Below, one piece after another: positions 1 through 64,000 of a stretch of DNA of 64,000 nt. The translations under genes and the position numbers were made by a program. Below the pieces are notes generated by a model. The model saw only the letters and a list, made by a program, of their open reading frames with translations. It was not told the DNA's origin and searched no databases. Location of the stretch: the NCBI GenBank assembly GCA_016204255.1, contig JACQLA010000005.1, positions 132,339 to 196,338 on the forward strand. Reading direction: 5' to 3'. Numbering within the stretch: position 1 is the first letter of the stretch; every line of letters begins with the position of its first letter. The DNA comes from Candidatus Microgenomates bacterium (GTDB taxonomy: Bacteria > Patescibacteriota > Microgenomatia > JACQLA01).

Positions 1-32
1 CGCGATCATCTTCGACAAATGTAAAATTTTCG

Positions 33-320
33 GTGTCGCCATTGTTTGTTGGTGAGAAAATGATTCGACTTTCATTTGCGGATGAATTTAAAAAGCGAGC
101 GGAAAAAGAGGGTTTTGAATTTTTAGGAATTTATGAGCAGAATTTGTTAGCTGAGCTAAATACTATCTGTAAACCAGGTTACGCTACAAAAATTACTAAT
201 CATCCCGGTTTACGTGGCTTTGTCCAAAGCCTTATCCACCAAGGTGAAAAAGTTAGTGGTGATGAGATAATTGAGCGACTTATTCTTAGTTCCTGGATGC
301 CCAAAACTAAACGAAAGTAA
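33..320 (+). CDS. hypothetical protein (95 aa)
   Basis: ORF-track frame only; no motif recognised. Confidence 0.3.
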   Translation: MSPLFVGEKMIRLSFADEFKKRAEKEGFEFLGIYEQNLLAELNTICKPGYATKITNHPGLRGFVQSLIHQGEKVSGDEIIERLILSSWMPKTKRK

Positions 321-328
321 TAGTAAAT

Positions 329-1159
329 TTACGGGCAATTTTGGGCGCGGCGCCAGCCGGCAGTCAGTGCCTCATCCTCCGAACAAAACCACCTCTCCCC
401 TTTTTCTTCAGAAATTACAGTTTTTGACCAGTATGGACAACTTGGAAGATGATAAATTTTTTCGCCCGAAGAAGAAATGTTGCCTTTAATTTGACACTCG
501 CCTATCGTTTCCGTTTTTCCACCTCCGCCGCATGCCGACCATAGTCCCCTTCCATTTTCCCTAGCTTCTTGTTCGGCCTGCCGTAATTGATCTTGATACT
601 TAATATCCGGTGGATAAGATGAGGCGTGGGCAAAACCCTGGCGGACAAGATAATCATTTATAAAAAGATCGTCGATGTAGATATACCGCAGCAGTCTCCC
701 ATATTTATCGGTCTCGGAAATATCTTTTTCCAGCTCAACATCTTTTCCTAAAACCAGTTCATTATTTTTATTAGATGCTTCCCGACCAAAACATTGGATA
801 CTCTTTCTTGGGTCAACTGTTTCCGGGGTGTCAATGCCGATATAGCGCACTCTGTTGCCATCCGAGAGCTCAATGGTGTCGCCATCAATTACCCGCGCCA
901 CCTGAGCTTTTTGACGTTGGGCAGAAAGAGAAAAAGACGAAGACTTCGTAGGTGTCAACGTAGGCGTGGGAGAAATAATTCTCGCCTCTTTCCCCGACCT
1001 CGAAGAAGCTTGTTTACCTCCCCTATCCTTTACCAAAAGTGAAAAACCGAGCAAAGAAAGAATAAGGATTAAAATAATACCAAAATACTTAGGCATTTCC
1101 CCCGTTTTGATCCAAATCACTGATTTAGCTCTCGTTTTTTGCTTTAGCTTTTTTGGCAA
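329..1159 (-). CDS. membrane-anchored thermonuclease (staphylococcal nuclease / SNase-like)
   Basis: N-terminal TM helix (YFGIILILILSLLGF). SNase core strings VIDGDTIEL..VRYIGIDTPE and DKYGRLLRYIY. Cys-containing C-terminal tail. An alternative start at 1096 (MPKYFG) would remove the overlap with the upstream gene. Confidence 0.8.
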   Translation of the reverse strand: MPKKLKQKTRAKSVIWIKTGEMPKYFGIILILILSLLGFSLLVKDRGGKQASSRSGKEARIISPTPTLTPTKSSSFSLSAQRQKAQVARVIDGDTIELSDGNRVRYIGIDTPETVDPRKSIQCFGREASNKNNELVLGKDVELEKDISETDKYGRLLRYIYIDDLFINDYLVRQGFAHASSYPPDIKYQDQLRQAEQEARENGRGLWSACGGGGKTETIGECQIKGNISSSGEKIYHLPSCPYWSKTVISEEKGERWFCSEDEALTAGWRRAQNCP

Positions 1160-1346
1160 AACAGCAAAGATAAATTATTTCCAAAATCCCGACTGTATTG
1201 ACAACTAAAATAACGATAAACCAGTTTTTTTGTTTTTGTCTGGCGGACTTCCATAGCGCCATTCCCTTCCAAACCAGAGACCAAACAATCAATATAAAAA
1301 GCAGCCATGGTGGAATATTGAAAAATTCGAAGGGCGTCAAACCCAT
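1125..1346 (-). CDS. small two-TM membrane protein (73 aa)
   Basis: Two hydrophobic helices with a basic tail; co-oriented with the nuclease gene. Confidence 0.45.
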   Translation of the reverse strand: MGLTPFEFFNIPPWLLFILIVWSLVWKGMALWKSARQKQKNWFIVILVVNTVGILEIIYLCCFAKKAKAKNES

Positions 1347-1498
1347 AATCTCTCACCGCCTTTGCCCCGATTGAATCGGGGTTTGGTCCGCCAAGAATCA
1401 TTTTATCTACCAGTCCTCGAGATTTTAAAGGTTTACTAAGATTCGACGGACATCCTATTTTATTGTACACCTTTTCTAAAATTTGTTAAAATTAGTCC

Positions 1499-2032
1499 AT
1501 GCCGTTTCCTTTTTTCCCGCATTTTAACCGAATTATTTCCGCAGGTTTTTTAAAAAACCTTTTAAATTGTGGGTTTTTAGCTTTAGTAGCCGGGTTTTTT
1601 GTCTCTAATTTTTTTTCTCTTCTAGTTCCTCTCTCTTCTTTCCAAAAAGCAAATCTTGCAGTTTTAAAAAGCTACAGCCAGTCGCAGGTTCATTTAAATC
1701 TTGCGGAAGAATATCTCATGGCTTTTGATTTAGACAATGCCCGCCGGGAACTGATCCTTGGCCTTGCCAATAACCCGACGGATAATAAATTACAAACGGC
1801 GTTTTTAAGAGTGGAGAATTTAATTAACCAGCCGGAACAGACGACGGCGGCAACTGAGGAATGGGAAAAAGTTAGTCGAGACTATCCCGACTTCCGGGAC
1901 GCCTATCTTAGACTTAGCCAGCTTTATTTCCAGCTGCACCAAAATGAGAAAGCAAAGAAAAATTTGGAGAAGGCCTTGGAAATTGATCCCAACTTTGATC
2001 CGGCAAAAGAGATGAAAAAAATTATTAGGTAA
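1499..2032 (+). CDS. TPR-repeat protein with N-terminal membrane anchor
   Basis: TPR-like repeats (AYLRLSQLYFQLHQNEKAKKNLEKALEIDPNF) after a hydrophobic N-terminus. Confidence 0.6.
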   Translation: MPFPFFPHFNRIISAGFLKNLLNCGFLALVAGFFVSNFFSLLVPLSSFQKANLAVLKSYSQSQVHLNLAEEYLMAFDLDNARRELILGLANNPTDNKLQTAFLRVENLINQPEQTTAATEEWEKVSRDYPDFRDAYLRLSQLYFQLHQNEKAKKNLEKALEIDPNFDPAKEMKKIIR

Positions 2033-2282
2033 GTCTCTTGTTTTTTTCGTCGAGAAGTTCTTGCTCAGTAACTACTACCAGTTGAACCCGATTTTTCTTG
2101 GAGCTTGTCAGGGCATCGTCCACTCGACTTTTTAACCAATCTCTATCCTTATCGTTTGGTTGATAGTTAAGCGGCAAAACGACAACTTGCTCAGCACTGC
2201 GCCGCTTGATTTGATCGACATAGCGATGAGCCAAAACGACTTGCTGAGATTCAAGCGAAGTAAAATGCTCTTTAGGAGACAT
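2025..2282 (-). CDS. hypothetical protein (85 aa), downstream of rplY in the same orientation
   Basis: ORF abuts the rplY stop (2286) with a 3-nt gap; no motif recognised. Confidence 0.4.
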   Translation of the reverse strand: MSPKEHFTSLESQQVVLAHRYVDQIKRRSAEQVVVLPLNYQPNDKDRDWLKSRVDDALTSSKKNRVQLVVVTEQELLDEKNKRLT

Positions 2283-2285
2283 GTT

Positions 2286-2990
2286 TTACTCTTTAGTTTT
2301 TTCTGGAGCGCCTTCTTTGGGAAACTCCTCCCCTGGGGCCTCTTCGGCGGCTGGCGCTTCTCCGGCTGTTTCTGCAGCTTGGGCGGCGGCTTCTTCCTCT
2401 TCTTTCTTAATCTCAGCTTCCATCTCGGCGGTAACCAACGCCCCGATTTTACAAATCCCCAGTGTCCCATCTGTTAAAATAGCAACACCGGCGGGGGCCT
2501 TTAGATCTTCAACTTTAATTTCCTGATCAACGTCGACTAAATTGGTTATGTCGACTTGAAAATTTTCAGGCAAGTCAGTGGGGAGAGCTTCAATTTCAAT
2601 TTCAGTTAAGGTCTGCAGCAAAACACCTTTTTTATCTTTAACGGCCAGCGCCTCGCCAACAATTTCTATCGGAACCATGCTTTTAACTTTTTCTTTAAGG
2701 TCAACCTGATAAAAATCGGCGTGGAGAACTAACCCACTAATAGGATCGCGTTGCAGATTATGGATCAAAACCGGACGAGATTTTTCCTCACCGACCAATG
2801 TAAGTTCGACCAAACCGGTCTCCCCGGCTTCTTTGAAAAGTTTTTCAAAATCTAAGCCCGGCAGTTGCAGGGATTCCGATTTAATGCTTTTTCCGTAAAG
2901 ATTAGCCGGCAAAACCCCTTGCTTTCTTAAGTTTTTAACTTTTTTACCCAGAGTCTTGCGTTTTTCTGCTTGAAGTTTATATTTTTTCAT
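2286..2990 (-). CDS. rplY: 50S ribosomal protein L25 / general stress protein Ctc, with acidic low-complexity tail
   Basis: N-terminus MKKYKLQAEKRKTLGKKVKNLRKQGVLPANLYG is typical of L25/Ctc; two-domain length; E/A-rich C-terminal tail. Confidence 0.85.
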   Translation of the reverse strand: MKKYKLQAEKRKTLGKKVKNLRKQGVLPANLYGKSIKSESLQLPGLDFEKLFKEAGETGLVELTLVGEEKSRPVLIHNLQRDPISGLVLHADFYQVDLKEKVKSMVPIEIVGEALAVKDKKGVLLQTLTEIEIEALPTDLPENFQVDITNLVDVDQEIKVEDLKAPAGVAILTDGTLGICKIGALVTAEMEAEIKKEEEEAAAQAAETAGEAPAAEEAPGEEFPKEGAPEKTKE

Positions 2991-5737
2991 TTTTGAAAAT
3001 CCACCTTTATTTTTTGATCAGCTGAAAGAAGATATAAGTTCTTCAGCTTGTATAACGTGTCCTTATACGACGTCGGGGGACTTGTATAATCCCCTTTCCG
3101 GGAATTATACTCTAAGTCATCTTGTGGCGTCAAGGCAGGAGCCGATCCCATTTTTTTCCAAGAATTGGGATAAGCTAAGACCAGCGAAGCCGGGTCGCCT
3201 TGAATTCCGGGTTGTTTTTGAATGAGGAAATTATATTGAAATTTTTCCGGCAGAAAAATTTTTCCAGGAACATTATAGCTCACCGCGATTTCTTTTTTTC
3301 CTTTACTGGGCACTTCGAAGTAAAAACCAAAAATTGTCTTCCCGGAAGCGGTAGCGATATCAGCGCTTTTGGTAGCCACACCATCGATTGTCAGACTATT
3401 TAGCATTGCCCCCTCGGGGGTATAGACTCGTAAATAGTTTTTATAAGCTCCGCCCATAAGAACCACGTCTTCGCTTTCGTTTCGGTATTTAAGAATCAGG
3501 TCGTGGTTGATCTGCCCGTCCTCGCCGATTTCTATCTGATCCTCGATTTGCTTTTTAACTTTGTTTCCGATTTTGTTCATTCCTAAATTAGCCTCAACAA
3601 TCTGCTGATAATCTCCTAGGCAGTTATCCAAACCACGGCAAGGAGTTTCTCCTATTCGCCCATCCCAGCCATTTTGTAAAACCAAATCTTCAATCCGAGA
3701 ATCAGCGAAATAAATTAAAAGATGGCCCTCATTTAAGGACTTGGTCAAGGCTTGTACTAAGGGCTTGGCGTTTTCGGTTTTTTGATCTTTAGCTTTCAAA
3801 ATAATTTGTCGAGCCAAATCGTTTAAAAAATTTCTTTTTTGGGTTGACCCGGGGAAGAAATTTTCCTGAGCGTGTCTTTCGGCAATTTCAAAAAGATTCT
3901 GGCTCGTAACAGTTTCCTGGTAGTCAGGCAGGTTTATCGGCCCCAAAACCGAGAGTAGATTTTGAGCCAAATTTAGATCAATTGCGATTACACCTTCGGT
4001 CTTGACACCCATTTCTTTTTCCAGAAACCACTGAGCTTTTTGAGCGCTTTGCGGAAAATCCGGATCCCAGTTTGAGTCTCGCAAAAACCAATGAATCTCG
4101 CCCAGATATTTTTTGATTGGCGCAGGCGGCTCAACATGTCCTCGTAACTGTCCATCCGCGGTATAAACGTCTTCAATTTTTAAATCCATGCGGCCTTTTT
4201 CAAAGGTAAAAAGACCGTAGGAACCGATGAATCCGCCTGTTGGTCTCAATTCCATATTGTTTTGTAAAAGTAAAAGATAGGTTTGTTTTTCCTCGGCGCC
4301 AATCAACTGGGGTAAAACTGCAAACCATCCTTTTCCAATACTTACAGCCCGTCGATATTTAGCAAGCTTCTCCCCGATTTGAGGCGACTGGGCGGCGGCT
4401 TGGGACCAAAGATCTTGAGCGGATTGAAGTCTTGTCTGTGCTTCTTTTATCTGTATGGAGTCGATCGCTTCCTCACCCATCAAAGTCCGACTGATTTTCT
4501 CCAAAATAACCCGGGTTTGAGCAAGCTCTTCAACACCGCCGGCAACATTTTCGCCAGCATCAAACTGACCCTGCCACAGGCCGAGGATTTTCTCCTGACG
4601 AGTCAGCTTAAACAACCACGCGATCTCCGTAAGTTTCTCGCCCCCTGCTTGAAAATGGAAACGGGCGTTTTTGGCTTGGGCAATTATTTTGGACGATGGG
4701 GCGGAAAAGAAGTTTTTTTCGACTCCCGAAAGATCCCGCTTGGCCCAAACGACATCCCAAAAAATCGATAACGCGGGAAAAAAGAGAGCAAGCAGTATTA
4801 GAAGTCCAAGAAAAAGATTTCTAAAAAATTTTGAGGGAGAAGTAGCCGACCTTATCAAATCGCTTTTTAATTCACGGGCCTCCGTTTTCGCCGTGACCGT
4901 TGGAATCTCGCGTGAAAACGAACCAACCGTTCCCTCAATTCCCCGCTCGATATGCGTCTGCGGTTGCCAACCGATTTCCTGTTGTGCCTTTTCCCCGTTT
5001 AGGATTTCCGATTCCCGCGATTTTTCCGGTTTAACAAATTCAATCTTTATCTTTTGGGGTGAGTTTTTTTGTAAGAGGTGGACAAAATCTAGAATACTTA
5101 TTGGCTGCCCGGCCAAATCGTAGTTTTTGCCTTTTATCCCCGGGGTTAATAAAACCTTAATAACTCCCGCGATGGCGTCTGCAATAAACAATGGAAAAAG
5201 ACTGTCTAGACCCTCCCCTGCAATCTCAATCTCTCCGCCCATTTTAGTCGCGTTAAATAGATCAGCAATTTGTGTGTCCTCCTCAAAATCCATCCCGGGC
5301 CCGTAAAGATCACCTAGCCTAACCAACCGATAGTCGCCCAAGAACGCCGGGGCCTTCATGTCGCCCACCGTTTTTCCCCGCCGCTGTATTAATAAAATCC
5401 GGGCGCTTTTTTGGGCCGCAAATTCAAGTAGTTTTGGGGTAAAAGTTTTTAATTCGAGACTTGATAAATCCCCGAAAAAAATAACATAGTTAAGTTGCTT
5501 AATTATATCCAGCGACTTAGATAAAGGATCGGGCAAAAGGGTAAGATTGGACCTCCCCATAATCTCATCGAGATTCTGTTTCCCGCGCTTGAATTGACCG
5601 TAAAAAATGCGGCAATTTTTCTCAAGTAAGTGTCGACAAAGGAGTCGCTCAAAAAAACTTCCGCCACCGATAACTAAAACGCTGGGAAGATCTTCCTCTG
5701 AAGGGGTGCTTTTAAACGAATGGCTGGTTTTCTCCAT
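2987..5737 (-). CDS. fusion protein: N-terminal Rossmann/NAD-epimerase-like domain, TM helix, large DUF4012-like extracytoplasmic domain
   Basis: N-terminal VLVIGGGSFFERLL glycine-rich loop. TM segment FLGLLILLALFFPALSIFW around residue 310. Long C-terminal region resembles DUF4012 proteins common in CPR genomes (from memory, not searched). Confidence 0.55.
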   Translation of the reverse strand: MEKTSHSFKSTPSEEDLPSVLVIGGGSFFERLLCRHLLEKNCRIFYGQFKRGKQNLDEIMGRSNLTLLPDPLSKSLDIIKQLNYVIFFGDLSSLELKTFTPKLLEFAAQKSARILLIQRRGKTVGDMKAPAFLGDYRLVRLGDLYGPGMDFEEDTQIADLFNATKMGGEIEIAGEGLDSLFPLFIADAIAGVIKVLLTPGIKGKNYDLAGQPISILDFVHLLQKNSPQKIKIEFVKPEKSRESEILNGEKAQQEIGWQPQTHIERGIEGTVGSFSREIPTVTAKTEARELKSDLIRSATSPSKFFRNLFLGLLILLALFFPALSIFWDVVWAKRDLSGVEKNFFSAPSSKIIAQAKNARFHFQAGGEKLTEIAWLFKLTRQEKILGLWQGQFDAGENVAGGVEELAQTRVILEKISRTLMGEEAIDSIQIKEAQTRLQSAQDLWSQAAAQSPQIGEKLAKYRRAVSIGKGWFAVLPQLIGAEEKQTYLLLLQNNMELRPTGGFIGSYGLFTFEKGRMDLKIEDVYTADGQLRGHVEPPAPIKKYLGEIHWFLRDSNWDPDFPQSAQKAQWFLEKEMGVKTEGVIAIDLNLAQNLLSVLGPINLPDYQETVTSQNLFEIAERHAQENFFPGSTQKRNFLNDLARQIILKAKDQKTENAKPLVQALTKSLNEGHLLIYFADSRIEDLVLQNGWDGRIGETPCRGLDNCLGDYQQIVEANLGMNKIGNKVKKQIEDQIEIGEDGQINHDLILKYRNESEDVVLMGGAYKNYLRVYTPEGAMLNSLTIDGVATKSADIATASGKTIFGFYFEVPSKGKKEIAVSYNVPGKIFLPEKFQYNFLIQKQPGIQGDPASLVLAYPNSWKKMGSAPALTPQDDLEYNSRKGDYTSPPTSYKDTLYKLKNLYLLSADQKIKVDFQK

Positions 5738-5820
5738 AGCCTTTATTTTACGTAAAAATGCCGCAGTAAGGCAAGAGATCGTAGTAATACAAAAGGGGCT
5801 AATTCCCGCAATAGGGATAG

Positions 5821-6240
5821 CTAATCGGCATCCAAAGCTTGATTGACTAGGGCATCGGCCTGGAAATTTTTTTCCCGGGGGATGTAATGGTAATTAATTT
5901 CTCCCTTGGCATCAATTTCCGCGGCCTTTGCTTGCAACAATAATTCCCGAAGGTGCGCGCTTTTTACCTTAAAAAGACCGTTGAGCTGAAAAACTACAAG
6001 CTGCGAGTCAATGTAAAAATTGGCAGTTATTAAGTGGGTACCGGTTAGTGTTTTCAGCCATTCCAGCGCTTTAACCACCGCAGTATATTCGGCCACATTA
6101 TTAGTCGTCTCACCGATTTTCTCGTTCTTTTGGGTGATAACCTCATTCTTTTCATTATAGGCAATAAATGCCCAAGCCGCCGGCCCGGGATTTCCTCTTG
6201 CCCCCCCATCACAAAAAATTTTAAGATTCATCGTCTGCAT
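5821..6240 (-). CDS. rnhA: ribonuclease HI
   Basis: LKIFCDGGARGNPGPAAWAF, ..TNNVAEYTAVVKALEW.., ..YIDSQLVV.. and C-terminal N..AD are RNase H type-1 catalytic-site contexts. Confidence 0.8.
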   Translation of the reverse strand: MQTMNLKIFCDGGARGNPGPAAWAFIAYNEKNEVITQKNEKIGETTNNVAEYTAVVKALEWLKTLTGTHLITANFYIDSQLVVFQLNGLFKVKSAHLRELLLQAKAAEIDAKGEINYHYIPREKNFQADALVNQALDAD

Positions 6241-6290
6241 AGTTTAGCAAATAGAATAACTTCTAACAACCTCTTGTACCGACAATCAAA

Positions 6291-7547
6291 CTATTGCCGG
6301 GGGCAATTTTTTAAAAAAGCAATGACGCCAGCACCAGTAAGCACCAACACAAGAAATTCCGAAGCGCCGGTGATACCTGCGGCAGCCAGATAGCCATATC
6401 GGGGAATTAGTACAACATTCAAAATTACATTTATAAGCATTGAGAGGCCATAAAAAATGGCCAAGAGCTTTTGTTTACCCCCGGCAATCAAAACCCACAT
6501 AAAAAGGGAGGAAAGAAAAAAAGCCGGCAGGGACAGCGAAAGCACCCTTAGCGCCAGGATCGAAGAAGAAAATTCTGCCTTAATCAAGGTTAAAAGTGGT
6601 GCCGCCACAAAAATAATCACCGTGATAAGAAATGCGGCCGAAATTAAAAAGATCGTGAGTTTTTTGATTAGTGGTTTTAAGTCGCCGTCTTTGACCCGAG
6701 CCAATATTACCGGGTAAGTACTGTTCATAAAAAATGTTGCAAACGCCAACGGAAATTCAAAAAATTTGTACGCCAAGCCGTAGATTCCAACCTCAATGTT
6801 TGGCCGCAAAAACGACAGGATCATCATGTCGGCGCGGAAATAGATTAAATTAAAAATCAGCGTCAGGCCTAGTGGTAAAGTTTGCCAAAAGATTTTTTTC
6901 CAAATTTTTAACTCAAACGTTAAGTAAAGTTGTTTTAGAAAGCGCCGTGCAAAAAATAACGCCATCGTTGCCATAACCACACCCCCGGCAATATAACCGC
7001 CGATGACCAAAAAAAGAGTGGCCCCAAGAGAAATCAAAATTATAGTCCAGAGTAAAAGGAAAAGAGTCCCAGTCGAGGCGGATAAAACCGAGAGATCATA
7101 GCGCAGGTTTTTTTGGAATAAAATATTTACGGTAGTAAAGATCGCTTGGGTCACAATGGTAAAAGAGGCAATAAAAATCCCCAATTTGACAAAACTGGAA
7201 AAACCCTGGTTTTGCGATTGGTAATAAGGAAGAAAGGCCGCAATAAAAATTGCGAGTAAAACTAAAATAACGGAGGAAAAAATACGCAGACTTAAAAAGT
7301 TGGCAAATATCTTTTCTTTCTCCGCCTCGTTCTCCGAAATTTGCTTTACGGCAATGGCATTTAATCCGAAGTCGGAAATTAAATAAAAGAAGGCTACAAA
7401 AGTCATTATTTTTGTAAATTCACCGTATCCTTCGGCACCGAACTCTCGCGCGATTAAAATGGTGATCAGAAAAGTCGTACCGGCAGTGATAAAGCGGCCG
7501 AGGATTTGAACAAAAGTGTTTGTGGCAATTTTAAACTTTAGACTCAC
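6291..7547 (-). CDS. polysaccharide/oligosaccharide flippase (Wzx / MOP superfamily)
   Basis: About 12 predicted TM helices; N-terminus NTFVQILGRFITAGTTFLITILIAREFGAEGYGEF is typical of polysaccharide-biosynthesis (Wzx) proteins. Confidence 0.7.
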   Translation of the reverse strand: MSLKFKIATNTFVQILGRFITAGTTFLITILIAREFGAEGYGEFTKIMTFVAFFYLISDFGLNAIAVKQISENEAEKEKIFANFLSLRIFSSVILVLLAIFIAAFLPYYQSQNQGFSSFVKLGIFIASFTIVTQAIFTTVNILFQKNLRYDLSVLSASTGTLFLLLWTIILISLGATLFLVIGGYIAGGVVMATMALFFARRFLKQLYLTFELKIWKKIFWQTLPLGLTLIFNLIYFRADMMILSFLRPNIEVGIYGLAYKFFEFPLAFATFFMNSTYPVILARVKDGDLKPLIKKLTIFLISAAFLITVIIFVAAPLLTLIKAEFSSSILALRVLSLSLPAFFLSSLFMWVLIAGGKQKLLAIFYGLSMLINVILNVVLIPRYGYLAAAGITGASEFLVLVLTGAGVIAFLKNCPRQ

Positions 7548-7561
7548 CGTTTAATTTTACA

Positions 7562-8806
7562 TTAATTTTTAATTTCTGCCCAGGATAAGCCCAAAATCAA
7601 GGAGAATAGAAGCTGGCCTTGCTGAAGGGTATAAAAATAATGGTCAAAAAATGAAAGAAAGAAAATAACGGAAAGGGCAATTATTAAAGAGTGTTTTACG
7701 ACCAAATTACCAGCGTGTCTAAGGCGCCGGTAGGTCATAAATATAAATACTAAGAATGCGGCCAAAGTTATAAGCCCGGCTTCAGCCCCAATCATTAAAT
7801 ACAAATTGTGTGCCGGCTGGAGAAAACGCACCCGCCCACGGTCCGGATAAAAGTTGGGCAGTTCAACAAGAAAATTACCCAAGCCCACGCCAGAAAGGGG
7901 ACGTGCCTTAATCATTTCCGCGGCGACAAGATTTAAATCATTACGTCGTTGCCAGCTTTCCCGGTCGGTGGTTACAAGAGTTTCAAAACGCGCATACATC
8001 AATCCCAAACTGATAACAAATAAAAAAAGGCCGGCGACAATTAACCATTTACTTTGCTTTGCTAACCAATAAAAACCTATTGAGAATCCGGCGATCCAAG
8101 CCACTCGGCTCATTGATAAAAAAAGGGTTAAAAACCCGGCGGCCAAAGTCAGCCGGGTTAAAAGACTTTTCGTTCCTAAATAGGCCGCCAGCACCAAGAC
8201 CACGACAAGAAATCCCGCTAGGACATTGGGGTGCGAGAATGTCCCGTAGGGACGTAAGAAAAGTTCTCCGGCCAGCTCTGCCTGGGCAATCCCGGGAGTT
8301 TGGGCGGAAAAGGTTCGCTCGCCAAACAACCAAAAAAGGCTACCGATTGATTTCTGTTCTAGAAACTGTGTGCCGACTATTATCGCTTCGAAAATTACCC
8401 CGCAAAAGAGGGGAGTTAAAATTTTTTGTAAAGACAGGCGGCTTTTTATTGCTCGACTTACATAAACTCCTAAAAAAATAAATTCTCCCATTTTCAGCAA
8501 TTTCATAATGCCAGCCCATGGATTTGCAGCTTGAAAAATTCCTAAACTTAACCAGAGAAAAAATAAGAAAAGCAGTAAAAGCCAGGGTTTTCTAATATTC
8601 TTTTTAAAAAAGCTTCCGGCTTCTGAAAGGCTTAAAACTAAAAGGAAAAAAATCAAAATATCGGTAAGATAGATCGTTGGAGACAAATAGTCGATGCGTA
8701 AGCCTAAAACCTGGGTCCATTCGGGCCAAAAATGGCGGCCGAGTTGTGTGGGAAGGAAAAGTAAGATTAGCCAAAAAATTTTTTGGCGCCAAGACCTCAT
8801 TCTCAC
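7562..8806 (-). CDS. O-antigen ligase / Wzy-like polymerase family membrane protein
   Basis: Polytopic membrane protein with a central loop (SRVAWIAG...) resembling the Wzy_C region; adjacent to the flippase. Confidence 0.6.
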   Translation of the reverse strand: MRMRSWRQKIFWLILLFLPTQLGRHFWPEWTQVLGLRIDYLSPTIYLTDILIFFLLVLSLSEAGSFFKKNIRKPWLLLLFLFFLWLSLGIFQAANPWAGIMKLLKMGEFIFLGVYVSRAIKSRLSLQKILTPLFCGVIFEAIIVGTQFLEQKSIGSLFWLFGERTFSAQTPGIAQAELAGELFLRPYGTFSHPNVLAGFLVVVLVLAAYLGTKSLLTRLTLAAGFLTLFLSMSRVAWIAGFSIGFYWLAKQSKWLIVAGLFLFVISLGLMYARFETLVTTDRESWQRRNDLNLVAAEMIKARPLSGVGLGNFLVELPNFYPDRGRVRFLQPAHNLYLMIGAEAGLITLAAFLVFIFMTYRRLRHAGNLVVKHSLIIALSVIFFLSFFDHYFYTLQQGQLLFSLILGLSWAEIKN

Positions 8807-9258
8807 TTTGGTTTGATGATAAGATAGCGTTCTTCGCCTTCGCCTTGGGATTCTGTCATTACCTTAGGATGGTCTTTTAAGACTAAGTGAATAAAACGCC
8901 GTTCAGCTGAATTAAGTCGGGGGAGAGGAGTTGCTTCGCCGGAAACCTCGACTCGATCCGCGATTTTTAAGGCCATTTCTTTTAAAGATTCTTCTCGTCG
9001 CTGACGCCAATCACCAACCTCAAGCAAAACTCTAACCCACTGGTCGGTCTTTTTGTGTATAATTAGCCCCAGGATTAACTGTAAAGAAGCCAGTGTTTCT
9101 CCATGATAGCCAATTAAAATCCCTGCCTCATCAGTTTCCAGCTTAACTTTAAAACTATCCTCCTCCAACTCCTCAACTTCAAATGTTGCCGTTACTTTTA
9201 AAAGCTCTAAAAGCTTATTTGTCTCTTCTTGAACAATGGTTTTAATATCATCTGTCAT
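8803..9258 (-). CDS. jag: Jag/KhpB-like RNA-binding protein (KH + R3H domains)
   Basis: C-terminal R3H context NSAERRFIHLVLKD; sits directly downstream of yidC as in the canonical origin operon. Confidence 0.75.
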   Translation of the reverse strand: MTDDIKTIVQEETNKLLELLKVTATFEVEELEEDSFKVKLETDEAGILIGYHGETLASLQLILGLIIHKKTDQWVRVLLEVGDWRQRREESLKEMALKIADRVEVSGEATPLPRLNSAERRFIHLVLKDHPKVMTESQGEGEERYLIIKPK

Positions 9259-9266
9259 ATTTAAAA

Positions 9267-10079
9267 CTACTTTCTAAACAACACCCAGGGCGGGATCTTA
9301 AAAATAAAATACTGCTGAATTATAGCTAAAATTGTGAAAGTATTCCAGTACAAAGAAAGTCCGATGGGGAAGCTGTAGGCAAAAAAACCAAACATCAGGG
9401 GGAAAAGAAAACTCATTGGCCCCTGTGTCATTGAAGACATGATGTCTTCCATATCTTCCTTCTTCGCTTTTTTAGGGGCTTCCTTCTTGACTCCGGCCGG
9501 AACCATCGTTTTGGTCTGGACCAAGTACAAAAGCGCGGTAATCGGCGGGATTAAAAGCAGCCACCAGCCAACGGATTGCCAATCTGAAGGTTTTTCAGCC
9601 AGATTGGCGCCAAAAAAATAAAGATCCAGTTCTTGAATTTTTAATGCTGGGAAGTAAACAATTTGATTAATCTGCTCGGTAATTTCTTTTAAGTTTCCGT
9701 TACTTAAAACCTTCCAAAAAACCTGATATAAAGAGATTAAAATTGGCATTGATAAAAGAAGAGGTAGACATCCGGCAGCAGGATTTACTCCATGCTCTTT
9801 ATAAAGCTGCATCTGTGCGGCGGCTAGTTTTTGCCGGTCTTTTCCATGCTTTTCTTTGAGAGAATCGAGATGGGGCTTAAGCTCCTGCATTTTTTTAGTT
9901 GATTTTAACTGAGCGTCCGTTAGGGGATAAAGAATCAAGCGAATCAGGACAGTCAAGGAGATAATCGCCCAGCCTAAACTCCCAGCCAGGCCTAAAAAAT
10001 CAAAGCCTTTTGTTAACGCAATCAAAACGTTTAAAATCGGCCAGATAAAAATTTGGTTCCAAAATGATGGGTCGGTCAT
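9267..10079 (-). CDS. yidC: membrane protein insertase YidC (short form)
   Basis: Polytopic; strings QLKSTKKMQELKPHLDSLKEKHGKD..QKLAAAQMQLYKEHGVNPAAGCLPLLLSMPI are the YidC/Oxa1 core. Confidence 0.85.
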   Translation of the reverse strand: MTDPSFWNQIFIWPILNVLIALTKGFDFLGLAGSLGWAIISLTVLIRLILYPLTDAQLKSTKKMQELKPHLDSLKEKHGKDRQKLAAAQMQLYKEHGVNPAAGCLPLLLSMPILISLYQVFWKVLSNGNLKEITEQINQIVYFPALKIQELDLYFFGANLAEKPSDWQSVGWWLLLIPPITALLYLVQTKTMVPAGVKKEAPKKAKKEDMEDIMSSMTQGPMSFLFPLMFGFFAYSFPIGLSLYWNTFTILAIIQQYFIFKIPPWVLFRK

Positions 10080-10312
10080 GGAATGGGATCAAAGCCTCCG
10101 TGAGAAAATGGGTGACAACGAATAATGCGTTTTAGCCCTAAACCAATGCCTTTGATTATACCATATTTTGTGATTGCGGAATACATATATTCGGAGCAAG
10201 TGGGGGAGAAGCGGCAACTATGGCCCACTAAACTTAACGGCCCAGACAAAGACGTCTTGCCCGATAAATTACGTTTGTAAAATCGTATTAAAAACAAACC
10301 AGCTGTTTTCAT
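10076..10312 (-). CDS. yidD: membrane protein insertion efficiency factor YidD
   Basis: CRFSPTCSEYMYSAI..G..KRIIRCHPF signature. Confidence 0.85.
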   Translation of the reverse strand: MKTAGLFLIRFYKRNLSGKTSLSGPLSLVGHSCRFSPTCSEYMYSAITKYGIIKGIGLGLKRIIRCHPFSHGGFDPIP

Positions 10313-10315
10313 TGT

Positions 10316-10687
10316 TTAAAATCCGGTTAGAATCCCTGCTTTCTTTAAAAGCCTTTCCATTTCCGTCTTTACCGTCGGAAGATCCTTGCCCAACAAGGCT
10401 TGCTTCGCCAAAACAACTACCGCCATCCCTGAAGACATATTGGGGAGAAATGATCGCGCAGCTTCACGAAGCAACCGTCTGGCCCGGTTCCGGGCTGTTG
10501 CCTGCTTAGAAACCTTGGTGGAGACAATGAAGCCAAAAACGGCTTCTTTCCCGCCACGTCCTTCCTTCTCCAGAGCGTCTCTCTTGGCAACAATGAGGCC
10601 AAAGAGGGGACCGGAGAACATTATCCCTTTGTTTTTGATTGTTATCCAGTAGTTTTTCAGAGGTAGCCGATGAGACCTGTGGAGCAT
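10316..10687 (-). CDS. rnpA: ribonuclease P protein component
   Basis: RNR motif ATARNRARRLLREA; lies between rpmH and yidD. Confidence 0.8.
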   Translation of the reverse strand: MLHRSHRLPLKNYWITIKNKGIMFSGPLFGLIVAKRDALEKEGRGGKEAVFGFIVSTKVSKQATARNRARRLLREAARSFLPNMSSGMAVVVLAKQALLGKDLPTVKTEMERLLKKAGILTGF

Positions 10688-10688
10688 T

Positions 10689-10826
10689 CTAGACAGTAAG
10701 TTTTTTTCTTCCTTTTTTAATTCTTCTTTTTAGCAACTTTCTCCCGGCATGGGTTTTCTTCTTGGCTAAAAAACCATGCTTCCTTTTCCTTTTTAGCTTT
10801 TTTGGCTGATAGGTCCGCTTGGTCAT
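10689..10826 (-). CDS. rpmH: 50S ribosomal protein L34 (45 aa; below the ORF-track size cut-off)
   Basis: Hand translation of the minus strand gives [45 protein letters not shown], which matches the L34 consensus; 1 nt upstream of rnpA. Confidence 0.85.
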
Positions 10827-10879
10827 ATTTCTCCCTTTAAATTTTAATGTAAATCACAGTTTATCACAGTTTTTTACTC

Positions 10880-10908
10880 TTGACAAATGTGGATAACTTA
10901 CCTATGAT
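10880..10908 (+). promoter_or_regulatory. candidate sigma-70 promoter of dnaA: TTGACA (10880-10885), 17-nt spacer, TATGAT (10903-10908)
   Basis: Read directly from the sequence; 57 nt upstream of the dnaA ATG. Confidence 0.5.
10888..10896 (-). promoter_or_regulatory. perfect DnaA box (TTATCCACA on the minus strand) inside the dnaA promoter spacer
   Basis: tgtggataa at 10888-10896 is the reverse complement of TTATCCACA. Two direct ATCACAGTT repeats lie at 10853-10871. Confidence 0.6.
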
Positions 10909-10964
10909 GAAATTCGCTTCTAAATTCTTTTAGAAACTGCCTCTTAAAACTTTTCTTTTAAAAA

Positions 10965-12323
10965 ATGGATAAAGATATTCTTTGGCAAAATGTTTTGGCG
11001 GAACTTGAATTAACCCTCACAAAAGGAACGTTTCAAACTTTTTTTAAAGATACTTCGCTGGAAAGCATAGAAAGCAATGTGGCAACCATTTCTTGTTCCT
11101 CAGCATATCTAAGAACCCTCATTGAAACCCGCTATTACAGTCTTTTAAAAACAAGCGTTGATCGCTTAACTAAAAATAACAACAGCTTGGTTTTTGTCGT
11201 TTCGACAAAAACCAGCAAGGCAGATCATGGCCCCCTCGGCCCGCTCTTCGCGGTCGAGGAACAAGAGCCGGGAATTGAGACGGCAGCCCGCAAGGCGCAT
11301 CTGCATCCGGGAATGACTTTTAAGAATTTTGCTGTCTCCTCTTCAAACCACATGGCTTTTGCCGCGGCACAAGCGGTGGCCGAAAAACCCGGAACCTCCT
11401 ATAACCCTCTTTTCTTCTACGGAGGAGTGGGGGTTGGGAAAACCCATCTGATGCAGGCTGTTGGCCATACTCTTTTGAGCCGAAATCCCAACACAAAAAT
11501 TATTTATTGCCTGGGCGAAGAATTTACAAATGAGATTATTGAGGCGATTAGAGAAAAGAATACAAAGATTTTTAAGGGAAAATATCGCTCCGTCCAAGCG
11601 CTTTTGATCGACGACATTCAATTTATAGCCGGTAAAACCACCGTCCAGGAAGAGTTTTTTCACACCTTTAACATTCTTTATCGGGAAGGTGCGCAGATTA
11701 TTTTAACGTCTGATAAGCCACCGTCAGAAATTAACCGCCTGGAGGAGAGATTGCGCTCGCGTTTCGAGGGGGGATTAATTATCGATATTCAGTCGCCCGA
11801 CTTCGAACTGCGAACAGCCATTCTTTTGATCAAAGCTACATCATTGAGCCTTCCTCTACCTATGGACGTAGCTCAGCTAATCGCTGCCAATATTGAAGAC
11901 ACCAGAAGGCTGGAGGGCTTCTTGCGCCGCCTTACAACCGAAATCCAAACCAGAAAAACCCCCCTTACTCCCGAAGTTGTCCGCCACCTTTTGGGAACTG
12001 ATGAAAAAGAAGAAAAGAGGTTTTTCCAAAACGTTTCTTTTAAAGAAATCGTCGAGGGAGTGGCCTCGCATTATGGGCTTCGCATCAATCAAATAAAGGG
12101 GCCAAAGCGCGACCGCCCCATCGCCCTTCCGCGGCAGATTTTGTATTATTTACTGCGAACGGAGCTTGGCCTAACACTAGAAGAGATTGGAGAAATCTGC
12201 GGAGGAAGAGACCACACCACTATTTTACACGGTATCGAAAAGATCACTAAGCTTCTGCCCGAGTCCGAAAAAATTCGCCAAGACATTTTAGTCATTAAAC
12301 AAGCGGCCAGTCGCTTAAGCTAG
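10965..12323 (+). CDS. dnaA: chromosomal replication initiator protein DnaA
   Basis: Walker A GGVGVGKTHL, LLIDDIQF, sensor and box VII regions, C-terminal DNA-binding helix (GGRDHTTILHG). Confidence 0.95.
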   Translation: MDKDILWQNVLAELELTLTKGTFQTFFKDTSLESIESNVATISCSSAYLRTLIETRYYSLLKTSVDRLTKNNNSLVFVVSTKTSKADHGPLGPLFAVEEQEPGIETAARKAHLHPGMTFKNFAVSSSNHMAFAAAQAVAEKPGTSYNPLFFYGGVGVGKTHLMQAVGHTLLSRNPNTKIIYCLGEEFTNEIIEAIREKNTKIFKGKYRSVQALLIDDIQFIAGKTTVQEEFFHTFNILYREGAQIILTSDKPPSEINRLEERLRSRFEGGLIIDIQSPDFELRTAILLIKATSLSLPLPMDVAQLIAANIEDTRRLEGFLRRLTTEIQTRKTPLTPEVVRHLLGTDEKEEKRFFQNVSFKEIVEGVASHYGLRINQIKGPKRDRPIALPRQILYYLLRTELGLTLEEIGEICGGRDHTTILHGIEKITKLLPESEKIRQDILVIKQAASRLS

Positions 12324-12388
12324 AATTTTGTGAAGAAGATGGGGATTTCTTTTTACAACAGTGGGGACGAAAGGATAAAAAAGGGGCC

Positions 12389-12608
12389 TTTTCCACTTAT
12401 CAACATCTTTTTAGTTTTTATCCCCATTTTTGTCCCCATTTCTCCAGCCTCCTTTTCCACACGAAAAGATCTTTTTTTACCCTGCTCCAACCGTCTTCTT
12501 ACAAAATTCTTACACTTTTTCACAAGACCTACTACTAATGCTAATGTATTGAAAAGATAAAAGATACGCGATAAGATTAAAAAGGTCTTTTGAAAGGAAA
12601 GGGGATAA
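12389..12608 (+). promoter_or_regulatory. candidate oriC segment: co-oriented near-consensus DnaA boxes followed by an AT-rich stretch
   Basis: TTTTCCACT 12389-12397, TTATCAACA 12397-12405, TTATCCCCA 12418-12426, TTGTCCCCA 12430-12438, TTTTCCACA 12453-12461 (1-2 mismatches to TTATCCACA), then an AT-rich tract up to the dnaN start. Confidence 0.5.
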
Positions 12609-13736
12609 ATGAGACTATCTTGTTTACAAGAGAACCTATGCAAGGCTCTTTCGATTGTAGGAAGAATAACAACAACCAAGGGGCAGCTACCTGCCTTAGA
12701 GAATATTCTTTTAACAACCGATAAAGAAAGACTAAAGCTTTCGGCAACAAATTTAGAAACGGGAATAAGTTTTTGGCTTGGAGCAAAAATAGAAAAACAA
12801 GGGACATTACTTCTTCCTGCCAGAGCCTTTTCTGAATTGGTCTCTAGCTTCCCGGCTGAAAAAATAACTCTTGAAGCAAGCGATAATATCTTAAAAATCT
12901 CTTGTGGCCCTCATGAAATAACCCTTAATGGGTTGGCCGCCGGGGAGTTCCCCGCCTTTCCGAGTTTTCAAAAAGAAAAAAATTTTTCTCTAGAGATGGA
13001 GTCTTTTTTGAATGGGATTTCTCAGGTAATTTTTTCCGCGGCGCAAGACGAGGGAAGGCCGGTTCTAACGGGGGTACAGATAAGCAAGGGCAAAAAAGGG
13101 ATTGCTCTTGCGTCAACAGACGGGTACAGGCTCTCGTTAAAAGAATCTCCCTCAGATGAAGAATGGGTTTTTGACGAGATCGTTATTTCCGCAAAATCTT
13201 TGGCGGAAGTTCTACATGTCTTTCTCGATGCGAGGAAAGAGAAAAAAACGCTGTCGGTGGCTGTTAACAAAGAGGGGGGGCAAGCGGTTTTTTCTACGGA
13301 CTCTGCGGAGATCTACACCAGGCTAATCGGCGAGAAGTTCCCGAGTTTTGAGAAAATTATTCCCCAGGGTTATTCCGCAAGAATCTATTTTGAAAAAGAA
13401 GACCTGCTAAAGGCCGTTAAAATAACCTCTGTTTTTGCGCGCGACGCCTCAAACATTGTTAAGTGGGAGATAAAGGATGACCGCGCGGTAATCTCCGCCA
13501 ACAGCCCTCAGGTTGGCACAAACAGGTCGGAGATCCCTATTAAGAAAGAGGGAGAGAACGGGGAAATTGCTTTTAACTACCGTTATCTGCTGGATTTTTT
13601 AGGGGCGGTTTCCGAAAAAGAGCTGGTTTTTGAAATGGCGGGGCCCTTGGCTCCCGGCGTTTTTCGTCTCTCTAAAGATAGTTCTTATCTTCACATTATC
13701 ATGCCGGTCCGAGTTCAGGGGCAGGAAGCCCCTTAA
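12609..13736 (+). CDS. dnaN: DNA polymerase III beta sliding clamp
   Basis: Three-domain length; N-terminus MRLSCLQENLCKALSIVGRI..LPALENILL; sits after dnaA. Confidence 0.9.
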   Translation: MRLSCLQENLCKALSIVGRITTTKGQLPALENILLTTDKERLKLSATNLETGISFWLGAKIEKQGTLLLPARAFSELVSSFPAEKITLEASDNILKISCGPHEITLNGLAAGEFPAFPSFQKEKNFSLEMESFLNGISQVIFSAAQDEGRPVLTGVQISKGKKGIALASTDGYRLSLKESPSDEEWVFDEIVISAKSLAEVLHVFLDARKEKKTLSVAVNKEGGQAVFSTDSAEIYTRLIGEKFPSFEKIIPQGYSARIYFEKEDLLKAVKITSVFARDASNIVKWEIKDDRAVISANSPQVGTNRSEIPIKKEGENGEIAFNYRYLLDFLGAVSEKELVFEMAGPLAPGVFRLSKDSSYLHIIMPVRVQGQEAP

Positions 13737-14305
13737 AAAGGCGCGGGGATTCCTACAGAGCCGTGGGGAAGACGCTCTCCGATATTGACATTGACTTTAT
13801 TAAAATCTGTTAACCCCCTCTCCTTAAGCCACGAAAGAGCCTTTTGCCGGTTTTTGTCAAACGGCGGACTGAGGGCGATAAGGAAAGTGTTTACCCGCGG
13901 AGAGTAGCTGATTTCAAAATCGGGAGAGACAAAGGGAAGGGAGGCAGCGATTTTCTCAAGAAGACGCTGGTCCTCCACAGACAAGATTATAACTTCGCTT
14001 GCCGGCGGGTTCAGTCCTTTTTTTGAAAACCACTCCTTAATGTTCTTTTGTATCTCTGGGGAATCAGCGGTTTTTAGTCGGACCAAAAACCCCTGTTTAT
14101 CCTTACTATAGACAATTTTCTCTACAGAAAAACCGCGATCTTCGTCGGCTGGGGGGATTTTTGATCCCTTCTCTGGCGAGAAGAGAAATATCCCGATAGA
14201 GAAAAGGAGCGCCAGGCCTACAAAAATGCCAGCTAAAAGCCTTTTCTTTTCTCTGAAGTTAGTTAAATTAATTAAGGGCATTGATATGTCTGATAGTGCT
14301 GCCAA
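13733..14305 (-). CDS. membrane-anchored hypothetical protein, last gene of the T4SS-like gene string
   Basis: Single N-terminal TM (LLAGIFVGLALLFSIGIFLF); overlaps the stop of the upstream 769-aa gene. Confidence 0.45.
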   Translation of the reverse strand: MAALSDISMPLINLTNFREKKRLLAGIFVGLALLFSIGIFLFSPEKGSKIPPADEDRGFSVEKIVYSKDKQGFLVRLKTADSPEIQKNIKEWFSKKGLNPPASEVIILSVEDQRLLEKIAASLPFVSPDFEISYSPRVNTFLIALSPPFDKNRQKALSWLKERGLTDFNKVNVNIGERLPHGSVGIPAPF

Positions 14306-16581
14306 ACGGCATCACAATAAAAAGCATTGCTTCCAGAACAACTTCCATAATACGCTGAGCCAGCCGCATAAACATTCTCAATCGTCCACCCGCAGCCGGC
14401 AGCGGCTCCAGATCGGGTTCTGAGCATTTTTGCCGCCGCAAAAACAGCATCTTTAATATTGCAAACATTTGGAGAGCGGCCTTCACCGGTTATATTAACG
14501 GCATCGGCATACCCGCCCCAGGTGTCCGGCATAAGCCTCCCGGTATACGATCCGCAGTCAGTAGCGACTCCATCATTTAAGAATTGCATGGGGCCTCTTG
14601 CCCCACACCCGTTGGGCGTGCAGTTTGTCGGGTCTTGGGCCCCAGGGAGGGAATATCTAACGACTTCCCCATCTGGATAACCGAAAATTTGTCTCCCCTC
14701 CCAATACATTATCCCGGCTAAGACCGGAGCAGGGACGTCGTAAGCATTCCCGGCGTCGACTAAAAGCTGTTGAAGGGCCAGGCTGGAGTTTCCAAGAGGA
14801 AAGCCGCCAGGGAGATTGCAGATCCCGCAGGATCCGGCAAGCGACGTGTCGCTGATATAGATTGTAAATGCGGCAACGCCTTTTTCATCTACTCGGCCTT
14901 CAGAGGGGATGTCTGCCAGGGCCGTAACCACGTTAGTGACTGTGGAGTCCTTAAAAGAAGAGTCGGCATGAATTTGATAGGTAATAGTTTCGGCTTGTCC
15001 CTGACTAATCTGGGGGAAAACCCACGGGCCGATTGGGGATCCATTTTTGTCTATGGTAATTTCCGAGGCTCCTCCTCCGGACGTCTTAGTTGTTTGTTCT
15101 GTTACGCGAACGTTTGTAAGATTGGTTTTTGTTGCCGTTAGAGTAATAGTATAGGAGATGTCTTTGCCGCCTTCCACGTCGGAATTCTGTAGAAATGAGG
15201 GAGCGGCACTTTTTGTTAAGGAAAAATATTCTGACGGAAGGGGGGGGATAGCGACCGGCGCTGGTTGTCGCATAAAGGCCGTCCCCACAATGGTAGTGCC
15301 AACAATAAAAGTTCCTCCGGCTGCTATTCCGACGGTGCCAAAAACAGGGACTGTAGCCGCCTGGGCTATTGAGATTCCCGACAGTTGGCTAAAGAGGCCA
15401 CCAATAAAATTACTTGTGGCTCCAATTGCTCCGCTTGCCCAGGAAAAGGCACTGCTTAAAAAGTTGCCGGCTCCGGTCCAAAAACCGCTCCAAAGCCCGG
15501 CAAAAAAGTTTCCGGCTCCGCCCGAAAGACTCCCGGCTCCGGTCCAAAGATTTTGGGCCGGTTGCCAAAGCCAGTGTTCTGCTGCATAGCCAATGGCTCC
15601 TCCTACTGCTGTTCCGATTGCCGCTCCGCCCAAGGCGCCAATGATAAAGCCGCTAATAGTTGTGATTGCTACGGTGATGCCATATAAGATCCAGCCAACC
15701 ACTGGGATTGCCAAAAGAGGGGCGCCGATTAAAAGACCAAGTTTAAAGCCTAAGAGAGCTCCGCCGATGCCGCCGGCAATTCCACCAACAACACTGCCAA
15801 CGATGGCTCCGGCTAGGGCCCAAACCCCCAAGGCTGAAAAGAAAGAATAGAGAGCATAAATAGCCCCGCCGAAATACTTAATGGCTTTTTTAACTAGTGC
15901 AAAGGAAATTAGGGCGGTAGTTATCGGGGTGAAAACGCCACCGAGGATTCTTAAAAATTTTGCTCTCTTAAGGAAATAGCCAATTTTTTTGCCTAAATCC
16001 GGTTTAATCTTTCCCCAGGATATTAAGGATTGCTTTTCAAGTCTTCCGGCAAAACGATTGCCAATCCTTGCCTTCTGCCAAAGAGGAGTCGCCGGATCCC
16101 TTTTTTCCACCTCTTCCTGCCAGTCTTGGGTAGTTTGATCAAGCTCTTTTGATAAAAGAGGGGTTTGAGTAGCGGTTTGGCTTTGTGCCTTTTTTCTTTC
16201 CAGTTCTTCCGTAGCCTCCTCAAATAGACGTTTGCTTTCCTCCGGATCATTGATGTGAGGCTCGGCAATATTTGGGTTTCCTTCTCGCTCTCGAGTCAGA
16301 CGAAGAGCTTTAAAATAGGCGGCTTCCTCCTTCTTTTGCTGGGTGATTTCCTCTGAACCTTGTTTTAAATTTTCCTCAAACTGACTAATTTTTTCTTGGG
16401 CTTTACTAAGAAAGCGCGGATCCGTAGGGTCTAAAATATCTTTCGGAGTGGAAAAATGGAGACTTAAAACAGAGAAACAGATTTCTTTAGAAACACCATA
16501 GTAATGGGTAGTCCCCGGGTTCTCTTGAAAATGGCGGGCAACTTTTTTTAAAAAATCCAGTCGGTCTGGGCGCATAGGCAT
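14272..16581 (-). CDS. multidomain membrane protein: cytoplasmic coiled-coil N-terminus, Gly-rich polytopic region, DUF11-like repeat, C-terminal SLT/VirB1-like lytic transglycosylase domain
   Basis: C-terminal motifs IMYWEG (catalytic Glu context), GARGPMQF (GLMQ-like) and VYAAGSAYY (AYNAG-like). Long G/A/I-rich TM block in the middle. Confidence 0.6.
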   Translation of the reverse strand: MPMRPDRLDFLKKVARHFQENPGTTHYYGVSKEICFSVLSLHFSTPKDILDPTDPRFLSKAQEKISQFEENLKQGSEEITQQKKEEAAYFKALRLTREREGNPNIAEPHINDPEESKRLFEEATEELERKKAQSQTATQTPLLSKELDQTTQDWQEEVEKRDPATPLWQKARIGNRFAGRLEKQSLISWGKIKPDLGKKIGYFLKRAKFLRILGGVFTPITTALISFALVKKAIKYFGGAIYALYSFFSALGVWALAGAIVGSVVGGIAGGIGGALLGFKLGLLIGAPLLAIPVVGWILYGITVAITTISGFIIGALGGAAIGTAVGGAIGYAAEHWLWQPAQNLWTGAGSLSGGAGNFFAGLWSGFWTGAGNFLSSAFSWASGAIGATSNFIGGLFSQLSGISIAQAATVPVFGTVGIAAGGTFIVGTTIVGTAFMRQPAPVAIPPLPSEYFSLTKSAAPSFLQNSDVEGGKDISYTITLTATKTNLTNVRVTEQTTKTSGGGASEITIDKNGSPIGPWVFPQISQGQAETITYQIHADSSFKDSTVTNVVTALADIPSEGRVDEKGVAAFTIYISDTSLAGSCGICNLPGGFPLGNSSLALQQLLVDAGNAYDVPAPVLAGIMYWEGRQIFGYPDGEVVRYSLPGAQDPTNCTPNGCGARGPMQFLNDGVATDCGSYTGRLMPDTWGGYADAVNITGEGRSPNVCNIKDAVFAAAKMLRTRSGAAAGCGWTIENVYAAGSAYYGSCSGSNAFYCDAVWQHYQTYQCP

Positions 16582-16586
16582 TCTTC

Positions 16587-18491
16587 CTATACTTTATCTC
16601 CGCCTTCCGGTTTAAAAAGATCAGCAAATGGGGCAGGGGGTTGATTTGAGGTATCCTGACTGTAGGGCGGTGTTTTTTCCTGCGACTTTGGCGCAGACGC
16701 GTGCGCCTTCTCCCTTCTTAAAATATCTTCGGGTTTTGAAGTAACCAGTTCATGTTCGAAAGGAGCCGCAATTATTCTTATAGCCGCGTGCGAGGACCCG
16801 GCAAAAAATAATCCCTCTCCCACATCGGCGGCCAGAAGCAAATGTTTTTCTCCCTGTGAAAGATAGAATGTCTCGGCCAGCTTATCAATTGCCGCCGTTG
16901 ATTGTTTTAAAAGAATTTGAATCGAGGAGTTGGTGATAATGGCTTTACCAAAATCTGAAGAAAGGAAGTCATTAACGTCCTGAGTAATGGTGGTGAGACC
17001 CAAAAAATATTTTCTGGCGCGTTTGGCGATCCCGTATAGAAAGCTGGCTGAGTCCGGATATTGCATTAAATACCATGCCTCATCAACAATCAAAATCCTT
17101 TTCTTCAGGCTTTTTTTAACTCGCGTCCAGACAAAGTCCAGGATAATAAACATCGCGATCGGGCGCAGCTCTTCTTCCAGGTCCTTGATGCAAAAGACGG
17201 TTAAATTGTTCTTGATGTCCACAGTTGAGGCTTGGGAAAAGATTCCGGCGAGCGACCCCTTGATAAATTTTTCCAGCCTTTCAGCCAGTCCTTTGGCCTC
17301 CGGCTCCTCCATCCCAAGGAGAACCTTGTAAAGGTCTTCCATCAGCGGAGGTTCCTTTTTTTGGGTTCTTGGGTCGGGAGTGATGCCTTTTTGTTTATAA
17401 GTTGTGATCAGAGCGCGGTCCAAAATGGCGTCTTCTTTTGGCGTTAATTGCCCCATGATAAGGCGCATCAAAGAATGAAGAGAGAGAATTTTCAGACCGA
17501 GCTCATTTTCTCCTTCCTCATAGACTCCAGAAAGATCAAACGGATTGATTTTATCCGGGGCGGAGAAAGAGAAGTCGATAAACTCACCCCCTAAAGCTTC
17601 GGCTACTTGGCGGTATTCTGCTTCGGGATCAATAATTAAAATCTCGGCGCCAAACATTAAAGACCGTAAAGCCTCAAGTTTTATCAAATAGCTTTTGCCG
17701 CCACCTGATTTTCCCAAAACAACTTCATTGGCATTTTCCATTGAGAAGCGATCAAAAATGACTAGGGAGTCGTTGTGTTCATTAATTCCGTAAAGAATCC
17801 CCTCGTTGGCTGAAAGATCGGAGGAGGTAAAAGGAAAAGTGGTCGCCAAAGAGGTTGTGTCCATGTTTCGGGTGATCATTAAAGTGTCAGTCCCAATAGG
17901 AAGGGTGGTTTTAAAGCCTTCTTCCATTTGGAGACTGGCGGGTTTGGCGACAATCATTAATGAACCAAGCGTGGAAATAACCTCTTTAGATACTTCCTCC
18001 AGTTTGTCTTGGGTTTCCGCTGGAATGGTGACATAGAGCCCAAATTGGAAAAAATGCTCGGCTCCTTTAGCCAACTGTGATTGAAGGGTAAGGGCATCAT
18101 CTAGGGCCACTTGGACCGCGGGATCAACCACTCGTCCTTGCTTAATATCAAGTTCAATGGTGGCTTCCATCTCGGCAACTTTTCTGCGCAGTTCATCCAA
18201 AATCGCCTTCGACTCTACCGGATAAATAAACATACTGACACGCAGAGTATGATCAAAGGAAATTAAAGGAGAAAGCCAGTTGGCAGACACATAGCGCGGG
18301 TAGGCGGCCGTGAAGAGACTGCGATAATAGGAGGGGCCAATTTTAAGGGAGGTAAAATCTACCTCGATTGCGCCCGGCGCAAGAATGTCTTTGACTGAAA
18401 CAAGGCCCTTGGTAAATGTTTCCAATTGCGAAGAAATAGGGGCTGGGGTTGCTTTGGCCTCTTTTTTTGAAAACGGTAAATTTAATTTCAT
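16587..18491 (-). CDS. virB4: VirB4/TrbE/TraC-family type IV secretion ATPase
   Basis: Walker A VLGKSGGGKSYL, Walker B ILIVDEAW, N-terminal VirB4-type domain (IGPSYYRSLFTAAYPRYVSANWL). Confidence 0.85.
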   Translation of the reverse strand: MKLNLPFSKKEAKATPAPISSQLETFTKGLVSVKDILAPGAIEVDFTSLKIGPSYYRSLFTAAYPRYVSANWLSPLISFDHTLRVSMFIYPVESKAILDELRRKVAEMEATIELDIKQGRVVDPAVQVALDDALTLQSQLAKGAEHFFQFGLYVTIPAETQDKLEEVSKEVISTLGSLMIVAKPASLQMEEGFKTTLPIGTDTLMITRNMDTTSLATTFPFTSSDLSANEGILYGINEHNDSLVIFDRFSMENANEVVLGKSGGGKSYLIKLEALRSLMFGAEILIIDPEAEYRQVAEALGGEFIDFSFSAPDKINPFDLSGVYEEGENELGLKILSLHSLMRLIMGQLTPKEDAILDRALITTYKQKGITPDPRTQKKEPPLMEDLYKVLLGMEEPEAKGLAERLEKFIKGSLAGIFSQASTVDIKNNLTVFCIKDLEEELRPIAMFIILDFVWTRVKKSLKKRILIVDEAWYLMQYPDSASFLYGIAKRARKYFLGLTTITQDVNDFLSSDFGKAIITNSSIQILLKQSTAAIDKLAETFYLSQGEKHLLLAADVGEGLFFAGSSHAAIRIIAAPFEHELVTSKPEDILRREKAHASAPKSQEKTPPYSQDTSNQPPAPFADLFKPEGGDKV

Positions 18492-19231
18492 TCTGTTTTT
18501 TCTCCTTCTTCTTTCTCAGGCCCTGTGGGTGGGGAGGGTTGAGGCGGAAGCGGCATTTCAAATCGGGCCTCAACCAGTGGTTTTTCATAGTCTTGGGCCT
18601 GGGCCATCTGTTCTCCCAACACCTGGTTATAAAGATCGTAAAAAAGCTCAAGAAGAGTCTGGGTATTAAGCTGAAAGGCTTTAAGCCCAATCCGGTTTAG
18701 CTGACGGACAAGATGATCCTTTTTTGGCAAAAGAGCGGTTTTGGCGCGCTCCAAAATGTATTCTTTCGGAAAAGGAAGTCCTCCTTTGCCGAATAACGAG
18801 CGACCAGCTCCTTTCACACCCAATTCAATCGCCGAAAAAGGAAGAACCAAATAAAAGTTTTTATCCAAAACGTTGCTTTTGCGGACTGTCTGCTCGATAA
18901 AATCACGATATTTACGGATTTGCTCGCGAACCCTTTCTTCTGTCGTTCGTTCCTCCTGTATCTGTAAGAGATGTAAGTAAGCAGATACGTCTTTTCGCTT
19001 GGAGATAACGACAATTTGGATAGGAAAAGAAAGAGAATTTAACAGGGAGGCATAAGCGTAGATCATGGCATCCTGTTCTTCTTCCGAAAGGAGACCGAAA
19101 TTAATAGCCGAAACCTCCAAAATTAGAGCGCAAGAGCCATCACGCAAAAGGACTAAGTCATCTTTGATGTCCTCAATCTCGAGAAATTCTTGAGTTGAGG
19201 CACGAATAGTAGCTTGGGCAGGAATTGCCAT
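18488..19231 (-). CDS. hypothetical protein resembling a free-standing VirB4 N-terminal domain; translationally coupled to virB4
   Basis: 4-nt overlap with the virB4 start. String EIEDIKDDLVLLRDGSCALILEVSAINFGLLSEEEQD parallels the N-terminal pattern of VirB4/PrgJ-type proteins. No P-loop. Confidence 0.45.
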   Translation of the reverse strand: MAIPAQATIRASTQEFLEIEDIKDDLVLLRDGSCALILEVSAINFGLLSEEEQDAMIYAYASLLNSLSFPIQIVVISKRKDVSAYLHLLQIQEERTTEERVREQIRKYRDFIEQTVRKSNVLDKNFYLVLPFSAIELGVKGAGRSLFGKGGLPFPKEYILERAKTALLPKKDHLVRQLNRIGLKAFQLNTQTLLELFYDLYNQVLGEQMAQAQDYEKPLVEARFEMPLPPQPSPPTGPEKEEGEKTE

Positions 19232-19240
19232 ATTATTTAA

Positions 19241-20596
19241 TTAATTTTTTACTCCAAAAAGAGAGTCTCTAATTTGCTCCCGGTTAACATCTGTTTGGCT
19301 CTTTGCGTAAATAACTAAGGGAGCCAAAACTTGACCCTCAAGCTTCACCTCTATTATATCAAAAGTAAACTGGTTTTGAGGATCTTCAAGCTCCAGCGTA
19401 TAAGTGCCATTTTCGAGGGGGGTAGCGGAAACAAATTGACCCAATTTATTAGTTTTAAAAGCCCGGACGGAATTCACGCTCTGGTCTTTAATGTCAACTA
19501 AAATATTGGCTAGGAAACTATTGTCGCGTCCCTGAACAATCCCGGTAATAACATTAGGAGTGCTTGTAAGCCTTGGTAGACCAACTTTCTTCGCCGCCTG
19601 AGGAGTAACGATGCGGACATTTTTTCCTTGCGCTTCCAAAACTTCTTCGGGGATTACCCCTTTAGGTCTAACCTTCATTTGCTGTTCTAATTTGATCATC
19701 TCGGCAATAAGGCCCTCTTTCTCCCTTTCGGCTTCTTCCAGCCGCTGTTCTAAAGAATTTAAACGTTCTTCATAAGAAAGAACCTCAGTAGGGGTGGCGG
19801 CAGAGGTTGGAGGCTTATTTTTTAGCTCTTCCAGCTCTCGTTTCAGCCCCTTAATTTCTTCAACGAGAATTTGGTTTCGGTCAGCGATTTTCGATCCTGG
19901 CGGGGCGATGGTTGCGATTTCTTTTTTCTCCTCTTCAAACATTAAGCGCCCGCTTTCACTAAAAACAAGTTTCTTCCCCGGAGGAGTTGATTTTTCCATC
20001 GCCGGCTTGGGTTTAAATGTTGGGAAAGGGGTTTCCTTTTGAGGGAGAAGGGGTTTTAAACCTCTTTTGGGCGAAGCGGAAGACTGTTGAGGATTCAATG
20101 GAGTTGAGGGGAGAGAGCCAATCGTAGCCGCAACGGCGGCAATTTTTTTAAGATGATCTTCTTCTTGGGCATCGAGCGCTGTCGGCAAATTTTTCGGCAG
20201 AGTTTTTAGATATTCCTCCAGCTTTTGCCGGCTTTCCCGGATCTGCAGCGTTGGGATTGCTTTATGCGTTATGGCCGGAAAATCCGGAGACAGGTAAAGA
20301 GGAACCCTTTGAGTTTTTTGATAAACAAATTGAGTGGGGGAATAGACCGATTTTAAAAAAGCCATCAACCAGCGGTGTAAAGGGCGATCTTCAAAGGGAA
20401 GAAAAGCAAAAGCAAAACCCAAAAAAAAGAAAAGTCCAGAGATAAAAATACGAATTATCTGTGGGAAGGGAAGCTGCCAAAAAACGTAGGCCAGTACACA
20501 TCCGGCGGCCAACAACCCAAACTGTTTAATTGTCATGTCGCCGATTAACCGGAACTGGAAGCTGGTGACATTTTGCGGGACAGGATGTTGCTCCAT
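19241..20596 (-). CDS. PrgI/VirB3-like membrane protein fused to a coiled coil and a C-terminal beta-sandwich-like domain
   Basis: N-terminus HPVPQNVTSFQFRLIGDMTIKQFGLLAAG plus two TM helices matches the PrgI-family opening. Central coiled coil. C-terminal CarboxypepD_reg-like string (GTYTLELED). Confidence 0.55.
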   Translation of the reverse strand: MEQHPVPQNVTSFQFRLIGDMTIKQFGLLAAGCVLAYVFWQLPFPQIIRIFISGLFFFLGFAFAFLPFEDRPLHRWLMAFLKSVYSPTQFVYQKTQRVPLYLSPDFPAITHKAIPTLQIRESRQKLEEYLKTLPKNLPTALDAQEEDHLKKIAAVAATIGSLPSTPLNPQQSSASPKRGLKPLLPQKETPFPTFKPKPAMEKSTPPGKKLVFSESGRLMFEEEKKEIATIAPPGSKIADRNQILVEEIKGLKRELEELKNKPPTSAATPTEVLSYEERLNSLEQRLEEAEREKEGLIAEMIKLEQQMKVRPKGVIPEEVLEAQGKNVRIVTPQAAKKVGLPRLTSTPNVITGIVQGRDNSFLANILVDIKDQSVNSVRAFKTNKLGQFVSATPLENGTYTLELEDPQNQFTFDIIEVKLEGQVLAPLVIYAKSQTDVNREQIRDSLFGVKN

Positions 20597-20690
20597 ATCA
20601 ATTTAGATGTAAATATTGTATTGCGTGAAAAAAACTATTGCAAGATTATCAAAGTAGGTCAAAGATAATCGGGAGTGGGTGAGATGTAAA

Positions 20691-21035
20691 TTATGGAGAC
20701 GGGTTAAGATGCTGTTGAATCTCTTCCTTAACGTCGGTTACCGCCTGTTGAGTTTCCAAGCCCTCAATTTTAGCCAGCAGGGAGGTGATAACTTTCTCTT
20801 CAATCAATTTAAAATCCTCAGGAGAGTGCTCTTGGCCTTCGGCCATCTCTTCCAGTGTCTTCTCGTATTCGGATTTCATCTCGTTTTCACAGCTGGAGGC
20901 AATATTTTCCCAGCAAATCTGTGACAGGCGCAATTTTTGCTCCTCATTCATTTTATCAAGATTGGCCAGAGCGTCTTTTTTGACATCTTCAGAAAGATTA
21001 GCTAATTGGATAAGTTGATTAAGTGTTAAGGCCAT
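20691..21035 (-). CDS. small acidic hypothetical protein (114 aa)
   Basis: ORF in the operon string; helical, acidic composition. Confidence 0.4.
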   Translation of the reverse strand: MALTLNQLIQLANLSEDVKKDALANLDKMNEEQKLRLSQICWENIASSCENEMKSEYEKTLEEMAEGQEHSPEDFKLIEEKVITSLLAKIEGLETQQAVTDVKEEIQQHLNPSP

Positions 21036-21040
21036 AGTTT

Positions 21041-22771
21041 TTAAGCAAACATATTTTGGAATGTCCGCTGCTCATGTGGCTCCAGTTGATTTACAACTCT
21101 ACCCATAAGCAAGGGAATTAATAAGGTAAGCAGTGCCAGGGAGTATCTGTCCCATTTATGAACGATTTTTTTAATTTCATCTGGAGGGAGCGTGGCATTG
21201 TAAATCCTGGCCAGATCCTTGATATTTGCAATTCTTTTGTCAAGCTCGGCGCCTCTTAGGTGGGCATCTGGGAAGCGAGAGGTGAGAGCAGCATCCATTT
21301 TAGTTCTTAAATCGATAATCACGGCCGGGTCGGTAAGATCTAAAGTTCCTCTTAAGCCCAGGGTTACTAGGTCCTCATCGTGCCATTCACCAAGCTTGTC
21401 GTGATCAATTGAATAGGAGCCATCTGCATTTTTTATGACAAGTTTTTCTGCATCTTCAACCATCTTTTTAGCCTGATCTTCCGGGACTCCCTGCCCCTTA
21501 AGGTAGGCTACCGGATCGCCGACCGGTGTTCTTTCGCCCCAATTATCAACCAGCCGCATGGCGGTTGCACTCGGAGTAAGACCAATTAAAGCCTCGCGAC
21601 TTAGTTTTTCCGGCGCCTGTCCAGCAATTCGTTCTTCGGGTTTTGGCTCAACGCCGCGATTTTCAGCAAAAGATTCAAGCTTGCCACGAAGTAATTCGCC
21701 AACAAAAGTGGTCGTGCCCATGATATCGGCCTCTTGATAGAATCGTTTAAAGGCCCGGTCGGGATCGCTTTTTAATCTGGCAATCTCACGCTCATCAAAG
21801 ACTCCAAGTTTTTTAATCATCGCATCAGCGATTTCAGTTTGGGAAAGAGTGGTATCATCAACGCCTAAAAAGCGTTGGAATTCATCCATTTTTTTAATTT
21901 TATTAAGAAGCGGCGCTTTTTTAAGTATTGCCTCTCGATCATCCTCTATTTTTTGAGCCCGCCGGGCTAAACGTTTTTCGGCATCAGTGCCGTGTTCCAA
22001 GGCATCCGCGATGAGATCTTCTGATGGGCCCTGCCGAACTTGTTCAAGAAGAGCCTGAACGCGTCCGTCATCAAATTGTCGGGACAATTCCTCACTGGTA
22101 TTACTAACAACCTGTCTTTTTTCGGCAGGATTAAGTGCAGCAAAGGGCCGCCCGCCGAAGCGCTCCTTTATTATTCGGTCGCGGACATTTTCGTAACTTT
22201 CCGTAATACGCGATTGTCTTGATGATTCGTTAATCTCGATGGTCGTTAAGGGACGCTCTGTATCCACTGCCTGCCAGGTCCGAGTGATCCTGATGCCCGG
22301 AATTCCCCATAGACGGTCAACCCTCTGCATATCCTCCGGCCTGCGGGTCTCTTGGGTTAAAAACCCATTAAGCTCATCGTGTAATGCTTTTAGTTCATTC
22401 TCCCGCTGTGTCCGCAAAGCGGTATCCTGCTGATAAAAAGGGGAGTTGGGATCGGCCAAACCAGCATCAAGCGCTTCGCGAGTGGCAATTAAAGCCTGGG
22501 CGATTTCGGTGGGTGATAGATTCTCTCCCCTTTGGGCTTTGGCGGCAACTTCGGCGGCCCTAAGCGCAGTCGTCGTTACCATTTTCCCTTCACGAGTAAG
22601 TTCATTCACCCGGGGAGCAATAGGAGCGAGACCATTTAAAACTGCTGTTTTCAGGTAAGCAGGTGAGGGGGGATATTTTTCTACCGGCCCGGTTTTACGG
22701 TAAGCGGCAGTAGTGTCTTTAAATTCGCCGGCAGCGGCAGTAGTGGCTGATATAGGTGCTTGGATTGGCAT
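21041..22771 (-). CDS. large hypothetical protein (576 aa) with C-terminal TM anchor
   Basis: Long uninterrupted ORF; hydrophobic LALLTLLIPLLMGRVV near the C-terminus; no known motif. Confidence 0.5.
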   Translation of the reverse strand: MPIQAPISATTAAAGEFKDTTAAYRKTGPVEKYPPSPAYLKTAVLNGLAPIAPRVNELTREGKMVTTTALRAAEVAAKAQRGENLSPTEIAQALIATREALDAGLADPNSPFYQQDTALRTQRENELKALHDELNGFLTQETRRPEDMQRVDRLWGIPGIRITRTWQAVDTERPLTTIEINESSRQSRITESYENVRDRIIKERFGGRPFAALNPAEKRQVVSNTSEELSRQFDDGRVQALLEQVRQGPSEDLIADALEHGTDAEKRLARRAQKIEDDREAILKKAPLLNKIKKMDEFQRFLGVDDTTLSQTEIADAMIKKLGVFDEREIARLKSDPDRAFKRFYQEADIMGTTTFVGELLRGKLESFAENRGVEPKPEERIAGQAPEKLSREALIGLTPSATAMRLVDNWGERTPVGDPVAYLKGQGVPEDQAKKMVEDAEKLVIKNADGSYSIDHDKLGEWHDEDLVTLGLRGTLDLTDPAVIIDLRTKMDAALTSRFPDAHLRGAELDKRIANIKDLARIYNATLPPDEIKKIVHKWDRYSLALLTLLIPLLMGRVVNQLEPHEQRTFQNMFA

Positions 22772-22825
22772 ACCCTATAAGCTACCGTATCAAAAAAGAG
22801 TCTTTCTTGTCAAGAGGATTTTAGA

Positions 22826-24187
22826 TTAGGGGCTAAACCGAAAACCGCGACCTTTAATTGTCTGCAGATGCTGGGGATTTTTAGGATCAGCCTCAGTTTT
22901 TTTCCGCAAACGAAAAATCATCTGGTCAATGGCCTCATCAGAAACCCCCTGATTGGTCGTTCCCGGCCAAACAGCATCGATAATTTCTCCTCGCTCGCAG
23001 ACGCGGTCGGGGTTTTGTAAAAGAAACTTTAAAAGTCGAAATTCCTGGGGAGAAAGACCACTGGAGATAACCTCGCCCCCTTTTAAAATCTCGTTAGTTT
23101 CAACCTGAAAATAAATTTTTTCCTCAGGCTTGATGTAGTTTTGAAAATGATTGGCCAGGAGCGGGATAGTGATTAAAAATTTACTTCCGGTTTTTTTAAT
23201 AAGGTCAAGATCGCTCAAAAAACTTAAAGTTTCATCCTCGGGCACCGGTTGTCCTTGCGCGATTTTGGTTAAAACTTCTTGTTCCTGCGAAGTAAGTGCG
23301 GATAATATCTCAAAAAGAGCTCCCTGAACTGGAGGTTGGGAAAGCAAAAACTCTGAAAGATTATCAACTTTCTTTTGCCGGAGAAGGGTTTCGATGGCAA
23401 CCTTAGTTAGCTTCCCATGCCCGCCAGTTAAAACCAGCACACTCTCCTTAATTTTCGTTTCTAGTTTCTCCCCGGATGTTTTTTCAAGATAAGCGAGGCG
23501 AAAATTCATTCCCGGGTCATCGTGCAGGGGAATATAAACAGTATGTCCGACGAAGAATTCATAAAATTCTTTATAAACCCAACCGTCAAGACTTTTTTCC
23601 AGGGGCCGCGTCAGAGAAAAAATGACCGCGAAACGGTATTTTGCCAAAGACCGTAGAGTCCTTAAGTTAAGGAAAAACTCGCTTGTAGCATTTTTAAAAT
23701 ATTCCTCAAAGCGGTCAAATAACAAAACAAGGGAAAGCCCTTCCTGATTGGCGATGATATCTACGGCTTTTTTGAGATTTTGCCAAAGAATTAAAGGATC
23801 GTTAAGAGAAAGGGCTTCTTTAAAAAGATTCTGAATTTTTTCAAGTGTTTCCTGATATTTTCTTTCGCCTAAAGACTCAAGAAGGTTAAGAAAAATAAAT
23901 TTGTTGACCTCGTGAAGACCGGCTTGACCGGCCTCGGCGAAATTTAAATAAACAAAATGAAAATCTTTTTGCCGCTCGCCTAAGTGTTTAATACGCACGT
24001 TTCTATTGAAAGCTAAAAGCCCCAAAAGATTGGCTCGGCCGACGCCGGGAACACCGATCGCCTGACATGAAAGGCCGGCCCGGACATACCCCAGAATTTT
24101 CTTAATTTCTTCCTCCCGGCTGTTTCCAGGGTAGAGGGACTCGAAGCGAACGGACTCCATATTATCTATAGATCTATTATCTAACAT
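22826..24187 (-). CDS. AAA/ORC-like ATPase domain fused to a C-terminal OmpR/PhoB-type winged-helix DNA-binding domain
   Basis: Degenerate P-loop GVPGVGRANL; Walker-B-like LVLLFDRFEE; C-terminus LSPQEFRLLKFLLQNPDRVCERGEIIDAVW...RLRKK...LQTIKGRGFRF is a Trans_reg_C signature. Confidence 0.65.
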   Translation of the reverse strand: MLDNRSIDNMESVRFESLYPGNSREEEIKKILGYVRAGLSCQAIGVPGVGRANLLGLLAFNRNVRIKHLGERQKDFHFVYLNFAEAGQAGLHEVNKFIFLNLLESLGERKYQETLEKIQNLFKEALSLNDPLILWQNLKKAVDIIANQEGLSLVLLFDRFEEYFKNATSEFFLNLRTLRSLAKYRFAVIFSLTRPLEKSLDGWVYKEFYEFFVGHTVYIPLHDDPGMNFRLAYLEKTSGEKLETKIKESVLVLTGGHGKLTKVAIETLLRQKKVDNLSEFLLSQPPVQGALFEILSALTSQEQEVLTKIAQGQPVPEDETLSFLSDLDLIKKTGSKFLITIPLLANHFQNYIKPEEKIYFQVETNEILKGGEVISSGLSPQEFRLLKFLLQNPDRVCERGEIIDAVWPGTTNQGVSDEAIDQMIFRLRKKTEADPKNPQHLQTIKGRGFRFSP

Positions 24188-24206
24188 CTATCAAATTGAT
24201 ATTTTA

Positions 24207-24575
24207 TCATTTTTGCCGCTCTTTGGCTGTTTTTACGGAACTCATAAAAATCTTAAAAATTTGTCGGCCTTCATCAATCAATGGGAGCATACGCGTTTGA
24301 AGCGATGGGTTAGTTCCAAAAATTAACTCCAGCCAATAGATAGTTTCCTTCGATTCTTTGCGACACTTATTTAAGTCGTGCGAAAAATCTGCATTTGTAT
24401 GAGCGCAGGTAGCTTCTGCATAGTTGGCGCCAATTGAGGATGACGAACGAATAACCTGTCGACCGTAGATAATATTTTCTTCCGTTCTCGGCAAGCTTTT
24501 GATTAGCTTAAGAACTCTTAGAGTAAATTCTTTGAGTCGCTTCTCCAACTCTTCCTGTTTTTGGACTTGATTCAT
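24207..24575 (-). CDS. four-helix-bundle protein (23S rRNA intervening-sequence / S23p family)
   Basis: QVIRSSSSIGANYAEA motif and ~120-aa length are typical of this family. Confidence 0.7.
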   Translation of the reverse strand: MNQVQKQEELEKRLKEFTLRVLKLIKSLPRTEENIIYGRQVIRSSSSIGANYAEATCAHTNADFSHDLNKCRKESKETIYWLELIFGTNPSLQTRMLPLIDEGRQIFKIFMSSVKTAKERQK

Positions 24576-24684
24576 TTATAAATTATAAATATTAAATCAT
24601 AAATCAGCTAACTGTAGCAATGTCGTTAGCTGATTGTAATGTAAATATCAAGCCAGAATGCGCCTCACGGGCTAGACTGAGGCC

Positions 24685-27339
24685 ATGAGCAACGAGTTTT
24701 TAAGGGGACCATATCAGGGTCAAAATGAAGGGACCAAATTGACAATTCGGCCTCAAACCCTATATAGTGAAAGGCGAGGTAACTCTATGGACGAAAGTCA
24801 AGGCGAAATTCCTAAATTAACAAGCCCTGCGTTAAAAACCCCCGGTGGTTCTAAACCAAGCCAGCAGACAGGTTCTCAAGCAATCGGCGAAAAACTGACA
24901 ATTGCCGAGGCATTTGACAAAGTTAGAGGTAGCTTTCCGCCCCCACCCCAGGAATTTTTTCCTCACATGGAAGATAAACTAACCGAGGAGCAAAGGGAAC
25001 AGAGGAGAGAAGCGATGGCGGCGCGAAAAGGGCCGGAGGGGGTAGAGGCGCTTAATCAAATAGATGAAGATGAAGAGGAAGGAAGCGTAAGAAGGAGAGG
25101 CATTTATGGAGAACGCAGGCTGACGAATCCTGAAAAAAGATTGATCCTGGCTGGCAGGATTGAGGCAGATAGACTTTTTAACCGAATGTTTATTCGGGTC
25201 GATGCCAAGCCCAAAGAAGAATTTCGAGAAGCGTTTGGAACTGCTGGAGAAATTGAGTATAACGAATTTATTACCACTTTTACCGAGGCTTTAGAGGATG
25301 CGTCTCGGGAAAATCGTGAAAAATACGAAAGACTAATAACCAAATATAGTCACGAAAAAGATCTCCGGGAAATTTTGCATAATGCCAATTATTCTCTTTT
25401 AGCAAATGTTAATAGTGAAAAATTTGTCGGATTTTTTCAAAACTTTACTTCGGATATGGCTGATGCTGCCTATCGAACGACCGGAGTTACTTTAGCTGCC
25501 CATGTTTATGAGCAGGCCTTGCGAAAGGTGATCGATGAAAACAGAGGGTATTTACCGGCTGTTGAAGTTGCAGTTGATCCTAATGCTCATGGGGTAACAG
25601 GGAGAGAAGGAAGGGTTGAGAGCTTAGCTCAGGAGTATTTTGATGATGCGATCAGGGCGGGGCTTTTAAAAGGGCCGAATGGTTGGCCAATAGAGCACTT
25701 ACAAGACTGGGAAAAAAAGCGTGCCTTATCATTGGCTCGAGGAATGGGAATTGTAACAATGAGAACCATTGAGATCTTGGGTCAGGTAAAACTTCCCGAA
25801 AAAGCCCAAGGCCTGCCGAGTCTTTATGGTCAGGATATTGTCAGAGACCTGGTTCCCTTCCGTCATCTTATTGGTAAATTTGGCATTGGGATGGAAAGAC
25901 TGGCAATTTTGGGTTTTAAGACTGGTCCTGGAGGTTTTGGTTGGTCTCAAAAAGAGCTGATTGAATTTAAGGACGCCCCCGAAGGCTCACACGGAATTGT
26001 TAATGGCGAGGCATCATATTTGGGGGAACGTTATATTCAGCAGGTTAACCCTTATGAAAGCGGAAGTATTTTTTCCCACACCGGCTGGCGGGCTAAAGTT
26101 GCGACTACTCATCTTGATAGAAACGGTAATGATTGGGAATGGTTAGGCACTGGAGTGAGACTAGAGCGATTAAGGAGCGATGTTAAGAAAGAGAAGGGCT
26201 TACCTGAGGACCAACAGAAAAAAACACAAGAGATGATGGGAATTCTGAGAAAAATTGCCGAGATCCAGCCTTTAAAACTTTTCCGTCAAATGCCGGATTT
26301 GGATTTGCAAGAAGCACACGACCAAATTATCCAGCAACTTTTTGGTTTTTCGCCCCAAGAACTTAAAGATCTAAAAGTAAAGAAAGACACCTTTACAGGT
26401 TTTGAGCAGTCGGCTAGACTACAGCGATTAGAAGAACTGGCCAAACATTTTAACCAGGCGGAGAAGGATTTAACTCTCCTTCAGGAAAAAGCCGTTCAAG
26501 ATGGTACCGGAGGACGATTTAGCTTCAACGACGCTCGACTTGATTTTGAACAACCTTTTCTCGCGGATGCAACAGGGCAAAGAAAAGCAAATGCTCAAAG
26601 GCTTGCTGATGCTATAAAAAATGTTTTCTTGGATGGAGAAAGAAAACCACGAGAGCCACTCACGCGCCTGGCGGAAAAAATCGGACGCGATGATTGGCCC
26701 TTTGTTTTTGGTTCTGAAGACGTTCCGCACGATCAATACCGCTATGTTGAGGGAGGACCCACAGCAATTGCCCGCACATTGCGGGATTTTGGTGCTGAAA
26801 GTAAGGCCGTTGCCGGAACTATAAAAATTCTACGCAAAATGGATTCTTATAAAAAGCCGGAGCAGATAATGGAGGATTTAAGAGAAGTTTACGAGAGCAT
26901 CTCCGGTTATGATGAAACTAAAGCCAGACGCGTGATTTCGGAGCTGGCGGAGGGTATTATGAAATTTTACGGTAAGGACTGGTGGGCGAGGCTTCCTTTG
27001 GGTGCGGGGACAGCCTTGGGATTTCTTGCCGCGCGTGGTGTGCCCATGGGCGGGCTTGCCGGTTTATCCTGGGGTGAGCAGATTAAATCGTCTTACGCTA
27101 AGACCGCCTTTGGGAACGAGGCTTTGGGCTGGGATGAAACAGACAAATGGAAATTTACCAAGGCTTTGGAAGGAGCTGGAATGATTGGTTATAGTGAGCT
27201 TGAAGAGTTAAGAAAGAGAGTCGGGGCAACCCGTTGGCACTATACAATGGATCTGGCGCGCACTTTTGGGCCTCTTGCCATACTGATTGCTTTAATGGAA
27301 TTTTCTAGGACAGCTACTAAAGATCTCGCGAGAACCTGA
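24685..27339 (+). CDS. very large hypothetical protein (884 aa) with C-terminal hydrophobic segments
   Basis: Single long ORF, the only plus-strand gene inside the T4SS-like locus; C-terminal TM-like LPLGAGTALGFLAARGV and FGPLAILIALMEF. Confidence 0.55.
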   Translation: MSNEFLRGPYQGQNEGTKLTIRPQTLYSERRGNSMDESQGEIPKLTSPALKTPGGSKPSQQTGSQAIGEKLTIAEAFDKVRGSFPPPPQEFFPHMEDKLTEEQREQRREAMAARKGPEGVEALNQIDEDEEEGSVRRRGIYGERRLTNPEKRLILAGRIEADRLFNRMFIRVDAKPKEEFREAFGTAGEIEYNEFITTFTEALEDASRENREKYERLITKYSHEKDLREILHNANYSLLANVNSEKFVGFFQNFTSDMADAAYRTTGVTLAAHVYEQALRKVIDENRGYLPAVEVAVDPNAHGVTGREGRVESLAQEYFDDAIRAGLLKGPNGWPIEHLQDWEKKRALSLARGMGIVTMRTIEILGQVKLPEKAQGLPSLYGQDIVRDLVPFRHLIGKFGIGMERLAILGFKTGPGGFGWSQKELIEFKDAPEGSHGIVNGEASYLGERYIQQVNPYESGSIFSHTGWRAKVATTHLDRNGNDWEWLGTGVRLERLRSDVKKEKGLPEDQQKKTQEMMGILRKIAEIQPLKLFRQMPDLDLQEAHDQIIQQLFGFSPQELKDLKVKKDTFTGFEQSARLQRLEELAKHFNQAEKDLTLLQEKAVQDGTGGRFSFNDARLDFEQPFLADATGQRKANAQRLADAIKNVFLDGERKPREPLTRLAEKIGRDDWPFVFGSEDVPHDQYRYVEGGPTAIARTLRDFGAESKAVAGTIKILRKMDSYKKPEQIMEDLREVYESISGYDETKARRVISELAEGIMKFYGKDWWARLPLGAGTALGFLAARGVPMGGLAGLSWGEQIKSSYAKTAFGNEALGWDETDKWKFTKALEGAGMIGYSELEELRKRVGATRWHYTMDLARTFGPLAILIALMEFSRTATKDLART

Positions 27340-27354
27340 TTATATTAAGTATAT

Positions 27355-28755
27355 TTATCGGAATAGAGCCCGCCATTGCACCTGTCGTGATTGTCCGCCT
27401 GGGCCCATTTCATAACTTGCCGCCATTCCTGCTCTTCTGGCTATTCCTGTTCCCATTGCCGGGCCCGCACCCAAGGCTTGGCCAATCGCAGCGCCATAGG
27501 GGAAGGGAGGAGGCTTGATGGCATCAGTCATCATCTGGGCAACAGCGGGAGTAAGCAGGATTATTCCTAGAGCGATTAAAGCTTGGACAATGGCCGGACT
27601 ATTGCCGCCGATTAAGGGAGCTACCCAGCCAGTGGCCCCCGGTTGCCCAGCTTTAGTTAGCTGGATAAGGGTAGAGGCTAAAGCAAACATTGCAATTGTG
27701 GTAGGAAAGACCATCAAATTAGCAAAAATACCTCTGACCCAACCGGAAATACCGAGACTACTTCCCCCGGGTAAGGCACCTAATAGAAGCTGGAAAGGGG
27801 CAAAAATAATCATTACCAAGACCCAAACGTAAGCTTTAATGAGTATAAAGAGAAGTCGGAATAGAGCCCAAAGAATGGCAACTGCAAAAACAGCGGTGGC
27901 AATTCCTCGAGCGCCTGTGCTGAGAAAACCAGAAAGAATAAACAGGTTTCCGGTGATTTCCTCAACAAACTTACTAATTCCTTCGGCTGGTTTATTTATG
28001 CTCTCAAAACCCAAGTTCGACACGGATGACCAGTAGCCAAAAACATTTGCTCCTGAAAATTGGTCAAAACCGTCAAAATTAATTCCGGGGACACTCTTAA
28101 AAAGATTAAGTATAAGGTAAATAATAACGTACATTAAATCGATTAATAGTCCGGCGATGGCATAGGAGAGGGTAATTAGAACAAGGGTAATTAAAAGTCG
28201 CGGCAAAGCAGTTTGAATCGAAACGACAGCCTGGGGAGATATTTTGATCCGGAGCATAATCATTATTCCGACAACCATAAAAATAAGAATGAAAACAAAA
28301 TAGGCGGCATTACGAAAGGCAGCCCAAATGGGGAGAAGATAGGATAAACCTTTAAAACCGGTTCCCTGAGCATAAGCAGGAGTAGCCAGACCCACGTTTT
28401 GTTTAAGGTAGGCTATATAGTCAGCTGTGGAGGCAGGTGGTACATAGAGTTTGCTGATTAGAGTGCCGACTGCTCCGATTGCTCCGCTGTTACCAAGATC
28501 AAGAAGTTCCGGGTGGGCTTCTGACTGGCCTGTCAATAAGTAGTTGAGGCTGTCGACCGTGCCAGCCATCTGATTAAGGTTAAAAGCTTTATCATCAAAA
28601 CCCGGTCCCTGCGAAGAAGGATCGAGTATAGTTTGGTTTTCCTGCTGGAGGAGTTGGGCGCGTACCGGGGTGGCAATAAAAACAGTTATGCTTAAAGCCA
28701 AAAAAAAGGAAAAAATAACAAAAATTCTCGGCAGGATTTTCATTTTACCTTTCAA
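27355..28755 (-). CDS. polytopic membrane protein, VirB6/TrbL-like candidate
   Basis: Signal peptide plus about 8 TM helices; size and position next to the pilin genes resemble VirB6/TrbL; no sequence motif verified. Confidence 0.45.
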   Translation of the reverse strand: MKGKMKILPRIFVIFSFFLALSITVFIATPVRAQLLQQENQTILDPSSQGPGFDDKAFNLNQMAGTVDSLNYLLTGQSEAHPELLDLGNSGAIGAVGTLISKLYVPPASTADYIAYLKQNVGLATPAYAQGTGFKGLSYLLPIWAAFRNAAYFVFILIFMVVGIMIMLRIKISPQAVVSIQTALPRLLITLVLITLSYAIAGLLIDLMYVIIYLILNLFKSVPGINFDGFDQFSGANVFGYWSSVSNLGFESINKPAEGISKFVEEITGNLFILSGFLSTGARGIATAVFAVAILWALFRLLFILIKAYVWVLVMIIFAPFQLLLGALPGGSSLGISGWVRGIFANLMVFPTTIAMFALASTLIQLTKAGQPGATGWVAPLIGGNSPAIVQALIALGIILLTPAVAQMMTDAIKPPPFPYGAAIGQALGAGPAMGTGIARRAGMAASYEMGPGGQSRQVQWRALFR

Positions 28756-28802
28756 CGGTACAAAAAATAAGTCTAATTGTCAAGTTTAAATGTTGCGTCT
28801 CA

Positions 28803-30545
28803 TTATTGAGATGGCCAGAGAGATCTTCTGACCCAATCGCCGGCATTTTTCACCCCGGCAATAAAATCAGGATAGGCAACTGTTTCTGTGGGAGGAACGA
28901 ATGTTGCATTTCCGCCAAGACTTTCGTAGTCAAGATTTGGAGTCTCGCCATGTTTTTCGTATTGAACTTGGTTTAAAATGACTCCGGTTTCAACTGCCGG
29001 GGTGAAAAAACCCCAGAAACCAGTTTTCTTATTTTCTAAATCGCTGGTACTTTTATTCCAAATGGATTTCAAATAGGGGACAAAAACCGTCATGTCAATA
29101 GGGATATCAACTGTTTTTTGGCCCGGGGTGTAGGTCGTGGAACTTGAACATGTATAGCCACAACAGGCTGGATTTAATTGTGAGGTGTATCCCGGTGGTC
29201 TTCCCCATTCGCCGTCAGCGGTGCACTGCCAGACTTCTTCAATCCCGCCCGACGGGCAACCTTCAAGACATTGTGTGTAAAACTCTCCCGGCGTGCAAGA
29301 GCCGCTCGGCGGCCCAGGGCAGAGAGAAGTAGTCGAGGAATTAGCACAAACAAAAACCCGACTGTTTGTATTATTCGAGATAATACTGATTCTGTCAGGC
29401 ATGCAAAATTGGTCCCCATCTCCCTGATCAGCGGGAGGTGTAAGATGACAACCGCTATGATCTTCATTAATAATGGTTGTCATGTCTAAGACGTCACCGG
29501 CCGGAGAAAAATTTGTTTGAGTAGCAGCAAGCAAAACTGGCTGGTTTTTAAATGGCTTTAAAGCCGGAGCTGATGATGTATGTAGACTACAACTGGAAGA
29601 TTCGTTGTTGGCTAATGAGTTATCTTGGGAATTATTCGAAAGAGGGGATTGGGCGACCTTGGGAAGTAACAATTGATTAAGTCCAGCTGAGACACGATTA
29701 GTTCGAAAATACTCCGGAATTGTGAGATCATAACGAGGGGCAGGGCAGCTTACCTCAGATGGTGCTTTTGGATTTCCCCAATCATCCAGCGCGCGACCAG
29801 CGGCCCCAAGCTTTCCAGTAGCTTTATCGTTGGCGGCAATCGGAATCTTATCCCAGTATCGACCCCAGGTATTTGCCCAGAGTTCTTTTTCTGCCGCACT
29901 TGATTTTTCGGTCGGTGGGTAATAACAGTTTGGATTAGAAGAACAATACTTATCATAAAGCTGTTTAATAGTTAGGGCTGGACCATTACCATAAACATCT
30001 GTGTAGGTAAACTTGGCATCGTTGCGAGTAGACTTGTCTAAAATATACTGCACATATTTTAGTTTTAGACCACTGGTTTCACCAAAATCTTGATTGAAAA
30101 TAATTTTGGGAGTTAATTTTTGAGCAGGGCCATTATAATTATTCCATTGGCTAGAGTTTAAATTAAAAAAATCTGTTTGTTGATGGTTACCACTTGTATC
30201 TTGAAAATCTCCTTCCAGATAGTCTGAATTATATTTGGCAAAGACCGACTCAAGATCTTCAATTTTAAAATCCATTTGCCAATTTACAGTAACCCACTGG
30301 CCTTTTCCGCTCGCACAGCTGCCTCCAGGCGGAGGGTCTTCGTAAGGTAAACTACTATTTCCCTGAAAAACAACGCGCGCCATTGGTCCTTCAATTGGTA
30401 TAGGGGTCAAAGGTCCGGTTTCTGGTAAAGTACAATCGTTACCAGCAGCTTGGATAGTACCAGGGAGGAGGAGAAGACTAATTAAAATAAGGAAAAAAAA
30501 TGAGCAGAGCCTGAACATTTTAGGGATAGACAATTTTAAAAGCAC
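28803..30545 (-). CDS. secreted Cys-rich protein (580 aa)
   Basis: Signal peptide (LCSFFFLILISLLLLPGTIQA); many Cys clustered in the C-terminal third (CANSSTTSLCPGPPSGSCTPGEFYTQCLEGCPSGG..WQC..ACCGYTC). Confidence 0.55.
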   Translation of the reverse strand: MLLKLSIPKMFRLCSFFFLILISLLLLPGTIQAAGNDCTLPETGPLTPIPIEGPMARVVFQGNSSLPYEDPPPGGSCASGKGQWVTVNWQMDFKIEDLESVFAKYNSDYLEGDFQDTSGNHQQTDFFNLNSSQWNNYNGPAQKLTPKIIFNQDFGETSGLKLKYVQYILDKSTRNDAKFTYTDVYGNGPALTIKQLYDKYCSSNPNCYYPPTEKSSAAEKELWANTWGRYWDKIPIAANDKATGKLGAAGRALDDWGNPKAPSEVSCPAPRYDLTIPEYFRTNRVSAGLNQLLLPKVAQSPLSNNSQDNSLANNESSSCSLHTSSAPALKPFKNQPVLLAATQTNFSPAGDVLDMTTIINEDHSGCHLTPPADQGDGDQFCMPDRISIISNNTNSRVFVCANSSTTSLCPGPPSGSCTPGEFYTQCLEGCPSGGIEEVWQCTADGEWGRPPGYTSQLNPACCGYTCSSSTTYTPGQKTVDIPIDMTVFVPYLKSIWNKSTSDLENKKTGFWGFFTPAVETGVILNQVQYEKHGETPNLDYESLGGNATFVPPTETVAYPDFIAGVKNAGDWVRRSLWPSQ

Positions 30546-30924
30546 CTATCAAATCCACTCCGGTCATTGTTTTAATGGCACTGAGGATAAGATAAGCAGA
30601 GAAGATTATAACTAAACCTAAAATAGCATAGGTCATGGTTTTTTTTGCCACTTCCACATTCTTCGGGTCTCCACTGGAAGTAATAAATTTAATTCCTCCC
30701 CAGAGTAAAAAAAAGAGACACACAACTGGAGCGATGACAAAAAGGACTTTGATTATACTCTGGATATAATTTTCTAAACATCCTAGCGTTAGCACCTGTT
30801 CACCAGGCAATCCGGCAATATCATTATATATGCAATCATTTTGGGCCAAACTGGAGCGAGTAGAGAAAATCAAAAGAATGAAATAAAAAAAAGAGAACAA
30901 GAAAAATTTAGAGAGGATCCTCAT
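30520..30924 (-). CDS. T4SS pilin-like protein (VirB2/TrbC-like), paralogue 1
   Basis: Signal peptide, then helix-GGIKFITSSGDPKNVEVAKK-helix, the hairpin motif shared by all four paralogues. Confidence 0.7.
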   Translation of the reverse strand: MRILSKFFLFSFFYFILLIFSTRSSLAQNDCIYNDIAGLPGEQVLTLGCLENYIQSIIKVLFVIAPVVCLFFLLWGGIKFITSSGDPKNVEVAKKTMTYAILGLVIIFSAYLILSAIKTMTGVDLIGAFKIVYP

Positions 30925-30946
30925 ATTTTTACCTTACTAAACCAAA

Positions 30947-30970
30947 GACCTTCCGTCAAGACGGAAGGTC
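30947..30970 (-). terminator. candidate intrinsic terminator after pilin paralogue 2
   Basis: Perfect 9-bp stem GACCTTCCG/CGGAAGGTC with a 6-nt loop; on the minus strand it is followed by TTTGGTTT. Confidence 0.45.
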
Positions 30971-31029
30971 ATAATTCCTTTCAGTTAATACTTAATCAAA
31001 ATTTCTTAAACCGAAATAACTATATCCCG

Positions 31030-31431
31030 CTATTGATACAGGCCAGGGATAACGACATTCGTACTACTAATAATAGAGATACCAAAAAGCTGCTCGATGA
31101 CAGAGATGATTAACCAGGCTGCCAAGACAATGATCAAGCCGATAACAGCTGCTGTTAAAGTTCCTCTGGCTGACTCAGCCGCGGCCTTATCTCCACCAGA
31201 GAGAATCCATCGGATTCCGCCAATGATTAAAAAGACGAAGGCTACGATAAAGGCAACTACCAATAACAACCTAATGATGCCCGGAATAGCTGAGTTGAAA
31301 TTAATGTTTTGTAAATTTCCAAATCCTGGTGGCGCATTTAGGATTGGTTGCGCAAAGGCTATGCCAGCGCTTGTTAATAGAGCTGCTGTCCCCGAAATTG
31401 CACCAAGGCCAATTTTAATTTTTGTTTTCAT
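31030..31431 (-). CDS. T4SS pilin-like protein, paralogue 2
   Basis: Signal peptide; FLIIGGIRWILSGGDKAAAESARG followed by a hydrophobic helix. Confidence 0.7.
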   Translation of the reverse strand: MKTKIKIGLGAISGTAALLTSAGIAFAQPILNAPPGFGNLQNINFNSAIPGIIRLLLVVAFIVAFVFLIIGGIRWILSGGDKAAAESARGTLTAAVIGLIIVLAAWLIISVIEQLFGISIISSTNVVIPGLYQ

Positions 31432-31508
31432 TTTTCACCTCCTCTCGCTATGTGAAGTTTGTGCAGTTAAATTTAGCATAGTCTAAATTCTTTACCCTTG
31501 TCAAGTTT

Positions 31509-31850
31509 TTAAAAACCTATGGATTCGGGTCTGACCCCGAACATCCGGGTTAGTGTATAAACTATAAAGAAAGAGAGTAAAGCCAGGATAAGGCCTAAAA
31601 TTGCGTAAGTAACTCTGGCTTTTGCTTTCCCGACGCCTTCTTTGTTGCCGCCTGAAGTGATCCAAGAGATCCCGCCCAGTAAAAGAAAGATTAAGGCTAC
31701 AATAAAGGAAACAACCAGAAGAAGCTTAATTATACCGGGGATAATTCCGGTTTCGATGGTCGTCCAGCTACGAGGGATGTTATAAGGAACATTGATTTGT
31801 CCTTGCGCAAAGGCTTTAGGCGCCAGATTTAAAAATAAAAAAATTGGCAT
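31509..31850 (-). CDS. T4SS pilin-like protein, paralogue 3
   Basis: FLLLGGISWITSGGNKEGVGKAKA followed by a hydrophobic helix. Confidence 0.7.
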   Translation of the reverse strand: MPIFLFLNLAPKAFAQGQINVPYNIPRSWTTIETGIIPGIIKLLLVVSFIVALIFLLLGGISWITSGGNKEGVGKAKARVTYAILGLILALLSFFIVYTLTRMFGVRPESIGF

Positions 31851-31862
31851 AGTCCTGAATGA

Positions 31863-32612
31863 TTATTCCGGGCGAAAAAGTTGTATTGGTATTCCCGGTA
31901 TACCACCGAAGATTTTTATATTGAAAAAATCTAAAATGACAACTGCAAAAATCAAAAACAAAAGACCAACGACAGCGGCGGTTAAAAGTTGTTTGGCGCC
32001 TTGTAGTTTTTCCGGGTTGCCGGATGAAGTGAGGATTTGAAAGCCGGCGACGAAAAAAAGAAAAAGTGCTATGGCGCCAGCAATACCGATAATGTATTTG
32101 AGAAAAAAACTGGCAAAACCGGTGGCCGATGTTGGGATACAACCAATAGCGGTTTCAATGCCGCCGCCAGCACATGTAGCAGGCTGAAAGCCAGGGCCGG
32201 CGGGTCCTCCGCCTATTGAACCGGCTTTCGCAACGGTGACTTCCGAAATCGAGCAACCTTTATTGTAGCTTTCTTCCAGTGTTAAAAAATAAATACCGGT
32301 CGGTTTGTCCGTAGGGATCCGTATAGTTCTATTTTCTATTAGGCCGTTTCCGTCAGCTCTTGTCGTATAGAAGATAGAATAAGGGTCACTGATTGCGAGA
32401 GCCTTTTTAAGACCAACAGAAACGGTTGCGTAAGAACTAAATCCGGAAGCGTTAAGCACAAAATAATCGCCTTGCTCCAAAGAGACGGGTGCGGAAGGGG
32501 TGATTGAACAGTTTTGAGCCAAAATAAGCCCTGGGCTTTTGGCTACGAAGAAAGCAAATAAAAACAAAAAGGATAAGCAAAGGATAAATAGTTTTAATTT
32601 AAGCTTCTCCAT
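31863..32612 (-). CDS. T4SS pilin-like protein, paralogue 4, with an extra ~130-aa N-terminal extracellular domain
   Basis: Signal peptide, extra beta-rich domain, then FFVAGFQILTSSGNPEKLQGAKQ plus a hydrophobic helix. Confidence 0.65.
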   Translation of the reverse strand: MEKLKLKLFILCLSFLFLFAFFVAKSPGLILAQNCSITPSAPVSLEQGDYFVLNASGFSSYATVSVGLKKALAISDPYSIFYTTRADGNGLIENRTIRIPTDKPTGIYFLTLEESYNKGCSISEVTVAKAGSIGGGPAGPGFQPATCAGGGIETAIGCIPTSATGFASFFLKYIIGIAGAIALFLFFVAGFQILTSSGNPEKLQGAKQLLTAAVVGLLFLIFAVVILDFFNIKIFGGIPGIPIQLFRPE

Positions 32613-32643
32613 TAATTTCCAGCATAGCGTACCTTTTTTTCTT

Positions 32644-32672
32644 TTGCAAGAGGGCCAGATTTTTGTTAAAAT
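32644..32672 (+). promoter_or_regulatory. candidate promoter of the SpoIID-like gene: TTGCAA, 17-nt spacer, TAAAAT
   Basis: Read directly from the sequence; 22 nt upstream of the ATG at 32694. Confidence 0.4.
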
Positions 32673-32693
32673 GGGCGATAGGTTCTTTGCCCA

Positions 32694-34406
32694 ATGAAAT
32701 TTAAGCTACTCCTTTTAATTCCCGCGGTTATAGTCTCTGTTGTCTTTTGGCCAACGATTGTTTTGGCAGATGATTGCGATACTTCTAAAGTCTCCAGCAT
32801 GGATCTTGATCAGATTAATGATCTTTTGGCTAAATGTGAGCGGGCCCGTCAGATGTCGATTGATGCTACCAGACCTTTAGAGGGTAGCTTGAGTAAGCTG
32901 GAAATTCAACTAAAAAATATTCAGGGGAGAGTAGGGCAGATTGAAGCGGATTTGATTAACAAAGAGAAAAAAATTAAGGAAGGAGAAGCGAATCTAGTGG
33001 GTCAGGAAGAAATTCTGGGTAAAAGAGCCCGCCGTTTTTATATCCGCAGCCATTACAACTTCCCCCTTTTAATGCTTTTTGCTCAAAACACAGCTGCTGA
33101 TTTAACCCATGAGCTTGCTTATCAAAAAACCTTAACCGATCAGGATAAACAGTTAATCATTAAGACCGCCTTGGAAATTAAGGATTTGGAGGACAAAAAG
33201 AAGAATCTGGAATCAGAAAAAATTACCTTGGCCAAGGTCAAGGAAGAAACCGATAAACAAGCCGCTTTTTTCCGCAAAGAAATCGAAGGAGCCAAAGATT
33301 ATCAGTCTCAACTATCACAGGATATCGTCGGTATCACTCAGCGACAGCAAGAAATCTTGTCCGCCCGATCAGGTCAATTTATCGCCAGTATTGGAGATAG
33401 TGAACTAGCCGATGATTACAACGCTTCGATTAAAGGTTTTAGGGAGGCCGCTCCTTCCGGCTCTTTCGCAGTTTTTTCTTTTGGAGCTTATACTCACAGA
33501 AAAGGTATGAGCCAATATGGGGCCAGGGGTAGAGCAATGAACGGTCAGGATTATAAAGCCATCCTTAAAGCCTATTACGGAAAAGAGCCGGTCAGTAAAG
33601 ACACAGGAGGAGATATTAAAGTTTCTGGAATGGGATCAATGAATTTTGAAGAAAAATATTTATATGGTATTGCAGAGATGCCTTCTACTTGGCATCCGGA
33701 AGCGCTGAAAGTTCAGGCCGTGGCAGCCAGAACTTATGCTTACCGTTATAAGCAGGAAGGTAAGGAGATTTGTACGTCTGAAGCCTGTCAGGTCTTTTCC
33801 AAATCCAAGTCCGATAATCCACCCCAGGCATGGAAAGATGCGGTTAATGCTACTAGGGGTCAAGTGATTGAAGATGTAATTACTTATTATGCTTCCACCC
33901 ACGGAGGTTATACAACTACCATGGGTTGGGATACCACAGATGGGGGCGGAGGCTCTAATTTTGTAGATAAATCTTACGATAAAGTAGGCGGTTCTCCTTG
34001 GATCTATAAGGCTTGGTATACTCAAGGCTATAGTGTTAACAGCGATAAATGCGGGCGTTCAAACCCTTGGCTTAATGGCGTTGAGATGGCCGATATTGTT
34101 AACGCGGCCTTAGTGTTGGTCAAAGGTAGTGGTGATGAGATATCCCGTATCACTCCGGTTTCTTCTTGTTGGGGTGGAGATCCCTACAGCATGGACGAGT
34201 TGCGCTCTGTGGCGGGTAAATATGGGGGTATTTCTTCCGCCTCCAGCGTCGGTGTGGTTCAAGGTACCGGTAATACCAATCAGGTAACTATTAATGGTGT
34301 CGTTTTATCCGGCGCTGATTTTAAAAAAGCGTTTAACTTAAGAGCCCCCGGCAGAATGTCTATTCCTCAAAGCGGCTTTGCCTTCTTTAATATTGAGAAA
34401 AAGTAA
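32694..34406 (+). CDS. SpoIID/LytB-domain cell-wall protein with N-terminal coiled coil
   Basis: MSQYGARGRAMNGQDYKAILKAYYG and EALKVQAVAARTYA are SpoIID signatures; signal/TM plus coiled coil at the N-terminus. Confidence 0.8.
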   Translation: MKFKLLLLIPAVIVSVVFWPTIVLADDCDTSKVSSMDLDQINDLLAKCERARQMSIDATRPLEGSLSKLEIQLKNIQGRVGQIEADLINKEKKIKEGEANLVGQEEILGKRARRFYIRSHYNFPLLMLFAQNTAADLTHELAYQKTLTDQDKQLIIKTALEIKDLEDKKKNLESEKITLAKVKEETDKQAAFFRKEIEGAKDYQSQLSQDIVGITQRQQEILSARSGQFIASIGDSELADDYNASIKGFREAAPSGSFAVFSFGAYTHRKGMSQYGARGRAMNGQDYKAILKAYYGKEPVSKDTGGDIKVSGMGSMNFEEKYLYGIAEMPSTWHPEALKVQAVAARTYAYRYKQEGKEICTSEACQVFSKSKSDNPPQAWKDAVNATRGQVIEDVITYYASTHGGYTTTMGWDTTDGGGGSNFVDKSYDKVGGSPWIYKAWYTQGYSVNSDKCGRSNPWLNGVEMADIVNAALVLVKGSGDEISRITPVSSCWGGDPYSMDELRSVAGKYGGISSASSVGVVQGTGNTNQVTINGVVLSGADFKKAFNLRAPGRMSIPQSGFAFFNIEKK

Positions 34407-35548
34407 TGGATTTTTTTTCACTGGACGTAGCACATTATTTCAACTTAGCAAATAAATTCTTTGAGGGTCAGGCTCCTTATAAAGACTATTTCGTTAATTA
34501 TCTTCCTGGTGCTTTTTTGTTCTTTTTAACTCCCAGACTTTTGACAACACAGCTGATTCCTTATTTTGTAGCTTTTTCATCGCTTGTAATGATTTTTTTT
34601 CTTTTTGGACTCTCCTTTTTGATTAGAGAATGGGAAAAGGCTGGAAAAGAAAAAATCTGGTTAGTTATCCTTATTTTATCAAGTATCCTCATACTGCCCC
34701 TATCTTTAATGCGTTTTGATTTGTTTCCAACAATCCTAACTTTGGTCGCTCTCAATATATTTTTAAGGAAAGGTTTTTTACTGGGAGAATTTTATTTGGC
34801 CCTAGGTGCAGTTACTAAAATTTTTCCGGCGATTTTTCTACCTTTTTTCTTAATCGAGTTTTGGCAAAAAAAGGAAAAAGTGAGGGCCCTGAAGGGCCTC
34901 TCAGTGTTCTTTTTAACTAGTTTCATCGTACTCTTACCCTATATCGCTTTTGGGGGTGGAAAGGGTTTATTGGATAGCTTGGAATATAATTTCGACCGGA
35001 CGATTCAGATCGAAAGCGTTCCGGCGAGTTTTTTATTTGCCGGCTTTCTTTTGGGAAAGCCAGTGGAGACCTTTGGCGCTTTTGCCTCATGGAACGTGGG
35101 TTCAAATTGGGATGGGGGTTTAACCTCAGCCTTTTTAATTTTATGGTTGACTGCTTTTGCTTGGCTATTTTTTTGGTTTTACCGCCGAACAAAAATAATA
35201 AAGGACGTTAGGGAAAAAGAATTTTTACTCATTAAGGCTGTTTTAATTGCAATTTTAATCACTGTCAGCTTTAGCCGGACATTTTCCCCTCAATACCTGA
35301 TTTGGTCTTGGCCATTTACTCTTTGGTTTTTTCTTTATCTTACTAAGACAAGAATGGTCGTTTTGGGCAGTCTCTGGTGTCTTATTCTTTTTATAACAAT
35401 GCTAAATCTGGCCCGCTATACAGAGTTGATTGCCTTAGAGCCCCTGGCTGTCTCAAGCGGAATCTTAAGAAACATCCTTTACTTAGCACTTCTTGTTGGA
35501 GTTGCTGCTACTTCAATTTCTGAAGGGAATGTGAAAGAGGCGGTTTAA
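34406..35548 (+). CDS. polytopic GT-C-like glycosyltransferase / DUF2029-like membrane protein
   Basis: About 10 TM helices with an early cytoplasmic/periplasmic loop; family assignment from general appearance only. Confidence 0.45.
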   Translation: MDFFSLDVAHYFNLANKFFEGQAPYKDYFVNYLPGAFLFFLTPRLLTTQLIPYFVAFSSLVMIFFLFGLSFLIREWEKAGKEKIWLVILILSSILILPLSLMRFDLFPTILTLVALNIFLRKGFLLGEFYLALGAVTKIFPAIFLPFFLIEFWQKKEKVRALKGLSVFFLTSFIVLLPYIAFGGGKGLLDSLEYNFDRTIQIESVPASFLFAGFLLGKPVETFGAFASWNVGSNWDGGLTSAFLILWLTAFAWLFFWFYRRTKIIKDVREKEFLLIKAVLIAILITVSFSRTFSPQYLIWSWPFTLWFFLYLTKTRMVVLGSLWCLILFITMLNLARYTELIALEPLAVSSGILRNILYLALLVGVAATSISEGNVKEAV

Positions 35549-35554
35549 AACACA

Positions 35555-37009
35555 ATGAAGAAGATTATTATCATTCTTGCTTTTTTAGCCATTTTTTTTC
35601 TTGGGATCAAGGCTCCGACTGATCCGGATTTTTTCTGGCATTTAAGATATGGAGAAGAGATTTTTAAAACCGGCCAAATCCCTTATGAAGATCGGTTTTC
35701 TTTTACTTTCGAGGGTTATCGCTGGGCTGATTCTTATTGGTTATCCGAGGTTTTAATTTTTTTACTGGTTTCCAAGACTGGATTTTTTCTGCCGGTCTTG
35801 GTTTTTGCCACCATCTCTGCGGCGACCTTTTTGGCGGTGGGATTTTGGGCAAGGATTAAGCCGGTAAATATTTGGGCAACTGCATCAGCTGCTTTTATAA
35901 GTGCGATTGTCTCCGGGTCGATTTTTGGCTTGCGGCCACAAACTATTTCCCTGGCACTTTTCGGATTGGTAGTAATCATTCTTCATCAATTTTGGCGAAA
36001 ACCCAATTCGCGTTTAATTTTCCTTTTACCCCTGATTTTTATTTTTTGGGTCAATTCTCACGCCGGATTTATCTTAGGCCTTATTTTAATCTGGACGTTT
36101 TGGCTGGGAGAATTTGGCCGGCTTTTATGGAAAAGATTTTTCTCCGGGACGAAATTTACCTCTCCTCAACTTTCCTTCCGGCAATTAAGATCCCTTGCTT
36201 TGTCTAACCTCCTTTCAATACTTGCGACTCTTATAAATCCATATGGACTGGGTCTTTGGCGGTCAGTTTTAAACGATGCCTCCTCAGCTGTTATCAAAAA
36301 CCAGATTGTTGAATGGACAGCACCTGATTCTCACAGCGAGGTTGGGCTGCTTTTTTTTACTTTTGTTTTAACCTTAGCAATATTGGCTTATTTAATACGA
36401 ATGAGAGTCAATCAGACACAACTTTTTTTGCTTTCGACTTTTTATTTTTTTGCTTTAGCAGCCGTTCGCCATGTTTCGGTTTTCGCACTTCTGGCCACCC
36501 CGCTTTTAGCTGAGGAACTGGCTAGGATTAATTGGGGAAAAATCAGAGTTCCGGATAAGAAATTAATCTTAATACTTTTCTTTCTCATTTTTTCGTTAAC
36601 CTACGCTTTTCAATTTTTCCCTCAAATTCATAAGGACACAAGAGACATTGAAAATTTAGCTCTGGCCGGGAATTTTCCCTATCGGGCTGTTGAATATCTT
36701 AAGGATTATCCACAAAAAGAGACCTTTAATTATTACAGCTGGGGAGGGTATTTAATCTGGCAACTACCGGAAAACAAAACTTTTATTGACGGCCGAATGT
36801 CCGGTTGGAAAAAGGACAAACACATCATTTTAAATGATCATGATGAGATAATTCATACGAGAATAGGTTTTGAAGAGATTATAAATTTTTGGCAGATTAA
36901 ATCGTTTTTAATACCTGTTGATTCTCCACTGGCACAATATTTAAAGATTAGCTCCGCCTGGGAAAAAGTTTATGAGGATAAGATAGCCGTAATTTTTGTT
37001 CGGCGGTAA
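35555..37009 (+). CDS. polytopic GT-C-like (ArnT/PMT-like) membrane protein
   Basis: Multi-TM N-terminal part plus a soluble C-terminal domain; N-terminal DPDFFWHLRYGE loop. Confidence 0.45.
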   Translation: MKKIIIILAFLAIFFLGIKAPTDPDFFWHLRYGEEIFKTGQIPYEDRFSFTFEGYRWADSYWLSEVLIFLLVSKTGFFLPVLVFATISAATFLAVGFWARIKPVNIWATASAAFISAIVSGSIFGLRPQTISLALFGLVVIILHQFWRKPNSRLIFLLPLIFIFWVNSHAGFILGLILIWTFWLGEFGRLLWKRFFSGTKFTSPQLSFRQLRSLALSNLLSILATLINPYGLGLWRSVLNDASSAVIKNQIVEWTAPDSHSEVGLLFFTFVLTLAILAYLIRMRVNQTQLFLLSTFYFFALAAVRHVSVFALLATPLLAEELARINWGKIRVPDKKLILILFFLIFSLTYAFQFFPQIHKDTRDIENLALAGNFPYRAVEYLKDYPQKETFNYYSWGGYLIWQLPENKTFIDGRMSGWKKDKHIILNDHDEIIHTRIGFEEIINFWQIKSFLIPVDSPLAQYLKISSAWEKVYEDKIAVIFVRR

Positions 37010-37083
37010 CCTCCAGTTAAGGAATAAATGACGGGTCTTGGGAAAAGTGTTAAAATGTTAAGAGCATAAATAGTGAATATAAA

Positions 37084-37734
37084 ATGCCAGATATTTTTGT
37101 TGCTCAGCCCCCATCTTTGTCAAAAGAGACGGAAGAAGAAAAACCATTAGAAAAAAAACCGGTCAACAACTTTGCCTCCACCCCTCCATTGTCTGCCTTC
37201 ATGTTGCATCCTAAGGGTGTTTGTTTCAAAAACCAGGATCCTGATGAGGAGGTTCTGATTCTTTTGCGCCGACATTGGGTTACTAACGTTCCCTGGATTA
37301 CCTTCGGGATATTTATGTTTTTGGTTCCCGCAATCTTAACGCTCGTAAATGTTTTTTTAGGCATAAATTTTGATATTTCATCTTCTACAATTTGGATTGC
37401 AAGAATTTTTTGGTATCTTGTTACCTTTGGCTATCTTCTGATCAATTTTTTAATATGGTATTTTAACGTCCATCTGGTAACTAACGAAAGACTCGTCGAT
37501 ATCGATTTTCATAACCTGCTTTATAAAGAAGTTTCCTCTGCACAGCTTGATAAGATACAGGCTGTGACTTTTAAAATGGGAGGCGTTGTTCGGCATATTT
37601 TCAACTACGGTGATGTTTTTATTCAAACCGCGGGGACCGAACCTAACTTTGATTTTTTGGCCGTACCAAAGCCGGCCATGGTCAGCGATAAGATTGGCGA
37701 AATATTAGAGGAGCTGGGTAAAAATAAACCATGA
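37084..37734 (+). CDS. membrane protein with bacterial PH (YdbT/DUF304-like) architecture
   Basis: Two TM helices followed by a ~90-aa soluble domain; low-specificity call. Confidence 0.4.
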   Translation: MPDIFVAQPPSLSKETEEEKPLEKKPVNNFASTPPLSAFMLHPKGVCFKNQDPDEEVLILLRRHWVTNVPWITFGIFMFLVPAILTLVNVFLGINFDISSSTIWIARIFWYLVTFGYLLINFLIWYFNVHLVTNERLVDIDFHNLLYKEVSSAQLDKIQAVTFKMGGVVRHIFNYGDVFIQTAGTEPNFDFLAVPKPAMVSDKIGEILEELGKNKP

Positions 37735-37970
37735 ACTTACAGGACCTTTCTAGTATTTTATCAATTTTTACGGTTTCCCTGGGGGCAAATATTTTCCTCT
37801 TAACCTTTATTTTTTTCTACATAATTTTATCAATAGTTATTCTCCGGCAGACGCAGCTGATGACGAAGGTTTTAGATGAGGTTTCCTTTTCTCCTTTTCT
37901 TAACCTTTTGGCATTGTTTAATCTCCTTGCAGCAATTGGTGTTTTTATATTAGCCATAATATTCCTTTAA
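37731..37970 (+). CDS. small two-TM membrane protein (79 aa)
   Basis: 4-nt overlap with the upstream gene; hydrophobic. Confidence 0.4.
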   Translation: MNLQDLSSILSIFTVSLGANIFLLTFIFFYIILSIVILRQTQLMTKVLDEVSFSPFLNLLALFNLLAAIGVFILAIIFL

Positions 37971-37973
37971 AAA

Positions 37974-39824
37974 ATGCGAGCTAATGCCTTTTCTACACAA
38001 AAGGCCAAAATCGTGGGGAACTCTCAGGATGAGAGCTGGTCTCAAGCCCTGACTTTGGTCAATTTACAAATTGTTTTAAGTCTCTCCGGTGGCGATGAAA
38101 ATTCAACGCTGGGAAAAGAGCTGATCGCCTTTTTAACGCAAGAAGATCATTTTCAAAAAGAGAACCTTGCCGAGCTTGCTCTGCTCGGGCAAAAGTTAAA
38201 AGAAAAAGTTCCCCCGGAAAAAAACTTATCCTTAATTTTAGGATTGACGGTCAGAAACGCTCTTTATTTGGTATCTTTTGGCGGCCAGGCCTTTTTAAAG
38301 CGGGGAGAAAAAATGGTGGAGGTTTTAAATGGGGAAGGAAAGACTTCGGGATTTCTAAACGATGAGGATATTGTTATTTTGGGGACGAACCATTTTTTTC
38401 AGGTTATTTCTGAAGACTTGGTTCAAAATCTGGATCATCACTCTCCTGAGGAGATTGCAGAAAGATTAGCCTCGTTGATTTTGAAAGCAGAGGAAAATGG
38501 CGATTGTGCCGCCTTAATTTTAAAATTTGCAAAAAACCAGGAAGATCAGGTTTGGGAAGAAGAGACAAGGGTGGAGGAAAAAATGACGACGACGGTGGTT
38601 ACAGAAGAACATGGAGAAGAAAGGTCTAAAAATAATTATTTTAACCTCTCTGTTTTTCTAAATTTTTTAAAATCGAGGATACCAAAATCTAAGCGACCGT
38701 TGTATCTTGCGGGGTCGGGTGAAGAACGGTCTAAAAAAACTCTTTTGACGGTAGCCTTGCTCATTATTGTTTTACTCATTATAAGTATTGTTTTGGGTGC
38801 CGTTAAAAAACGCCAGGATGAGCAATCTGCGCAATTTAATGAGCTCTATCAATCAGTCAATCAGAAGTATGAGGATGGTAAGGGTTTACTTGGCCTAAAT
38901 GATGCCTTGGCTAAGGAACAGCTTTCTCAGGCTTTAAGGGGGATGGAGGAGATTAACGCGGTAGACACCTGGAATTCCGGACAAAAGAAAAAAATTGAGG
39001 AACTTGAGAAGAAAATTAATGAAGATTTGGTAACCGCCTCGCGCCTTTATAAAATCCCTGAGCCTTCCGTTTTTTGGGATACAACTTTAGTTAAAGAAGG
39101 CAGTCAGGGAAAAAAGTTGGCCATTGCGGCTGATAAAATGGCGATTTTAGATATTAAAAATCATTTAGTTTATTTTCTTTCTATTAAAACAAAAGCGGTT
39201 AAAACACTGGGAATAAAGAACTTGACCGGGGAGAAGTCTTTAGCGATTTTGGGAGATAAAGTTTATGTTTTGGGCGAAGAGGGAGTGGTGGAAATCAACG
39301 CTAAAAATCAAAGCAGCCAGCGGGTAATTAATAAAGAAAATGATTGGGGGGAAACCCAGTTTTTGTCCGCTTACGGTTCAAGTCTGTATATTTTAGACAA
39401 AAATGGTCGGATTTGGAAGTATGCTCAAGGAGACAGCGGTTTTACGTCCGGCCGGAATTATCTTAAGGCAGAAATTACGCCCGATTTTTCTGAAGCCCTG
39501 GGCTTGGCCGTTGATAGCTCCGTTTGGGTTTTATCGGGAGCGGAAATTGTTAAATTTTCCCTTGGAAATCCTGAGAGCTTTTCTATTTCGGGTATTGAGA
39601 GTCTGGGTAATCCCGGCGCCTTTTTCACCAATGAAGAAAATAATAAACTTTATCTTTGGGCTTCTAATCAGCGAAAACTTATAGTTTTAGATAAAAGCGG
39701 CGTTTATCAGTTTCAATATGAATTGGGAGACATTGGGCCGGTAGGCGATATAGCCGCTTCCGAAGAGGAGAAGAAGATCTTTCTTTTGGGGGGAAGTAAA
39801 ATTTACGGCCTAGACATTAAGTAA
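37974..39824 (+). CDS. single-pass membrane protein, C-terminal repeat (beta-propeller-like) domain
   Basis: TM LLTVALLIIVLLIISIVLGAV around residue 255; repeated V(Y/W)VL..G..(I/V) strands in the C-terminal half. Confidence 0.45.
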   Translation: MRANAFSTQKAKIVGNSQDESWSQALTLVNLQIVLSLSGGDENSTLGKELIAFLTQEDHFQKENLAELALLGQKLKEKVPPEKNLSLILGLTVRNALYLVSFGGQAFLKRGEKMVEVLNGEGKTSGFLNDEDIVILGTNHFFQVISEDLVQNLDHHSPEEIAERLASLILKAEENGDCAALILKFAKNQEDQVWEEETRVEEKMTTTVVTEEHGEERSKNNYFNLSVFLNFLKSRIPKSKRPLYLAGSGEERSKKTLLTVALLIIVLLIISIVLGAVKKRQDEQSAQFNELYQSVNQKYEDGKGLLGLNDALAKEQLSQALRGMEEINAVDTWNSGQKKKIEELEKKINEDLVTASRLYKIPEPSVFWDTTLVKEGSQGKKLAIAADKMAILDIKNHLVYFLSIKTKAVKTLGIKNLTGEKSLAILGDKVYVLGEEGVVEINAKNQSSQRVINKENDWGETQFLSAYGSSLYILDKNGRIWKYAQGDSGFTSGRNYLKAEITPDFSEALGLAVDSSVWVLSGAEIVKFSLGNPESFSISGIESLGNPGAFFTNEENNKLYLWASNQRKLIVLDKSGVYQFQYELGDIGPVGDIAASEEEKKIFLLGGSKIYGLDIK

Positions 39825-39845
39825 CTTTCTAGTAAAATCCTACCT

Positions 39846-40283
39846 ATGCGTATTGTAAACCGACGTGTCATTCACGACTTTCAGATTTTAGAGAAATTTG
39901 AGGCGGGGATAAACTTGACCGGTCCGGAGGTGAAGGCGGTAAAAGGGGAGCACCTGGACTTGACGGGAAGTTTTGTAAAAGTAGTCGGGAGCGAGATTTA
40001 TTTGGTTAATGCCAAAATCTATGCACCCAGTTATGCTCAATCGCAGGATTATGATTTGGCCCGAACCCGTAAACTGCTTTTACACAAAAAACAGATATTA
40101 GCGCTGAGGACAAAAATGGCCCAGAGTAATTTGACAATCGTGCCTCTGACATGCTATACTAAGCACGGTTTAATCAAGCTCGAAATAGCTTTGGCCAAAG
40201 GTAAAAAACAGTCAGACAAACGGGAAGAGTTGAGAAGAAAAGATATCGATCGGGAACTTGAACGAGAATTACGAAGAAAATAA
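39846..40283 (+). CDS. smpB: SsrA-binding protein SmpB
   Basis: NRRVIHDFQILEKFEAGINLTGPEVKA... and ...LLLHKKQI signatures; followed by the tmRNA gene. Confidence 0.9.
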   Translation: MRIVNRRVIHDFQILEKFEAGINLTGPEVKAVKGEHLDLTGSFVKVVGSEIYLVNAKIYAPSYAQSQDYDLARTRKLLLHKKQILALRTKMAQSNLTIVPLTCYTKHGLIKLEIALAKGKKQSDKREELRRKDIDRELERELRRK

Positions 40284-40301
40284 ATATAAAATATTTTAAA
40301 C

Positions 40302-40719
40302 GGGGATGTTAAGATTCGACGGGGAAGCACTTTGAAAACTGCAAGCCGACTTTGATCAAAAGCCGTTAAACAGGGTCAAAAAAACAAATGTCAACAAATT
40401 AGTTGGCAAGGTTACAGGAGCGATGAATGCGTTCGCGCGTGTTTTTACTCCGGTAGCTCCGAATTACGCTTTTGCCTAAAAGCGCTTTGGCGTAAAACGG
40501 CATTTATAGGGTTTTTTCCTGATGAGGCCTTATAGGTGTAAACCTAGTCAGGATGAGAAAAGTTGAGTAGCTGACGTCAGCTTTTCAAATAAAAAGTTAG
40601 CTAGTCTTAATTTTCCAGTCGAAAGGACCAGATTAAGGCGAAACTTTAAATTTCGACTAAGCTTGTAGAAATTTTCAATTTGAATTTCTCGGACCCGGGC
40701 TCATTACCCGGCATCTCCA
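40302..40719 (+). ncRNA. ssrA: tmRNA (ssrA); tag reading frame ends ...APNYAFA* (stop TAA 40477-40479); CCA not encoded
   Basis: 5' GGGGATGTTAAGATTCGACGGGG. 3' T-arm CCGGG/CCCGG. Acceptor GGGGATG pairs with CATCTCC, including the G3:U pair, with discriminator A. Tag ORF gct ccg aat tac gct ttt gcc taa. Confidence 0.8.
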
Positions 40720-40865
40720 CTCTTCGCTCCTAAGGTAAAACTTAGGAGCTGCGAGGTGGCACAGCCACTTTAATTAGTAAGTTCACGGGAATCATAGGCG
40801 GAGAGTGTCCCTACCGTAGCTCGCCAGAGCGAAGGGGGGCTTTTTTATTTTGATAGAATAATTTT

Positions 40866-41108
40866 GTGTATTATGTTTATATATTAAAGCTCAGAGATCA
40901 GACTCATTACATCGGATATTCGGCAGCTTTAAAAGAAAGAGTAAAAGAGCACGCTAAGGGAACTATTTCTCAAACAAAACATCTTTTACCGTGCAATCTT
41001 GTCTTTTATGCGGCTTTCTCATCTAAATTAAAGGCCTTGCAATTCGAAAAATATTTAAAAACTAACTCCGGCTTTGCTTTTAGAAATAAAAGATTGATCG
41101 AAAGATAG
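40866..41108 (+). CDS. small GIY-YIG (URI-domain) nuclease, copy 1 (80 aa)
   Basis: MYYVYILK...HYIGYS...RVKEH...VFYAAF carries the GIY/YIG/R/E pattern; lies 146 nt after the tmRNA 3' end. Confidence 0.8.
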   Translation: MYYVYILKLRDQTHYIGYSAALKERVKEHAKGTISQTKHLLPCNLVFYAAFSSKLKALQFEKYLKTNSGFAFRNKRLIER

Positions 41109-41111
41109 AAG

Positions 41112-41927
41112 ATGAAAAAATTGTATATTTTAAAACTTGGCGGAAGCCTGCTGACCGAAAAGAAAAGCGGACAGCCCAAAGCTAGAATAGCCCAAATCCA
41201 AAGGATCGCCCGGGAGATCAAGCTGGCCCAGGAGAAAAATAACTTTTCTTTAGTTCTGGTGCACGGCGTGGGTTCTTTCGGTCATCCACGGGCCCAAGAG
41301 TATAAGCTTTGGCAGGGAATCTTTAATCGGAAGCAGTATCTAGAATTTTGTCGCAATAATCTTGATGACCTGACTCTTAATAAAATTTTACTGGAGAATT
41401 TTTTAGAAAAAGATTTACCGGTTTTTCCCGTTCAGCCAAGTGCCGTAATTACCCAAGTGAATGGTAAGATAAAAACTTTTGAAACGAAGATTATTAAGGA
41501 GCTGTTGCAAAAAAATTTTATTCCCGTTCTTTACGGTAATGTGGTTTTAGACTCGGCCCTCAACGGTTCGGTTTGTTCCGGAGATGCTATTGTTTGCTAT
41601 TTAGCCAAAAAACTAAAAGCAGCTAGGGTCTTTTTTGCTACCGATGTGGATGGGGTTTATACCGCCGATCCTAATTCAGACACCCAAGCGATTCTGATAA
41701 AAAAGATCGATAAAAAAAATTTTGAGCAGATTTTCCCGGGAATTGGCAAATCAAGCGCTAAAACCGATGCCGGGGGAGGAATGAGAGGAAAAATTTTGGA
41801 GATTAAAGAACAGATTTCTCAGATTGAAACAAGTATTTTTAACGGCTCGCAACCTGAAAATATTTTTGAAGTTTTGACTGGAAAGTGTTTGGGAACCCTA
41901 ATTCGGTTTGGAGAGCGGGCAGGTTGA
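41112..41927 (+). CDS. isopentenyl phosphate kinase (amino-acid-kinase fold)
   Basis: ILKLGGSLLTEK and LVLVHGVGSFGHP match the IPK signature (LKLGGS / HGGGAFGH in archaeal IPKs, from memory). Confidence 0.7.
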   Translation: MKKLYILKLGGSLLTEKKSGQPKARIAQIQRIAREIKLAQEKNNFSLVLVHGVGSFGHPRAQEYKLWQGIFNRKQYLEFCRNNLDDLTLNKILLENFLEKDLPVFPVQPSAVITQVNGKIKTFETKIIKELLQKNFIPVLYGNVVLDSALNGSVCSGDAIVCYLAKKLKAARVFFATDVDGVYTADPNSDTQAILIKKIDKKNFEQIFPGIGKSSAKTDAGGGMRGKILEIKEQISQIETSIFNGSQPENIFEVLTGKCLGTLIRFGERAG

Positions 41928-42717
41928 CTATCAACCGCTGAATTATTTTTGATACATAGGGCCGAAAAATTTGATCGTTCGGATAGTCTTCGGGGATGTG
42001 TAGTTCTTCTCGTCCTGTTGCCACACCAGATTTTAAAAGCATCATTTTCTCTAAAGGAGAAAGTCTTTTTAAGATTGACGGCTCATGATTTTCTGAGGCG
42101 AATAACGATAAAGGAATAGCCCGAGAATCAACTGTATCTGAAATATGGCCGTCAACGCAAAAAGGAATGGGCGGGATGTCCAAGTCAGGAATGTAAGTAA
42201 CAAAAATATCTATCACGGCTCCTGCTTCATCGACAAAAATAAGTTTTTGTGCTGGTTTGAGTTTTGTTTGAACCGCCTCTTCGGGCTTGATTTGCCGTGG
42301 ATTATCGTAGATCCGCTGAAAGGGAACACTGCAATCAGTCACGATAAGAACATGTTGGTAGGGAGGTTTTTCCGTAACATTTGGAGCAGAGAAGCGTCCT
42401 AAATACACCAATTTACCGGGATTTTCAATTTTAATTCCGGTCTCAGCGTACAATTCTCGCTCTGCCGTTTTACGCGCTGCCCCTTTTTCTATAGATCCAT
42501 CCTTATCTTCGTTTACACGCCCGACTGGAAACGAGGAAGACCCGCAAACTTTTAAGAGACCATAATCGGTTCTAGTCTCCGTAATAAAAACTGCTGAAGG
42601 GCCATTTTCAGTATCGGTAAGTACGATAGTTCCAGCAGTATGCAGTCTTCCGTTTTCCCGGCGACAATAAGCAGGGGCGGGCTCTTTTGATAAAAGGACT
42701 TCGTGTGGATTTCTCAT
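41839..42717 (-). CDS. NUDIX-domain protein with a C-terminal extension
   Basis: Nudix box GRVNEDKDGSIEKGAARKTAERELYAETGI (G-x5-E-x7-REUxEExGU-like); its 3' end overlaps the IPK gene convergently by 89 nt. Confidence 0.55.
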   Translation of the reverse strand: MRNPHEVLLSKEPAPAYCRRENGRLHTAGTIVLTDTENGPSAVFITETRTDYGLLKVCGSSSFPVGRVNEDKDGSIEKGAARKTAERELYAETGIKIENPGKLVYLGRFSAPNVTEKPPYQHVLIVTDCSVPFQRIYDNPRQIKPEEAVQTKLKPAQKLIFVDEAGAVIDIFVTYIPDLDIPPIPFCVDGHISDTVDSRAIPLSLFASENHEPSILKRLSPLEKMMLLKSGVATGREELHIPEDYPNDQIFRPYVSKIIQRLIVNLPALQTELGFPNTFQSKLQKYFQVASR

Positions 42718-42724
42718 AGTAAAA

Positions 42725-43453
42725 TTGATCGTCGTATACTACTATAAAGGTGTGATTTTATCAACTTTACTGGATCTTTTTTTCCCCAAGCGCTGTGTGG
42801 CATGCGGGAAGCATGGTTTCTATCTTTGTTTTTCATGCTTATCCCAGATTAAGTTTGTTAAAGATCCAGTTTGTCCGCTTTGCGAGCGTCCAGCGATCGG
42901 CGGCGCTGCTCATCCGGGTTGTCAAAAACAAAACAGCCTTGACGGTTTAATTTCTGTCTGTTTTTATCAGGGGCCGTTAAGGGAAGCTATTAAGCGGTTG
43001 AAATATAAACCGTGGATTACGGATTTGGGGCAGATTTTAGGTGAGATAATGATTAAAAACGAAAGGTTGTTGCGATTGATTAGTGATAAGGGCCAATGGT
43101 TTCTTATCCCGATTCCCCTGCATCCTAGCCGGGAAAGACAACGCGGGTTTAATCAATCGGAAATTTTAGGCAGGTTACTAGCTGAAAAATTAAAAATAGA
43201 CTTTAGTCCTGCCTTGCTGGTTCGGCAAAAAAGAACTTTACCACAGGCAGAATTACGGGGGACGGAGCGACAGCAAAATATCAGAGGCGTTTTTTCTCTC
43301 AACCCTCGAATTAATAAAAAGATTGATCTAAGGAATCGATCGATTCTTTTAATTGATGATGTTTGGACAACAGGTGCAACATTGCGTGCCGGCGGCCAAA
43401 TTCTTAAAAAATCCGGGGCAAAACGAGTTTGGGGTCTAACTCTGGCGCGTTGA
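42725..43453 (+). CDS. comF: ComF-family phosphoribosyltransferase-like protein
   Basis: N-terminal Cys4 (CVACG..CFSC..CPLC) and PRTase loop LLIDDVWTTGATL. Confidence 0.75.
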   Translation: MIVVYYYKGVILSTLLDLFFPKRCVACGKHGFYLCFSCLSQIKFVKDPVCPLCERPAIGGAAHPGCQKQNSLDGLISVCFYQGPLREAIKRLKYKPWITDLGQILGEIMIKNERLLRLISDKGQWFLIPIPLHPSRERQRGFNQSEILGRLLAEKLKIDFSPALLVRQKRTLPQAELRGTERQQNIRGVFSLNPRINKKIDLRNRSILLIDDVWTTGATLRAGGQILKKSGAKRVWGLTLAR

Positions 43454-43478
43454 ATCGAGGCTCGTTTTTTGCTATACT
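43450..43478 (+). promoter_or_regulatory. candidate promoter for tRNA-Ser(GCT): TTGAAT, 17-nt spacer, TATACT
   Basis: Read directly from the sequence; 10 nt upstream of the tRNA 5' end. Confidence 0.45.
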
Positions 43479-43488
43479 CAAGCTGACT

Positions 43489-43574
43489 GGAGGAGTGACC
43501 GAGTGGCTTATGGTGCAGGTTTGCTAAACCTGTGTCCTGTAAAGGGCGCGTGGGTTCGAATCCCACCTCCTCCG
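43489..43574 (+). tRNA. tRNA-Ser(GCT), class II, CCA not encoded
   Basis: Hand-folded cloverleaf: acceptor GGAGGAG/CTCCTCC, anticodon loop TTGCTAA, long variable arm, T-arm GTGGG-TTCGAAT-CCCAC. Confidence 0.85.
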
Positions 43575-43577
43575 CAA

Positions 43578-43644
43578 CGTAAGAAATCGCTAGGCGATTT
43601 CAACGTTGCTGGAGCGTTGAAATTCACGAAGTGAATTTCTTACG
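43578..43644 (+). repeat. 67-nt nested-palindrome leader (element D) between tRNA-Ser(GCT) and GIY-YIG copy 2
   Basis: CGTAAGAAAT|CGC-TAG-GCG|ATTTCAACG-TTGCTGGAG-CGTTGAAAT|TCAC-GAA-GTGA|ATTTCTTACG. All four helices are perfectly complementary. Confidence 0.7.
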
Positions 43645-43652
43645 CTGCCGCC

Positions 43653-43913
43653 ATGTTCTATTATGTATATATTCTCCGAAGCCAAAAAAGTGGTAGTCTG
43701 TATATCGGATATACGACAGATTTAATAAAGAGGTTCGAACAGCATAATAACGGTAAAAGTCAAGCAACAAAGCCATTCCGACCCTATAAACTTATTTATT
43801 ATGAAGCGTTTTTGGATAGAGTTGATGCAAAGAGGAGAGAGGTATATCTGAAAAGTGGATATGGGAGAAAAACGATAAATAGATTACTTAACAAATATTT
43901 AAAGCAGGGTTAG
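43653..43913 (+). CDS. small GIY-YIG nuclease, copy 2 (86 aa)
   Basis: MFYYVYILRS..LYIGYTTDL..RFEQH..LIYYEAF. Confidence 0.85.
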   Translation: MFYYVYILRSQKSGSLYIGYTTDLIKRFEQHNNGKSQATKPFRPYKLIYYEAFLDRVDAKRREVYLKSGYGRKTINRLLNKYLKQG

Positions 43914-43936
43914 AATATAAAAAATATATTAAGTTT

Positions 43937-44341
43937 ATGGAAATAACAAACGAAAAACTTATCCAAAGGGCACAAAAAATAGTTAAACCAACTAAGCAGC
44001 GGAATGGTTTTTCGATTGCTGATTGTGGGGCCGCTTTGTTGACGGATAAGGGAAATATTTATTTGGGGTTAAGTATTGATACTCCATCAAGTATGGGTTT
44101 TTGTAGCGAACATGCAGCAATAGCTACCATGGTTACTGCCGGAGAATATAAAATCAAAAAAATTGTGGCAGTTCTTGAAGACGGCACAATTTTACCCCCA
44201 TGCGGAAGATGCCGCGAATTCATTTACCAAATTGATAGAGGAAATTTGGAGACAGAGGTGATAATTGCCGAGAACGAAGTGGTTAAACTGAAAGATTTAC
44301 TTCCTTATCCGTGGGATGAGAATTTAGAAAATAGGTTCTAA
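43937..44341 (+). CDS. cdd: cytidine deaminase
   Basis: Zinc ligand motifs CSEHAAI and PCGRCREF. Confidence 0.8.
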   Translation: MEITNEKLIQRAQKIVKPTKQRNGFSIADCGAALLTDKGNIYLGLSIDTPSSMGFCSEHAAIATMVTAGEYKIKKIVAVLEDGTILPPCGRCREFIYQIDRGNLETEVIIAENEVVKLKDLLPYPWDENLENRF

Positions 44342-44370
44342 TGGTGCCAATGGTTCGCCGCAGATATAGA

Positions 44371-44459
44371 GGAAGGGTGTCCGAGTGGTTTAAGGAGATG
44401 GTCTTGAAAACCATTGGATCGTAAGATCCTCGTGGGTTCGAATCCCACCCCTTCCGCCA
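44371..44459 (+). tRNA. tRNA-Ser(TGA), CCA encoded
   Basis: Acceptor GGAAGGG/CCCTTCC, anticodon loop CTTGAAA, long variable arm, T-arm GTGGG-TTCGAAT-CCCAC, GCCA 3' end. Confidence 0.85.
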
Positions 44460-44478
44460 ATTTTTTAAAACTTTTGAT

Positions 44479-44838
44479 ATGAGTATAAAAATTGAGAGAG
44501 CAAATCTTGCTCCCCAAATAGCTTATGATCTTGAGGCTCAAGCGATCACTATTCAGTGGGCTTTAACGGAAGGAGAGCTGGTTAAAATTGCACGTTTTCT
44601 GGAACGGGTTGAGTTAATTGAAGAGCTCGGACTCGAATGGTACCGATTGTATTATAAAAGTGATCAGGGTGATTCAGTGGCCACTGTTTGTAAAGAACAT
44701 GTAGATCAAGCAGTGTTAGATGAAATGAATACCGGAGACACGATGACTTTTATTCAAACCCGAGAGCGAAAGCCAGAAGTTTTTGACGGGCGAGAATTGT
44801 GCGCAGTAGCCGCAATCCTGTCGGGAGAACAGCTTTAA
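44479..44838 (+). CDS. hypothetical protein (119 aa)
   Basis: ORF track only. Confidence 0.4.
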   Translation: MSIKIERANLAPQIAYDLEAQAITIQWALTEGELVKIARFLERVELIEELGLEWYRLYYKSDQGDSVATVCKEHVDQAVLDEMNTGDTMTFIQTRERKPEVFDGRELCAVAAILSGEQL

Positions 44839-44944
44839 AGAAGAAAAAATAACCCGAAGCACCAATTAAATTAATGCCGACATCTTGAAGGCCGAGAAAA
44901 TGATATAATTATTGTGTTCTTCAAGAACAACAAAAGGAGGAAGT

Positions 44945-45562
44945 ATGCCTGCCCGAGAAAATTTAACGGTTATAAGCTCGCAAACGCCTAAAAATAATCC
45001 AGGCGGAGCTCAAAACCAGGTTAGCACATTGAAAGAAAATTCAGGTAAAGAGCAAGAAGAGGTTAGAACTCTCCTTTCCTGGAAGGCAAATTCCCGGCCC
45101 TTTAAAGAGCGGGGGAAGGAGTATTTTAAAACCCTGGGAGCGATTCTTTTTTTTGTCAGTGTGGTTTTGCTTTTTATCAAAGAGTGGCTTTTAATCGGGG
45201 CGATTTGGGCTTTTTTCTTTATTACGTATGTTTTAAGCCGGGTTCCGCCCGAAGATGTTGAGCACAAGATTACTACTCAAGGTATTACGACCGGAGGAAA
45301 AGTTTATCTTTGGCGGGAATTGTCAGACTTCTGGTTTACTCAAAATCATGGCCAGACAGTCTTAAACATTGATATCCTGCCGACAGGGAGGGTTAGATTT
45401 TTAGGACGGCTGCTGATTCTTTTGGGTGATCAATCCGAAACAAAAGTCAGAGAAATTTTGGCTAAATACTTGTCCTACCGCGAGATTCCGGAAAAAAACT
45501 GGATGGATAACGCAAGCGGTTGGCTGGCCAGAAAAATTCCGCTGGAAAAAAGTACAAACTAA
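44945..45562 (+). CDS. two-TM membrane protein (start moved to MPARENL)
   Basis: AGGAGG at 44934-44939, 5 nt before the ATG at 44945; TM pair LGAILFFVSVVLLFI / LLIGAIWAFFFITYVL. Confidence 0.5.
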   Translation: MPARENLTVISSQTPKNNPGGAQNQVSTLKENSGKEQEEVRTLLSWKANSRPFKERGKEYFKTLGAILFFVSVVLLFIKEWLLIGAIWAFFFITYVLSRVPPEDVEHKITTQGITTGGKVYLWRELSDFWFTQNHGQTVLNIDILPTGRVRFLGRLLILLGDQSETKVREILAKYLSYREIPEKNWMDNASGWLARKIPLEKSTN

Positions 45563-45586
45563 TTTCTGCCCGGATCACAACTGTTT

Positions 45587-45660
45587 GTGCCCGTAGCTTA
45601 ACTGGATAGAGCACAAGATTGCGGATCTTGAGGTTGGAGGTTCAAGTCCTCCCGGGCACG
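45587..45660 (+). tRNA. tRNA-Arg(GCG), CCA not encoded
   Basis: Acceptor GTGCCCG/CGGGCAC, anticodon stem CAAGA/TCTTG with loop TTGCGGA, T-arm GGAGG-TTCAAGT-CCTCC. Confidence 0.8.
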
Positions 45661-45662
45661 CA

Positions 45663-45723
45663 ACGTACAAAATCAAAGATTTTTACGTTGCTGAGACGTA
45701 AAATTACTTTGTAATTTGTACGT
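45663..45723 (+). repeat. 61-nt nested-palindrome leader (element A) between tRNA-Arg(GCG) and GIY-YIG copy 3
   Basis: ACGTACAAA|ATC-AAA-GAT|TTTTACGT-TGCTGAG-ACGTAAAA|TTAC-TTT-GTAA|TTTGTACGT. Same architecture as element D with different helix sequences. Confidence 0.7.
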
Positions 45724-45730
45724 CTCGCCC

Positions 45731-45982
45731 ATGTATTTTGTTTATGTGCTCAGAAGCGATAAAGATGCTAGCCTATACATAGGCTATACGGGTAATCTGA
45801 AAAAGCGTTTTATAGAGCACATCACCGGTTTGTCATTAGCCACGAGATATAAAAGACCTTACTCATTGATCTACTATGAAGCTTTTGTAGATAGAGTTGA
45901 CGCAAAAGACAGGGAAATTTATTTGAAAAGCGGCTGGGGCTTTAGAAGCATAAAAAAGATATTAAAGCGGTCTTTAAAGTAG
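45731..45982 (+). CDS. small GIY-YIG nuclease, copy 3 (83 aa; start moved from 45716 to the MYFVYVLRS ATG)
   Basis: MYFVYVLRS..LYIGYTGNL..RFIEH..LIYYEAF. The other copies all start directly at the M(Y/F)(Y/F)VY motif. The stop lies 2 nt before tRNA-Ser(CGA). Confidence 0.85.
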   Translation: MYFVYVLRSDKDASLYIGYTGNLKKRFIEHITGLSLATRYKRPYSLIYYEAFVDRVDAKDREIYLKSGWGFRSIKKILKRSLK

Positions 45983-45984
45983 CT

Positions 45985-46068
45985 GGAGGGTTGGCCGAGC
46001 GGTTTAAGGCGCTGGTTTCGAAAACCAGTGGGCGTAAGCCCTCACAGGTTCGAATCCTGTACCCTCCG
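45985..46068 (+). tRNA. tRNA-Ser(CGA)
   Basis: Acceptor GGAGGGT/ACCCTCC, anticodon loop TTCGAAA, long variable arm, T-arm ACAGG-TTCGAAT-CCTGT. Confidence 0.85.
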
Positions 46069-46098
46069 CCCGTATCGCTAACGAAACTTCGCTAAGTT

Positions 46099-46172
46099 GT
46101 GCCCGTAGCTCAGTGGATTAGAGCATCAGTTTCCGGAACTGGGGGTCGGAGGTTCGAATCCTCCCGGGCACG
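46099..46172 (+). tRNA. tRNA-Arg(CCG)
   Basis: Acceptor GTGCCCG/CGGGCAC (identical to the GCG isoacceptor), anticodon loop TTCCGGA, T-arm GGAGG-TTCGAAT-CCTCC. Confidence 0.85.
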
Positions 46173-46183
46173 CAGTTAATTTT

Positions 46184-46267
46184 GGAGGAGTCGGATAGCG
46201 GTTCATTCCACACGCTTGGAAAGCGTGCGAGCGCAAGCTCACGTGGGTTCGAATCCCACCTCCTCCG
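46184..46267 (+). tRNA. tRNA-Ser(GGA)
   Basis: Acceptor GGAGGAG/CTCCTCC, anticodon stem CACGC/GCGTG with loop TTGGAAA, variable arm GAGC-GCAA-GCTC, T-arm GTGGG-TTCGAAT-CCCAC. Confidence 0.85.
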
Positions 46268-46269
46268 CA

Positions 46270-46312
46270 GCGTCAAACGCGGCTGGGACGTAAAATTACT
46301 GGCAATTTGCGT
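46270..46312 (+). repeat. solo leader-like element C (hairpin, GGCTGGG linker, ACGTAAAATT hairpin) with no GIY-YIG ORF
   Basis: GCG-TCAAA-CGC, GGCTGGG, ACGTAAAATT-ACTGGC-AATTTGCGT. Shares the GCTGGRACGTAAAATTAC core with elements A and B. Confidence 0.6.
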
Positions 46313-46334
46313 CTTGCCATTGATTATCTCTACT

Positions 46335-46757
46335 ATGAAAATAATGATTTGCGGTAGCATGCATTTTTCCCGGGAAATGATGATCGCCAAGGAAAAGCTG
46401 GAAAAAGCCGGCCACCAGGTTTCACTGCCAACCGATATTGATCTCCATTTAAACGACCCCGAGTTTATTGATAATTTTGATTTAAATTACGAACATTGTT
46501 TAAAAAACGATGTCATGTGGAAATGTTTTGATCTGGTGGCTCAAGCCGAGGCCATTTTGGTTTTAAATTATCCCCGCAGCGAAATTTCGGGTTACATTGG
46601 GGCCTCATCTTTAATGGAGATCGGCCTGGCTTATTATTTACATAAAAAAATCTTTCTTTTATATCCTGTCCCCAAACCATCTCAGGCCCGCTGGGCTCAT
46701 GAAATTGAGATTATTCAGCCGGTGATTTTAAACGGCGATTTGTCCAAAATCAAATAG
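46335..46757 (+). CDS. nucleoside 2-deoxyribosyltransferase-like protein (start moved out of the tRNA to MKIMICGS)
   Basis: The track ORF start (46182) runs through tRNA-Ser(GGA). MKIMICGSM... and ...SSLMEIGLAYYLHKKIFLL resemble the NDT-like fold. Weak call. Confidence 0.45.
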   Translation: MKIMICGSMHFSREMMIAKEKLEKAGHQVSLPTDIDLHLNDPEFIDNFDLNYEHCLKNDVMWKCFDLVAQAEAILVLNYPRSEISGYIGASSLMEIGLAYYLHKKIFLLYPVPKPSQARWAHEIEIIQPVILNGDLSKIK

Positions 46758-46776
46758 ATTTTTTACGCGTCAGCTT

Positions 46777-48618
46777 TTGAGTCGTGGTAGAATGGGGAAC
46801 ACAATGGACCAGCTCGAGGAAATAAAATCCAAAATTGATATCGTTGAGTTTCTCAACAACTACCTTTCCTTAAAAAAAGCCGGCCGAAATTTTAAAGCCA
46901 ATTGTCCCTTCCATTCGGAAAAAACAGCCTCATTTATAATCTCGCCCGAGCGACAGATCTGGCATTGTTTTGGGGCCTGTAATGACGGCGGGGATATTTT
47001 CAAATTTTTGATGAAATGGGAAAATTTGGAATTTCCCGAGGCTTTAAAAATCTTGGCCCAGCGCGCCGGCGTTGCTTTAAAAGAATATCCGGTCGGCGAA
47101 GCTTTACAAAAAAAAGAGAAAATTTTTGCCGTTAACCACATGGCCTCAGAATTTTACCATTATTTGCTTCTAAATCATCCCGCCGGTAAAAAAGCCCTGG
47201 ACTATCTGCGTCAAAGAGGGATTAAAGATAAATCCATTGAACTGTTTCGGATTGGTTATGCCCCCAATCTTTGGGAGGGTTTAAGCAAGTATTTGGTGGG
47301 GAAAAAAGGTTATAAGATAAATGATTTGGAGCAGGCGGGGCTTATAGTCAGAAGCGGCCCGCGGACCTACGACCGTTTTCGGGGAAGACTGATGTTTACT
47401 TTAAAAAATCATCGCGGACAGGTAGTCGGTTTTGCCGGAAGAATTCTGGAGGATTTAAAAGAAGCCCCACTTCGCCCCGCTCAAGGCGGGGCTTCGCAGG
47501 GGCAAGCAAAGTATATTAATACGCCCGAAACCTCAGTTTACATTAAAGGCGAGATTTTATACGGGATGGATTTGGCAGCTGATGCTATAAAAAAGGAAAA
47601 TTTGGCCATTTTAGTTGAGGGAGAGCTTGATGCAATTCAGGCCTTTCAAGCCGGAACCTCCAATATCGTGGCGATTAAAGGCAGCGCTTTAACCGAAGGT
47701 CAAATCACGCTTTTAAAACGATTCACGGAAAATATTGCCTTAGCTTTAGATCAGGATCTGGCCGGGGAGGCCGCGGCCCGGCGGGGAATTGAGATGGCTG
47801 ATCAGGCCGGATTAAATATTCGTGTTATTCAAATTAAAGAGGGTAAAGACCCGGATGAGTGCTTAAGAAAAAATCCTGCCGCCTGGTTTGCGGCCTTAAA
47901 AAACGCCCGCTCTTTTTATGATTTTTTATTTCAGTCCTCCCTTGATCGCCATAGCGGGGAAACGCCTGAAGACAAAAAGAAAATTGGCGAGGAACTTTTG
48001 CCCACTTTGGCCAAAATCTCAAATGAGATTGTCAAAGCTCATTATCTTAAGAAACTGGCTCAGGAACTGGAGATTTCCGAGGAGGGAGTGCGGGCGGCGA
48101 TTAATAAATTGGAAAAGAAAGAGAAGGGCAAGGGGGAGGAGCGGAAAATAATTTCTCGATCAACCCGGGACGAAATCTTGGAAGAATATTTACTGAGCTT
48201 ACTTTTACAAAGCAAAAACCCGCAAGAGCTATTAAAAGATATCGGGGATAAAATAACCTGCGAAAACCCGGGAAAGTGCTTTTTACATCCGGCCCTGCAA
48301 AAAATATTTAAATCTCTGATTGAGTATTTAAACAATTTAGGCAGCAATGAATTTGTCATTGACCGCTTCACCCGCAGCCAGCCAAAAGAGCTGACGGATC
48401 TGATTGACCGGCTTTATCTGACTGATTTGGGCGAATTTACCGCCGGTGAGACAATGGAGAAAGAGTTTAAAAAGGCGGCGCTGGAGCTTAAAAGCCTGGC
48501 TTTACGGCGGCGGTTGAAACAGCTGACCGCAATGATCAAGGAAGAAAGTGATGAAGGGAAAGTGGAGTCTTTAAGTCGACAGTTTCAACAAATATCCACT
48601 GAGCTTAGAAAAAATTGA
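46777..48618 (+). CDS. dnaG: DNA primase DnaG
   Basis: Zinc ribbon CPFHSEKTASF..CFGC, TOPRIM (LVEGELDAI...DQDLAG), KYINTPET motif; the true start may be the ATG at 46804 (MDQLEE). Confidence 0.9.
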   Translation: MSRGRMGNTMDQLEEIKSKIDIVEFLNNYLSLKKAGRNFKANCPFHSEKTASFIISPERQIWHCFGACNDGGDIFKFLMKWENLEFPEALKILAQRAGVALKEYPVGEALQKKEKIFAVNHMASEFYHYLLLNHPAGKKALDYLRQRGIKDKSIELFRIGYAPNLWEGLSKYLVGKKGYKINDLEQAGLIVRSGPRTYDRFRGRLMFTLKNHRGQVVGFAGRILEDLKEAPLRPAQGGASQGQAKYINTPETSVYIKGEILYGMDLAADAIKKENLAILVEGELDAIQAFQAGTSNIVAIKGSALTEGQITLLKRFTENIALALDQDLAGEAAARRGIEMADQAGLNIRVIQIKEGKDPDECLRKNPAAWFAALKNARSFYDFLFQSSLDRHSGETPEDKKKIGEELLPTLAKISNEIVKAHYLKKLAQELEISEEGVRAAINKLEKKEKGKGEERKIISRSTRDEILEEYLLSLLLQSKNPQELLKDIGDKITCENPGKCFLHPALQKIFKSLIEYLNNLGSNEFVIDRFTRSQPKELTDLIDRLYLTDLGEFTAGETMEKEFKKAALELKSLALRRRLKQLTAMIKEESDEGKVESLSRQFQQISTELRKN

Positions 48619-48652
48619 AATTTTGTGCCTAAAGGAGTAGAATAAACTTAGA

Positions 48653-49741
48653 ATGGCAAAGAAAAACCCAGTCCTATCCGCCAAGCAGTTGTTGACTAAG
48701 GCTAAAAAACGAGGGTATATTACCCAGGATGAAATTCTGGCGGTTTATCCCCAGGCGGAAAAACACATCGTCGAAATTGATTTGCTTTATGACCGGCTCC
48801 TGCGGGACGGGATTGATATTTTTGAATCCGTCTCCGAACCGGCCGAAGGCAAGGCCGAAATTTCCAAACTGGAAAAAGAGCTGGATGATTTGGTAACCCT
48901 GGATCAGGGAATTGCTTCCAACGACCCGGTCAGGATGTATCTTAAAGAAATCGGTCGGGTACCACTCTTGATTTTTGAAGAGGAAATTGCTTTGGCCAAA
49001 AGAGCGGAAAAGGGTGATAAAGCGGCCCGACATAAGCTGATTGAATCTAACTTAAGACTAGTTGTTTCAATCGCTAAAAAATATGTCGGCCGAGGATTAA
49101 GTCTTATGGATTTAATTCAGGAAGGCAATATCGGTCTGCAGAAAGCAGTGGAAAAATATAATTGGCGCAAAGGTTATAAGTTTTCAACCTATGCGACCTG
49201 GTGGATTAGGCAAGCTATAACCCGGGCGATTGCCGATCAGGCTCGGACCATCCGTATCCCGGTTCATATGGTGGAAACCATCAACCGCTATATCCGGATT
49301 AACCGCCGGATGATGCAAGAGCTGGGAAGAGAGCCGCTAGCTGAGGAAGTGGCTGAGGCCATGGGTGTGGATGTAGCCAAAATCCGCGAGATCATCAAAG
49401 TTTCTCAGGAGCCGACTTCGCTTGAAACGCCAGTGGGAGATGAGGAAGACTCGCATTTAGGCGATTTTATAGAAGATACAAAAGTTGCCGGGCCTTATGA
49501 TGCGACCTCGCGGGCCCTTTTAAAAGAGCAGATCGAAGAAGTTTTATCCACCTTAAACGACCGGGAGAAAAAAGTTTTAATCCTGCGTTTTGGTTTGGAA
49601 GACGGCCGTCCCCGGACTTTGGAAGAGGTGGGGCGGGAGTTTCAGGTGACCCGTGAGCGAATTCGTCAGATCGAGTCAAAGGCTTTGCGAAAATTAAAGC
49701 ATCCCTCAAGAAGTAAAAAGCTGCGCGATTACCTAGAATAA
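48653..49741 (+). CDS. rpoD: RNA polymerase primary sigma factor (sigma-70 family)
   Basis: Regions 1.2-4.2 are present: [61 protein letters not shown]. Confidence 0.9.
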
Positions 49742-51175
49742 ATGGTATCCACCAAGATTATTGCCACCATCGGCCCATCTTGCGATTCAATACACAGGAT
49801 TAAAAATCTTATTCGCGCTGGAGTGAATGTCTTCCGTTTCAACTTAAAACACAATACTCAAGTTTGGCATAGTGAACGCATTGCTCGCGTACGTCAGGCG
49901 AGCAGGGAACTTCAATTACCGGCGGCAATCCTTCTTGATCTTCAAGGACCGGATATTCGCATCGGTAGTTTTAAAGATGGCGAAATTTTACTTAAAAAGA
50001 AAGAAATAGTTTTTTTTGTTCTCAGCCCGAGTAATAAAAAAAGGAAAGAAATTATCATCGATAGCCTTTCTCTTTTAGAGAAATTAGAGAAGAATCACGA
50101 ATTCACTATAGATGATGGCCGCTTCCGTTTCCGGGTGGTGGGAAAAACAAAAAAGGAAATAGAAGCCAAAGTTTTGGAAGGCGGGATTTTAAAAAGTCAA
50201 AAGGGAGTTAATACCCCGGGTCTTGAATTGGATTTGCCGACCTTGGTCAAAAAAGATTTAGAAGATATTTCTTTGGCCGCCCGGGAGGATGTTGATTTTG
50301 TCGCTTTATCCTTTGTCCGCAGCGTTCAAGATATTGAGATTTTGAAAAGTGAGCTTGATCGACAAAAACTTAAGGCCAAAATCATTTCCAAAATTGAAAC
50401 AGTCCAGGCCTTGCAAAATTTTGAAGAGATTTTGAAACAAACCGATGGCGTGATGATTGCCCGCGGCGACTTGGGTGTGGAGTTGGCATTGGAGCAGGTC
50501 CCCTTTTATCAAAAAGAAATTATTAAACGCTGTTTGGAAGTGGGAAAACCGGTCATTACCGCCACTCAAATGCTTGAAAGCACGATTGTCGAGCCCTATC
50601 CGACCCGGGCTGAGGTTAGCGATGTGGCCAATGCGATTTATGATTTTACCGATGCGGTGATGTTATCAGCTGAAAGTGCGATCGGTAAACATCCGGAGGC
50701 GGCGGTGAAAATGATGGTTAAAATCGCCGGTTTTATTGAAGGAAAACGTCCTCGTCCCGAAAAGCTAAATTTTGAGGTTAGACATCAAACCGCCGCTGTG
50801 ACCTTTTCCGCCCATAATCTTTGGGAAAGTGAATTTTGTCAAAAGGAAAAGATCAGGGCCTTTGTTGTTTTGACCGAAACCGGGATGAGCGCCCGGATGC
50901 TTGCCCGTCTGCGTCCCCAAATTCCCATCCTGGCTTTAACCAGACACGCAAAAATTAGAGACCAGTTGCTTTTGGTTTGGGGTGTCACCCCGATACTTTC
51001 CAATCATGTTAACAACCCCTACGGCAAAAAAACTGTTGAGCAAATTCGGCAAATGCTTAAGGTTATTAAAGAGAAAAAATATGTTAAATCCGGAGAAAAA
51101 GTGATTATGGTTTATGGTGAGGATTGGGGAACCCCGGGAAAAACCTCGGTTGTCCGCATTCAAGAAGTGAATTAA
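49742..51175 (+). CDS. pyk: pyruvate kinase
   Basis: TKIIATIGPS, FRFNLKH, IARGDLGVE, MLSAESA motifs; the start abuts the rpoD stop. Confidence 0.9.
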   Translation: MVSTKIIATIGPSCDSIHRIKNLIRAGVNVFRFNLKHNTQVWHSERIARVRQASRELQLPAAILLDLQGPDIRIGSFKDGEILLKKKEIVFFVLSPSNKKRKEIIIDSLSLLEKLEKNHEFTIDDGRFRFRVVGKTKKEIEAKVLEGGILKSQKGVNTPGLELDLPTLVKKDLEDISLAAREDVDFVALSFVRSVQDIEILKSELDRQKLKAKIISKIETVQALQNFEEILKQTDGVMIARGDLGVELALEQVPFYQKEIIKRCLEVGKPVITATQMLESTIVEPYPTRAEVSDVANAIYDFTDAVMLSAESAIGKHPEAAVKMMVKIAGFIEGKRPRPEKLNFEVRHQTAAVTFSAHNLWESEFCQKEKIRAFVVLTETGMSARMLARLRPQIPILALTRHAKIRDQLLLVWGVTPILSNHVNNPYGKKTVEQIRQMLKVIKEKKYVKSGEKVIMVYGEDWGTPGKTSVVRIQEVN

Positions 51176-51236
51176 AATAGGCTGGATTTCTTCTTATTTG
51201 AATGATAAAATAGCAAGCGTAATTTAATACAATCCG

Positions 51237-51287
51237 CCACGTCTAGCGTGGCTGGAACGTAAAATTACTTTGTAATTTATACGTTCC
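51237..51287 (+). repeat. leader element B (hairpin CCACG-TCTAG-CGTGG, CTGGA linker, long hairpin GGAACGTAAAATTAC-TTT-GTAATTTATACGTTCC)
   Basis: The second hairpin differs from that of element A by a single G-to-A substitution (ACGTAAAATTACTTTGTAATTT[G/A]TACGT). Confidence 0.6.
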
Positions 51288-51337
51288 GCGGTAGCTCTCC
51301 GCCAGCTGGCGGAGGTAGAGTGGCGTCCTAAAGATAA

Positions 51338-51589
51338 ATGTATTTTGTGTACGCTATTTATAATAGAAAACACGGTAAAATTTATATTGGGCAAACGAAA
51401 GATTTAGAAACAAGATTGTATCTTCATGAAGAACATGTGTTTAACAATAGTTTTACCGCCATGTTTGATGGAGCTTGGGAATTAATTTATAAAGAGGCGG
51501 TGGAGGATCGCAGACGAGCTTTGTTAAGAGAAAAACAACTCAAAAGTTTTAGAGGAAGAGAATTTGTAAAAAGACATATTCCGCGGTAG
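51338..51589 (+). CDS. small GIY-YIG nuclease, copy 4 (83 aa); stop codon lies inside tRNA-Asn
   Basis: MYFVYAIYN..IYIGQT..RLYLH..LIYKEA; the last codons ccg cgg tag are tRNA-Asn positions 2-10. Confidence 0.75.
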   Translation: MYFVYAIYNRKHGKIYIGQTKDLETRLYLHEEHVFNNSFTAMFDGAWELIYKEAVEDRRRALLREKQLKSFRGREFVKRHIPR

Positions 51590-51654
51590 CTCAATGGTAG
51601 AGCAAATCCCTGTTAAGGATGAGGTTGCTGGTCCGAATCCAGCCCGCGGAGCCA
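51580..51654 (+). tRNA. tRNA-Asn(GTT), CCA encoded
   Basis: Acceptor TCCGCGG/CCGCGGA, D-arm GCTC-AATGGTA-GAGC, anticodon loop CTGTTAA, T-arm GCTGG-TCCGAAT-CCAGC, GCCA 3' end. Confidence 0.85.
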
Positions 51655-51689
51655 AGCGGCACTTAATATACCCAAAAAGAAACGTATTT

Positions 51690-52373
51690 ATGGCGCCTAC
51701 CCCTTTAGATACAAAACATTATAAGATTCAGAATCTGGAAAAAATTGCTGAATTGGTGGGATGTAAAGATAGACTAGAAAAATATATTGGAGATATAGAA
51801 AAAGTTTTTCCTACCATAGAAGAGATATTCGGTAAAAAATGGAATGACGATTACATTTATATTGAGCTGACTGATTCTACAGATTCTGGTGGATATGGTC
51901 GTCCAGGTGGTCGTCATGCTGTCTCTATAGGAATTTACGATAAAATTATTCAGGAAAAAGAGTATCCAGAAAATTTGTGGGGTTGTTTGCTTCACGAAAC
52001 TTTACATGCATTTATGAATCCAATTATTCATGGACCACCCGAAAGGTCTAAACAGGGAGGTCCAAATAAATTAGATGGATGTTTTGATAATGAACCTTTT
52101 ACTAGAGCTTTCCAAGGATTAGTCTATCTATCTTTGAAGAAAAAAGGGGAGATAACTACCGATTTATGTAATGAGTTTTTAAATAGATTAGAAAACGAAT
52201 TAAATCAAGAAGCACGGATTAGACTTTATAAAAGATATATCACTTTTTTTACGAAAAATGCTAGTTTTTTCTCAATATTTATAAGGAATTTGGATTTGTC
52301 TCCAAGCTCCATTATCCGAGATAATTTTTGGGAAGATTTAGAAAAACTTGAGAAAAAGGTAGAGGGTATTTAA
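51690..52373 (+). CDS. HExxH-motif protein (putative zinc metallopeptidase-like); start moved downstream of the tRNA
   Basis: LLHETLHAFMNP; the track start 51594 lies inside tRNA-Asn, and the first ATG after the tRNA is 51690. Confidence 0.45.
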   Translation: MAPTPLDTKHYKIQNLEKIAELVGCKDRLEKYIGDIEKVFPTIEEIFGKKWNDDYIYIELTDSTDSGGYGRPGGRHAVSIGIYDKIIQEKEYPENLWGCLLHETLHAFMNPIIHGPPERSKQGGPNKLDGCFDNEPFTRAFQGLVYLSLKKKGEITTDLCNEFLNRLENELNQEARIRLYKRYITFFTKNASFFSIFIRNLDLSPSSIIRDNFWEDLEKLEKKVEGI

Positions 52374-52382
52374 TAACCAATT

Positions 52383-54068
52383 TTAGGCAACAGCTGGAAC
52401 AAGAGAGGGTCTGACTTTCTCTATTTCTTCTCTTATCTGCTGAACTAGCCTAAAATCCTCAAAAGTTTTGATAGTACATGCTAATTTTGTGGCTATATTT
52501 GAATTATGATTCTCAGTGCTTATTATGCCAAGTTTAGCCTCGTTGAGGACTTTAAGTGCTGGACTGTATTCAACTTCCACTATTCTCTTATCTTGTAACC
52601 ATATCTTTTGGAAGAAGAAATGCAGATAGGCTCTTTTGTGGTCTATATCAGCTTTGTTGTAGGCTTTGACTATATTTTGAGTAAGGAATAGCACTTCATC
52701 AATAGCGGATATATCAATCGTTCGTACTTTGTCCTGTTCAGCAAGCTCTTTTTGAATATCAAGCAGTTCAGAATCTAACTTTGCATTTATACGTTTAAAT
52801 GCCTCACCGCCAACATTTCCTTCCATCAATTGAGCTTCTAGTTTCTCCCGTTTCATTTCTATACCATCACGTCTGTTGCAGAGAGCCTTTTTAGCTGTTT
52901 TTACTAGACCAACACTGTTGTCATATACTTGTTTAATGTTTGTTGTAACTGCATCAACAAATTCTTGGGTAAACTCAAGTTTGGCTACTTCTTCCTGTAC
53001 TTGTTTCTCTAAATTCTCAAGTTCAACATATTTAGAATCACATTGACCTCTTTTTCCAACCTGAGAACAGTGGTAGTAACCTATTCGACCACCCCTTGTT
53101 TTAAATTTAGGATGATAGTGCCATTCAGCTGTATACCTTTTTTTACAGTTCCGACAAAAGATAAGACCTCTTAAAAGAAAGTTATGTGTTCTTCTTCTCA
53201 ACCCGTAAGTTCCTTTTTCACTGAGTATCCGTTGGACTAGATCAAAAGTTTCCTTATCAATAAGGGAAGTGTGTTTACCCATACCTTCATGCCCGCCATG
53301 CTGCATCCAACCCCAATAAAATTTATTTTTTAACATTGTATGAGTAACTGAGAACTGGATTGGTCTTCCTTTTCTGCCCAAAACACCATTTTTATGTAAG
53401 TATTGTCTGATATCGTATATCGAATAATCCCTCGTGGCATACATTTGAAATGCTTTTGTTATAAATGGCGCTCTTGTAGGGTCAGGAACAACTATCTTTT
53501 TATCGTATACACCTGTTGGGTTCTTATTAACAACATTGTTATAGCCTAGTGGGGCGACTGAAGGATAATAACCTGCTTTGAATTTTTCTGCGGCTGTTTG
53601 TTTTACTTTGTAACTTGTTAATCGAGGCGGGATTGAGTGGATTACTGCTATTAATTCGTCAATGGCATCCCCAAAAGGATTATCATCAAAACTTACTATT
53701 CCTGTTAATGGAATTATTTTTGTATTGTATTTTCGAAGGGTTTGCTTGATGACTAAGTACTCTAATGTATTTCTTGCTACTCTCGAACTATCCTGGACGA
53801 TAACAAAGTCAATATCACCATTAGCACAACGAGTTAATATTTCCTGAAAAGCAAGACGGTTTGTTAGAGAAGTACCCGAAACACCGCCATCGACATAAAC
53901 GTCTTCTACAAGTTCACCATTTAGTTCTTGAACCTTTGTGATTATCTGTGTTTGTTGAACGTCTAAACTAAGTCCATTATCCCGCTGGTCTGGGGTACTT
54001 ACCCTCACGTAACCCAGGCATTTAGGTTTTCCATTATTTGATGTATTTTGTGTTTCTTGTAATTGCAT
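52383..54068 (-). CDS. large serine recombinase (resolvase domain, recombinase domain, zinc ribbon, coiled coil)
   Basis: N-terminal YVRVSTPDQ catalytic Ser context; CRNC...C..C Cys cluster; C-terminal coiled coil; 561 aa. Confidence 0.85.
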   Translation of the reverse strand: MQLQETQNTSNNGKPKCLGYVRVSTPDQRDNGLSLDVQQTQIITKVQELNGELVEDVYVDGGVSGTSLTNRLAFQEILTRCANGDIDFVIVQDSSRVARNTLEYLVIKQTLRKYNTKIIPLTGIVSFDDNPFGDAIDELIAVIHSIPPRLTSYKVKQTAAEKFKAGYYPSVAPLGYNNVVNKNPTGVYDKKIVVPDPTRAPFITKAFQMYATRDYSIYDIRQYLHKNGVLGRKGRPIQFSVTHTMLKNKFYWGWMQHGGHEGMGKHTSLIDKETFDLVQRILSEKGTYGLRRRTHNFLLRGLIFCRNCKKRYTAEWHYHPKFKTRGGRIGYYHCSQVGKRGQCDSKYVELENLEKQVQEEVAKLEFTQEFVDAVTTNIKQVYDNSVGLVKTAKKALCNRRDGIEMKREKLEAQLMEGNVGGEAFKRINAKLDSELLDIQKELAEQDKVRTIDISAIDEVLFLTQNIVKAYNKADIDHKRAYLHFFFQKIWLQDKRIVEVEYSPALKVLNEAKLGIISTENHNSNIATKLACTIKTFEDFRLVQQIREEIEKVRPSLVPAVA

Positions 54069-54146
54069 AGTTTAATGATTTATTAGTGATCTATATTTAT
54101 ATTTTCAATGGTTTTAGGTTCAATGGCACCGACCAACCTCTGTTGA

Positions 54147-54425
54147 TTATGCTTCTTGCATCTGGTTGAGCAATAGCCCACACCAAGCCTTAGCCAACTT
54201 TTCTACTTCTTTATTAGCTTGACCGGGGGTAGTATCTTTCCTTTGAACCAACTTTCTACCTAGCCCATTTCCTTTTATGGAATTATTAGTTTTAACTGAT
54301 ATCTCTCTTTGTGATATAAGGGCGGATGTGGCCTTACTGCCATTTCTATTAACTATTTGCTTAGAGTCTCGAACTTCGAGGCTAGGAACTCTTAAAATAG
54401 TCTTATTTTGTAAATTTGTAGTCAT
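54147..54425 (-). CDS. hypothetical protein (92 aa)
   Basis: ORF track; co-oriented with its neighbours. Confidence 0.35.
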   Translation of the reverse strand: MTTNLQNKTILRVPSLEVRDSKQIVNRNGSKATSALISQREISVKTNNSIKGNGLGRKLVQRKDTTPGQANKEVEKLAKAWCGLLLNQMQEA

Positions 54426-54464
54426 GTGTTTTTAGTTAAAAATCAATGCAATCTTTTATTTTTT

Positions 54465-55187
54465 TTAGCTAGTAATTAAATGTTTTCGGTATTCATCCCA
54501 ATTGCCATCAAAGAAAACATTTACAACATCTTTTTCTTGCTGATCGTCTTCAATTTCAACCTTTTCTCTGACGTTTTCATCAATCCATCTCATGTCTTCC
54601 GTGGATAAGTTTTGAAAATTATTTTCGTGTCGAATTTTAAGATAATCAGCTTCACTTCTTACTGATTGACTAATAAGAACTACTTTCTTAGAATCATTAA
54701 AAGGAACCCTATACTTACCCTTAGAAGAACCTAGAGCTTTAGATGTGTCTTTTAAGGCTAAAACAGTATTATTTAAAGGGTTTATTTCCGTCTTTTCAGG
54801 GGAAAAACAGATATTTTGAAGGATAAAATCCAAGGTTGGGGTATTTTTTTCGCTCTTAGCAAATTCATTCGCTTTGCCACCAAATGCAGTTACATATCTT
54901 TTAGGTGATTTAATTCTAAATATTTCCCGTTTTTTGTTAACTAGCTCAATAAATCCTTTATTTAACAGTCCGTTGTGCCAATCCTTGATAGTTTCTTCTT
55001 CTTTATTGAAGTATTGTTTTGTTTCTTCGGTAAATGCTACAAATAATCCAAAATTCTCATGACTGAGATCAAAGTCCATTGAGTCAAGATAAAACTCAAA
55101 CAATAGAAATTCTTGAGGTGCTAAAACACCATTTTTAAGAAGTAACCACCTGTTTCTATGACTTGCTCTGTGTCCGCTTATCTTCAT
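54465..55187 (-). CDS. hypothetical protein (240 aa)
   Basis: ORF track; no motif recognised. Confidence 0.45.
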   Translation of the reverse strand: MKISGHRASHRNRWLLLKNGVLAPQEFLLFEFYLDSMDFDLSHENFGLFVAFTEETKQYFNKEEETIKDWHNGLLNKGFIELVNKKREIFRIKSPKRYVTAFGGKANEFAKSEKNTPTLDFILQNICFSPEKTEINPLNNTVLALKDTSKALGSSKGKYRVPFNDSKKVVLISQSVRSEADYLKIRHENNFQNLSTEDMRWIDENVREKVEIEDDQQEKDVVNVFFDGNWDEYRKHLITS

Positions 55188-55254
55188 AACCCAATTTTAT
55201 CTGTCTTTGGGTTTGAATCTGCGGTCAGTTGTGAGGGGTAAATAAGTGCGACAA

Positions 55255-56253
55255 TTAGCGGTCAATGAGTTTGTGAAGATTGCTCCAATTATCAAGTTTG
55301 TCAGGAACAGCATTTTTTATTCTTTTATTCATTCTGTTTACTATTTTCCGAATACTTTCCAACTCTAGGTATTTGATTCTCTTAGCTTCTTTTCTATCTA
55401 TACTTTTTTCTGCTTTATCTTTTACCGCTTCCTCTTTTTTTACATTGGAATAAATTTTATCACCACGTTGCCTGCTGGTTTTATGGTTGATATAGGAGCG
55501 ATAGATAAAATAATCTCTTTTAATGTCATCTGTTTTAGATTCGTTATCCCTAGTAGAACTTTTTATCTCTGTTAACCCTATTGTTATGTTTTTTCGGTTT
55601 CTTTCAATTAATTCTTCAAGGTCTTTGAATGTAGTACCAGGGTAAAGTGTTATTGATAGTGTTACTCTTTTTCCTGATTTCATACGGATATTTATACTTT
55701 GTTCATCGAATACTGCATTCCAGTTTTCTAATGTTTTTAAAATACGTTCTGGGTATAATAAAATTAAGAGCTGTCTTAATATAATGATCCAACTAGCCAT
55801 ATTTCTTGTATCCCTCAATTTTAGGAAGGACATCATAATATGGATAGGAGTATTTACCAGCTCTTGACATACTGATTGACGAGAAATATGGGAAATTTTT
55901 CTTTTTGCATTTGAACGAGCTAACTTTTTTAGTATTGACTCTTCTGTTTTTTTAATCATAATTGCTATCTTGGGGTCTATTATTTTTCCTGATCTATATT
56001 CTGTTACGACCTCGTGTATTTTTTGTTGCCACTCTTGAAACTCTGGCTCACTTTTAAATCCATCTATAGGTATGTATATGCTTAAACGACTACCCCTTAG
56101 TAAATATTGGAAGTCTTTATTTAGAAGAATGTATATAACATAGTTAAGTATGTTTTTTGAGTGATTATTGAGTTCATATTCGCTTGCCTTCTCAAGCAGG
56201 GTGTTTATGTATTCATCAATACGAGGGGTAATAACATTGTCTAAATAACCCAT
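55255..56253 (-). CDS. hypothetical protein (332 aa), basic C-terminal tail
   Basis: ORF track; no motif recognised. Confidence 0.45.
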   Translation of the reverse strand: MGYLDNVITPRIDEYINTLLEKASEYELNNHSKNILNYVIYILLNKDFQYLLRGSRLSIYIPIDGFKSEPEFQEWQQKIHEVVTEYRSGKIIDPKIAIMIKKTEESILKKLARSNAKRKISHISRQSVCQELVNTPIHIMMSFLKLRDTRNMASWIIILRQLLILLYPERILKTLENWNAVFDEQSINIRMKSGKRVTLSITLYPGTTFKDLEELIERNRKNITIGLTEIKSSTRDNESKTDDIKRDYFIYRSYINHKTSRQRGDKIYSNVKKEEAVKDKAEKSIDRKEAKRIKYLELESIRKIVNRMNKRIKNAVPDKLDNWSNLHKLIDR

Positions 56254-56345
56254 GTTTTATAATTTTCTTAATTTTCACCCTCTATTCTACTAAGAAATGA
56301 GCTAAAGTTACCAGTTTTACCAGAAAGAGCGAGGGGAAAGATGAG

Positions 56346-57032
56346 TTAGTTGCTGATTTTCCATAAATCACTGCAATTATAGATACCGCAATCAATCGTA
56401 AGGCTTTGAGTGGAAACTGTTGTCCCTATGCCTATTGTTCCTGTTCCTTGTATTAACACTCCATTATTGCTCGGATTACTGAAATTTAATAATCCCCATG
56501 TTGGAAATGGCCTATCGGGAACAGTAATAGTTTGTTTTTTGTGTTTTTCTGTTCCTTGCCAGAAAACATAAACATCTGTTTCAAAAGTAGTTCCGCTCGG
56601 CGGAATATTACTTGTTCTAAATGTAATTCCATGGCAATTACCAGCACCGTAGATGTCTCCGGTACTTAAATGAGCGGTTGCTCTTGCAGTTGCATCTGAA
56701 TCAATTACTGCATTATTCCACGAGCAGTTGTTCGGTGGGGTGGTGGGTATAGTGAGGGGACTATCACCAGTAGTTCGCAGAATGAATCTGTCTTCATAAA
56801 ACTCAGTACCCCATTGATTAGGTAAATCAAACTCAACTTTCTTTTCCAATTCAGCAATTCTTATTTCGTGGTTATCTATTTTCTGAATTAGAGAGTTTAT
56901 AGAATCTTGAATTGGCTTTATTGCATTAGTGAACCAAGGGGGAAGAAGAGAGTTTTCTTTTGCATATATTGGGGAAGCTACAATTATAAGCAACACCAAA
57001 ATAACAAATGACAGACTAATTATCTTCTTCAT
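56346..57032 (-). CDS. secreted hypothetical protein (228 aa)
   Basis: Signal peptide MKKIISLSFVILVLLIIVASPIYA, short coiled coil, beta-rich C-terminus with 4 Cys. Confidence 0.5.
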   Translation of the reverse strand: MKKIISLSFVILVLLIIVASPIYAKENSLLPPWFTNAIKPIQDSINSLIQKIDNHEIRIAELEKKVEFDLPNQWGTEFYEDRFILRTTGDSPLTIPTTPPNNCSWNNAVIDSDATARATAHLSTGDIYGAGNCHGITFRTSNIPPSGTTFETDVYVFWQGTEKHKKQTITVPDRPFPTWGLLNFSNPSNNGVLIQGTGTIGIGTTVSTQSLTIDCGIYNCSDLWKISN

Positions 57033-57150
57033 AATTTTCTCTATAAATATATCTTAGTATTTCTAAGAGTTAATATCAACCCATTTTCAAGGCGAGTTGC
57101 TTAGAAATATTTAGTTGAGTATAGGCTTCTGGCATATCACAATTTTATAT

Positions 57151-57372
57151 ATGCCGAAAACAACAGATGAGACACTAAAAAGCCTGGGTAAGAAAGTACA
57201 AAAGCTAAGGAAGGAACAGAACTTAACCCAAGAGGAATTAGCCCATCAATTAAGTATCTCAAGGGTTTATATGGGGTATATTGAACAAGGGCGAGAGAGT
57301 CCCTCGTTAAAGCTCCTGATGAAAATATCACGAAAGTTTAATGTAAAAGTTGAAGACTTGTTTCACAGATAA
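57151..57372 (+). CDS. XRE-family helix-turn-helix transcriptional regulator (73 aa)
   Basis: LRKEQNLTQEELAHQLSISRVYMGYIEQGRESPSLKLLMKISRKFNV is an HTH_3 signature; start moved to the ATG at 57151. Confidence 0.75.
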   Translation: MPKTTDETLKSLGKKVQKLRKEQNLTQEELAHQLSISRVYMGYIEQGRESPSLKLLMKISRKFNVKVEDLFHR

Positions 57373-57406
57373 ATTTTATTTACCAATCTTGAATATTTAG
57401 TAGATA

Positions 57407-58435
57407 TGTAGCGAAATAACTGTCAGCATTTCCCCTTACCCCATCTGTTAGGTTGGAACTCTGGTAAAGTTATATATACATGCAATAGTTTGGATAGGTA
57501 AGTCCAGATTTTGCTGATTTGTAATCCTGCCTCTGAACTTCTGGTTTAAAATCCCAAAGTGTTTTAGGTAAGAGAGTGAATGTTCTACTCTTACCCTAAT
57601 GGAGGAAATAGTCCTGTTGGCAGCTTTTTCCTCTTGTGAAAGTTCTCCTCCAGGTGGTTTCTTTTTAGGAATAACCATTTTAAGATGGGAGTTGTTCCCA
57701 TCAGCTCCCTGGTAGGCCGAATCACCCATACCCACTGAATCCGGTGGAGCTCTTAAGAAAGCAGGATCATAATCAAAGATCTTTTTGTCATGAATGGTTC
57801 CGGGCAGAGTCGGAGAGACAGACAGAATCCTGTTAGTTTGGGGTGAAACCAGAATTTGATTTTTAATACAATGTGCTTTCTTTTTACCTGAGTAATGTTC
57901 CTGTTGAATACGATTATCTTTTGGCCTTTGAATTAATCTCTCTGTACAGTCAATAATGAACTCAGCAAGTTCCGGATATTCCTCCAGCCATAAATCCCAC
58001 CTTGAGATTCTTTTTCTAACCTTAAGTGTTAACTCATACCCTAATGTAGAAAACAGCACTGAAGCCAGGAATTTAACCCACAGCTGAATGTTCCTTTTAT
58101 CCAGTCCATAGATGACCTGGGCAAACCTGAAAGTGGGATAGGTTTTGTAGTAAAAGAGGATGAAGAAGAGCTTTTGATAGTCATCTGCTAACTTGGCTTT
58201 TCTTCCTCCGCCAATCTCCCGGAGTCTTTTCCTTGAATATGCTTTTTTAATTTCAGCTTGTCTTAAAACCCCGGTAAATTTAGGCAACAGTTTCTGAAAC
58301 TGACTGAAGGTAATGCCAATTACATATTGAAAAAGTTCTCTGTGTTTGAGAAGATATTCCTGGTTTAACATTTAAGGCAGGTCTAACTGGAAAAATTAAG
58401 CCTGCCTTAATATTAACAGGTATTATTTCGCTACA
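57407..58435 (-). mobile_element. insertion sequence with perfect 13-bp terminal inverted repeats (TGTAGCGAAATAA) and a DDE_Tnp_4-type transposase
   Basis: 57407-57419 tgtagcgaaataa equals the reverse complement of 58423-58435 ttatttcgctaca, bracketing the single transposase ORF. Confidence 0.75.
57448..58371 (-). CDS. DDE transposase (DDE_Tnp_4 / Harbinger-PIF-like, IS5-related)
   Basis: IIDCTERLIQRP, GMGDSAYQG and IRVRVEHSLSYLK give a D-D-E triad context; N-terminal HTH region. Confidence 0.75.
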   Translation of the reverse strand: MLNQEYLLKHRELFQYVIGITFSQFQKLLPKFTGVLRQAEIKKAYSRKRLREIGGGRKAKLADDYQKLFFILFYYKTYPTFRFAQVIYGLDKRNIQLWVKFLASVLFSTLGYELTLKVRKRISRWDLWLEEYPELAEFIIDCTERLIQRPKDNRIQQEHYSGKKKAHCIKNQILVSPQTNRILSVSPTLPGTIHDKKIFDYDPAFLRAPPDSVGMGDSAYQGADGNNSHLKMVIPKKKPPGGELSQEEKAANRTISSIRVRVEHSLSYLKHFGILNQKFRGRITNQQNLDLPIQTIACIYNFTRVPT

Positions 58436-58442
58436 AGTTTAG

Positions 58443-59333
58443 TTATTCGTTAGCTTGGAGACGTTTAGTTATTAATTCGTAGAATTCTTTTTCTTTCTCA
58501 ATAGCAATATATCTTCTTTTATATTTTTGAGTTACTAAAGGTAGAGTACCGCTTCCTGCGAATGGGTCAATAATTATATCTTTTTCTTTTGTTGCTCCAA
58601 TGACAATCCTTTTAATTATTTCTATTGGTTTTTGAGTAGGATGTTTACCTTGTTTTCTCTCAGCTGTAGGAGTACCTAGAACATCCCACATATTGCGCAT
58701 CTGCAGATTTATTGATTTTAAATTGTTATTACCACAGAATGGGCAATATTTATAATTTGAGTCTAGAGTCTTTTTACATTTATCACATTTTTTTATTTGA
58801 TTAAGTTTTTTTATTGCAGCATAGTTAAATGTCCAATTTTTGGCTTCTTTTTGTGAATTGTTTACTGCCCAGATAATAAATTCAGTGCTATCACATAACA
58901 TTCTATGGGTGATATTAGGAAAGGCATTTCTTTTATACCAAGTTATGAAGTTAAGTATTTTTTTACCCTCCTTTTCTAAAATTGAAGCGATTTTAAAGAT
59001 GTTATGATGACTACCGAAAATTATAATATTGCCATTTGGTTTAATAATTCTAAATATTTCTTTCAACCACACTTGAGTAAAATCCTCATACGTTTTGTTT
59101 GAAAAACTATCCCATTTCTCATCTACTTTATTAAAATTTTTTTCACCTGTCCAATAACCGTTAGACTTTAACCATCCAATTTTTTTCTTTCCGTCATATC
59201 CTGAAATATTATAAGGTGGGTCTGTTATGCAATGGTCAACAGAATGAGCTTCAATTTTAGGTAGAACTAACAAAGAATCATTCAGTATGAGGTTGTTTTC
59301 TAGCCCTGAGTTATAATCTGTGTTTATTTTCAT
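58443..59333 (-). CDS. beta-class N6/N4 DNA methyltransferase (DPPY type) with inserted zinc ribbon
   Basis: Motif IV CITDPPYN near the N-terminus, motif I IIDPFAGSGT near the C-terminus, insert CDKCKK..CPFCG. Confidence 0.8.
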   Translation of the reverse strand: MKINTDYNSGLENNLILNDSLLVLPKIEAHSVDHCITDPPYNISGYDGKKKIGWLKSNGYWTGEKNFNKVDEKWDSFSNKTYEDFTQVWLKEIFRIIKPNGNIIIFGSHHNIFKIASILEKEGKKILNFITWYKRNAFPNITHRMLCDSTEFIIWAVNNSQKEAKNWTFNYAAIKKLNQIKKCDKCKKTLDSNYKYCPFCGNNNLKSINLQMRNMWDVLGTPTAERKQGKHPTQKPIEIIKRIVIGATKEKDIIIDPFAGSGTLPLVTQKYKRRYIAIEKEKEFYELITKRLQANE

Positions 59334-59411
59334 AATAATTCTCTTTATAAGTCATCACTATGCTAGAATATCTACATACAAATTTTATCAGATTCTTGGT
59401 TGGATTGAACT

Positions 59412-60383
59412 ATGGAAGATGAATTGAAAACTCTTATTAACAGATTAGTAAATATCCAAGATGAAATATTGAGCAAGTACGGGTTAGTGGATATTTACTC
59501 TAGTAGCAAAATATTCGAGATTATTATTTCAGATTGCTTAAATCATATTTTGTTACCCAGTCATGCAGGCTCAAGAGATGGAAAGGATGATTCAGGAGAA
59601 TATGAATATAAACACTATAAAGAATCAAGCTCCAATCATAGTTGGACGTTCAATGATTTTAGCGATACTACTATTGAAAAATTAAATCATTGTTATGTTG
59701 TTATTTTTGCCCACATTGAAGACCAGAAAGAATTGCCAGAGTTTGATTGGTTTTATCAAGTTCCGGGTAAAGTAATTAGTGGTTATTTGAAACAAGCGAC
59801 TATAAAAATTAAAAATACAAGAAAAATGATTAACGTCAGCCCTTCGCAAATAGAGAGTGTTATGGGAATAAATAAAACTTTTACCAAAAACCTTCCTTGT
59901 AAGCATTTTTACACCTCTTATTTAAAAGAAATATTTTCGGTAACAAGAAGAATTGAAAAAATCGTAGGCACAAAAGATATTTTAACAAGCAACAAGCTCT
60001 GGGAAATATTAGTTTCCTTACAGACAGGACATAAAGTACTTTCTGAACAAAAAGCTCATGATGCTGTTGATGAAAAAGGAGAATTCTATGAATATAAAGT
60101 AGCACGAAATTATTCATGGAATTTTGAAGATATTTCCCCTAAGGTCTTATCGAAATTTTTACAAGAAAAAGCTGTTGTTTTGGCAATAATAGATAAGGCA
60201 AGGATGAAAATATTAAAAATCTTTTTTGCTGACCCAATTAAAGTGGTAAAAAGATTAGAAGAAAAACTTGAAGAAAAAAGAATTCGCTTCAGTAAAGAAG
60301 GCAAGGTTGTAAGAAGATTGCAGGTTTCATTAAGCGCTGGAGACCTTGCGAAAGTAGAAGCCAGTCAAGTATTTCCTCGATAA
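59412..60383 (+). CDS. putative restriction endonuclease built from two tandem homologous PD-(D/E)xK-like halves
   Basis: Sandwiched between the two MTases. Internal repeat: FEII..RDGKDDSGEYEYKHY..HSWTFNDFS versus WEIL..HDAVDEKGEFYEYKVA..YSWNFEDIS (E...D...ExK pattern in each half). Confidence 0.45.
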   Translation: MEDELKTLINRLVNIQDEILSKYGLVDIYSSSKIFEIIISDCLNHILLPSHAGSRDGKDDSGEYEYKHYKESSSNHSWTFNDFSDTTIEKLNHCYVVIFAHIEDQKELPEFDWFYQVPGKVISGYLKQATIKIKNTRKMINVSPSQIESVMGINKTFTKNLPCKHFYTSYLKEIFSVTRRIEKIVGTKDILTSNKLWEILVSLQTGHKVLSEQKAHDAVDEKGEFYEYKVARNYSWNFEDISPKVLSKFLQEKAVVLAIIDKARMKILKIFFADPIKVVKRLEEKLEEKRIRFSKEGKVVRRLQVSLSAGDLAKVEASQVFPR

Positions 60384-60387
60384 TTGA

Positions 60388-61092
60388 CTAAAATAGAGTG
60401 GTTGGGGTTGTTCCTACTCGTTCTATTGCTTTTTTACAGTATTCCTTGTCAATTTCAAATCCAATATAATTCCTTTTTAAGATTTTACATGCTGCAGCGG
60501 TAGTTCCGCTTCCCATAAATGGGTCAACTACTAAGTCATCTTTGTTTGTGGTTAACTCTATTAGTTTTTCAATTAATTCGAGCGGTTTTTGTGTAGGGTG
60601 TATTCTGTTTTTTCCCTTAGGAGCCTGAAATTTTAGAATATTGTGTTGATAGTTACTATTCCAAGTTGATCCTGGCTTTTTACCTATAATTGCCACTTCC
60701 CATGCATTTAAAAATCTTGACTTAGCATTTAATGGTAAAGGGTCAGGTTTTTGCCAAGCCAAAGCATCAACCGCTATGAATCCATCTTTTTCCAAAGCAT
60801 TCCAATAGATTCCTAAGTCCTTTTTAGCACAAAACGAAATAAACCACCCTTTTACTTTTGGTATACTTATTCCTATCCATTCCTCATTAAACTTATCCCA
60901 CTCTCCAAATTCGAAGTCTAATTTAGCAGTTGTTCCCAGTCGTTTACCCTTACAATTTAATTTTTTACTGATTCCATATGGAGGGTCAGCAATTAAAAGG
61001 TCAATTGAATTGTCGGGGAGTTCTTTTAGACCTTCCAAACAATCAATACATTGAATTGTGTTTAACCAGCTCTGGATAATATTATTTGTCAT
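60388..61092 (-). CDS. beta-class N6/N4 DNA methyltransferase (DPPY type), second copy
   Basis: LIADPPYG (motif IV) and VVDPFMGSGT (motif I). Confidence 0.8.
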   Translation of the reverse strand: MTNNIIQSWLNTIQCIDCLEGLKELPDNSIDLLIADPPYGISKKLNCKGKRLGTTAKLDFEFGEWDKFNEEWIGISIPKVKGWFISFCAKKDLGIYWNALEKDGFIAVDALAWQKPDPLPLNAKSRFLNAWEVAIIGKKPGSTWNSNYQHNILKFQAPKGKNRIHPTQKPLELIEKLIELTTNKDDLVVDPFMGSGTTAAACKILKRNYIGFEIDKEYCKKAIERVGTTPTTLF

Positions 61093-61096
61093 TGTT

Positions 61097-61708
61097 TTAA
61101 ATCGAACTATTTCTAATCAATCCTTTAAATATACCTCTAATTTCTAACGAATGGGGATAAATATTTTCTAACCGTTTATTTCTTGGCTCTAAGAATATTG
61201 TACCGTTTTTGCTTCTAAATATTTTAAGTGTTGCACCACCTTCAGTAACTGCAACTACAGTATCTCCGTTATCGGCAGTTTGTTGACTTTTAATTACTAC
61301 AATATCTCCATTCCAAATACCATCTTCAATCATACTATCACCCTTAACTTTTAAAGCATAGAAATCACCTTGTCTTGAGACTAAATTCTTGGGTACTTTT
61401 ATCGGTTCTGGATTCTCAATAGGCTCTATTGGTGTTCCAGCAGCTATAATTCCCAAAAGAGGAATTTCTACTGAATCGGGTGTTTGCTCAAACAGAGATA
61501 CTCCTCGTGGTTGATTTTCCTCTTTTTTCAGATAACCTTTGGTTTCCAGGGCTTTAACGTGTTGATGTACTGTTGAGATAGCAAGCTCAAATTTCTTACC
61601 TATCTCCTCCAAAGAGGGGGCATACCCCTTATCAGTAGAAAAAGATGTAATGAAATCAAGTATGTGCTTCTGCTTAGGGGTCAATGTCCTCTTGAGTTTT
61701 CCATTCAT
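61097..61708 (-). CDS. lexA: LexA-type repressor (LexA DNA-binding domain plus S24 peptidase)
   Basis: LTPKQKHILDFI..GYAPSLEEIG...VHQHVKALETKGYL; Ala-Gly cleavage context IIAAGTPIEP; catalytic GDSM and ..TLKIF Lys context. Confidence 0.8.
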   Translation of the reverse strand: MNGKLKRTLTPKQKHILDFITSFSTDKGYAPSLEEIGKKFELAISTVHQHVKALETKGYLKKEENQPRGVSLFEQTPDSVEIPLLGIIAAGTPIEPIENPEPIKVPKNLVSRQGDFYALKVKGDSMIEDGIWNGDIVVIKSQQTADNGDTVVAVTEGGATLKIFRSKNGTIFLEPRNKRLENIYPHSLEIRGIFKGLIRNSSI

Positions 61709-61733
61709 ATAGTATATATTAATAATACCGAAA

Positions 61734-61752
61734 CTGTTACGAAAGTCAACAG
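61734..61752. promoter_or_regulatory. inverted repeat CTGTT-N9-AACAG in the lexA / large-ORF divergent promoter region (candidate operator)
   Basis: Overlaps a minus-strand TTGACT (61744-61749) with 16-nt spacer and TATTAT promoter for lexA. It lies 6 nt upstream of a plus-strand TTGACT (61759-61764) with 18-nt spacer and TTTAAT promoter. Confidence 0.3.
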
Positions 61753-61803
61753 GGAAAATTGACTTTTATAACAACGGGAGAATTTAATTTTATATTAATA
61801 ATT

Positions 61804-64000
61804 ATGAGTTATAGCAATCCAGACTACAAAAATGTTACAGCCTCTGTTCGAACTCCAAAAGTAGTTACTTTTATTAGCACGAGCGATAAACACTGGAAAC
61901 ATACAGTAATGAGAATTATTGAGTGGTACAGCAAAATGTGGGGCGGTGCATACAATTTAATAATCCCAACAGATGGAACAACTATAGATAAAGATTTTTG
62001 GCAAATCTTAGAAAGATACAGCCCCGATTATCTAGTTTCCTATTACTACACTTTCGCTGGGCTATCTTTGGCTGATCCCAAAGCATATGAGCGAGGGATA
62101 AAAAATAGATACTCGCAGTTAGAAAAAGCATTTCCCGATATGACTGAGGATTCAATTAAAGAGCATGTTAATCAAGAGGCGGAAATGAGTGTTTATCATA
62201 AATTTAATTTTACAGACCAGCTTCAACAAGAATTAAAACAAAGGCTATCTCCCTTCTATTTTGAAGACCATATTGTTAGAGAAAAAGTAACTTGGAATAG
62301 CAAAGTAACTTTCCCTTTAACACCAATTGAAAAGATAATTCCTCATAGCGATATAAACAATATTTTTTCTGTTAATCTTCCAAAGAAATATCAAAATTCT
62401 GATTTGAAACTTATTGTTTACTCGGTATCAGGTTTTGCAACGAATGAATATCTTAAAGAACTTGAAAAAATAGGGGTAACAATAGACTACGTGCCAAATA
62501 GTTATCCTATTAAAAGTATTTTAGAAGATGTAGTTAAAGGAGGGGTTGATTTAAGTTCACAAAAACTTGAAAGAGAGCTATCAGAGACTCTTAATAATAA
62601 AGCTAAAAAGGAGTGGATGCCTGAAACCGACTATTTAAGACAGTCTCCATTTTCAGTATCAATGCTTAAATTAGGAAGATATCACAAGGTAACGGAGCAT
62701 AGAGATTGGGAGGAGCCTGTTGTATTGGTCGTGGGAGATACGATTCAAGACTTCTGCTATTACTATTCGCTTTCTAAAGCTCATGGTGATTTTTATTGGA
62801 TGCCTAAATCTTTACTAGATAAATTCGATAGGGCTTTATCGAAAAAGATAAAAGCAAATAAATATCTTACTGAACTTGAGGCTGTTCCCTATGCGATAGT
62901 AAATGTTCTTTATAGCAAGATTGGTTATGGGTATGACGATAAAAAGATACTTCTTACGAGCCGATCTCTTTTGAATCAAGAACTAGACCGACTAAGGGAT
63001 ATACTTATAAAAGCAATTAATAGCGGAAATTTTTCTAAAAGTATCGAAGTTGCAAATGGACAAGATTTTACTAAGTGCATGTTAAATGTAATAGAACAGG
63101 ATAACTATACTAACCAGCAGACACAAACATTTGTAGATGGGCAAAGTATTGGAAGGATTGAAACACCAAAACCTAAAAACTTCAAATACATTGATCCAAG
63201 AGAACATCGCTGGATTACGGAAATAAGCATAGATGGTTATAAACTACCTCAATTACATTTTTTAGGCCATCAAGCCATACCAATTAGTAATGCTCATGAC
63301 GTAAGGATTTCGAGTGAAGGAATTTCTTACTTTTGCCCCAATATTAGCTATTTCGGTGGAGATATTGATGTTGTATTGATGAAACCAAAACTAAATTTAA
63401 TTGAGCCAATTGAGATTTTCAGGGAATACTACAAAGAAGCAGGTTATAAACAGGTTTCAATTTCTGACAAAGGTCAGCTATCACAAAGAGCAATTGCAAA
63501 ATTTGGATCGCTTGATCGAGTTGGGGTCTTCTTAATCCCTGAGAAAAACCGCAACCTCATAGAAAAGTTTATAAAAGCACCGCCAACAGCAGATGAATCT
63601 ACTGGTGAGGAAATAGTTTTTGTTAACCAGAGAAATTATCTCAATTTCAAATCAATTGCTATCACTTTAGGGGATGAGAAAGAGGCAATATCTTTAATAG
63701 ATGAGTTCATTTTAAAGGAGATATTTCACAAGGGTTTTATTTTTCACTGCGAGGCATGTCTTAAATCAGATTGGTATGGTGTTGAATCGATTACTTCAAA
63801 GTTTAAATGTAGCAGGTGCGGCCATGAACAAACTTATAGCCATAAACACTGGAAAAGTCCACAGGAACCCTCTTGGTATTACAAGTTAGACGAAGTAATC
63901 AGAGAAGGGTTCGTACAAAATATGACTGTGCCTCTACTAACTCTTTATTTTCTAAAAAGAAAGTCACCAGAAAGTTTTCTATATGTACCTGAATTAGGTT
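61804..64000 (+). CDS. large hypothetical protein, >732 aa, truncated by the window end (absent from the ORF track)
   Basis: Hand translation from the ATG at 61804 (MSYSNPDYKNVTASVRTPKVVTFISTSDKHW...) is open to 64000. Late Cys4 zinc-ribbon-like CEAC...CSRC. No other motif recognised. Confidence 0.65.
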   Translation, partial: MSYSNPDYKNVTASVRTPKVVTFISTSDKHWKHTVMRIIEWYSKMWGGAYNLIIPTDGTTIDKDFWQILERYSPDYLVSYYYTFAGLSLADPKAYERGIKNRYSQLEKAFPDMTEDSIKEHVNQEAEMSVYHKFNFTDQLQQELKQRLSPFYFEDHIVREKVTWNSKVTFPLTPIEKIIPHSDINNIFSVNLPKKYQNSDLKLIVYSVSGFATNEYLKELEKIGVTIDYVPNSYPIKSILEDVVKGGVDLSSQKLERELSETLNNKAKKEWMPETDYLRQSPFSVSMLKLGRYHKVTEHRDWEEPVVLVVGDTIQDFCYYYSLSKAHGDFYWMPKSLLDKFDRALSKKIKANKYLTELEAVPYAIVNVLYSKIGYGYDDKKILLTSRSLLNQELDRLRDILIKAINSGNFSKSIEVANGQDFTKCMLNVIEQDNYTNQQTQTFVDGQSIGRIETPKPKNFKYIDPREHRWITEISIDGYKLPQLHFLGHQAIPISNAHDVRISSEGISYFCPNISYFGGDIDVVLMKPKLNLIEPIEIFREYYKEAGYKQVSISDKGQLSQRAIAKFGSLDRVGVFLIPEKNRNLIEKFIKAPPTADESTGEEIVFVNQRNYLNFKSIAITLGDEKEAISLIDEFILKEIFHKGFIFHCEACLKSDWYGVESITSKFKCSRCGHEQTYSHKHWKSPQEPSWYYKLDEVIREGFVQNMTVPLLTLYFLKRKSPESFLYVPELG

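Follow-up and report, generated by a model that had tools for sequence, protein, structure and literature searches.

Four consecutive minus-strand genes in the 64-kb stretch of Candidatus Microgenomates DNA analysed here (the window) probably constitute the pilin-gene array of a patescibacterial (CPR) T4SS, encoding a VirB2-type surface assembly made of one major subunit and several minor ones. Arrays of this kind are already known in the group. What is added here is a first copy that carries a surface domain and a third copy that appears to have its own promoter.

Numbered in the order of transcription, the genes are paralogue 1 (class 1, "extended"; 31863-32612, 249 aa), paralogue 2 (class 2; 31509-31850, 113 aa), paralogue 3 (class 3; 31030-31431, 133 aa), and paralogue 4 (class 4; 30520-30924, 134 aa). 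All four ORFs lie exactly where the first-pass annotation had placed them, and all four proteins exceed the 26.6-bit gathering cut-off of PF18895 T4SS_pilin (VirB2/TrbC-like). Paralogues 1 (26.8 bits, residues 170-230) and 2 (28.5 bits) do so only marginally, and paralogues 3 and 4 score 36.7 and 53.1 bits. The precomputed Pfam labels that accompany the public gene calls of this contig agree for all four, and an HMM built from the pilin domains matches these four ORFs only in the 64-kb window. The assignment of all four to one VirB2/TrbC-like pilin family is secure, in agreement with the first-pass reading of the proteins as paralogues. They were also said to be otherwise dissimilar, and pairwise identity within the array is indeed 25-39% for the full-length sequences and 24-40% for the 95-aa core. 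According to the alignment, the common layout comprises an exported N-terminus and two hydrophobic helices with a short basic loop between them (TSSGNPEKLQGAK or a variant of it). The shared motif, previously written with a single residue after GG, is present in the four proteins but has two residues at this place: (G/A)G-x-x-(W/F/I)(I/L)(T/L)-S-(S/G)-G-(D/N)-x6-A-(K/R), where paralogue 1 opens with AG and paralogue 3 closes with AR. Type IV pilins (PilA-type, T4P/T2SS) were considered and rejected, because the prepilin leader motif (G followed by F/M-x-x-x-E) is absent from all four sequences read and the model is a two-helix hairpin, not a single long helix.

A signal peptide had been ascribed to each protein; it is clear in three and doubtful in paralogue 2, whose N-terminus (MPIFLFLNLAPKAFA) is short, atypical, and without a basic n-region. 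In relatives, the position-2 counterparts lack a signal peptide altogether. Paralogue 3 has a clear Sec-type signal peptide (...GIAFA ahead of QP), and paralogue 4 has one together with a Cys pair (C31, C49) ahead of helix 1.

Paralogue 1 differs from the others by an added domain. This domain had been described as an N-terminal region of ~130 aa; it is present, but together with its linker it measures ~115 aa, and it follows the signal peptide. Its predicted location outside the cell, also part of the earlier description, agrees with the membrane topology. On the minus strand, the signal peptide (32517-32612, approximately residues 1-32) is followed by a beta-rich ectodomain (32229-32516, residues 33-128), a Gly/Pro-rich linker (32175-32228, residues 129-146), a Cys-bracketed beta-hairpin C147...C158 (CAGGGIETAIGCIP), and the two-helix pilin domain, which extends to residue 249. 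In the AF2 model, residues 150-230 have pLDDT values of 87-92 (hairpin 151-160, helices 163-195 and 200-229), and the N-domain falls below 50 in the whole-protein model. Modeled separately, the N-domain is all-beta with eight strands at low confidence (pLDDT 55.6), and the top Foldseek matches of this model are Ig-like domains, which are not significant (best E = 0.38). A direct Pfam search with the N-domain gave no match. A search of 1.84 billion proteins, however, matched it to ~100-aa tandem repeats of large surface proteins of 733-1043 aa (E = 6e-13 and 3e-10), and all six of these repeats weakly match CarboxypepD_reg, a beta-sandwich family (best E = 1.9e-4). We describe the ectodomain as a ~96-aa beta-sandwich-like module. 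For the paralogue 1 model as a whole, Foldseek returned nothing from the PDB at E <= 0.001; the best-placed solved conjugative pilin, that of the Aeropyrum conjugation pilus (8dfu), ranked eighth, which is non-significant (E = 3.7, TMt 0.57). The two-helix hairpin is too simple a fold to discriminate. A sequence-profile search of the PDB gave no matches.

The comparative set consists of 17 related loci, retrieved by their similarity to the pilin domain of class 1, and this selection accounts in part for the presence of class 1 in them. Their arrays comprise 4-10 same-strand pilin ORFs, beginning with one to three long ones (200-647 aa) and continuing with ORFs of 100-175 aa; in the longer arrays the class labels are coarse. 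Across these loci, the first position is almost always occupied by a long pilin whose N-terminal ectodomain is hypervariable. Paralogue 1 and its homologues have only the C-terminal ~40% in common. The pilin domains of the class 1 relatives are 40-69% identical, and their N-extensions are mutually unalignable and gave no matches in Pfam searches.

Expression signals set paralogue 3 apart. The gene is preceded on the minus strand by a promoter-like site, TTGACA-18-TATGCT (31475-31504), and a GGAGGT Shine-Dalgarno sequence (31437-31442). It is followed by a terminator-like hairpin (30947-30970, minus strand), which begins 59 nt past its stop and ends 22 nt ahead of the paralogue 4 ATG. Read from 30970 to 30947, the hairpin is GACCTTCCGT-CTTG-ACGGAAGGTC, then TTTGGTTT, with a perfect 10-bp stem, six G-C pairs, and a 4-nt loop, and the intergenic region that bears it has an MFE of -26.4 kcal/mol (z = -3.1). 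By these measures the strong hairpin reported in the first-pass annotation is real. The differential expression proposed along with it is plausible, given that the hairpin comes after the third-transcribed gene and that a promoter-like site and a strong Shine-Dalgarno sequence come before this gene. Because the promoter-like site and the hairpin flank the gene, paralogue 3 appears to be its own transcription unit, and it is a candidate for the major subunit.

Moreover, 8 of 14 arrays have a site of the form TTGAC[AT]-N16-19-TAnnnT where the penultimate pilin gene starts, compared with 2 of the 63 other pilin genes (p = 5e-6, Fisher test); the background rate of such sites is 0.09 per kb per strand. 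In the window alone, promoter-like sites show no excess (12 found, 8.6 +/- 2.8 expected in shuffled sequence). A strong hairpin after class 3 was not conserved at the same place in the other arrays examined. A weaker promoter-like site, TTGCAA-17-TATGCT (32621-32649, minus strand), which is a consensus match only, ends 8 nt ahead of the paralogue 1 ATG, within the 81-nt divergent intergenic region common to this gene and a SpoIID-domain gene. Paralogue 2 starts 12 nt past the paralogue 1 stop, and the stop of paralogue 4 runs into the start context of the gene that follows (TAAAATG).

The array is chromosomal and near the replication origin, with dnaA and dnaN both within the window. On the same strand, 10-16 kb away, are genes for a PrgI/VirB3-like protein (19241-20596; PF12666 PrgI 26.0 bits, just under the 27-bit cut-off), a TrsD-like protein (18488-19231; TrsD profile match), and a VirB4-like ATPase (16587-18491; AAA_10 and VirB4 N-terminal matches). 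These T4SS core genes (16587-20596) include a PF19044 match at 88.5 bits. In four related loci (L008, L013, L017, and L018), a Trans_reg_C protein gene, the pilin array, PrgI, TrsD, and, where the locus reaches it, VirB4 are contiguous in this order; a fifth (L010) has the same gene order but a gap of ~2 kb after the array. Directly downstream of paralogue 4 is a gene for a secreted 571-aa protein with 18 Cys residues (28803-30518, minus strand), followed by one for a 466-aa protein with eight membrane helices predicted from hydropathy (27355-28755, minus strand). Neither protein has a Pfam or NCBIfam match. In L016 and L006, homologues of the 466-aa protein are encoded immediately past the arrays, and this membrane protein is a candidate VirB6 analogue.

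Together, these features suggest how the assembly might work. The PrgI(VirB3)-TrsD-VirB4 machine would extract the pilins from the membrane, and these would then form one multi-subunit surface structure, a pilus or a short conduit, for host-cell contact. Class 1 would be a subunit of low copy number, presenting a binding domain, possibly as an adhesin, on its flexible Gly-rich linker outside the structure or at its tip. Class 3 would be made in the largest amount and serve as the major building block, because in this array it has its own sigma-70-like promoter, a strong ribosome-binding site, and a terminator-like hairpin. Classes 2 and 4 would be minor subunits, and transcription would have to read through the hairpin for class 4 and the two genes beyond it to be expressed. 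This division into major, minor, and tip subunits is a reasonable hypothesis that the comparative data sharpen but do not prove.

The pilins could instead be membrane-embedded parts of the translocon, which we consider possible but rather unlikely. They would then form a channel or stalk, heteromeric in composition, for a monoderm T4SS that makes no extended pilus; the hairpins would lie in or just above the cytoplasmic membrane, and the paralogue 1 ectodomain would contact the cell wall or S-layer. This arrangement would fit with T4SSs of monoderms normally being without pili, among them the Gram-positive-type (MPF_FATA) systems, which are kin of the CPR VirB4 (PMC12102498), and with no pilus made of these proteins having been seen in any Patescibacterium (PMC12857230). 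The solved pili likewise gave no structural match to the model. Moreover, the array pilins come just below the cut-off of NF045849 (Mbov_0395 pilin-like), a family represented in Mycoplasma ICEs, where no pilus is known. The sub-threshold match spans the whole two-helix core in three of the four proteins (37.4 bits for paralogue 4, then 19.5 and 17.5 bits; cut-off 40 bits), and the profile search found no match in the 133-aa paralogue 3; by these scores, the array pilins appear to be related to the family, yet not members of it. However, the PF18895 and TrbC profiles describe pilus subunits, position-specific major- and minor-like members and an ectodomain on a flexible linker resemble filament systems more, and a pilus is taken seriously as a possibility in the 2025 review (PMC12857230). 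We retain the multi-subunit surface assembly as the preferred reading, although these data do not distinguish a short stalk from a long pilus.

An alternative reading of the array itself is that the paralogues can stand in for one another as major subunits, with a single one in use at any time, and serve antigenic or host-range variation. Such a role has been put forward for Patescibacteria by Quinonero-Coronel et al. (PMC12102498), and the high divergence of the copies (25-39% identity) and the hypervariability of class 1 ectodomains between genomes are in line with it. Orthology, however, follows position. Among seven 4-gene arrays, the best match lay at the same position in 150 of 168 comparisons (42/42 at position 1, 28/42 at position 2, and 40/42 at both positions 3 and 4), and core identity is 36-49% between same-position genes of different genomes, as against 24-40% inside the array of the window. 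Hence, the paralogues are closer to same-position genes in other genera than to their own neighbors, and gene order is conserved; this speaks for old sub-functionalisation rather than recent diversifying duplication. The classes also differ in architecture (signal peptide or none, Cys pair, ectodomain). In addition, S. epibionticum has an essential six-pilin array (Wang et al. 2023, PMC10633639; 2025 review, PMC12857230). Wang et al. term the series of pilin subunits essential, and three rows of their Tn-seq table, SEML1_0017-0019, are each scored so (PMC10633639), which argues against simple redundancy. We consider variation through interchangeable subunits improbable, while it may still hold for the class 1 ectodomain alone. 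On these comparisons, the four genes are best regarded as ancient paralogues, each tied to its array position, and not as interchangeable copies.

That the four are unrelated small membrane proteins, pilin-like only through hydrophobic composition, might be suspected from three scores close to the PF18895 cut-off and from weak matches to other helical membrane families (E > 0.01), but it is already disfavored and has hardly any probability left, since all four match the same family over the same profile region, the orthologues in relatives match PF18895 more strongly than the proteins of the window do, the conserved loop motif is polar and not hydrophobic, and the array in relatives is contiguous with PrgI, TrsD, and VirB4 genes.

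Several pilin subunits had been considered unusual for a VirB2-type system. This does not apply to Patescibacteria, in which 441 VirB2 arrays of 2-11 genes each have been found in 383 assemblies, most abundantly in Microgenomatia and Saccharimonadia, with members of 25% mean and 54% maximum identity (PMC12102498). In that study, an array is defined as at least two VirB2-like genes, in tandem or one non-pilin gene apart, in a Patescibacteria genome with VirB4. The window, with four consecutive VirB2-like genes and a VirB4-like gene in the genome, comes under this definition, and its 25-39% identity fits the reported range. There is no difference in kind: as in the published arrays, tandem, same-strand, and strongly diverged copies of the PF18895 family are chromosomal, lie close to dnaA/dnaN, and are accompanied by VirB4, TrsD, and PrgI, and the class is Microgenomatia, where arrays are reported to be especially abundant. 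Here, though, the array lies ~10 kb from the PrgI-TrsD-VirB4 genes and does not adjoin them. In published accounts of patescibacterial arrays we found no mention of four conserved classes arranged by position, of a variable ectodomain on the leading pilin, or of a promoter dedicated to the penultimate one. VirB2 genes have also been amplified in tandem and have diverged in the host-interaction T4SSs of Bartonella and Anaplasma, for whose paralogues antigenic variation has been suggested. Unlike these, the paralogues here keep their array positions from genus to genus, an indication that their roles are fixed and distinct.

The array pilins resemble classical VirB2/TrbC/TraA pilins (Agrobacterium T-pilus, RP4, F) in having a leader, two hydrophobic helices, and a short basic loop, and in their dependence on a VirB4-type ATPase; paralogue 4 nearly reaches the PF04956 TrbC cut-off (27.4 vs 27.9 bits). 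The classical systems have one pilin gene, a two-membrane envelope, and a separate tip protein, VirB5, and we know of no globular domain fused to a classical conjugative pilin. Here, in contrast, there are one membrane and four paralogues, one of which has a fused ectodomain. The Mycoplasma ICEs that carry an Mbov_0395-family gene, which is single-copy there as far as is known, are similar to the present case in that the host lineage is monoderm or wall-less and its T4SS is MPF_FATA-like. In type IV pili and the chaperone-usher systems pap/fim, a highly expressed major subunit is accompanied by low-copy minor subunits and an adhesin-bearing subunit. The logic proposed here is alike, with a major subunit that has its own promoter or terminator, minors, and an adhesin-bearing subunit, whereas folds and assembly machines are unrelated to those of the array. 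Finally, the family extends to the S. epibionticum array, where all six pilin genes (SEML1_0014-0019) match PF18895.

Four consecutive open reading frames (ORFs) on the minus strand constitute the array, here numbered in order of transcription: p1 (31863-32612, 249 aa), p2 (31509-31850, 113 aa), p3 (31030-31431, 133 aa), and p4 (30520-30924, 134 aa). These coordinates in the ORF listing are exactly those of the first-pass annotation. Five independent metagenome contigs share this sequence, and their public gene calls show the same four genes. The first-pass annotation regarded the proteins as pilin paralogues, a view that profile searches pointing to unrelated families would have contradicted. 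Instead, all four match PF18895 (T4SS_pilin, gathering cut-off 26.6 bits) over a common profile region, with scores of 26.8, 28.5, 36.7, and 53.1 bits for p1 to p4, and p4 reaches 27.4 bits against PF04956 (TrbC/VirB2), just short of the 27.9 cut-off. With a minimum ORF length of 60 aa, a pilin-core HMM built here detects p1-p4 and nothing else in the 64-kb window. The proteins thus belong to the VirB2-like family, and we consider their identification as pilins of this kind highly probable; a type IV prepilin identity was ruled out on sequence. Profile searches of PDB sequences with the four-pilin alignment gave no match below E = 0.4, and Foldseek with a pilin-protein model gave no significant match in the PDB. 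Rfam and tRNA scans returned nothing within 30.5-32.7 kb, and two ORFs overlapping the pilin genes, 31097-31486 (+) and 31816-32142 (-), were taken as by-products of the ORF listing.

The strong divergence noted earlier is borne out (25-39% identity within the array). The shared motif is real, although its spelling has to be corrected to (G/A)G-x-x-(W/F/I)(I/L)(T/L)S(S/G)G(D/N)-x6-A(K/R). Likewise, the signal peptide attributed to all four is safe for three of them and doubtful for p2, whose N-terminus (MPIFLFLNLAPKAFA) is short and devoid of basic residues; the corresponding pilins of related genomes lack a signal peptide altogether. Three of the pilins (30520-30924, 31509-31850, and 31863-32612, all minus strand) also match NCBIfam NF045849 below its cut-off, one of them only just. 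This family is the Mbov_0395 pilin-like conjugal transfer protein of Mycoplasma ICEs, and the matches hint that monoderm MPF_FATA-type systems may not be wholly devoid of VirB2-like proteins, against the statement in the literature.

Multiple pilins were initially regarded as unusual for a VirB2-type system, which holds for textbook systems but has already been described for this very lineage. Applying PF18895 and PF04956 to 3,035 Patescibacteria genomes, Quinonero-Coronel et al. 2025 reported 441 VirB2 arrays, each with 2-11 pilin genes, spread over 383 assemblies, and noted that T4SS genes often adjoin dnaA/dnaN (PMC12102498). Wang et al. 2023 (PMC10633639) reported a series of predicted pilins within the essential T4SS cluster of Southlakia epibionticum; SEML1_0014-0019 all match PF18895 in their tables, and SEML1_0017-0019 are scored as essential by Tn-seq. 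The present locus is therefore nothing new in kind, and the additional observations refine a known, recently described system. Four conserved classes, an ectodomain-bearing first pilin, a penultimate-pilin promoter, and the lack of signal peptides in class 2 and class 4 pilins do not figure in the array descriptions consulted here.

Scanning the trimmed pilin-domain alignment against one genome per species yielded 17 related loci, with record titles that include Woesebacteria, Levybacteria, Shapirobacteria, Doudnabacteria, Staskawiczbacteria, and others. Ten of the records (L006-L008, L011, L012, L014, L015, and L017-L019 in our numbering) are titled "uncultured Gammaproteobacteria bacterium" though they carry typical CPR pilin arrays; where checked, they have CPR-type VirB4, TrsD, or SpoIID neighbours, and these titles are probably wrong. 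An array is present in 14 of the 17 loci, with 4-10 pilin ORFs on one strand; in almost all of these arrays, one to three long genes (200-647 aa) come first and the others encode 100-175 aa. For the seven four-gene arrays, the best BLAST match of each gene was determined in every other array. It fell at the same position in 42/42 comparisons for position 1, 28/42 for position 2, and 40/42 each for positions 3 and 4. Moreover, core identity between genomes is 36-49% at the same position vs 29% at different positions, and 24-40% inside the window array. Hence, the duplications took place before these lineages diverged, and the gene order has persisted. The pilins form position-specific classes (class 1 to class 4). 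Such conservation accords better with roles that are fixed and distinct than with interchangeable variants.

In the related arrays, a signal peptide is missing from many pilins at positions 2 and 4, including those at 7161-7466 and 6297-6611 in L008, 7225-7539 in L010, 6433-6750 in L013, and 6999-7304 in L018 (coordinates local to each locus), among others. They begin with a 20-30-aa tail or a Cys-bracketed hairpin ahead of helix 1. The missing signal peptides imply that some subunits may insert in the membrane in a signal-peptide-independent manner.

Class 1 is set apart by its N-terminal region. Homologues of p1 align to its C-terminal ~40% only, a part with an invariant Cys pair bracketing I-x-T-A-I-G-C-I-P followed by two helices. 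The regions preceding it vary from none to ~570 residues (in the 647-aa protein of L013), are unalignable, often Cys-rich, and without Pfam match; in ten long class 1 pilins of relatives, Pfam detected the pilin domain alone. Among the S. epibionticum pilins, SEML1_0015 has an N-extension of modest size. When the full set of 1.84 billion representative proteins was scanned with phmmer, the p1 N-domain (residues 33-128) gave only ten matches. Apart from p1 itself these are proteins of 733-3183 aa, each matching in 3-15 repeated stretches (best E = 6e-13 and 3e-10). The best repeats are 26-29% identical to the N-domain across its whole length, and the matching repeats show a weak match to the CarboxypepD_reg beta-sandwich family. 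AF2 modelled the N-domain with pLDDT <50 within full p1 and, when it was aligned with its repeat relatives, as eight strands at low confidence (pLDDT 55.6). Foldseek with the N-domain model found nothing significant in the PDB (top matches Ig-like domains, E >= 0.38), and a profile search of PDB sequences with the N-domain alignment gave none below E = 0.4. The N-domain is probably a repeat-type, all-beta surface domain with a sandwich fold. A Gly/Pro-rich linker (AGSIGGGPAGPGFQPAT) joins it to the pilin domain. In VirB2/TraA-type pilins both termini are outside and the loop is cytoplasmic; with this topology and a cleaved signal peptide, the N-domain would be extracellular, on the outer face of any filament. 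Classical VirB2 systems have a separate VirB5 tip protein, and fusion of a globular domain to a VirB2-type pilin has, to our knowledge, not been described.

Class 3 appears to have a dedicated promoter. Ahead of p3 there is a GGAGGT Shine-Dalgarno sequence and a promoter-like TTGACA-18-TATGCT site (31504-31475, minus strand), which alone is a consensus match, the window region having 12 such matches vs 8.6 +/- 2.8 expected. In the 14 arrays, the motif TTGAC[AT]-N16-19-TAnnnT was sought at the start of each pilin gene. It is present there for the penultimate pilin (p3 in the window) in 8/14 arrays vs 2/63 other pilin genes (Fisher p = 5e-6; background 0.09 sites per kb per strand). Such sites lie at ~6650 in L008, ~8100 in L009, ~6655 and ~7213 in L017, ~6520 in L018, and ~5960 in L013. 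In several loci the -10 element ends 5-10 nt before the ATG, a spacing that suggests leaderless or short-leader mRNAs. The L013 site lies inside the annotated ORF, and the longest-ORF start there is thus probably wrong. A weaker site, TTGCAA-17-TATGCT, is located 8 nt upstream of the p1 ATG.

The hairpin previously noted between p3 and p4 is present at 30970-30947 and reads, on the coding strand, GACCTTCCGT-CTTG-ACGGAAGGTC followed by TTTGGTTT. The intergenic region bearing it folds at -26.4 kcal/mol (z = -3.1; 3/200 shuffles fold equally well). A conserved terminator after the class 3 gene was sought in the other arrays and none was found, so the p3 hairpin is peculiar to this genome or lineage. 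Only 22 nt separate it from the p4 start, and p4 and the two genes downstream, which are translationally or closely coupled, therefore probably need read-through.

The array lies in a T4SS neighbourhood. A public record lists p1 as a hypothetical protein of Candidatus Microgenomates. The window carries dnaA (10965-12323) and dnaN (12609-13736), as well as smpB with tmRNA and a tRNA cluster, placing the locus on the chromosome near the origin. On the strand of the pilins are genes for a PrgI/VirB3-like protein (19241-20596), a TrsD-like protein (18488-19231), and a VirB4-like ATPase (16587-18491; PF19044, 88.5 bits). Five loci (L008, L010, L013, L017, and L018) share one gene order, in which a Trans_reg_C protein of 450 aa precedes the pilin array and PrgI-like and TrsD come after it; VirB4 is next in those that extend far enough (L008, L017, and L018). 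The genes are contiguous in four of the five, and L010 has a ~2-kb gap after the array. In the window, Trans_reg_C, array, PrgI-like, TrsD, and VirB4 share one strand, and the array is ~8 kb upstream of Trans_reg_C. The latter protein (453 aa, 22826-24187, minus strand) has a C-terminal OmpR/PhoB-type winged helix (PF00486, 73.7 bits), whereas a receiver domain was not detected. Homologues with 45-47% identity to it are encoded immediately upstream of the array in L008, L010, L011, L013, L014, L017, and L018, and it is a candidate for transcriptional control of the pilin genes and the T4SS.

Other neighbours have putative roles in the system. A 571-aa secreted protein with 18 Cys (28803-30518, minus strand) starts 1 nt past the p4 stop (TAAAATG); it has no Pfam or NCBIfam match and no homologue in the 17 related loci, and could be a surface or effector protein that is specific to this lineage and expressed together with the array. 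VirB6 has been noted as "missing" in Microgenomatia (PMC12102498). Candidates for it are two polytopic proteins without family match, one of 466 aa (27355-28755, minus strand; 8 predicted membrane helices), with homologues directly after the arrays in L016 and L006, and one of 769 aa (14272-16581, minus strand; 6 predicted helices). Divergent from the array, as in L006, L009, L015, and L020, is a gene (32694-34406, plus strand) whose secreted product of 570 aa combines a SpoIID domain with a long N-terminal coiled coil and might be a cell-wall-remodelling (VirB1-like) partner.

Collectively, these data make it probable that the locus encodes a multi-subunit VirB2-type surface structure, the CPR T4SS pilin array. 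In this scenario p1-p4 would insert in the membrane and the T4SS ATPase complex would build them into one structure. The roles within it can be assigned tentatively, with class 3 as the abundant building block, class 1 as a low-copy subunit displaying a host- or wall-binding domain, and classes 2 and 4 as minor subunits that would serve in priming, in capping, or at the base. In this genome, the hairpin would adjust how much p3 is made relative to p4 and the genes after it. The essential S. epibionticum pilin series supports non-redundant roles. A more doubtful extension is that Microgenomatia and related CPR bacteria build a surface filament of VirB2 type from fixed specialised subunits, with the p1 class as a modular "adhesin-pilin" (a conserved pilin anchor, a flexible linker, and a fast-evolving lineage-specific ectodomain) that would set host recognition. 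If true, sequence would offer a handle on the host specificity of uncultivated episymbionts.

Alternatively, the pilins could form a channel or stalk in or just above the membrane and no filament. The lack of pili in monoderm T4SSs and the near match to the Mycoplasma ICE pilin-like family (37.4 vs 40 bits) are in line with this possibility, and the present results fit a short stalk and a long pilus equally. Positional orthology and the essentiality of pilins argue against antigenic or host-range variation by paralogues, an idea put forward in PMC12102498, as an account of the entire array, though it may yet apply to the class 1 ectodomain. Four unrelated small membrane proteins can be rejected given the conserved polar loop, the profile region common to all four, and the synteny with T4SS genes. 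In the only Patescibacterium that can be manipulated genetically, epibiotic growth requires the T4SS with its pilin array. For the multi-subunit structure, the comparison turns "a variable array" into a testable model with four classes, one displayed variable domain, and one separately promoted subunit, and singles out class 3 for the filament question and class 1 for host recognition.

Some further features of the region were recorded. A gene of the 23S rRNA intervening-sequence protein family (PF05635; 24207-24575, minus strand) lies within the T4SS region, and L011 has three such genes around and inside its pilin array (3000-3365, 6300-6674, and 7952-8323), one of which occupies the 472-nt gap after the class 1 pilin. 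On the plus strand, 39846-40722 and 43489-46268 hold smpB with tmRNA directly after it (119 bits), and then six tRNA genes (4 Ser and 2 Arg). Finally, G+C drops from ~0.40-0.45 to 0.32-0.37 over 52000-64000, the final 12 kb of the window, a stretch that may differ from the rest in origin or function.

Follow-up and report, generated by a model that had tools for sequence, protein, structure and literature searches.

Why do four divergent genes for very small GIY-YIG nucleases each lie directly against a tRNA or tmRNA gene? The question is raised by a 64,000-nt stretch of contig JACQLA010000005.1 of the ultra-small Patescibacteria (CPR) member Candidatus Microgenomates bacterium (GCA_016204255.1, positions 132,339-196,338, forward strand; hereafter the window), in which an initial annotation had recognised four such ORFs of 80-86 aa, here c1 to c4. 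All four were present as described, each above the Pfam GIY-YIG (PF01541) gathering score (E 4e-12 to 6e-17), and the neighbours and spacings listed for them were recovered: c1 starts 143-146 nt past the end of the tmRNA gene, c2 78 nt past tRNA-Ser(gct) and c3 70 nt past tRNA-Arg(gcg), while c3 ends 1-2 nt short of tRNA-Ser(cga) and c4 overlaps tRNA-Asn by 10 nt. The copies had been taken for old paralogues, and this is borne out by their assignment to three distinct, widely distributed subfamilies, each with its own cassette architecture: S-type (c2 and c3, 61% identical), N-type (c4) and T-type (c1, 32-39% pairwise identity to the other three). The parent family comprises minimal, UPF0213/Slx1-like GIY-YIG nucleases that consist of the catalytic domain only and occur Patescibacteria-wide, and joins to tRNA or tmRNA genes at fixed positions were found at hundreds of loci.

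A profile search of the family returned the UPF0213 proteins BH0048 and EF2693 first and SLX1 next, and an AlphaFold2 model of c2 (pLDDT 86.5) gave its best fold matches to 1zg2 (UPF0213) and Slx1 (TM 0.61-0.68), with I-TevI and UvrC matching far more weakly. Catalytic residues are conserved. A Glu had been placed in a Y(Y/K)EA motif common to the four copies, but c1 has FYAAF at this point and no Glu; the one Glu that all four copies keep without exception belongs to (R/F)E-x-YLK and aligns with the UPF0213 Glu.

A T-type ORF comes 3' of a tmRNA or tRNA-Ser gene, from which a structured, GC-rich leader separates it. In the window, smpB (39846-40283) lies directly 5' of the tmRNA gene (40302-40722, +), which was detected by Rfam only (RF00023, 119 bits; ARAGORN missed it) and whose 3' end, ..CTCC-A-CTC, does not encode CCA. 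The leader (40723-40865, +; fold z-score -3.3) has the form TTCGCTCC..GGAGCTGCGAGGTGGC..GAGCGAAGGGGGGC followed by a T-run, and leads to c1 (40866-41108, +; 80 aa, GTG start, E 6.8e-13), with the next gene beginning at 41112. A tmRNA gene is directly 5' of the T-type ORF in the window, L030, L042 and L055, and the leader opening TTCGCTCC..GGAGCTRCGARGTG is common to the window and L055. The structured leader that had been reported was confirmed, and c2, c3 and c4 have it in common. That of c1 differs, and the S-type covariance model has no match to 40723-40865.

In the S-type cassettes, the tRNA gene is followed by a two-hairpin leader module and then directly by the ATG of the nuclease ORF. 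For c2, tRNA-Ser(gct) (43489-43575, +; ARAGORN and Rfam) precedes a leader (43576-43652, +; covariance model R1, 84 bits; fold z-score -5.8) composed of hairpin A (43576-43607), GCTG (43608-43611), hairpin B (43612-43648) and CGCC, and the 86-aa ORF (43653-43913, +; Pfam E 6e-17) has more than 500 homologues with up to 85% identity. A promoter-like site, TTGAAT-17-TG-TATACT (43450-43478, +; consensus scan), 11 nt 5' of this tRNA, is probably the promoter of the tRNA-Ser(gct)-c2 unit, on evidence that is weak because the total site count is not above that of shuffles. For c3, tRNA-Arg(gcg) (45587-45661, +; ARAGORN and Rfam) precedes a leader (45662-45730, +; R1, 67 bits; fold z-score -6.0; repeat family D5) with hairpin A (45662-45689), GCTG, hairpin B (45694-45726) and GCCC. 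The c3 ORF (45731-45982, +; Pfam) encodes 83 aa from its ATG, extends upstream to a TTG at 45716 in the ORF list, and is followed by tRNA-Ser(cga) (45984-46071, start 45984/45985); in the protein tree it falls in an Arg-linked clade with L051, L072 and L080, each of which is preceded by tRNA-Arg. Beyond it, tRNA-Ser(gga) (46184-46268) precedes a solo leader without nuclease ORF (46269-46318, +; R1, 29 bits, E 2e-5; repeat family D5), consisting of a short hairpin A, GCGTCAAACGC, then GGCTG, hairpin B and GCC; in L002, a complete cassette is present at this tRNA.

The S-type leader structure begins at the tRNA discriminator base. It is 96.3% paired, with 17 pairs showing compensatory change, a result reached by none of 500 shuffles and set against ~40% in slid controls. 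Its pairs favour G-U over A-C on the sense strand (14 vs 2), which shows that selection acts on the leader, in part at least, as RNA of the sense strand; the module scores with R1 on both strands. Tabulation of the distance to the nearest tRNA in relatives, as the initial annotation had proposed, placed 65 of 80 unselected S-type relatives within 200 nt 3' of a tRNA on the same strand (Ser 47, Asp 13, Arg 4, Thr 1), the S-type and N-type relatives having been chosen by protein similarity alone; in L041, an S-type gene follows tmRNA. A leader module is present upstream of every S-type ORF that has upstream sequence. An ORF follows 82 of 100 modules, and a further 11 stand after tRNAs without one. 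ORF-less modules also occur before tRNAs (L060, L161 and window 51233-51286) and between convergent tRNAs (L069), and modules can be nested or in tandem. R1 detects only four modules in the 64-kb window and, in the sampled loci, modules are almost confined to tRNA flanks. Even so, the majority of the tRNA-Ser and tRNA-Arg genes at these loci lack both a module and a nuclease. Compared at their right side, S-type cassettes share neither a conserved end nor homology in the flank.

The N-type cassette is built into its tRNA gene. An S-type module (51233-51286, +; R1, 47 bits), comprising TCCGCC, hairpin A (51237-51251), CTG and hairpin B (51255-51286), lies before the tRNA-Asn unit, and its 3' arm overlaps the first nt of a duplicated tRNA-Asn 5' part (51285-51321, +; direct sequence comparison with 51580-51603). 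This duplicate contains tRNA nt 1-13, TCCGCGGTAGCTC (51285-51297), a CCGCC hairpin palindrome that replaces the D-loop, TCCGCCAGCTGGCGGA (51298-51313), and the 3' half of the D-arm, GGTAGAG (51314-51320). Neither this duplicate, nor the solo leader at 46269-46318, nor the family-wide covariation of the leader had been recognised in the initial annotation. The 83-aa ORF c4 (51338-51589, +; Pfam E 4.5e-14) then runs into the intact tRNA-Asn(gtt) (51580-51654, +; ARAGORN and Rfam), of which nt 1-10 encode the C-terminal I-P-R and stop, the stop codon being nt 8-10. Family members are nearly all 83 aa long with an invariant I-P-x-stop, and the gene order rpoD, N-type ORF, tRNA-Asn is widely conserved. 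The 10-11-nt overlap with the 5' end of tRNA-Asn or tRNA-Lys recurs in 44 of 72 non-redundant metagenomic loci, and at least 55 of the 72 have a tRNA junction at fixed distance; in five of ten loci without an ARAGORN tRNA, an Rfam search detected a group I intron just 3' of the ORF, as expected of an intron-containing tRNA-Asn. In nearly all N-type loci, tRNA nt 1-13 are repeated upstream together with the palindrome, and at 46 of 53 loci the duplicated 7-mer agrees with the local tRNA (7.2 expected). tRNA-Lys is also a host, rarely, and then with Lys-type repeats.

Across the syntenic 12-kb block, close relatives that keep the tRNA order of the window carry no copy (L161, L165) or one (L163/164), against four in the window. 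Such comparisons had been suggested as a way of finding empty sites, and an exact one was located in L161, where the same module abuts an uninterrupted tRNA-Asn; L163 retains a scar, the palindrome plus GTAGAGC, with the ORF absent. Truncated ORFs were found in L058 and L069, and L052 is a solo module with hairpin B deleted. One genome has two cassettes, after tRNA-Asp (L010) and after tRNA-Ser (L021), which share ~99% identity between hairpin B and about codon 70, with a sharp drop in similarity to either side; on sequence grounds, this tract is a recent gene conversion between cassettes at different tRNAs. The protein tree is not ordered by tRNA isoacceptor, with tRNA-Ser isoacceptors and tRNA-Asp intermixed. 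The GIY-YIG proteins are 63-78% identical to the window copies, a level that equals or exceeds that of RpoD (53-70%) and is far above that of ComF, SmpB and DnaG (31-57%) at the same loci; for the N-type, identity follows values like those of RpoD. Nevertheless, a GIY-YIG copy is absent from the syntenic region of the closest genome (RpoD 83%). c2 and its L015 counterpart have both flanks, ComF and cdd, in common. Viral contigs and phage records, as possible vectors, yielded no relatives.

A consensus scan of the window placed promoter-like sites 5' of tRNA or tmRNA genes or of the tRNA-Asn unit and detected neither promoter-like nor terminator-like sites in the interval from tRNA to ORF. The start codon adjoins hairpin B and a Shine-Dalgarno sequence is absent. 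Given also the sense-strand G-U bias of the leader hairpins, it is plausible that the mRNAs are expressed and matured inside tRNA precursors, and this would be compatible with a homing mechanism.

The comparative evidence best supports the reading that the cassettes are selfish, homing-endonuclease-like elements riding on tRNA transcription units, and we consider this on balance probable. Fixed junctions, occupancy differences, the empty site, the scar, truncated copies and the conversion tract support this proposal of the initial annotation, while the lack of a DNA-binding domain in the proteins does not. tRNA genes would offer them a highly conserved site to land in, together with flanking homology and a strong promoter. 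The nuclease may break DNA at tRNA-gene ends or at the hairpin/cruciform of its own palindromic leader, and repair copying a filled allele or paralogue would then spread or homogenise the cassettes. On this reading, the N-type cassette is an insertion in the 5' part of tRNA-Asn, rarely of tRNA-Lys, that brings its own substitute for the tRNA 5' end; an intact tRNA is thereby regenerated downstream, and a hairpin-interrupted copy of nt 1-26 stays behind upstream. Read-through from the tRNA promoter would transcribe the ORFs, with the leader hairpins folding in RNA and separating tRNA maturation from the mRNA; in the N-type, RNase P, by cutting at tRNA +1, would sever the stop and the three codons before it from the ORF, so full-length nuclease could come only from unprocessed precursor.

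The genes could instead be resident, vertically inherited Slx1/UPF0213-type repair or DNA-scavenging nucleases that have become part of tRNA transcription units in compact genomes, their mRNAs freed by RNase P/Z (tRNA punctuation), the hairpins serving as signals for RNA processing or stability, with repeated loss behind the patchy distribution. We regard this as unlikely, although the conserved catalytic residues, the flanks common to c2 and its counterpart, the G-U bias and a tRNA-ORF interval devoid of promoter-like or terminator-like sites all favour it; RpoD-level conservation would be unusual for, and counts against, a purely selfish gene, and the widespread rpoD-N-type ORF-tRNA-Asn order with RpoD-like identity is also compatible with old vertical inheritance and loss. 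Such genes would not be expected to vary from zero to four copies in one block among close relatives, to recur with a duplicated tRNA 5' part at tRNA-Lys, to leave scars and truncated ORFs, to mix tRNA types in their tree or to be joined by a recent conversion tract across different tRNAs, and it is difficult to see why a housekeeping nuclease should have several paralogues in a single genome. Somewhat less likely again, the palindromic modules themselves may be the primary mobile or repeat element, REP/MITE-like and flanking tRNA genes, with the GIY-YIG protein as their structure-specific mobilising or processing nuclease. Slx1, which the protein resembles, cuts branched and stem-loop DNA, and ORF-less, nested and tandem modules (the N-type palindrome is nested too) that score on both strands suit this idea; their near confinement to tRNA flanks, at four per 64-kb window, and the RNA-level constraint indicated by the G-U bias do not, and solo modules such as L052 can equally be read as cassettes after ORF loss.

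It is improbable that the nucleases act on RNA, processing or surveying tRNA and tmRNA precursors beside which they are encoded, for example by removing the hairpin trailer. The strict physical coupling and a covarying sense-strand structure starting at the discriminator base would be accounted for, but we know of no GIY-YIG enzyme that cleaves RNA, most tRNA-Ser and tRNA-Arg genes of the sampled loci lack module and nuclease, close relatives do without the genes in the syntenic region, and the N-type architecture is a signature of DNA insertion. A prokaryotic Slx1-like domain fused to a TrmH tRNA methyltransferase, for which a role in RNA metabolism was suggested (PMC1564403), lends this view some support. 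Chance adjacency of small ORFs and tRNAs in a gene-dense, tRNA-rich region was given almost no weight and is refuted. The window does hold eight tRNA/tmRNA genes per 64 kb, with seven tRNAs and the tmRNA inside 11 kb, but at that density an ORF would start within 150 nt 3' of one with a chance of ~2%, and three of four so placed gives p ~3e-5 by our own estimate. The family-wide junction counts make chance untenable, the random-gene expectation being below 1 in 80 on an estimated ~45 tRNAs per ~1-Mb genome, and the 7-mer matches agree.

The initial annotation knew of no described system of this kind, and likewise no earlier description of tRNA/tmRNA-linked GIY-YIG cassettes was found in the literature; a homing-type element linked to tRNAs in this way would be undescribed. 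To our knowledge, every characterised GIY-YIG homing enzyme has more than the bare catalytic domain, in contrast to the present proteins, and their lack of a DNA-binding domain leaves site specificity without explanation in the homing reading. GIY-YIG ORFs in CPR rRNA insertions were judged unlike homing elements (PMC11270868). If the modules were the primary element, the analogy would be with REP/RAYT systems, in which case the ORF-carrying module copy would correspond to the autonomous member and the solo modules to non-autonomous ones.

Four GIY-YIG reading frames that the initial annotation had placed beside tRNA and tmRNA genes were all recovered from the window: c1 (40866-41108, GTG start, 80 aa), c2 (43653-43913, 86 aa), c3 (45731-45982, 83 aa) and c4 (51338-51589, 83 aa). 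Each exceeded the Pfam cut-off for the GIY-YIG family (PF01541; 46.6-62.1 bits against 22.6, E-values from 4e-12 to 6e-17), the distances to the neighbouring RNA genes had been given correctly to within 1-3 nt, and c4 does end inside tRNA-Asn (51580-51654), which it overlaps by 10 nt. ARAGORN predicted seven tRNA genes in the window and made no call for the tmRNA (40302-40722, with smpB directly upstream), which was found as an Rfam match. Because ARAGORN also missed the tmRNA in four of the loci retrieved from relatives (L030, L041, L042 and L055), Rfam was needed to detect this gene (84-119 bits). The window tmRNA ends in ..CTCC-A-CTC and its CCA is not encoded. Two mechanically called ORFs overlap tRNA genes: the first (51594-52373) probably has its true start at the ATG at 51690, and the second (43153-43566, reverse strand) is likely spurious.

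The c1 protein is 32-39% identical to the other three copies, while c2 and c3 share 61% identity. A proposed Arg-x-x-x-His motif held up, as R25 and H29 are invariant in c1-c4, but the accompanying 'YEA' glutamate is absent from c1; the invariant glutamate lies in (R/F)E-x-YLK and aligns with that of the UPF0213 family. Residues Y5, Y15-I-G, R25, H29 and E61 (c1 numbering) are invariant in c1-c4 and in both subfamily alignments. More than 500 homologues were found for each of c2 and c4, spread over many Patescibacteria lineages. A c2-subfamily profile matched BH0048 (1zg2, 1.4e-9), EF2693 (1ywl, 3.8e-7) and SLX1 (9e-5) in hmmsearch, and an AlphaFold2 model (pLDDT 86.5; strands 3-10, 16-21 and 45-53, helices 24-32, 56-67 and 69-83) has the three beta strands and flanking helices that a GIY-YIG fold requires. 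Foldseek ranked 1zg2 and Slx1 as top matches (probability 1.0 each; TM 0.61-0.68 for Slx1), while I-TevI (TM 0.46-0.56, E >0.5) and UvrC matched weakly. Neither Pfam nor the model indicated a DNA-binding module for a long target beyond the ~80-aa catalytic core, and the C-terminal zinc finger (RING/PHD) of Slx1 is absent from c1-c4. Since the best profile and structure matches lie there, c1-c4 are predicted to be nucleases of the Slx1/UPF0213 branch with the catalytic domain alone. A published survey considered this minimal branch possibly ancestral and described 'minimal' prokaryotic members (PMC1564403).

To place these genes in context, relatives were retrieved with separate subfamily alignments, every locus deriving from metagenome assemblies. 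The c2/c3 group (S-type) was represented by 80 loci, one genome per species, chosen purely on similarity to c2 and c3. The initial annotation had proposed tabulating distances to tRNA genes, and this showed that 65 of the 80 S-type genes with enough upstream sequence start within 200 nt downstream of a same-strand tRNA gene, mostly at 70-125 nt. The hosts are tRNA-Ser (47, all isoacceptors), tRNA-Asp (13), tRNA-Arg (4) and tRNA-Thr (1). In the protein tree, the Arg-linked clade that contains c3 stands apart, while genes linked to the tRNA-Ser isoacceptors and to tRNA-Asp are intermixed.

The S-type leader of 70-150 nt has a fixed order: hairpin A, beginning at a discriminator base G, then GCUG, hairpin B and (C)GCC, with the ATG either adjacent or no more than ~20 nt away and no Shine-Dalgarno sequence ahead of it. 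A repeat corresponding to this leader is common to c2, c3, c4 and an ORF-less site after tRNA-Ser(gga) (46269-46318), and its folds have z-scores of -5.4 to -6.0 relative to shuffles. In an alignment of 33 sequences the two hairpins are 96.3% paired (~40% for slid controls), with compensatory changes at 17 pairs (124 cells), a result reached by none of 500 shuffles. As G-U pairs outnumber A-C mismatches by 14 to 2, the structure is selected on the sense strand, most simply as RNA. The two hairpins have the same stems and complementary internal loops (AA/A versus U/UU), which is why the reverse strand, too, gets a score from the covariance model. A cloverleaf-like long-range fold joining the 5' arm of A to the 3' arm of B was rejected because its would-be pairs vary independently while the local hairpins covary. 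A tRNA-like or otherwise known RNA was also dropped, as no leader had a match in Rfam 15 at E-values up to 10.

Modules, i.e. the two-hairpin leaders with or without a nuclease ORF, were located with a covariance model and an nhmmer profile. The covariance model detected the module at four window sites but not at c1. Among 100 modules in the sampled loci, 82 precede a nuclease gene, 11 follow a tRNA without a nuclease and seven do neither; modules are at times tandem or nested, and many tRNA-Ser and tRNA-Arg genes in the same loci lack one. A conserved right end was sought for S-type cassettes and was absent. Nested leader hairpins with symmetric arm duplications occur in S-type loci (L009, L013, L024, L052, L073 and L077) and in loci of the c4 group (L084, L086, L091, L105, L110, L112 and L117), and may point to repair templated by the hairpin or to repeated insertion into its centre.

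In L042, L055 and L030, too, a gene resembling c1 (the T-type) comes after the tmRNA 3' end, and other c1-like genes follow tRNA-Ser behind GC-rich 'TTCGC..GCGAAG' trailers; the T-type leader is known from few sequences. An S-type gene follows the tmRNA in L041, where the 3' end adjoining the module (2895-2915) reads CTCC-G-CAACG, with a discriminator G where an A is usual, as though a tRNA-Ser-type end had come in with the cassette. In these genomes, tRNA 3' ends seem generally to carry structured repeats. One S-type-like hairpin between the convergent tRNA-Arg(gcg) and tRNA-Ser(gga) genes of L069 (5243-5430) forms the trailer of both, and further lineage-specific hairpin trailers occur in L165 (5785-5815 and 6655-6690) and in the tRNA-Ser 3' flanks of L013, L055, L058 and L062. 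These trailer families include CTGTAAAAC..GTTTTACAG-TGTAAAC and a GC-rich TTTCACC..GAAGC..GGTTTCAGCG.

The c4 group (N-type) adjoins its host tRNA from the other side. A sample of 80 metagenomic loci, gathered through protein similarity, was reduced to 72 non-redundant loci. A length of exactly 83 aa and an invariant I-P-x-stop end are common to nearly all c4 homologues. The ORF overlaps the 5' end of an intact downstream tRNA by 10-11 nt in 44 of the 72, three on tRNA-Lys and the rest on tRNA-Asn(gtt), and the stop codon TAG coincides with tRNA nt 8-10; in a further 11 a tRNA lies within 50 nt. Nearly every N-type ORF is preceded by a second copy of the first 13 nt of the tRNA, followed by the palindrome TCCGCCAGCTGGCGGA (sometimes nested), GGTAGAGC, 10-25 nt and the ATG, with a -10-like box further upstream. 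In c4 these parts are the tRNA nt 1-13 copy (51285-51297), the palindrome (51298-51313) and GGTAGAGC (51314-51320), giving the direct repeat TCCGCGGTAGCTC at 51285-51297 and 51580-51592. In 46 of 53 loci the acceptor 7-mer of the upstream copy is identical to the one in the local tRNA (shuffles: mean 7.2, maximum 16). Selection at the RNA level was disfavoured as the cause of this identity: in the few loci where the 7-mers differ, pairing with the 3' acceptor strand is mostly disrupted, so DNA duplication or conversion may fit somewhat better. Folding of 51233-51657 gave only the local tRNA and leader hairpins.

Ten N-type loci in which ARAGORN found no tRNA were searched with Rfam, and in five of them a group I intron follows the ORF (L101 2264-2510, L109 2260-2473, L111 2262-2461, L117 2203-2469 and L128 2231-2469). 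These introns sit where an intron-containing tRNA-Asn is expected, a kind of gene that has been described (PMC13011429), so that one tRNA gene appears to host both cassette and intron. A group I intron around c4 itself was rejected, as no Intron_gpI or other ribozyme was found in the window at the gathering threshold or over 40250-52000 at E-values up to 10; the introns seen elsewhere appear to lie inside the neighbouring tRNA-Asn rather than around the ORF. The cassettes comprise only the leader and the nuclease ORF, with no recombinase. Outside the cassette, ~730 nt downstream of tRNA-Asn, the window encodes a large serine recombinase (Resolvase, Recombinase and Zn_ribbon_recom domains; 52383-54068, reverse strand). 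Serine recombinase genes also abut tRNA-Asn in L163 (14439-16025) and L165 (17972-20701), one with a terminase-like GpA_ATPase, which suggests an integrative element or prophage using the 3' side of this tRNA.

A comparison of the syntenic regions of the closest relatives, which are not strains of one species (no homologue of the window primase exceeds 62% identity), revealed differences in nuclease content against a constant gene order. All keep the order smpB, tmRNA, comF, tRNA-Ser(gct), tRNA-Ser(tga), tRNA-Arg(gcg), tRNA-Ser(cga), tRNA-Arg(ccg), tRNA-Ser(gga), dnaG, rpoD, and the number of nuclease genes in this region is zero in L161 (RpoD 83% identical) and L165, one in L163/164 and four in the window. 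The synteny comparison that had been suggested at the outset yielded an empty tRNA-Asn site in L161, where a minimal S module (TCCGCC-GCGTCAAACGC-GGCTG-GAACGTTTGACGTTC) lies against an uninterrupted tRNA-Asn. In the window the same module is succeeded in turn by a copy of tRNA nt 1-13, the palindrome, the ORF and an intact tRNA. The two are the empty and filled forms of one site, differing by a ~295-bp insertion in the D-loop region. The tRNA-Asn of L163 carries a scar of the palindrome and GTAGAGC without an ORF, and truncated ORFs (L058_1932 and L069_2137) occur, as do solo and eroded modules. Exchange between copies was seen within one genome, where the genes after tRNA-Asp (L010) and tRNA-Ser(gct) (L021) share ~230 nt at ~99% identity, a stretch that runs from hairpin B (3' arm) into the ORF as far as about codon 70, with sharp divergence on both sides; it represents a gene-conversion tract. 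At loci that retain the window neighbours, nuclease identity is 63-78% for the S-type and 57-69% for the N-type, compared with 53-70% for RpoD and 31-57% for ComF, SmpB and DnaG. A search for phage or viral carriers turned up no relatives in IMG/VR and, among GenBank phages, only distant GIY-YIG genes (≤44% identity).

Other inserts were seen in the same region. The slot between tRNA-Arg(gcg) and tRNA-Ser(cga), occupied by c3 in the window, holds an unrelated 78-aa ORF in L161 (6631-6867) with a good Shine-Dalgarno sequence and no Pfam match, which makes the slot an apparent hotspot for small inserts. L164 has a 342-aa ORF with a weak LAGLIDADG_3 match between comF and tRNA-Ser(gct) (5276-6304) that was not called in L163, though both encode the same primase protein. 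Two homologues of the window DnaG primase (46777-48618), P0267 and P0318, are ~990 aa long with intein/LAGLIDADG domains, of which the window primase has none.

A consensus scan placed promoter-like sites before the tmRNA (40131-40160), tRNA-Ser(gct) (43450-43478) and the tRNA-Asn unit (51150-51178), and none, nor any terminator-like site, in the intervals between tRNA and ORF, although overall the scan was not enriched over shuffles. RNase P cuts at tRNA position +1, so a cut at tRNA-Asn would strip the last three codons and the stop from c4.

We consider it probable, with moderate confidence, that these are selfish, homing-endonuclease-like cassettes for which tRNA and tmRNA genes serve as conserved landing sites, sources of homology and promoters. 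Traits of homing genes are present in their fixed place beside a conserved functional host gene, their presence/absence polymorphism and their degenerating or lost copies. The nuclease would break tRNA gene ends or the hairpin or cruciform DNA formed by the palindromic leader, and repair would then copy the filled site, for which the tract shared by L010 and L021 is indirect evidence; by analogy, cleavage of hairpin or cruciform DNA would suit a structure-specific enzyme of the Slx1 type. Several points count against a homing system, namely the lack of a DNA-binding domain in the proteins and of a conserved right end in S-type cassettes, the widely conserved synteny of rpoD, ORF and tRNA-Asn, the very high protein conservation and the RNA-level signature of the leader.

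Conserved synteny and sequence would sit comfortably with resident host nucleases that are merely co-transcribed with tRNAs, an explanation we nevertheless regard as unlikely beside the varying copy number, the scar and the truncated ORFs. Modules that stand alone, in tandem or nested recall a REP/RAYT-like system with the palindromic modules as the primary element, an account that we find rather improbable. The covarying leader could also belong with an RNA-directed function of the nucleases, which we hold to be quite improbable alongside the signature of DNA insertion in the N-type. Chance adjacency is scarcely credible for junctions that recur across so many loci. Returning to the homing-like cassettes, a further, joint reading is possible if doubtful: a new minimal class of mobile element that combines 'structure-guided homing' with expression wired to tRNA maturation. 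In such a system a ~85-aa Slx1-like nuclease without a DNA-binding domain would target the hairpin or cruciform of its own leader at tRNA ends. An N-type transcript could either have its tRNA-Asn processed by RNase P or be translated into full-length nuclease, but not both, and transcripts once processed would become non-stop mRNAs for tmRNA. In the S-type, the covarying pair of RNA hairpins would control whether the mRNA is freed from the tRNA precursor.

If of the homing type, these elements would be the smallest known, a bare catalytic domain with a hairpin leader, and would explain a large share of the Patescibacteria annotations 'GIY-YIG nuclease family protein' (at least 322 matches among species-representative genomes, and at least 330 among metagenomes). 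Duplication of a tRNA 5' part would, if true, be a new way of invading an essential gene without an intron or intein. The leader adds a candidate structured RNA family with strong covariation, and the systematic overlap of a protein gene with tRNA-Asn is one that annotation pipelines and tRNA-finding programs will get wrong. Through the N-type design, competition between RNase P and translation, with tmRNA as a sink, becomes a testable idea, and nucleases that are minimal, structure-specific and paired with defined DNA or RNA partners are possible tools. Literature searches of incomplete coverage returned no earlier account of mini GIY-YIG cassettes linked to tRNA or tmRNA genes, nor any of the two-hairpin leader or the duplication in tRNA-Asn.

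Several known systems share parts of this arrangement. GIY-YIG ORFs have been reported in non-intron insertions of CPR rRNA genes, in a study whose authors doubted homing and made no mention of tRNA (PMC11270868). Those insertions likewise occupy stable-RNA genes of the same bacterial group and have no recognisable self-splicing intron, but they are sparse and lie inside 16S and 23S genes, whereas the present architectures are kept at tRNA and tmRNA genes in hundreds of loci. Integrase-based islands and prophages target tRNA and tmRNA genes and regenerate them through a duplicated segment. The N-type cassette is similar in its target, in the regenerated intact tRNA and in the direct repeat left behind, yet it is only ~295 bp long, has a nuclease and no recombinase, and duplicates the 5' rather than the 3' part. 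Introns in tRNA genes occupy the same host genes, and the N-type ORF appears to adjoin an intron-containing tRNA-Asn in L101, L109, L111, L117 and L128; in contrast, the window cassettes have no detectable ribozyme, their ORF lies outside the mature tRNA and duplication takes the place of splicing.

REP elements with RAYT transposases, and nested MITEs, are likewise short imperfect palindromes that are found singly, in tandem or nested and go with one small nuclease-type gene. Here the enzyme is GIY-YIG rather than an HUH transposase, the gene has its two hairpins on the same side and the modules keep to the ends of tRNA genes. In tRNA punctuation, as in mitochondria, cuts by RNase P and RNase Z define mRNA ends; the ORFs described here similarly abut tRNAs and may lack promoters of their own, with the difference that an RNase P cut in the N-type would remove the stop codon. 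To our knowledge, bacterial UPF0213 proteins have neither an established function nor a reported link to tRNA genes. The UPF0213/YhbQ/YazA proteins and Slx1 (1zg2, 1ywl, 4xlg and 7cq2; PMC1564403; PMC7017083) share with c1-c4 the two tyrosines, Arg-x-x-x-His and the helix glutamate, although eukaryotic Slx1 additionally carries a zinc-finger domain at its C-terminus and depends on Slx4, while c1-c4 have the catalytic domain only. The T4 protein SegB is a free-standing GIY-YIG homing enzyme encoded in a phage tRNA cluster (PMC2330249; reviewed in PMC2988022), and gains preferential inheritance by way of a double-strand break and gene conversion in the tRNA region. Like the cassettes, it is a free GIY-YIG gene beside tRNA genes, outside any intron and patchily distributed. 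However, Seg proteins are at least ~200 aa long, have DNA-binding domains and are encoded by phages, as opposed to 80-86-aa catalytic domains in cellular Patescibacteria genomes, and they lack the fixed junctions, covarying hairpin leader and, in one type, duplicated tRNA 5' part of the cassettes, for which cleavage itself is inferred. By these comparisons, T4 SegB is the likely nearest functional analogue of the cassettes, and UPF0213 and Slx1 are their nearest relatives in sequence and predicted fold.

Follow-up and report, generated by a model that had tools for sequence, protein, structure and literature searches.

The sequence preceding the second GIY-YIG gene of the 64,000-nucleotide stretch analysed here (hereafter the window), which an earlier note had drawn as a junction-free four-helix cloverleaf, is a copy of a palindromic repeat of ~75 nt that is widespread at tRNA gene boundaries in CPR/Patescibacteria. 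Each copy of the repeat consists of two tandem imperfect hairpins placed 1–2 nt apart, and we are nearly certain that this tandem arrangement is the fold that has been conserved; it is also quite probable that the copies form a mobile repeat family of tRNA ends. The repeat is apparently undescribed: we found no description of such a twin-hairpin element in the literature on GIY-YIG and UPF0213 proteins, palindromic repeats of tRNA genes, double-hairpin elements, REPINs or SegB, and a search of Rfam 15 gave no match to the element at E-values up to 1, the only matches being to tRNAs and tmRNA. On balance we favor a mobile palindromic element of the REP/MITE kind that targets the edges of tRNA genes and probably has the GIY-YIG nuclease as a partner.

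The copy of the repeat discussed in the earlier note, element D (43574–43652, plus strand), extends from the discriminator base G73 of a tRNA-Ser(gct) gene (43489–43575, plus strand) through the GCC that follows its second hairpin. The 3′ strand of the tRNA acceptor stem ends at 43573, G73 is position 43574, and CCA is not encoded, the sequence here reading G-CAA. Hairpin 1 (43574–43609, plus strand) reads GCAACGT-AA-GAAATCGC tag GCGATTTC-A-ACGTTGC; at its base G73 and the 3-nt trailer are paired to TTGC, and its stem contains a conserved 2x1 internal loop. Hairpin 2 (43611–43652, plus strand), which reads GGAGCGT-T-GAAATTCAC gaa GTGAATTTC-TT-ACGCTGCC and then GCC, is of the mirror-image type of hairpin 1, and the start codon of GIY-YIG copy 2 (43653–43913, plus strand; 86 residues, UPF0213/SLX1 branch) stands immediately 3′ to it with no Shine-Dalgarno word upstream. 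A promoter-like site (TTGAAT, 17 nt, TATACT, with TG; 43450–43478, plus strand) lies just 5′ of the tRNA-Ser(gct) gene and, judged from its sequence, is the likely source of a transcript shared by the tRNA, the element and the GIY-YIG gene; the interval between the tRNA and the ORF contained no promoter-like or terminator-like site. We considered and rejected a promoter within hairpin 2 itself, as there is no site and the distance from its -35-like word to its -10-like word is set by the hairpin tip, which is variable. An intrinsic terminator was rejected as well, as no T run follows a GC-rich stem, hairpin 2 being followed by GCC and then ATG.

An 8-kb part of the window carries four copies of the repeat, in differing states of decay. 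Element A (45660–45729, plus strand; 73.5 bits) begins at the discriminator G73 (45660) of a tRNA-Arg(gcg) gene (45587–45661, plus strand) and comprises hairpin 1 (45660–45691), a single linker T (45692), hairpin 2 (45693–45726) and the terminal GCC; it represents a stem variant, which we term A-type, that has a single bulged C or G instead of the 2x1 loop. The boundaries first proposed for both elements were therefore too narrow, since the conserved unit covers all of 43574–43652 and 45660–45729. Element A is followed by GIY-YIG copy 3 (45731–45982, plus strand; 83 residues, 61% identical to copy 2), and a tRNA-Ser(cga) gene begins 1 nt further on. A decayed relic of the element (46267–46318, plus strand; 26.3 bits, E = 6e-4; family D10) is located directly 3′ of a tRNA-Ser(gga) gene (46184–46268), and the next ORF there encodes an unrelated protein of 140 residues, not a GIY-YIG protein. 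Finally, a reduced copy (51236–51290, plus strand; 47.0 bits) retains a full hairpin 2 and a stub of hairpin 1 (CCACG tcta CGTGG); a word resembling a tRNA 3′ end, TCCGCCA, stands just 5′ of it, yet no tRNA is present. GIY-YIG copy 4 (51338–51589, plus strand), which is ~37–40% identical to copies 2 and 3, shares a 10-nt overlap with a tRNA-Asn gene (51580–51654).

Comparison of many copies defined the repeat more closely. The DNA junction is fixed in all classes as ..CCGC|NNCGT, and hairpin 1 starts with the last GC of the flank, which in direct copies is the discriminator G73 and the next base; its 3′ arm terminates in the complement of the four flank bases (the observed pairs being GCAA/TTGC, GCAG/CTGC, GCCA/TGGC, GCCG/CGGC and GTCG/CGAC), with covariation at columns 3:40 and 4:39 of a 34-sequence alignment. 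A stable stem thus encloses the discriminator of the tRNA and, in some copies, the encoded CCA as well. The repeat arms begin and end with ACGT, and hairpin 2 is a mirror-image version of hairpin 1 that terminates in YYC and then GC(C/A); this mirror relationship allows the arms of the two hairpins to be drawn as cross-paired as well, which produces the appearance of a cloverleaf. The word at an empty tRNA-end site is ..CTCCGCCA... Two other readings of parts of the repeat were tried and set aside: the right end as a displaced tRNA 3′ end, where the resemblance is only a generic YYC-GC, and a primer-binding site complementary to a tRNA 3′ end, where the complementary bases span G73 and a trailer that has yet to be processed rather than the CCA end of a mature tRNA.

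The segments on which the cloverleaf was based are real, as string checks showed every listed pair to be exactly complementary in both window copies (CGTAAGAAAT/ATTTCTTACG, CGC/GCG, ATTTCAACG/CGTTGAAAT and TCAC/GTGA in element D; ACGTACAAA/TTTGTACGT, ATC/GAT, TTTTACGT/ACGTAAAA and TTAC/GTAA in element A), and in these two copies, the only ones so drawn, four helices do fit together with every junction base paired. When the energies of the two folds were compared, however, the tandem hairpins were the minimum-energy structure of the full elements with 4 to 8 flanking bases (−38.4 kcal/mol for D and −29.2 kcal/mol for A), versus −21.3 and −11.7 kcal/mol for the explicit four-helix structure of the full element, a deficit of 17 kcal/mol in both copies that corresponds to a Boltzmann probability of ~1e-13. 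With flanks included the tandem minimum held in both copies with RNA and DNA parameters and on both strands, and tandem hairpins were the minimum-energy fold of nearly all of 60 related spacers; even within the narrower coordinates first proposed the minimum was one long imperfect hairpin and not the cloverleaf. The D and A stretches were also far more stable than their shuffles (z = −6.0 and −5.5, with 0 of 200 shuffles equally good). The tandem hairpins, mentioned in the earlier note as an alternative conformation, thus turn out to be both the minimum-energy and the conserved fold, and the TGCTG(G)AG read there as a central loop is actually made up of the 3′ base of hairpin 1 (TTGC), the linker of 1–2 nt and the base of hairpin 2 on its 5′ side.

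Homologs gave the same answer. Over 140 homologous elements were found, in which the tandem model retains 97.5–98% of pairs, many of them changed on both sides, whereas substitutions break the long-range helices of the cloverleaf in about half of the sequences at variable columns. A register test of 57 elements showed 97.5% canonical pairs for the tandem arrangement versus 81.6% for the cross-paired one; in the 34-sequence alignment (A2) the respective figures were 98.0% and 87.3% of pairing cells, and in an independent metagenome sample 98% and 80–86%. Across the 57-element test and the metagenome sample the long-range helices themselves paired in 78.5–86% of cases, against 97.5–98% for the tandem pairs, and in the 34-sequence alignment the cross-paired closing and central helices were paired in 86.3% and 83.3% of cells. 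Both-sided changes occurred at 19 of the 29 tandem pairs in this alignment, column-slid controls paired at only 38–44%, and RNAalifold returned the tandem fold unaided. Particular long-range pairs were broken at variable columns in 15/32 (10:72), 17/34 (13:69), 16/34 (31:55) and 17/34 (34:52) sequences, and loci of mixed stem type (for example L076, L080, L054, L050 and L051) have both hairpins intact while their cross-pairing is broken. The proposal that compensatory change has preserved structure rather than primary sequence is therefore borne out; of the covariation claimed for all four helices, that in the two hairpin tips, which both models have in common, stands, and that in the two long-range helices does not. 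As a model in which a four-helix RNA or cruciform DNA switches to tandem hairpins and serves as a four-way-junction substrate or a regulator of the adjacent nuclease, the cloverleaf is in our view largely refuted and very improbable: it is in keeping with the kinship of the nuclease to SLX1 and with a tendency of stem types to agree within a locus (hairpin 2 is A-type in 6 of the 10 copies with an A-type hairpin 1), but it also ignores the conserved pairs of G73 and the trailer and the 3–4 bp at the base of hairpin 2.

The distribution of the repeat points to mobility. Direct copies are found immediately 3′ of genes for tRNA-Ser, Asp, Arg and Glu and of tmRNA genes, and inverted copies immediately 5′ of genes for tRNA-Gly, Pro and Gln; a sample not selected for GIY-YIG genes included 57 direct copies at tRNA 3′ ends and 18 inverted copies abutting tRNA-Gly, Pro or Gln 5′ ends. 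Hairpin-only copies occur as spacers between tRNAs, some tRNA-Arg genes have an element on both sides, and nested, split and truncated copies as well as tandem relics were seen. Some syntenic tRNA clusters have the element and others do not, and the GIY-YIG gene is polymorphic in its presence at conserved sites (locus L204 versus the window, and L005 and L066 versus the window); in L204, a syntenic relative, the six tRNAs are the same and both the element and the GIY-YIG gene are missing, from which we conclude that the element is dispensable. At the same time, left flank and right end were no more alike within than between loci, so that nothing locus-specific suggests a target-site duplication beyond a possible GC, and no conserved word or structure was found after the GIY-YIG stop codon that could serve as a right terminus, which makes the hairpins plus gene unlike one bounded transposon. 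Elements D and A are only ~70% alike in the same genome, and diverged copies are still 97–98% paired, a pattern that resembles selection at every copy more than a recent burst. A phage origin was examined and rejected, as a pattern scan of viral contigs gave two chance hits and a protein scan one distant hit at 49%.

The association of the GIY-YIG gene with the repeat is close and asymmetric. The repeat or a derivative of it lies directly 5′ of the gene in ~77 of 80 GIY-YIG loci, of which 62 have a same-strand tRNA 23–257 nt upstream (Ser 49, Asp 10, Arg 2, Glu 1) and the remainder mostly the end of a tmRNA or the decayed 3′ half of a tRNA. Conversely, a GIY-YIG gene is carried by 21 of the 52 direct copies with enough downstream sequence (~40%) and by none of 18 inverted copies; since most copies in the unbiased sample have no such gene downstream, the element is not well described as a GIY-YIG leader, as had been supposed. 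The start codon lies 3–25 nt past hairpin 2 (median 9 nt), and a Shine-Dalgarno-like word was found in 0 of 67 loci; having neither this nor a promoter of its own, the gene is most likely co-transcribed with the tRNA. Its products (80–86 residues) are single, minimal, stand-alone domains with no DNA-binding domain, and scored well above the Pfam GIY-YIG cut-off of 22.6 bits (62.1, 46.6 and 49.2 bits for copies 2, 3 and 1, respectively). Among solved structures the best matches were to the UPF0213 proteins 1zg2 (7e-12) and 1ywl (7e-9), and then to SLX1 (7cq2, 3.5e-6; 4xlg, 1e-5), which supports the kinship to SLX1 noted earlier, while I-TevI (1mk0) matched only with an E-value of 0.33, placing the protein nearer to UPF0213/SLX1 than to the I-TevI/UvrC lineage. 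Y6, Y17, G19 and Y20 are invariant and R27 and E51 at least 90% conserved; by analogy, the conserved tyrosines of the GIY and YIG motifs, the arginine and the glutamate would be residues of the catalytic type. The protein subtype tracks both the type of tRNA and the type of stem, and few obvious pseudogenes were seen.

Two other explanations have to be weighed against a mobile repeat with a nuclease partner. One is a host RNA module, in which the hairpins would mark or insulate tRNA ends in operon transcripts, as processing sites or exonuclease blocks, and would provide a fully paired 5′ end that stabilizes the GIY-YIG mRNA and permits translation with no Shine-Dalgarno word, with the GIY-YIG protein perhaps acting on these RNAs. 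The exact start of hairpin 1 at G73 and its covarying pairing with the trailer, the preservation of stems in diverged copies, and the tRNA-ORF interval devoid of promoter, terminator and Shine-Dalgarno word are all consistent with this, as is the TrmH-like tRNA methyltransferase fused to some bacterial SLX1-like proteins of the same branch (PMC1564403). A strand test may lean this way, in that G.U exceeded A.C on the tRNA-sense strand of direct copies by 36 to 9 (26 to 6 in a first sample; 142 unique elements were pooled, only 14 of them inverted), but 25 of the 36 G.U pairs fall at two positions of hairpin 2, to which the excess is limited. Against an RNA function, the element is missing from the syntenic relative with the same six tRNAs, inverted copies have the same DNA junction on the opposite tRNA strand, nested, split, truncated and tandem copies exist, and a stable stem around G73-CCA should, we would expect, impede rather than aid 3′ maturation; we regard the module as unlikely. 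We hold the same opinion of an independent repeat combined with a free-standing GIY-YIG homing gene that targets the right end of the repeat (..ACGYYCGCC), the hairpin-only copies then being empty homing sites. Such a gene would be expected to show no conserved right end 3′ of the ORF, and would fit with a start that is always 3–25 nt past hairpin 2, with its absence from every inverted copy and from all but ~40% of the direct ones, and with the precedent of T4 SegB, a homing gene of the GIY-YIG type that lies among clustered tRNA genes (PMC2330249). However, the protein is a bare 86-residue catalytic domain of the SLX1 branch with no DNA-binding domain and hardly any match to I-TevI (E = 0.33), obvious pseudogenes are few, and the downstream flanks are unrelated between sites, so that ordinary two-sided homing cannot explain the spread among different tRNAs.

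We therefore return to the mobile palindromic element, in which the repeat would be a miniature mobile DNA of the REP/MITE kind whose copies persist only where they have inserted beyond the mature tRNA and can adopt a compact fold; survival of such copies alone would explain the compensatory maintenance of the stems. SLX1 is a structure-specific nuclease, and a GIY-YIG protein of the SLX1/UPF0213 type would most likely act as a structure-specific cutter at the base of an extruded hairpin or at the GC target, the cut serving to move the repeat or the nuclease gene itself. That the GIY-YIG protein is the mobilizing nuclease is a tentative proposal to which we give slightly less than even weight. 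A more specific version, somewhat unlikely as a whole, would be a new class of mobile element, in which a minimal SLX1-type GIY-YIG nuclease recognizes the extruded twin hairpins by shape and makes a 2-nt staggered cut, as is typical of GIY-YIG enzymes, at the GC beside the end of the acceptor stem, thereby moving a ~70-bp element, sometimes with its own gene, to a tRNA 3′ or 5′ boundary; the flanking GC would then be a 2-bp duplication, and expression would depend on read-through from the tRNA promoter. We know of no GIY-YIG enzyme that acts as a transposase for such repeats, and a literature search likewise found none. Counting against a mobile element are the abutment to mature tRNA ends and the G73/trailer pairing, which also fit RNA processing, and in addition the TrmH-like fusion and the lack of a locus-specific duplication, a right end and a DNA-binding domain.

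The closest parallels are the REP and REPIN repeats and their RAYT transposases (PMC3116915, PMC3337134, PMC3733652). In both systems short imperfect palindromes form an inverted doublet that can be drawn as two hairpins or one long one, the copies are numerous and extragenic, the single associated nuclease gene hardly ever stands without a flanking repeat although the majority of repeats have no gene, and the family persists over the long term with its structure maintained. The partner here, however, is a GIY-YIG protein (SLX1/UPF0213) and not an HUH Y1 RAYT transposase, and no HUH domain was found in the neighboring ORFs scanned; in addition, the arms start with ACGT rather than the GTAG or CGTC tag of REPs (PMC3733652), copies are confined to tRNA gene boundaries whereas REPs are dispersed among 3′ UTRs, and the repeat stands on just one side of the gene. 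The single-strand transposons of the IS200/IS605 type and their miniature derivatives likewise have imperfect hairpins with conserved extrahelical bases and bases by the hairpin foot that pair with the flank. They insert beside a short fixed word with no obvious duplication, and the repeat may do the same, its junction being ..CCGC| with a possible 2-bp GC duplication; they differ in that no TnpA or TnpB is found here, the two hairpins sit next to each other instead of one at each end, and the target is a tRNA end. A further possible parallel is offered by fungal mitochondria, whose double-hairpin elements and GC clusters are small, mobile and of two-hairpin fold, often near tRNA genes and endonuclease ORFs, although both are organellar, unrelated in sequence and not known to abut tRNA ends precisely. 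These fungal elements are named in PMC4478555 and PMC7218506. T4 SegB (PMC2330249) offers a likeness in a GIY-YIG gene wedged between tRNA genes whose presence varies among relatives, but SegB-type proteins are of the I-TevI/UvrC lineage and bind DNA through a separate C-terminal domain, in contrast to the bare 86-residue SLX1-lineage domain found here (PMC1564403), which is tied to a structured repeat and whose family is essentially absent from viral contigs.

Stand-alone UPF0213/SLX1-like proteins (1zg2, 1ywl; PMC1564403) are of the same sequence family and the same minimal architecture as those described here, and are very common in bacteria, though we found no function, target or association with tRNA-end hairpins described for the bacterial proteins in the literature consulted. 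Hundreds of loci now link one subfamily to a defined hairpin at a defined address, which provides a concrete candidate substrate. Should the nuclease prove to move the repeat, theirs would be a new kind of partnership, REPIN-like but with a different enzyme fold and with targeting to tRNA boundaries. The repeat also accounts for much of the odd spacing in CPR tRNA clusters and marks sites of rearrangement, and a stem formed around the discriminator, and in some copies around an encoded CCA, bears on the maturation of such tRNAs. As a minor point for annotation, the repeat gives rise to spurious ORFs, for example one from a TTG start at 45716 and another at 43503–43634.

Both full copies of the repeat abut a tRNA gene. 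Element D, delimited in the earlier note as 43578-43644, has tRNA-Ser(gct) (43489-43575) on its left and the ORF of GIY-YIG copy 2 (43653-43913) on its right; element A (45663-45723) is placed likewise, with tRNA-Arg(gcg) (45587-45661) before it and the ORF of GIY-YIG copy 3 (45731-45982) after it. The window sequence agrees with this placement, and a string check found all complementary segments listed for D and A to be exact complements. Both elements fold far better than shuffles (z = -6.0 and -5.5, respectively), and an Rfam search with D and A returned no family match. The note had assembled the segments into a junction-free, cross-paired cloverleaf of four helices; the minimum-energy structure differs from this even within those same limits, where D and A each fold as one long imperfect hairpin. 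With flanks added (on the left four bases, i.e., the tRNA discriminator base G73 and a 3-nt trailer, and on the right eight (D) or six (A)), both fold as two tandem hairpins, at -38.4 (D) and -29.2 (A) kcal/mol with RNA parameters and -28.4 and -22.1 kcal/mol with DNA parameters, and the explicit four-helix structure on the flanked sequences reaches -21.3 (D) and -11.7 (A) kcal/mol, with an ensemble probability of ~1e-13.

The 86-residue protein has hundreds of relatives (70–85% identity) across CPR/Patescibacteria lineages, and in 80 genomic loci retrieved around such relatives the spacers 5' of the GIY-YIG gene have a single architecture. This consists of the flank and trailer (G73 plus 3 nt); hairpin 1, CGTAA(G/T)AAAT .. 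tip .. ATTT(C/A)AACG followed by the complement of the four flank bases; a T(G) linker; hairpin 2, NNN-ACGTT(G/T)AAAT .. tip .. ATTT(C/A)TTACGT-N'N'N'; and the right end, GC(C/A), with the start codon 3–25 nt beyond it in most loci. A second stem type, the A-type found in element A, reads ACGTACAAA../..TTTTACGT and has a single bulge instead of the 2x1 internal loop. Because hairpin 2 mirrors hairpin 1 in every case, a cross-pairing of the 5' arm of the first with the 3' arm of the second can also be drawn.

In a register-anchored test of 57 elements the tandem model gave 97.5% canonical pairs, with 3–5 pair types at variable positions, versus 81.6% for the cross-paired model, which fell to ~50% at variable positions. 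On a MAFFT alignment of 34 canonical elements the tandem hairpins were 98.0% paired, with both sides changed in 19 of 29 pairs and a covariation of 0.468 that none of 500 shuffles reached (slid controls paired at 38–44%), whereas cross-pairing reached 87.3% overall and columns 10:72, 13:69, 31:55 and 34:52 were unpaired in 15–17 of 32–34 sequences. An independent metagenome sample gave 98% versus 78.5–86%, and RNAalifold, unaided, returned the tandem fold. Loci that mix A-type and D-type stems (e.g., L076, L080, L054, L050 and L051) preserve each hairpin but lose the cross-pairing, and the tRNA trailer itself covaries with the base of hairpin 1 (3:40, AU in 24 and CG in 8; 4:39, AU in 24 and GC in 8). 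The proposed covariation in all four helices holds at the hairpin tips, which both models share and which supply most of the cross-paired model's covariation, but not at its two distinguishing long-range helices (86.3% and 83.3% paired). The cloverleaf is accordingly rejected, both on the energies of the D and A folds and on pairing across homologues.

As to whether the structure acts as RNA or DNA, the two DNA strands fold equally well, the complementary strands of D and A reaching a nearly equal -28.0 and -21.9 kcal/mol with DNA parameters, and the covariance model scores the minus strand only 10–20 bits below the plus strand. In direct copies, i.e., those following a tRNA 3' end, the tRNA-sense strand carries 36 G.U versus 9 A.C pairs, 25 of the 36 G.U lying in the two opening pairs of hairpin 2; inverted copies, of which there are 14, are not numerous enough for the reciprocal comparison.

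A same-strand tRNA ends 23–257 nt 5' of the gene in 62 of the 80 loci (Ser 49, Asp 10, Arg 2, Glu 1); nine of the other 18 are too near a contig end, and most of the remainder show, ahead of the same element, either the decayed 3' half of a tRNA or an end resembling that of a tmRNA. The covariance model located at least 14 further copies in these loci with no GIY-YIG gene behind them, some of them tRNA-tRNA spacers and some inverted against tRNA 5' ends, and in L066 a tRNA-Arg gene is flanked by the element on both sides. For a protein-independent sample we scanned metagenome contigs for the junction word and counted real elements: 57 directly followed a tRNA (GIY-YIG gene next in 21, absent in 31, contig end too near in 5), 18, all lacking a GIY-YIG gene, abutted in inverted orientation the 5' end of tRNA-Gly, Pro or Gln, and ~14 stood behind remnants resembling tRNA ends. 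Read along its top strand, the element invariably has the junction ..CCGC|NNCGT..; the address is therefore a DNA word marking the acceptor stem's outer edge, on either tRNA strand. The GIY-YIG restriction enzyme Cfr42I cuts CCGC/GG, and the junction word CCGC| coincides with this cut position (PMC2241918); GC on both sides of the element would fit a 2-nt staggered cut, which we offer as a lead only.

The GIY-YIG ORF exceeds the Pfam GIY-YIG threshold, and its family profile best matches the UPF0213 proteins 1zg2 and 1ywl, then SLX1, and I-TevI barely, which assigns it to the previously described SLX1 lineage of minimal stand-alone proteins, a lineage for which fusion to a TrmH-like tRNA methyltransferase has also been noted (PMC1564403). 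The repeat or a derivative lies directly 5' of ~77 of 80 genes in the subfamily; the subtype nearest copy 3 follows tRNA-Arg with A-type stems, and that nearest copy 2 follows tRNA-Ser with D-type stems. A promoter-like site lies 5' of tRNA-Ser(gct), and the interval from this tRNA to the ORF has neither promoter-like site nor terminator. The median distance from hairpin 2 to the start codon is 9 nt, and a Shine-Dalgarno-like word occurs in 0 of 67 loci versus 8 of 40 long window ORFs by the same crude test; the gene is thus likely expressed by read-through from, or co-transcription with, the tRNA. The beginning of a small HTH gene of XRE type (ATGGCGAAAATCGCCAAAGC.., MAKIAKALGVSIEEL) recurs beside the GIY-YIG gene or twin hairpin (L032, L045, L077 (past the GIY-YIG stop), L170, L053 and L036), in some cases apparently truncated.

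A covariance model made from the element alignment finds four copies in the window: D (43574-43652, 78.8 bits), A (45660-45729, 73.5 bits), a reduced copy 5' of the fourth GIY-YIG gene (51236-51290, 47.0 bits) and a relic (46267-46318, 26.3 bits) with tRNA-Ser(gga) before it and an unrelated ORF behind. Several comparisons suggest mobility. The syntenic relative L204, whose cytidine deaminase is 78% identical to the window's, shares its order (SmpB, ComF, tRNA cluster, DnaG) and the same six tRNAs; it lacks a GIY-YIG gene as well as any element at E up to 1; in L005 and L066 the window's tRNAs are present with different occupancy. Elsewhere hairpins are nested (L001, L009, L012, L020, L030, L031, L039, L056, L063, L079), an inserted module splits hairpin 1 (L002, L029, L066, L075), or tandem and truncated relics occur (L042, L047, L049, L058, L059, L061, L056). 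In L066 two copies in one genome (1188-1269 and 273-354) share the tip module AATCCCGATTTGATCGGGATT, which one carries in hairpin 1 and the other in hairpin 2, so hairpin modules have been exchanged between positions.

Given this observed fold, address, copy-number behaviour and polymorphism, the evidence best supports a palindromic repeat of the REP/MITE-like kind, inserting at the boundaries of tRNA genes, with a nuclease of the SLX1-type protein family as its usual partner. Such a repeat may be tolerated there because it is compactly folded, and the nuclease would move the repeat, or move itself into it. Against a simple transposon count the absence of any locus-specific target duplication or of conserved sequence past the GIY-YIG stop codon, and copies within one genome that are old and diverged with pairing still kept. 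One rival is a host RNA-processing or stabilising module; another is a homing endonuclease gene with the repeat as its target. The closest known systems are REPIN-RAYT, alike in logic but different in enzyme and address; IS200/IS605 hairpin elements; and T4 SegB, a homing gene of the GIY-YIG type located within a tRNA cluster but of another lineage and architecture than the gene here (PMC2330249). We found no description of the element in Rfam or the searchable literature. Its main importance is that an uncharacterised, very common nuclease family gains a concrete candidate substrate.

The repeat gives rise to two spurious ORF calls in the window: a 43-residue call (43503-43634) running through tRNA-Ser and element D, and a TTG start at 45716, within hairpin 2 of element A, that lengthens GIY-YIG copy 3 (45716-45982). 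A perfect 18-nt palindrome, CTCCGCCAG|CTGGCGGAG (51297-51314), combines a word resembling a tRNA-Ser 3' end with its own complement and lies between the reduced element and GIY-YIG copy 4; copy 4 (51338-51589) overlaps the start of tRNA-Asn (51580-51654) by 10 nt. The tRNA-Ser(cga)/tRNA-Arg(ccg) spacer (46072-46098) may be another relic; it contains TCGCTAA twice, the building word of a long hairpin 1 variant (ATCTTAGCGA/TCGCTAAGAT) in L002, L029, L066 and L075. The divergent GIY-YIG copy 1 (40866-41108; 37–39% identity to copies 2 and 3) lies 144 nt past a tmRNA (40302-40722) found by Rfam and missed by ARAGORN, with no twin hairpin between; L041, by contrast, has a twin hairpin behind a 3' end resembling that of a tmRNA. 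ARAGORN calls tRNA-Ser(ACT) 5' or 3' of the GIY-YIG gene in eight loci (L010, L012, L018, L019, L022, L055, L059 and L071); an ACT anticodon is unusual for bacteria, and this could be a genuine CPR feature or a mis-call. The CPR-type arrangement also occurs in MAGs labelled Gammaproteobacteria, Pseudomonadales, Actinobacteria and Brocadiales (L001, L003, L004, L012, L052, L073 and others), which are probably mislabelled or contaminated bins.
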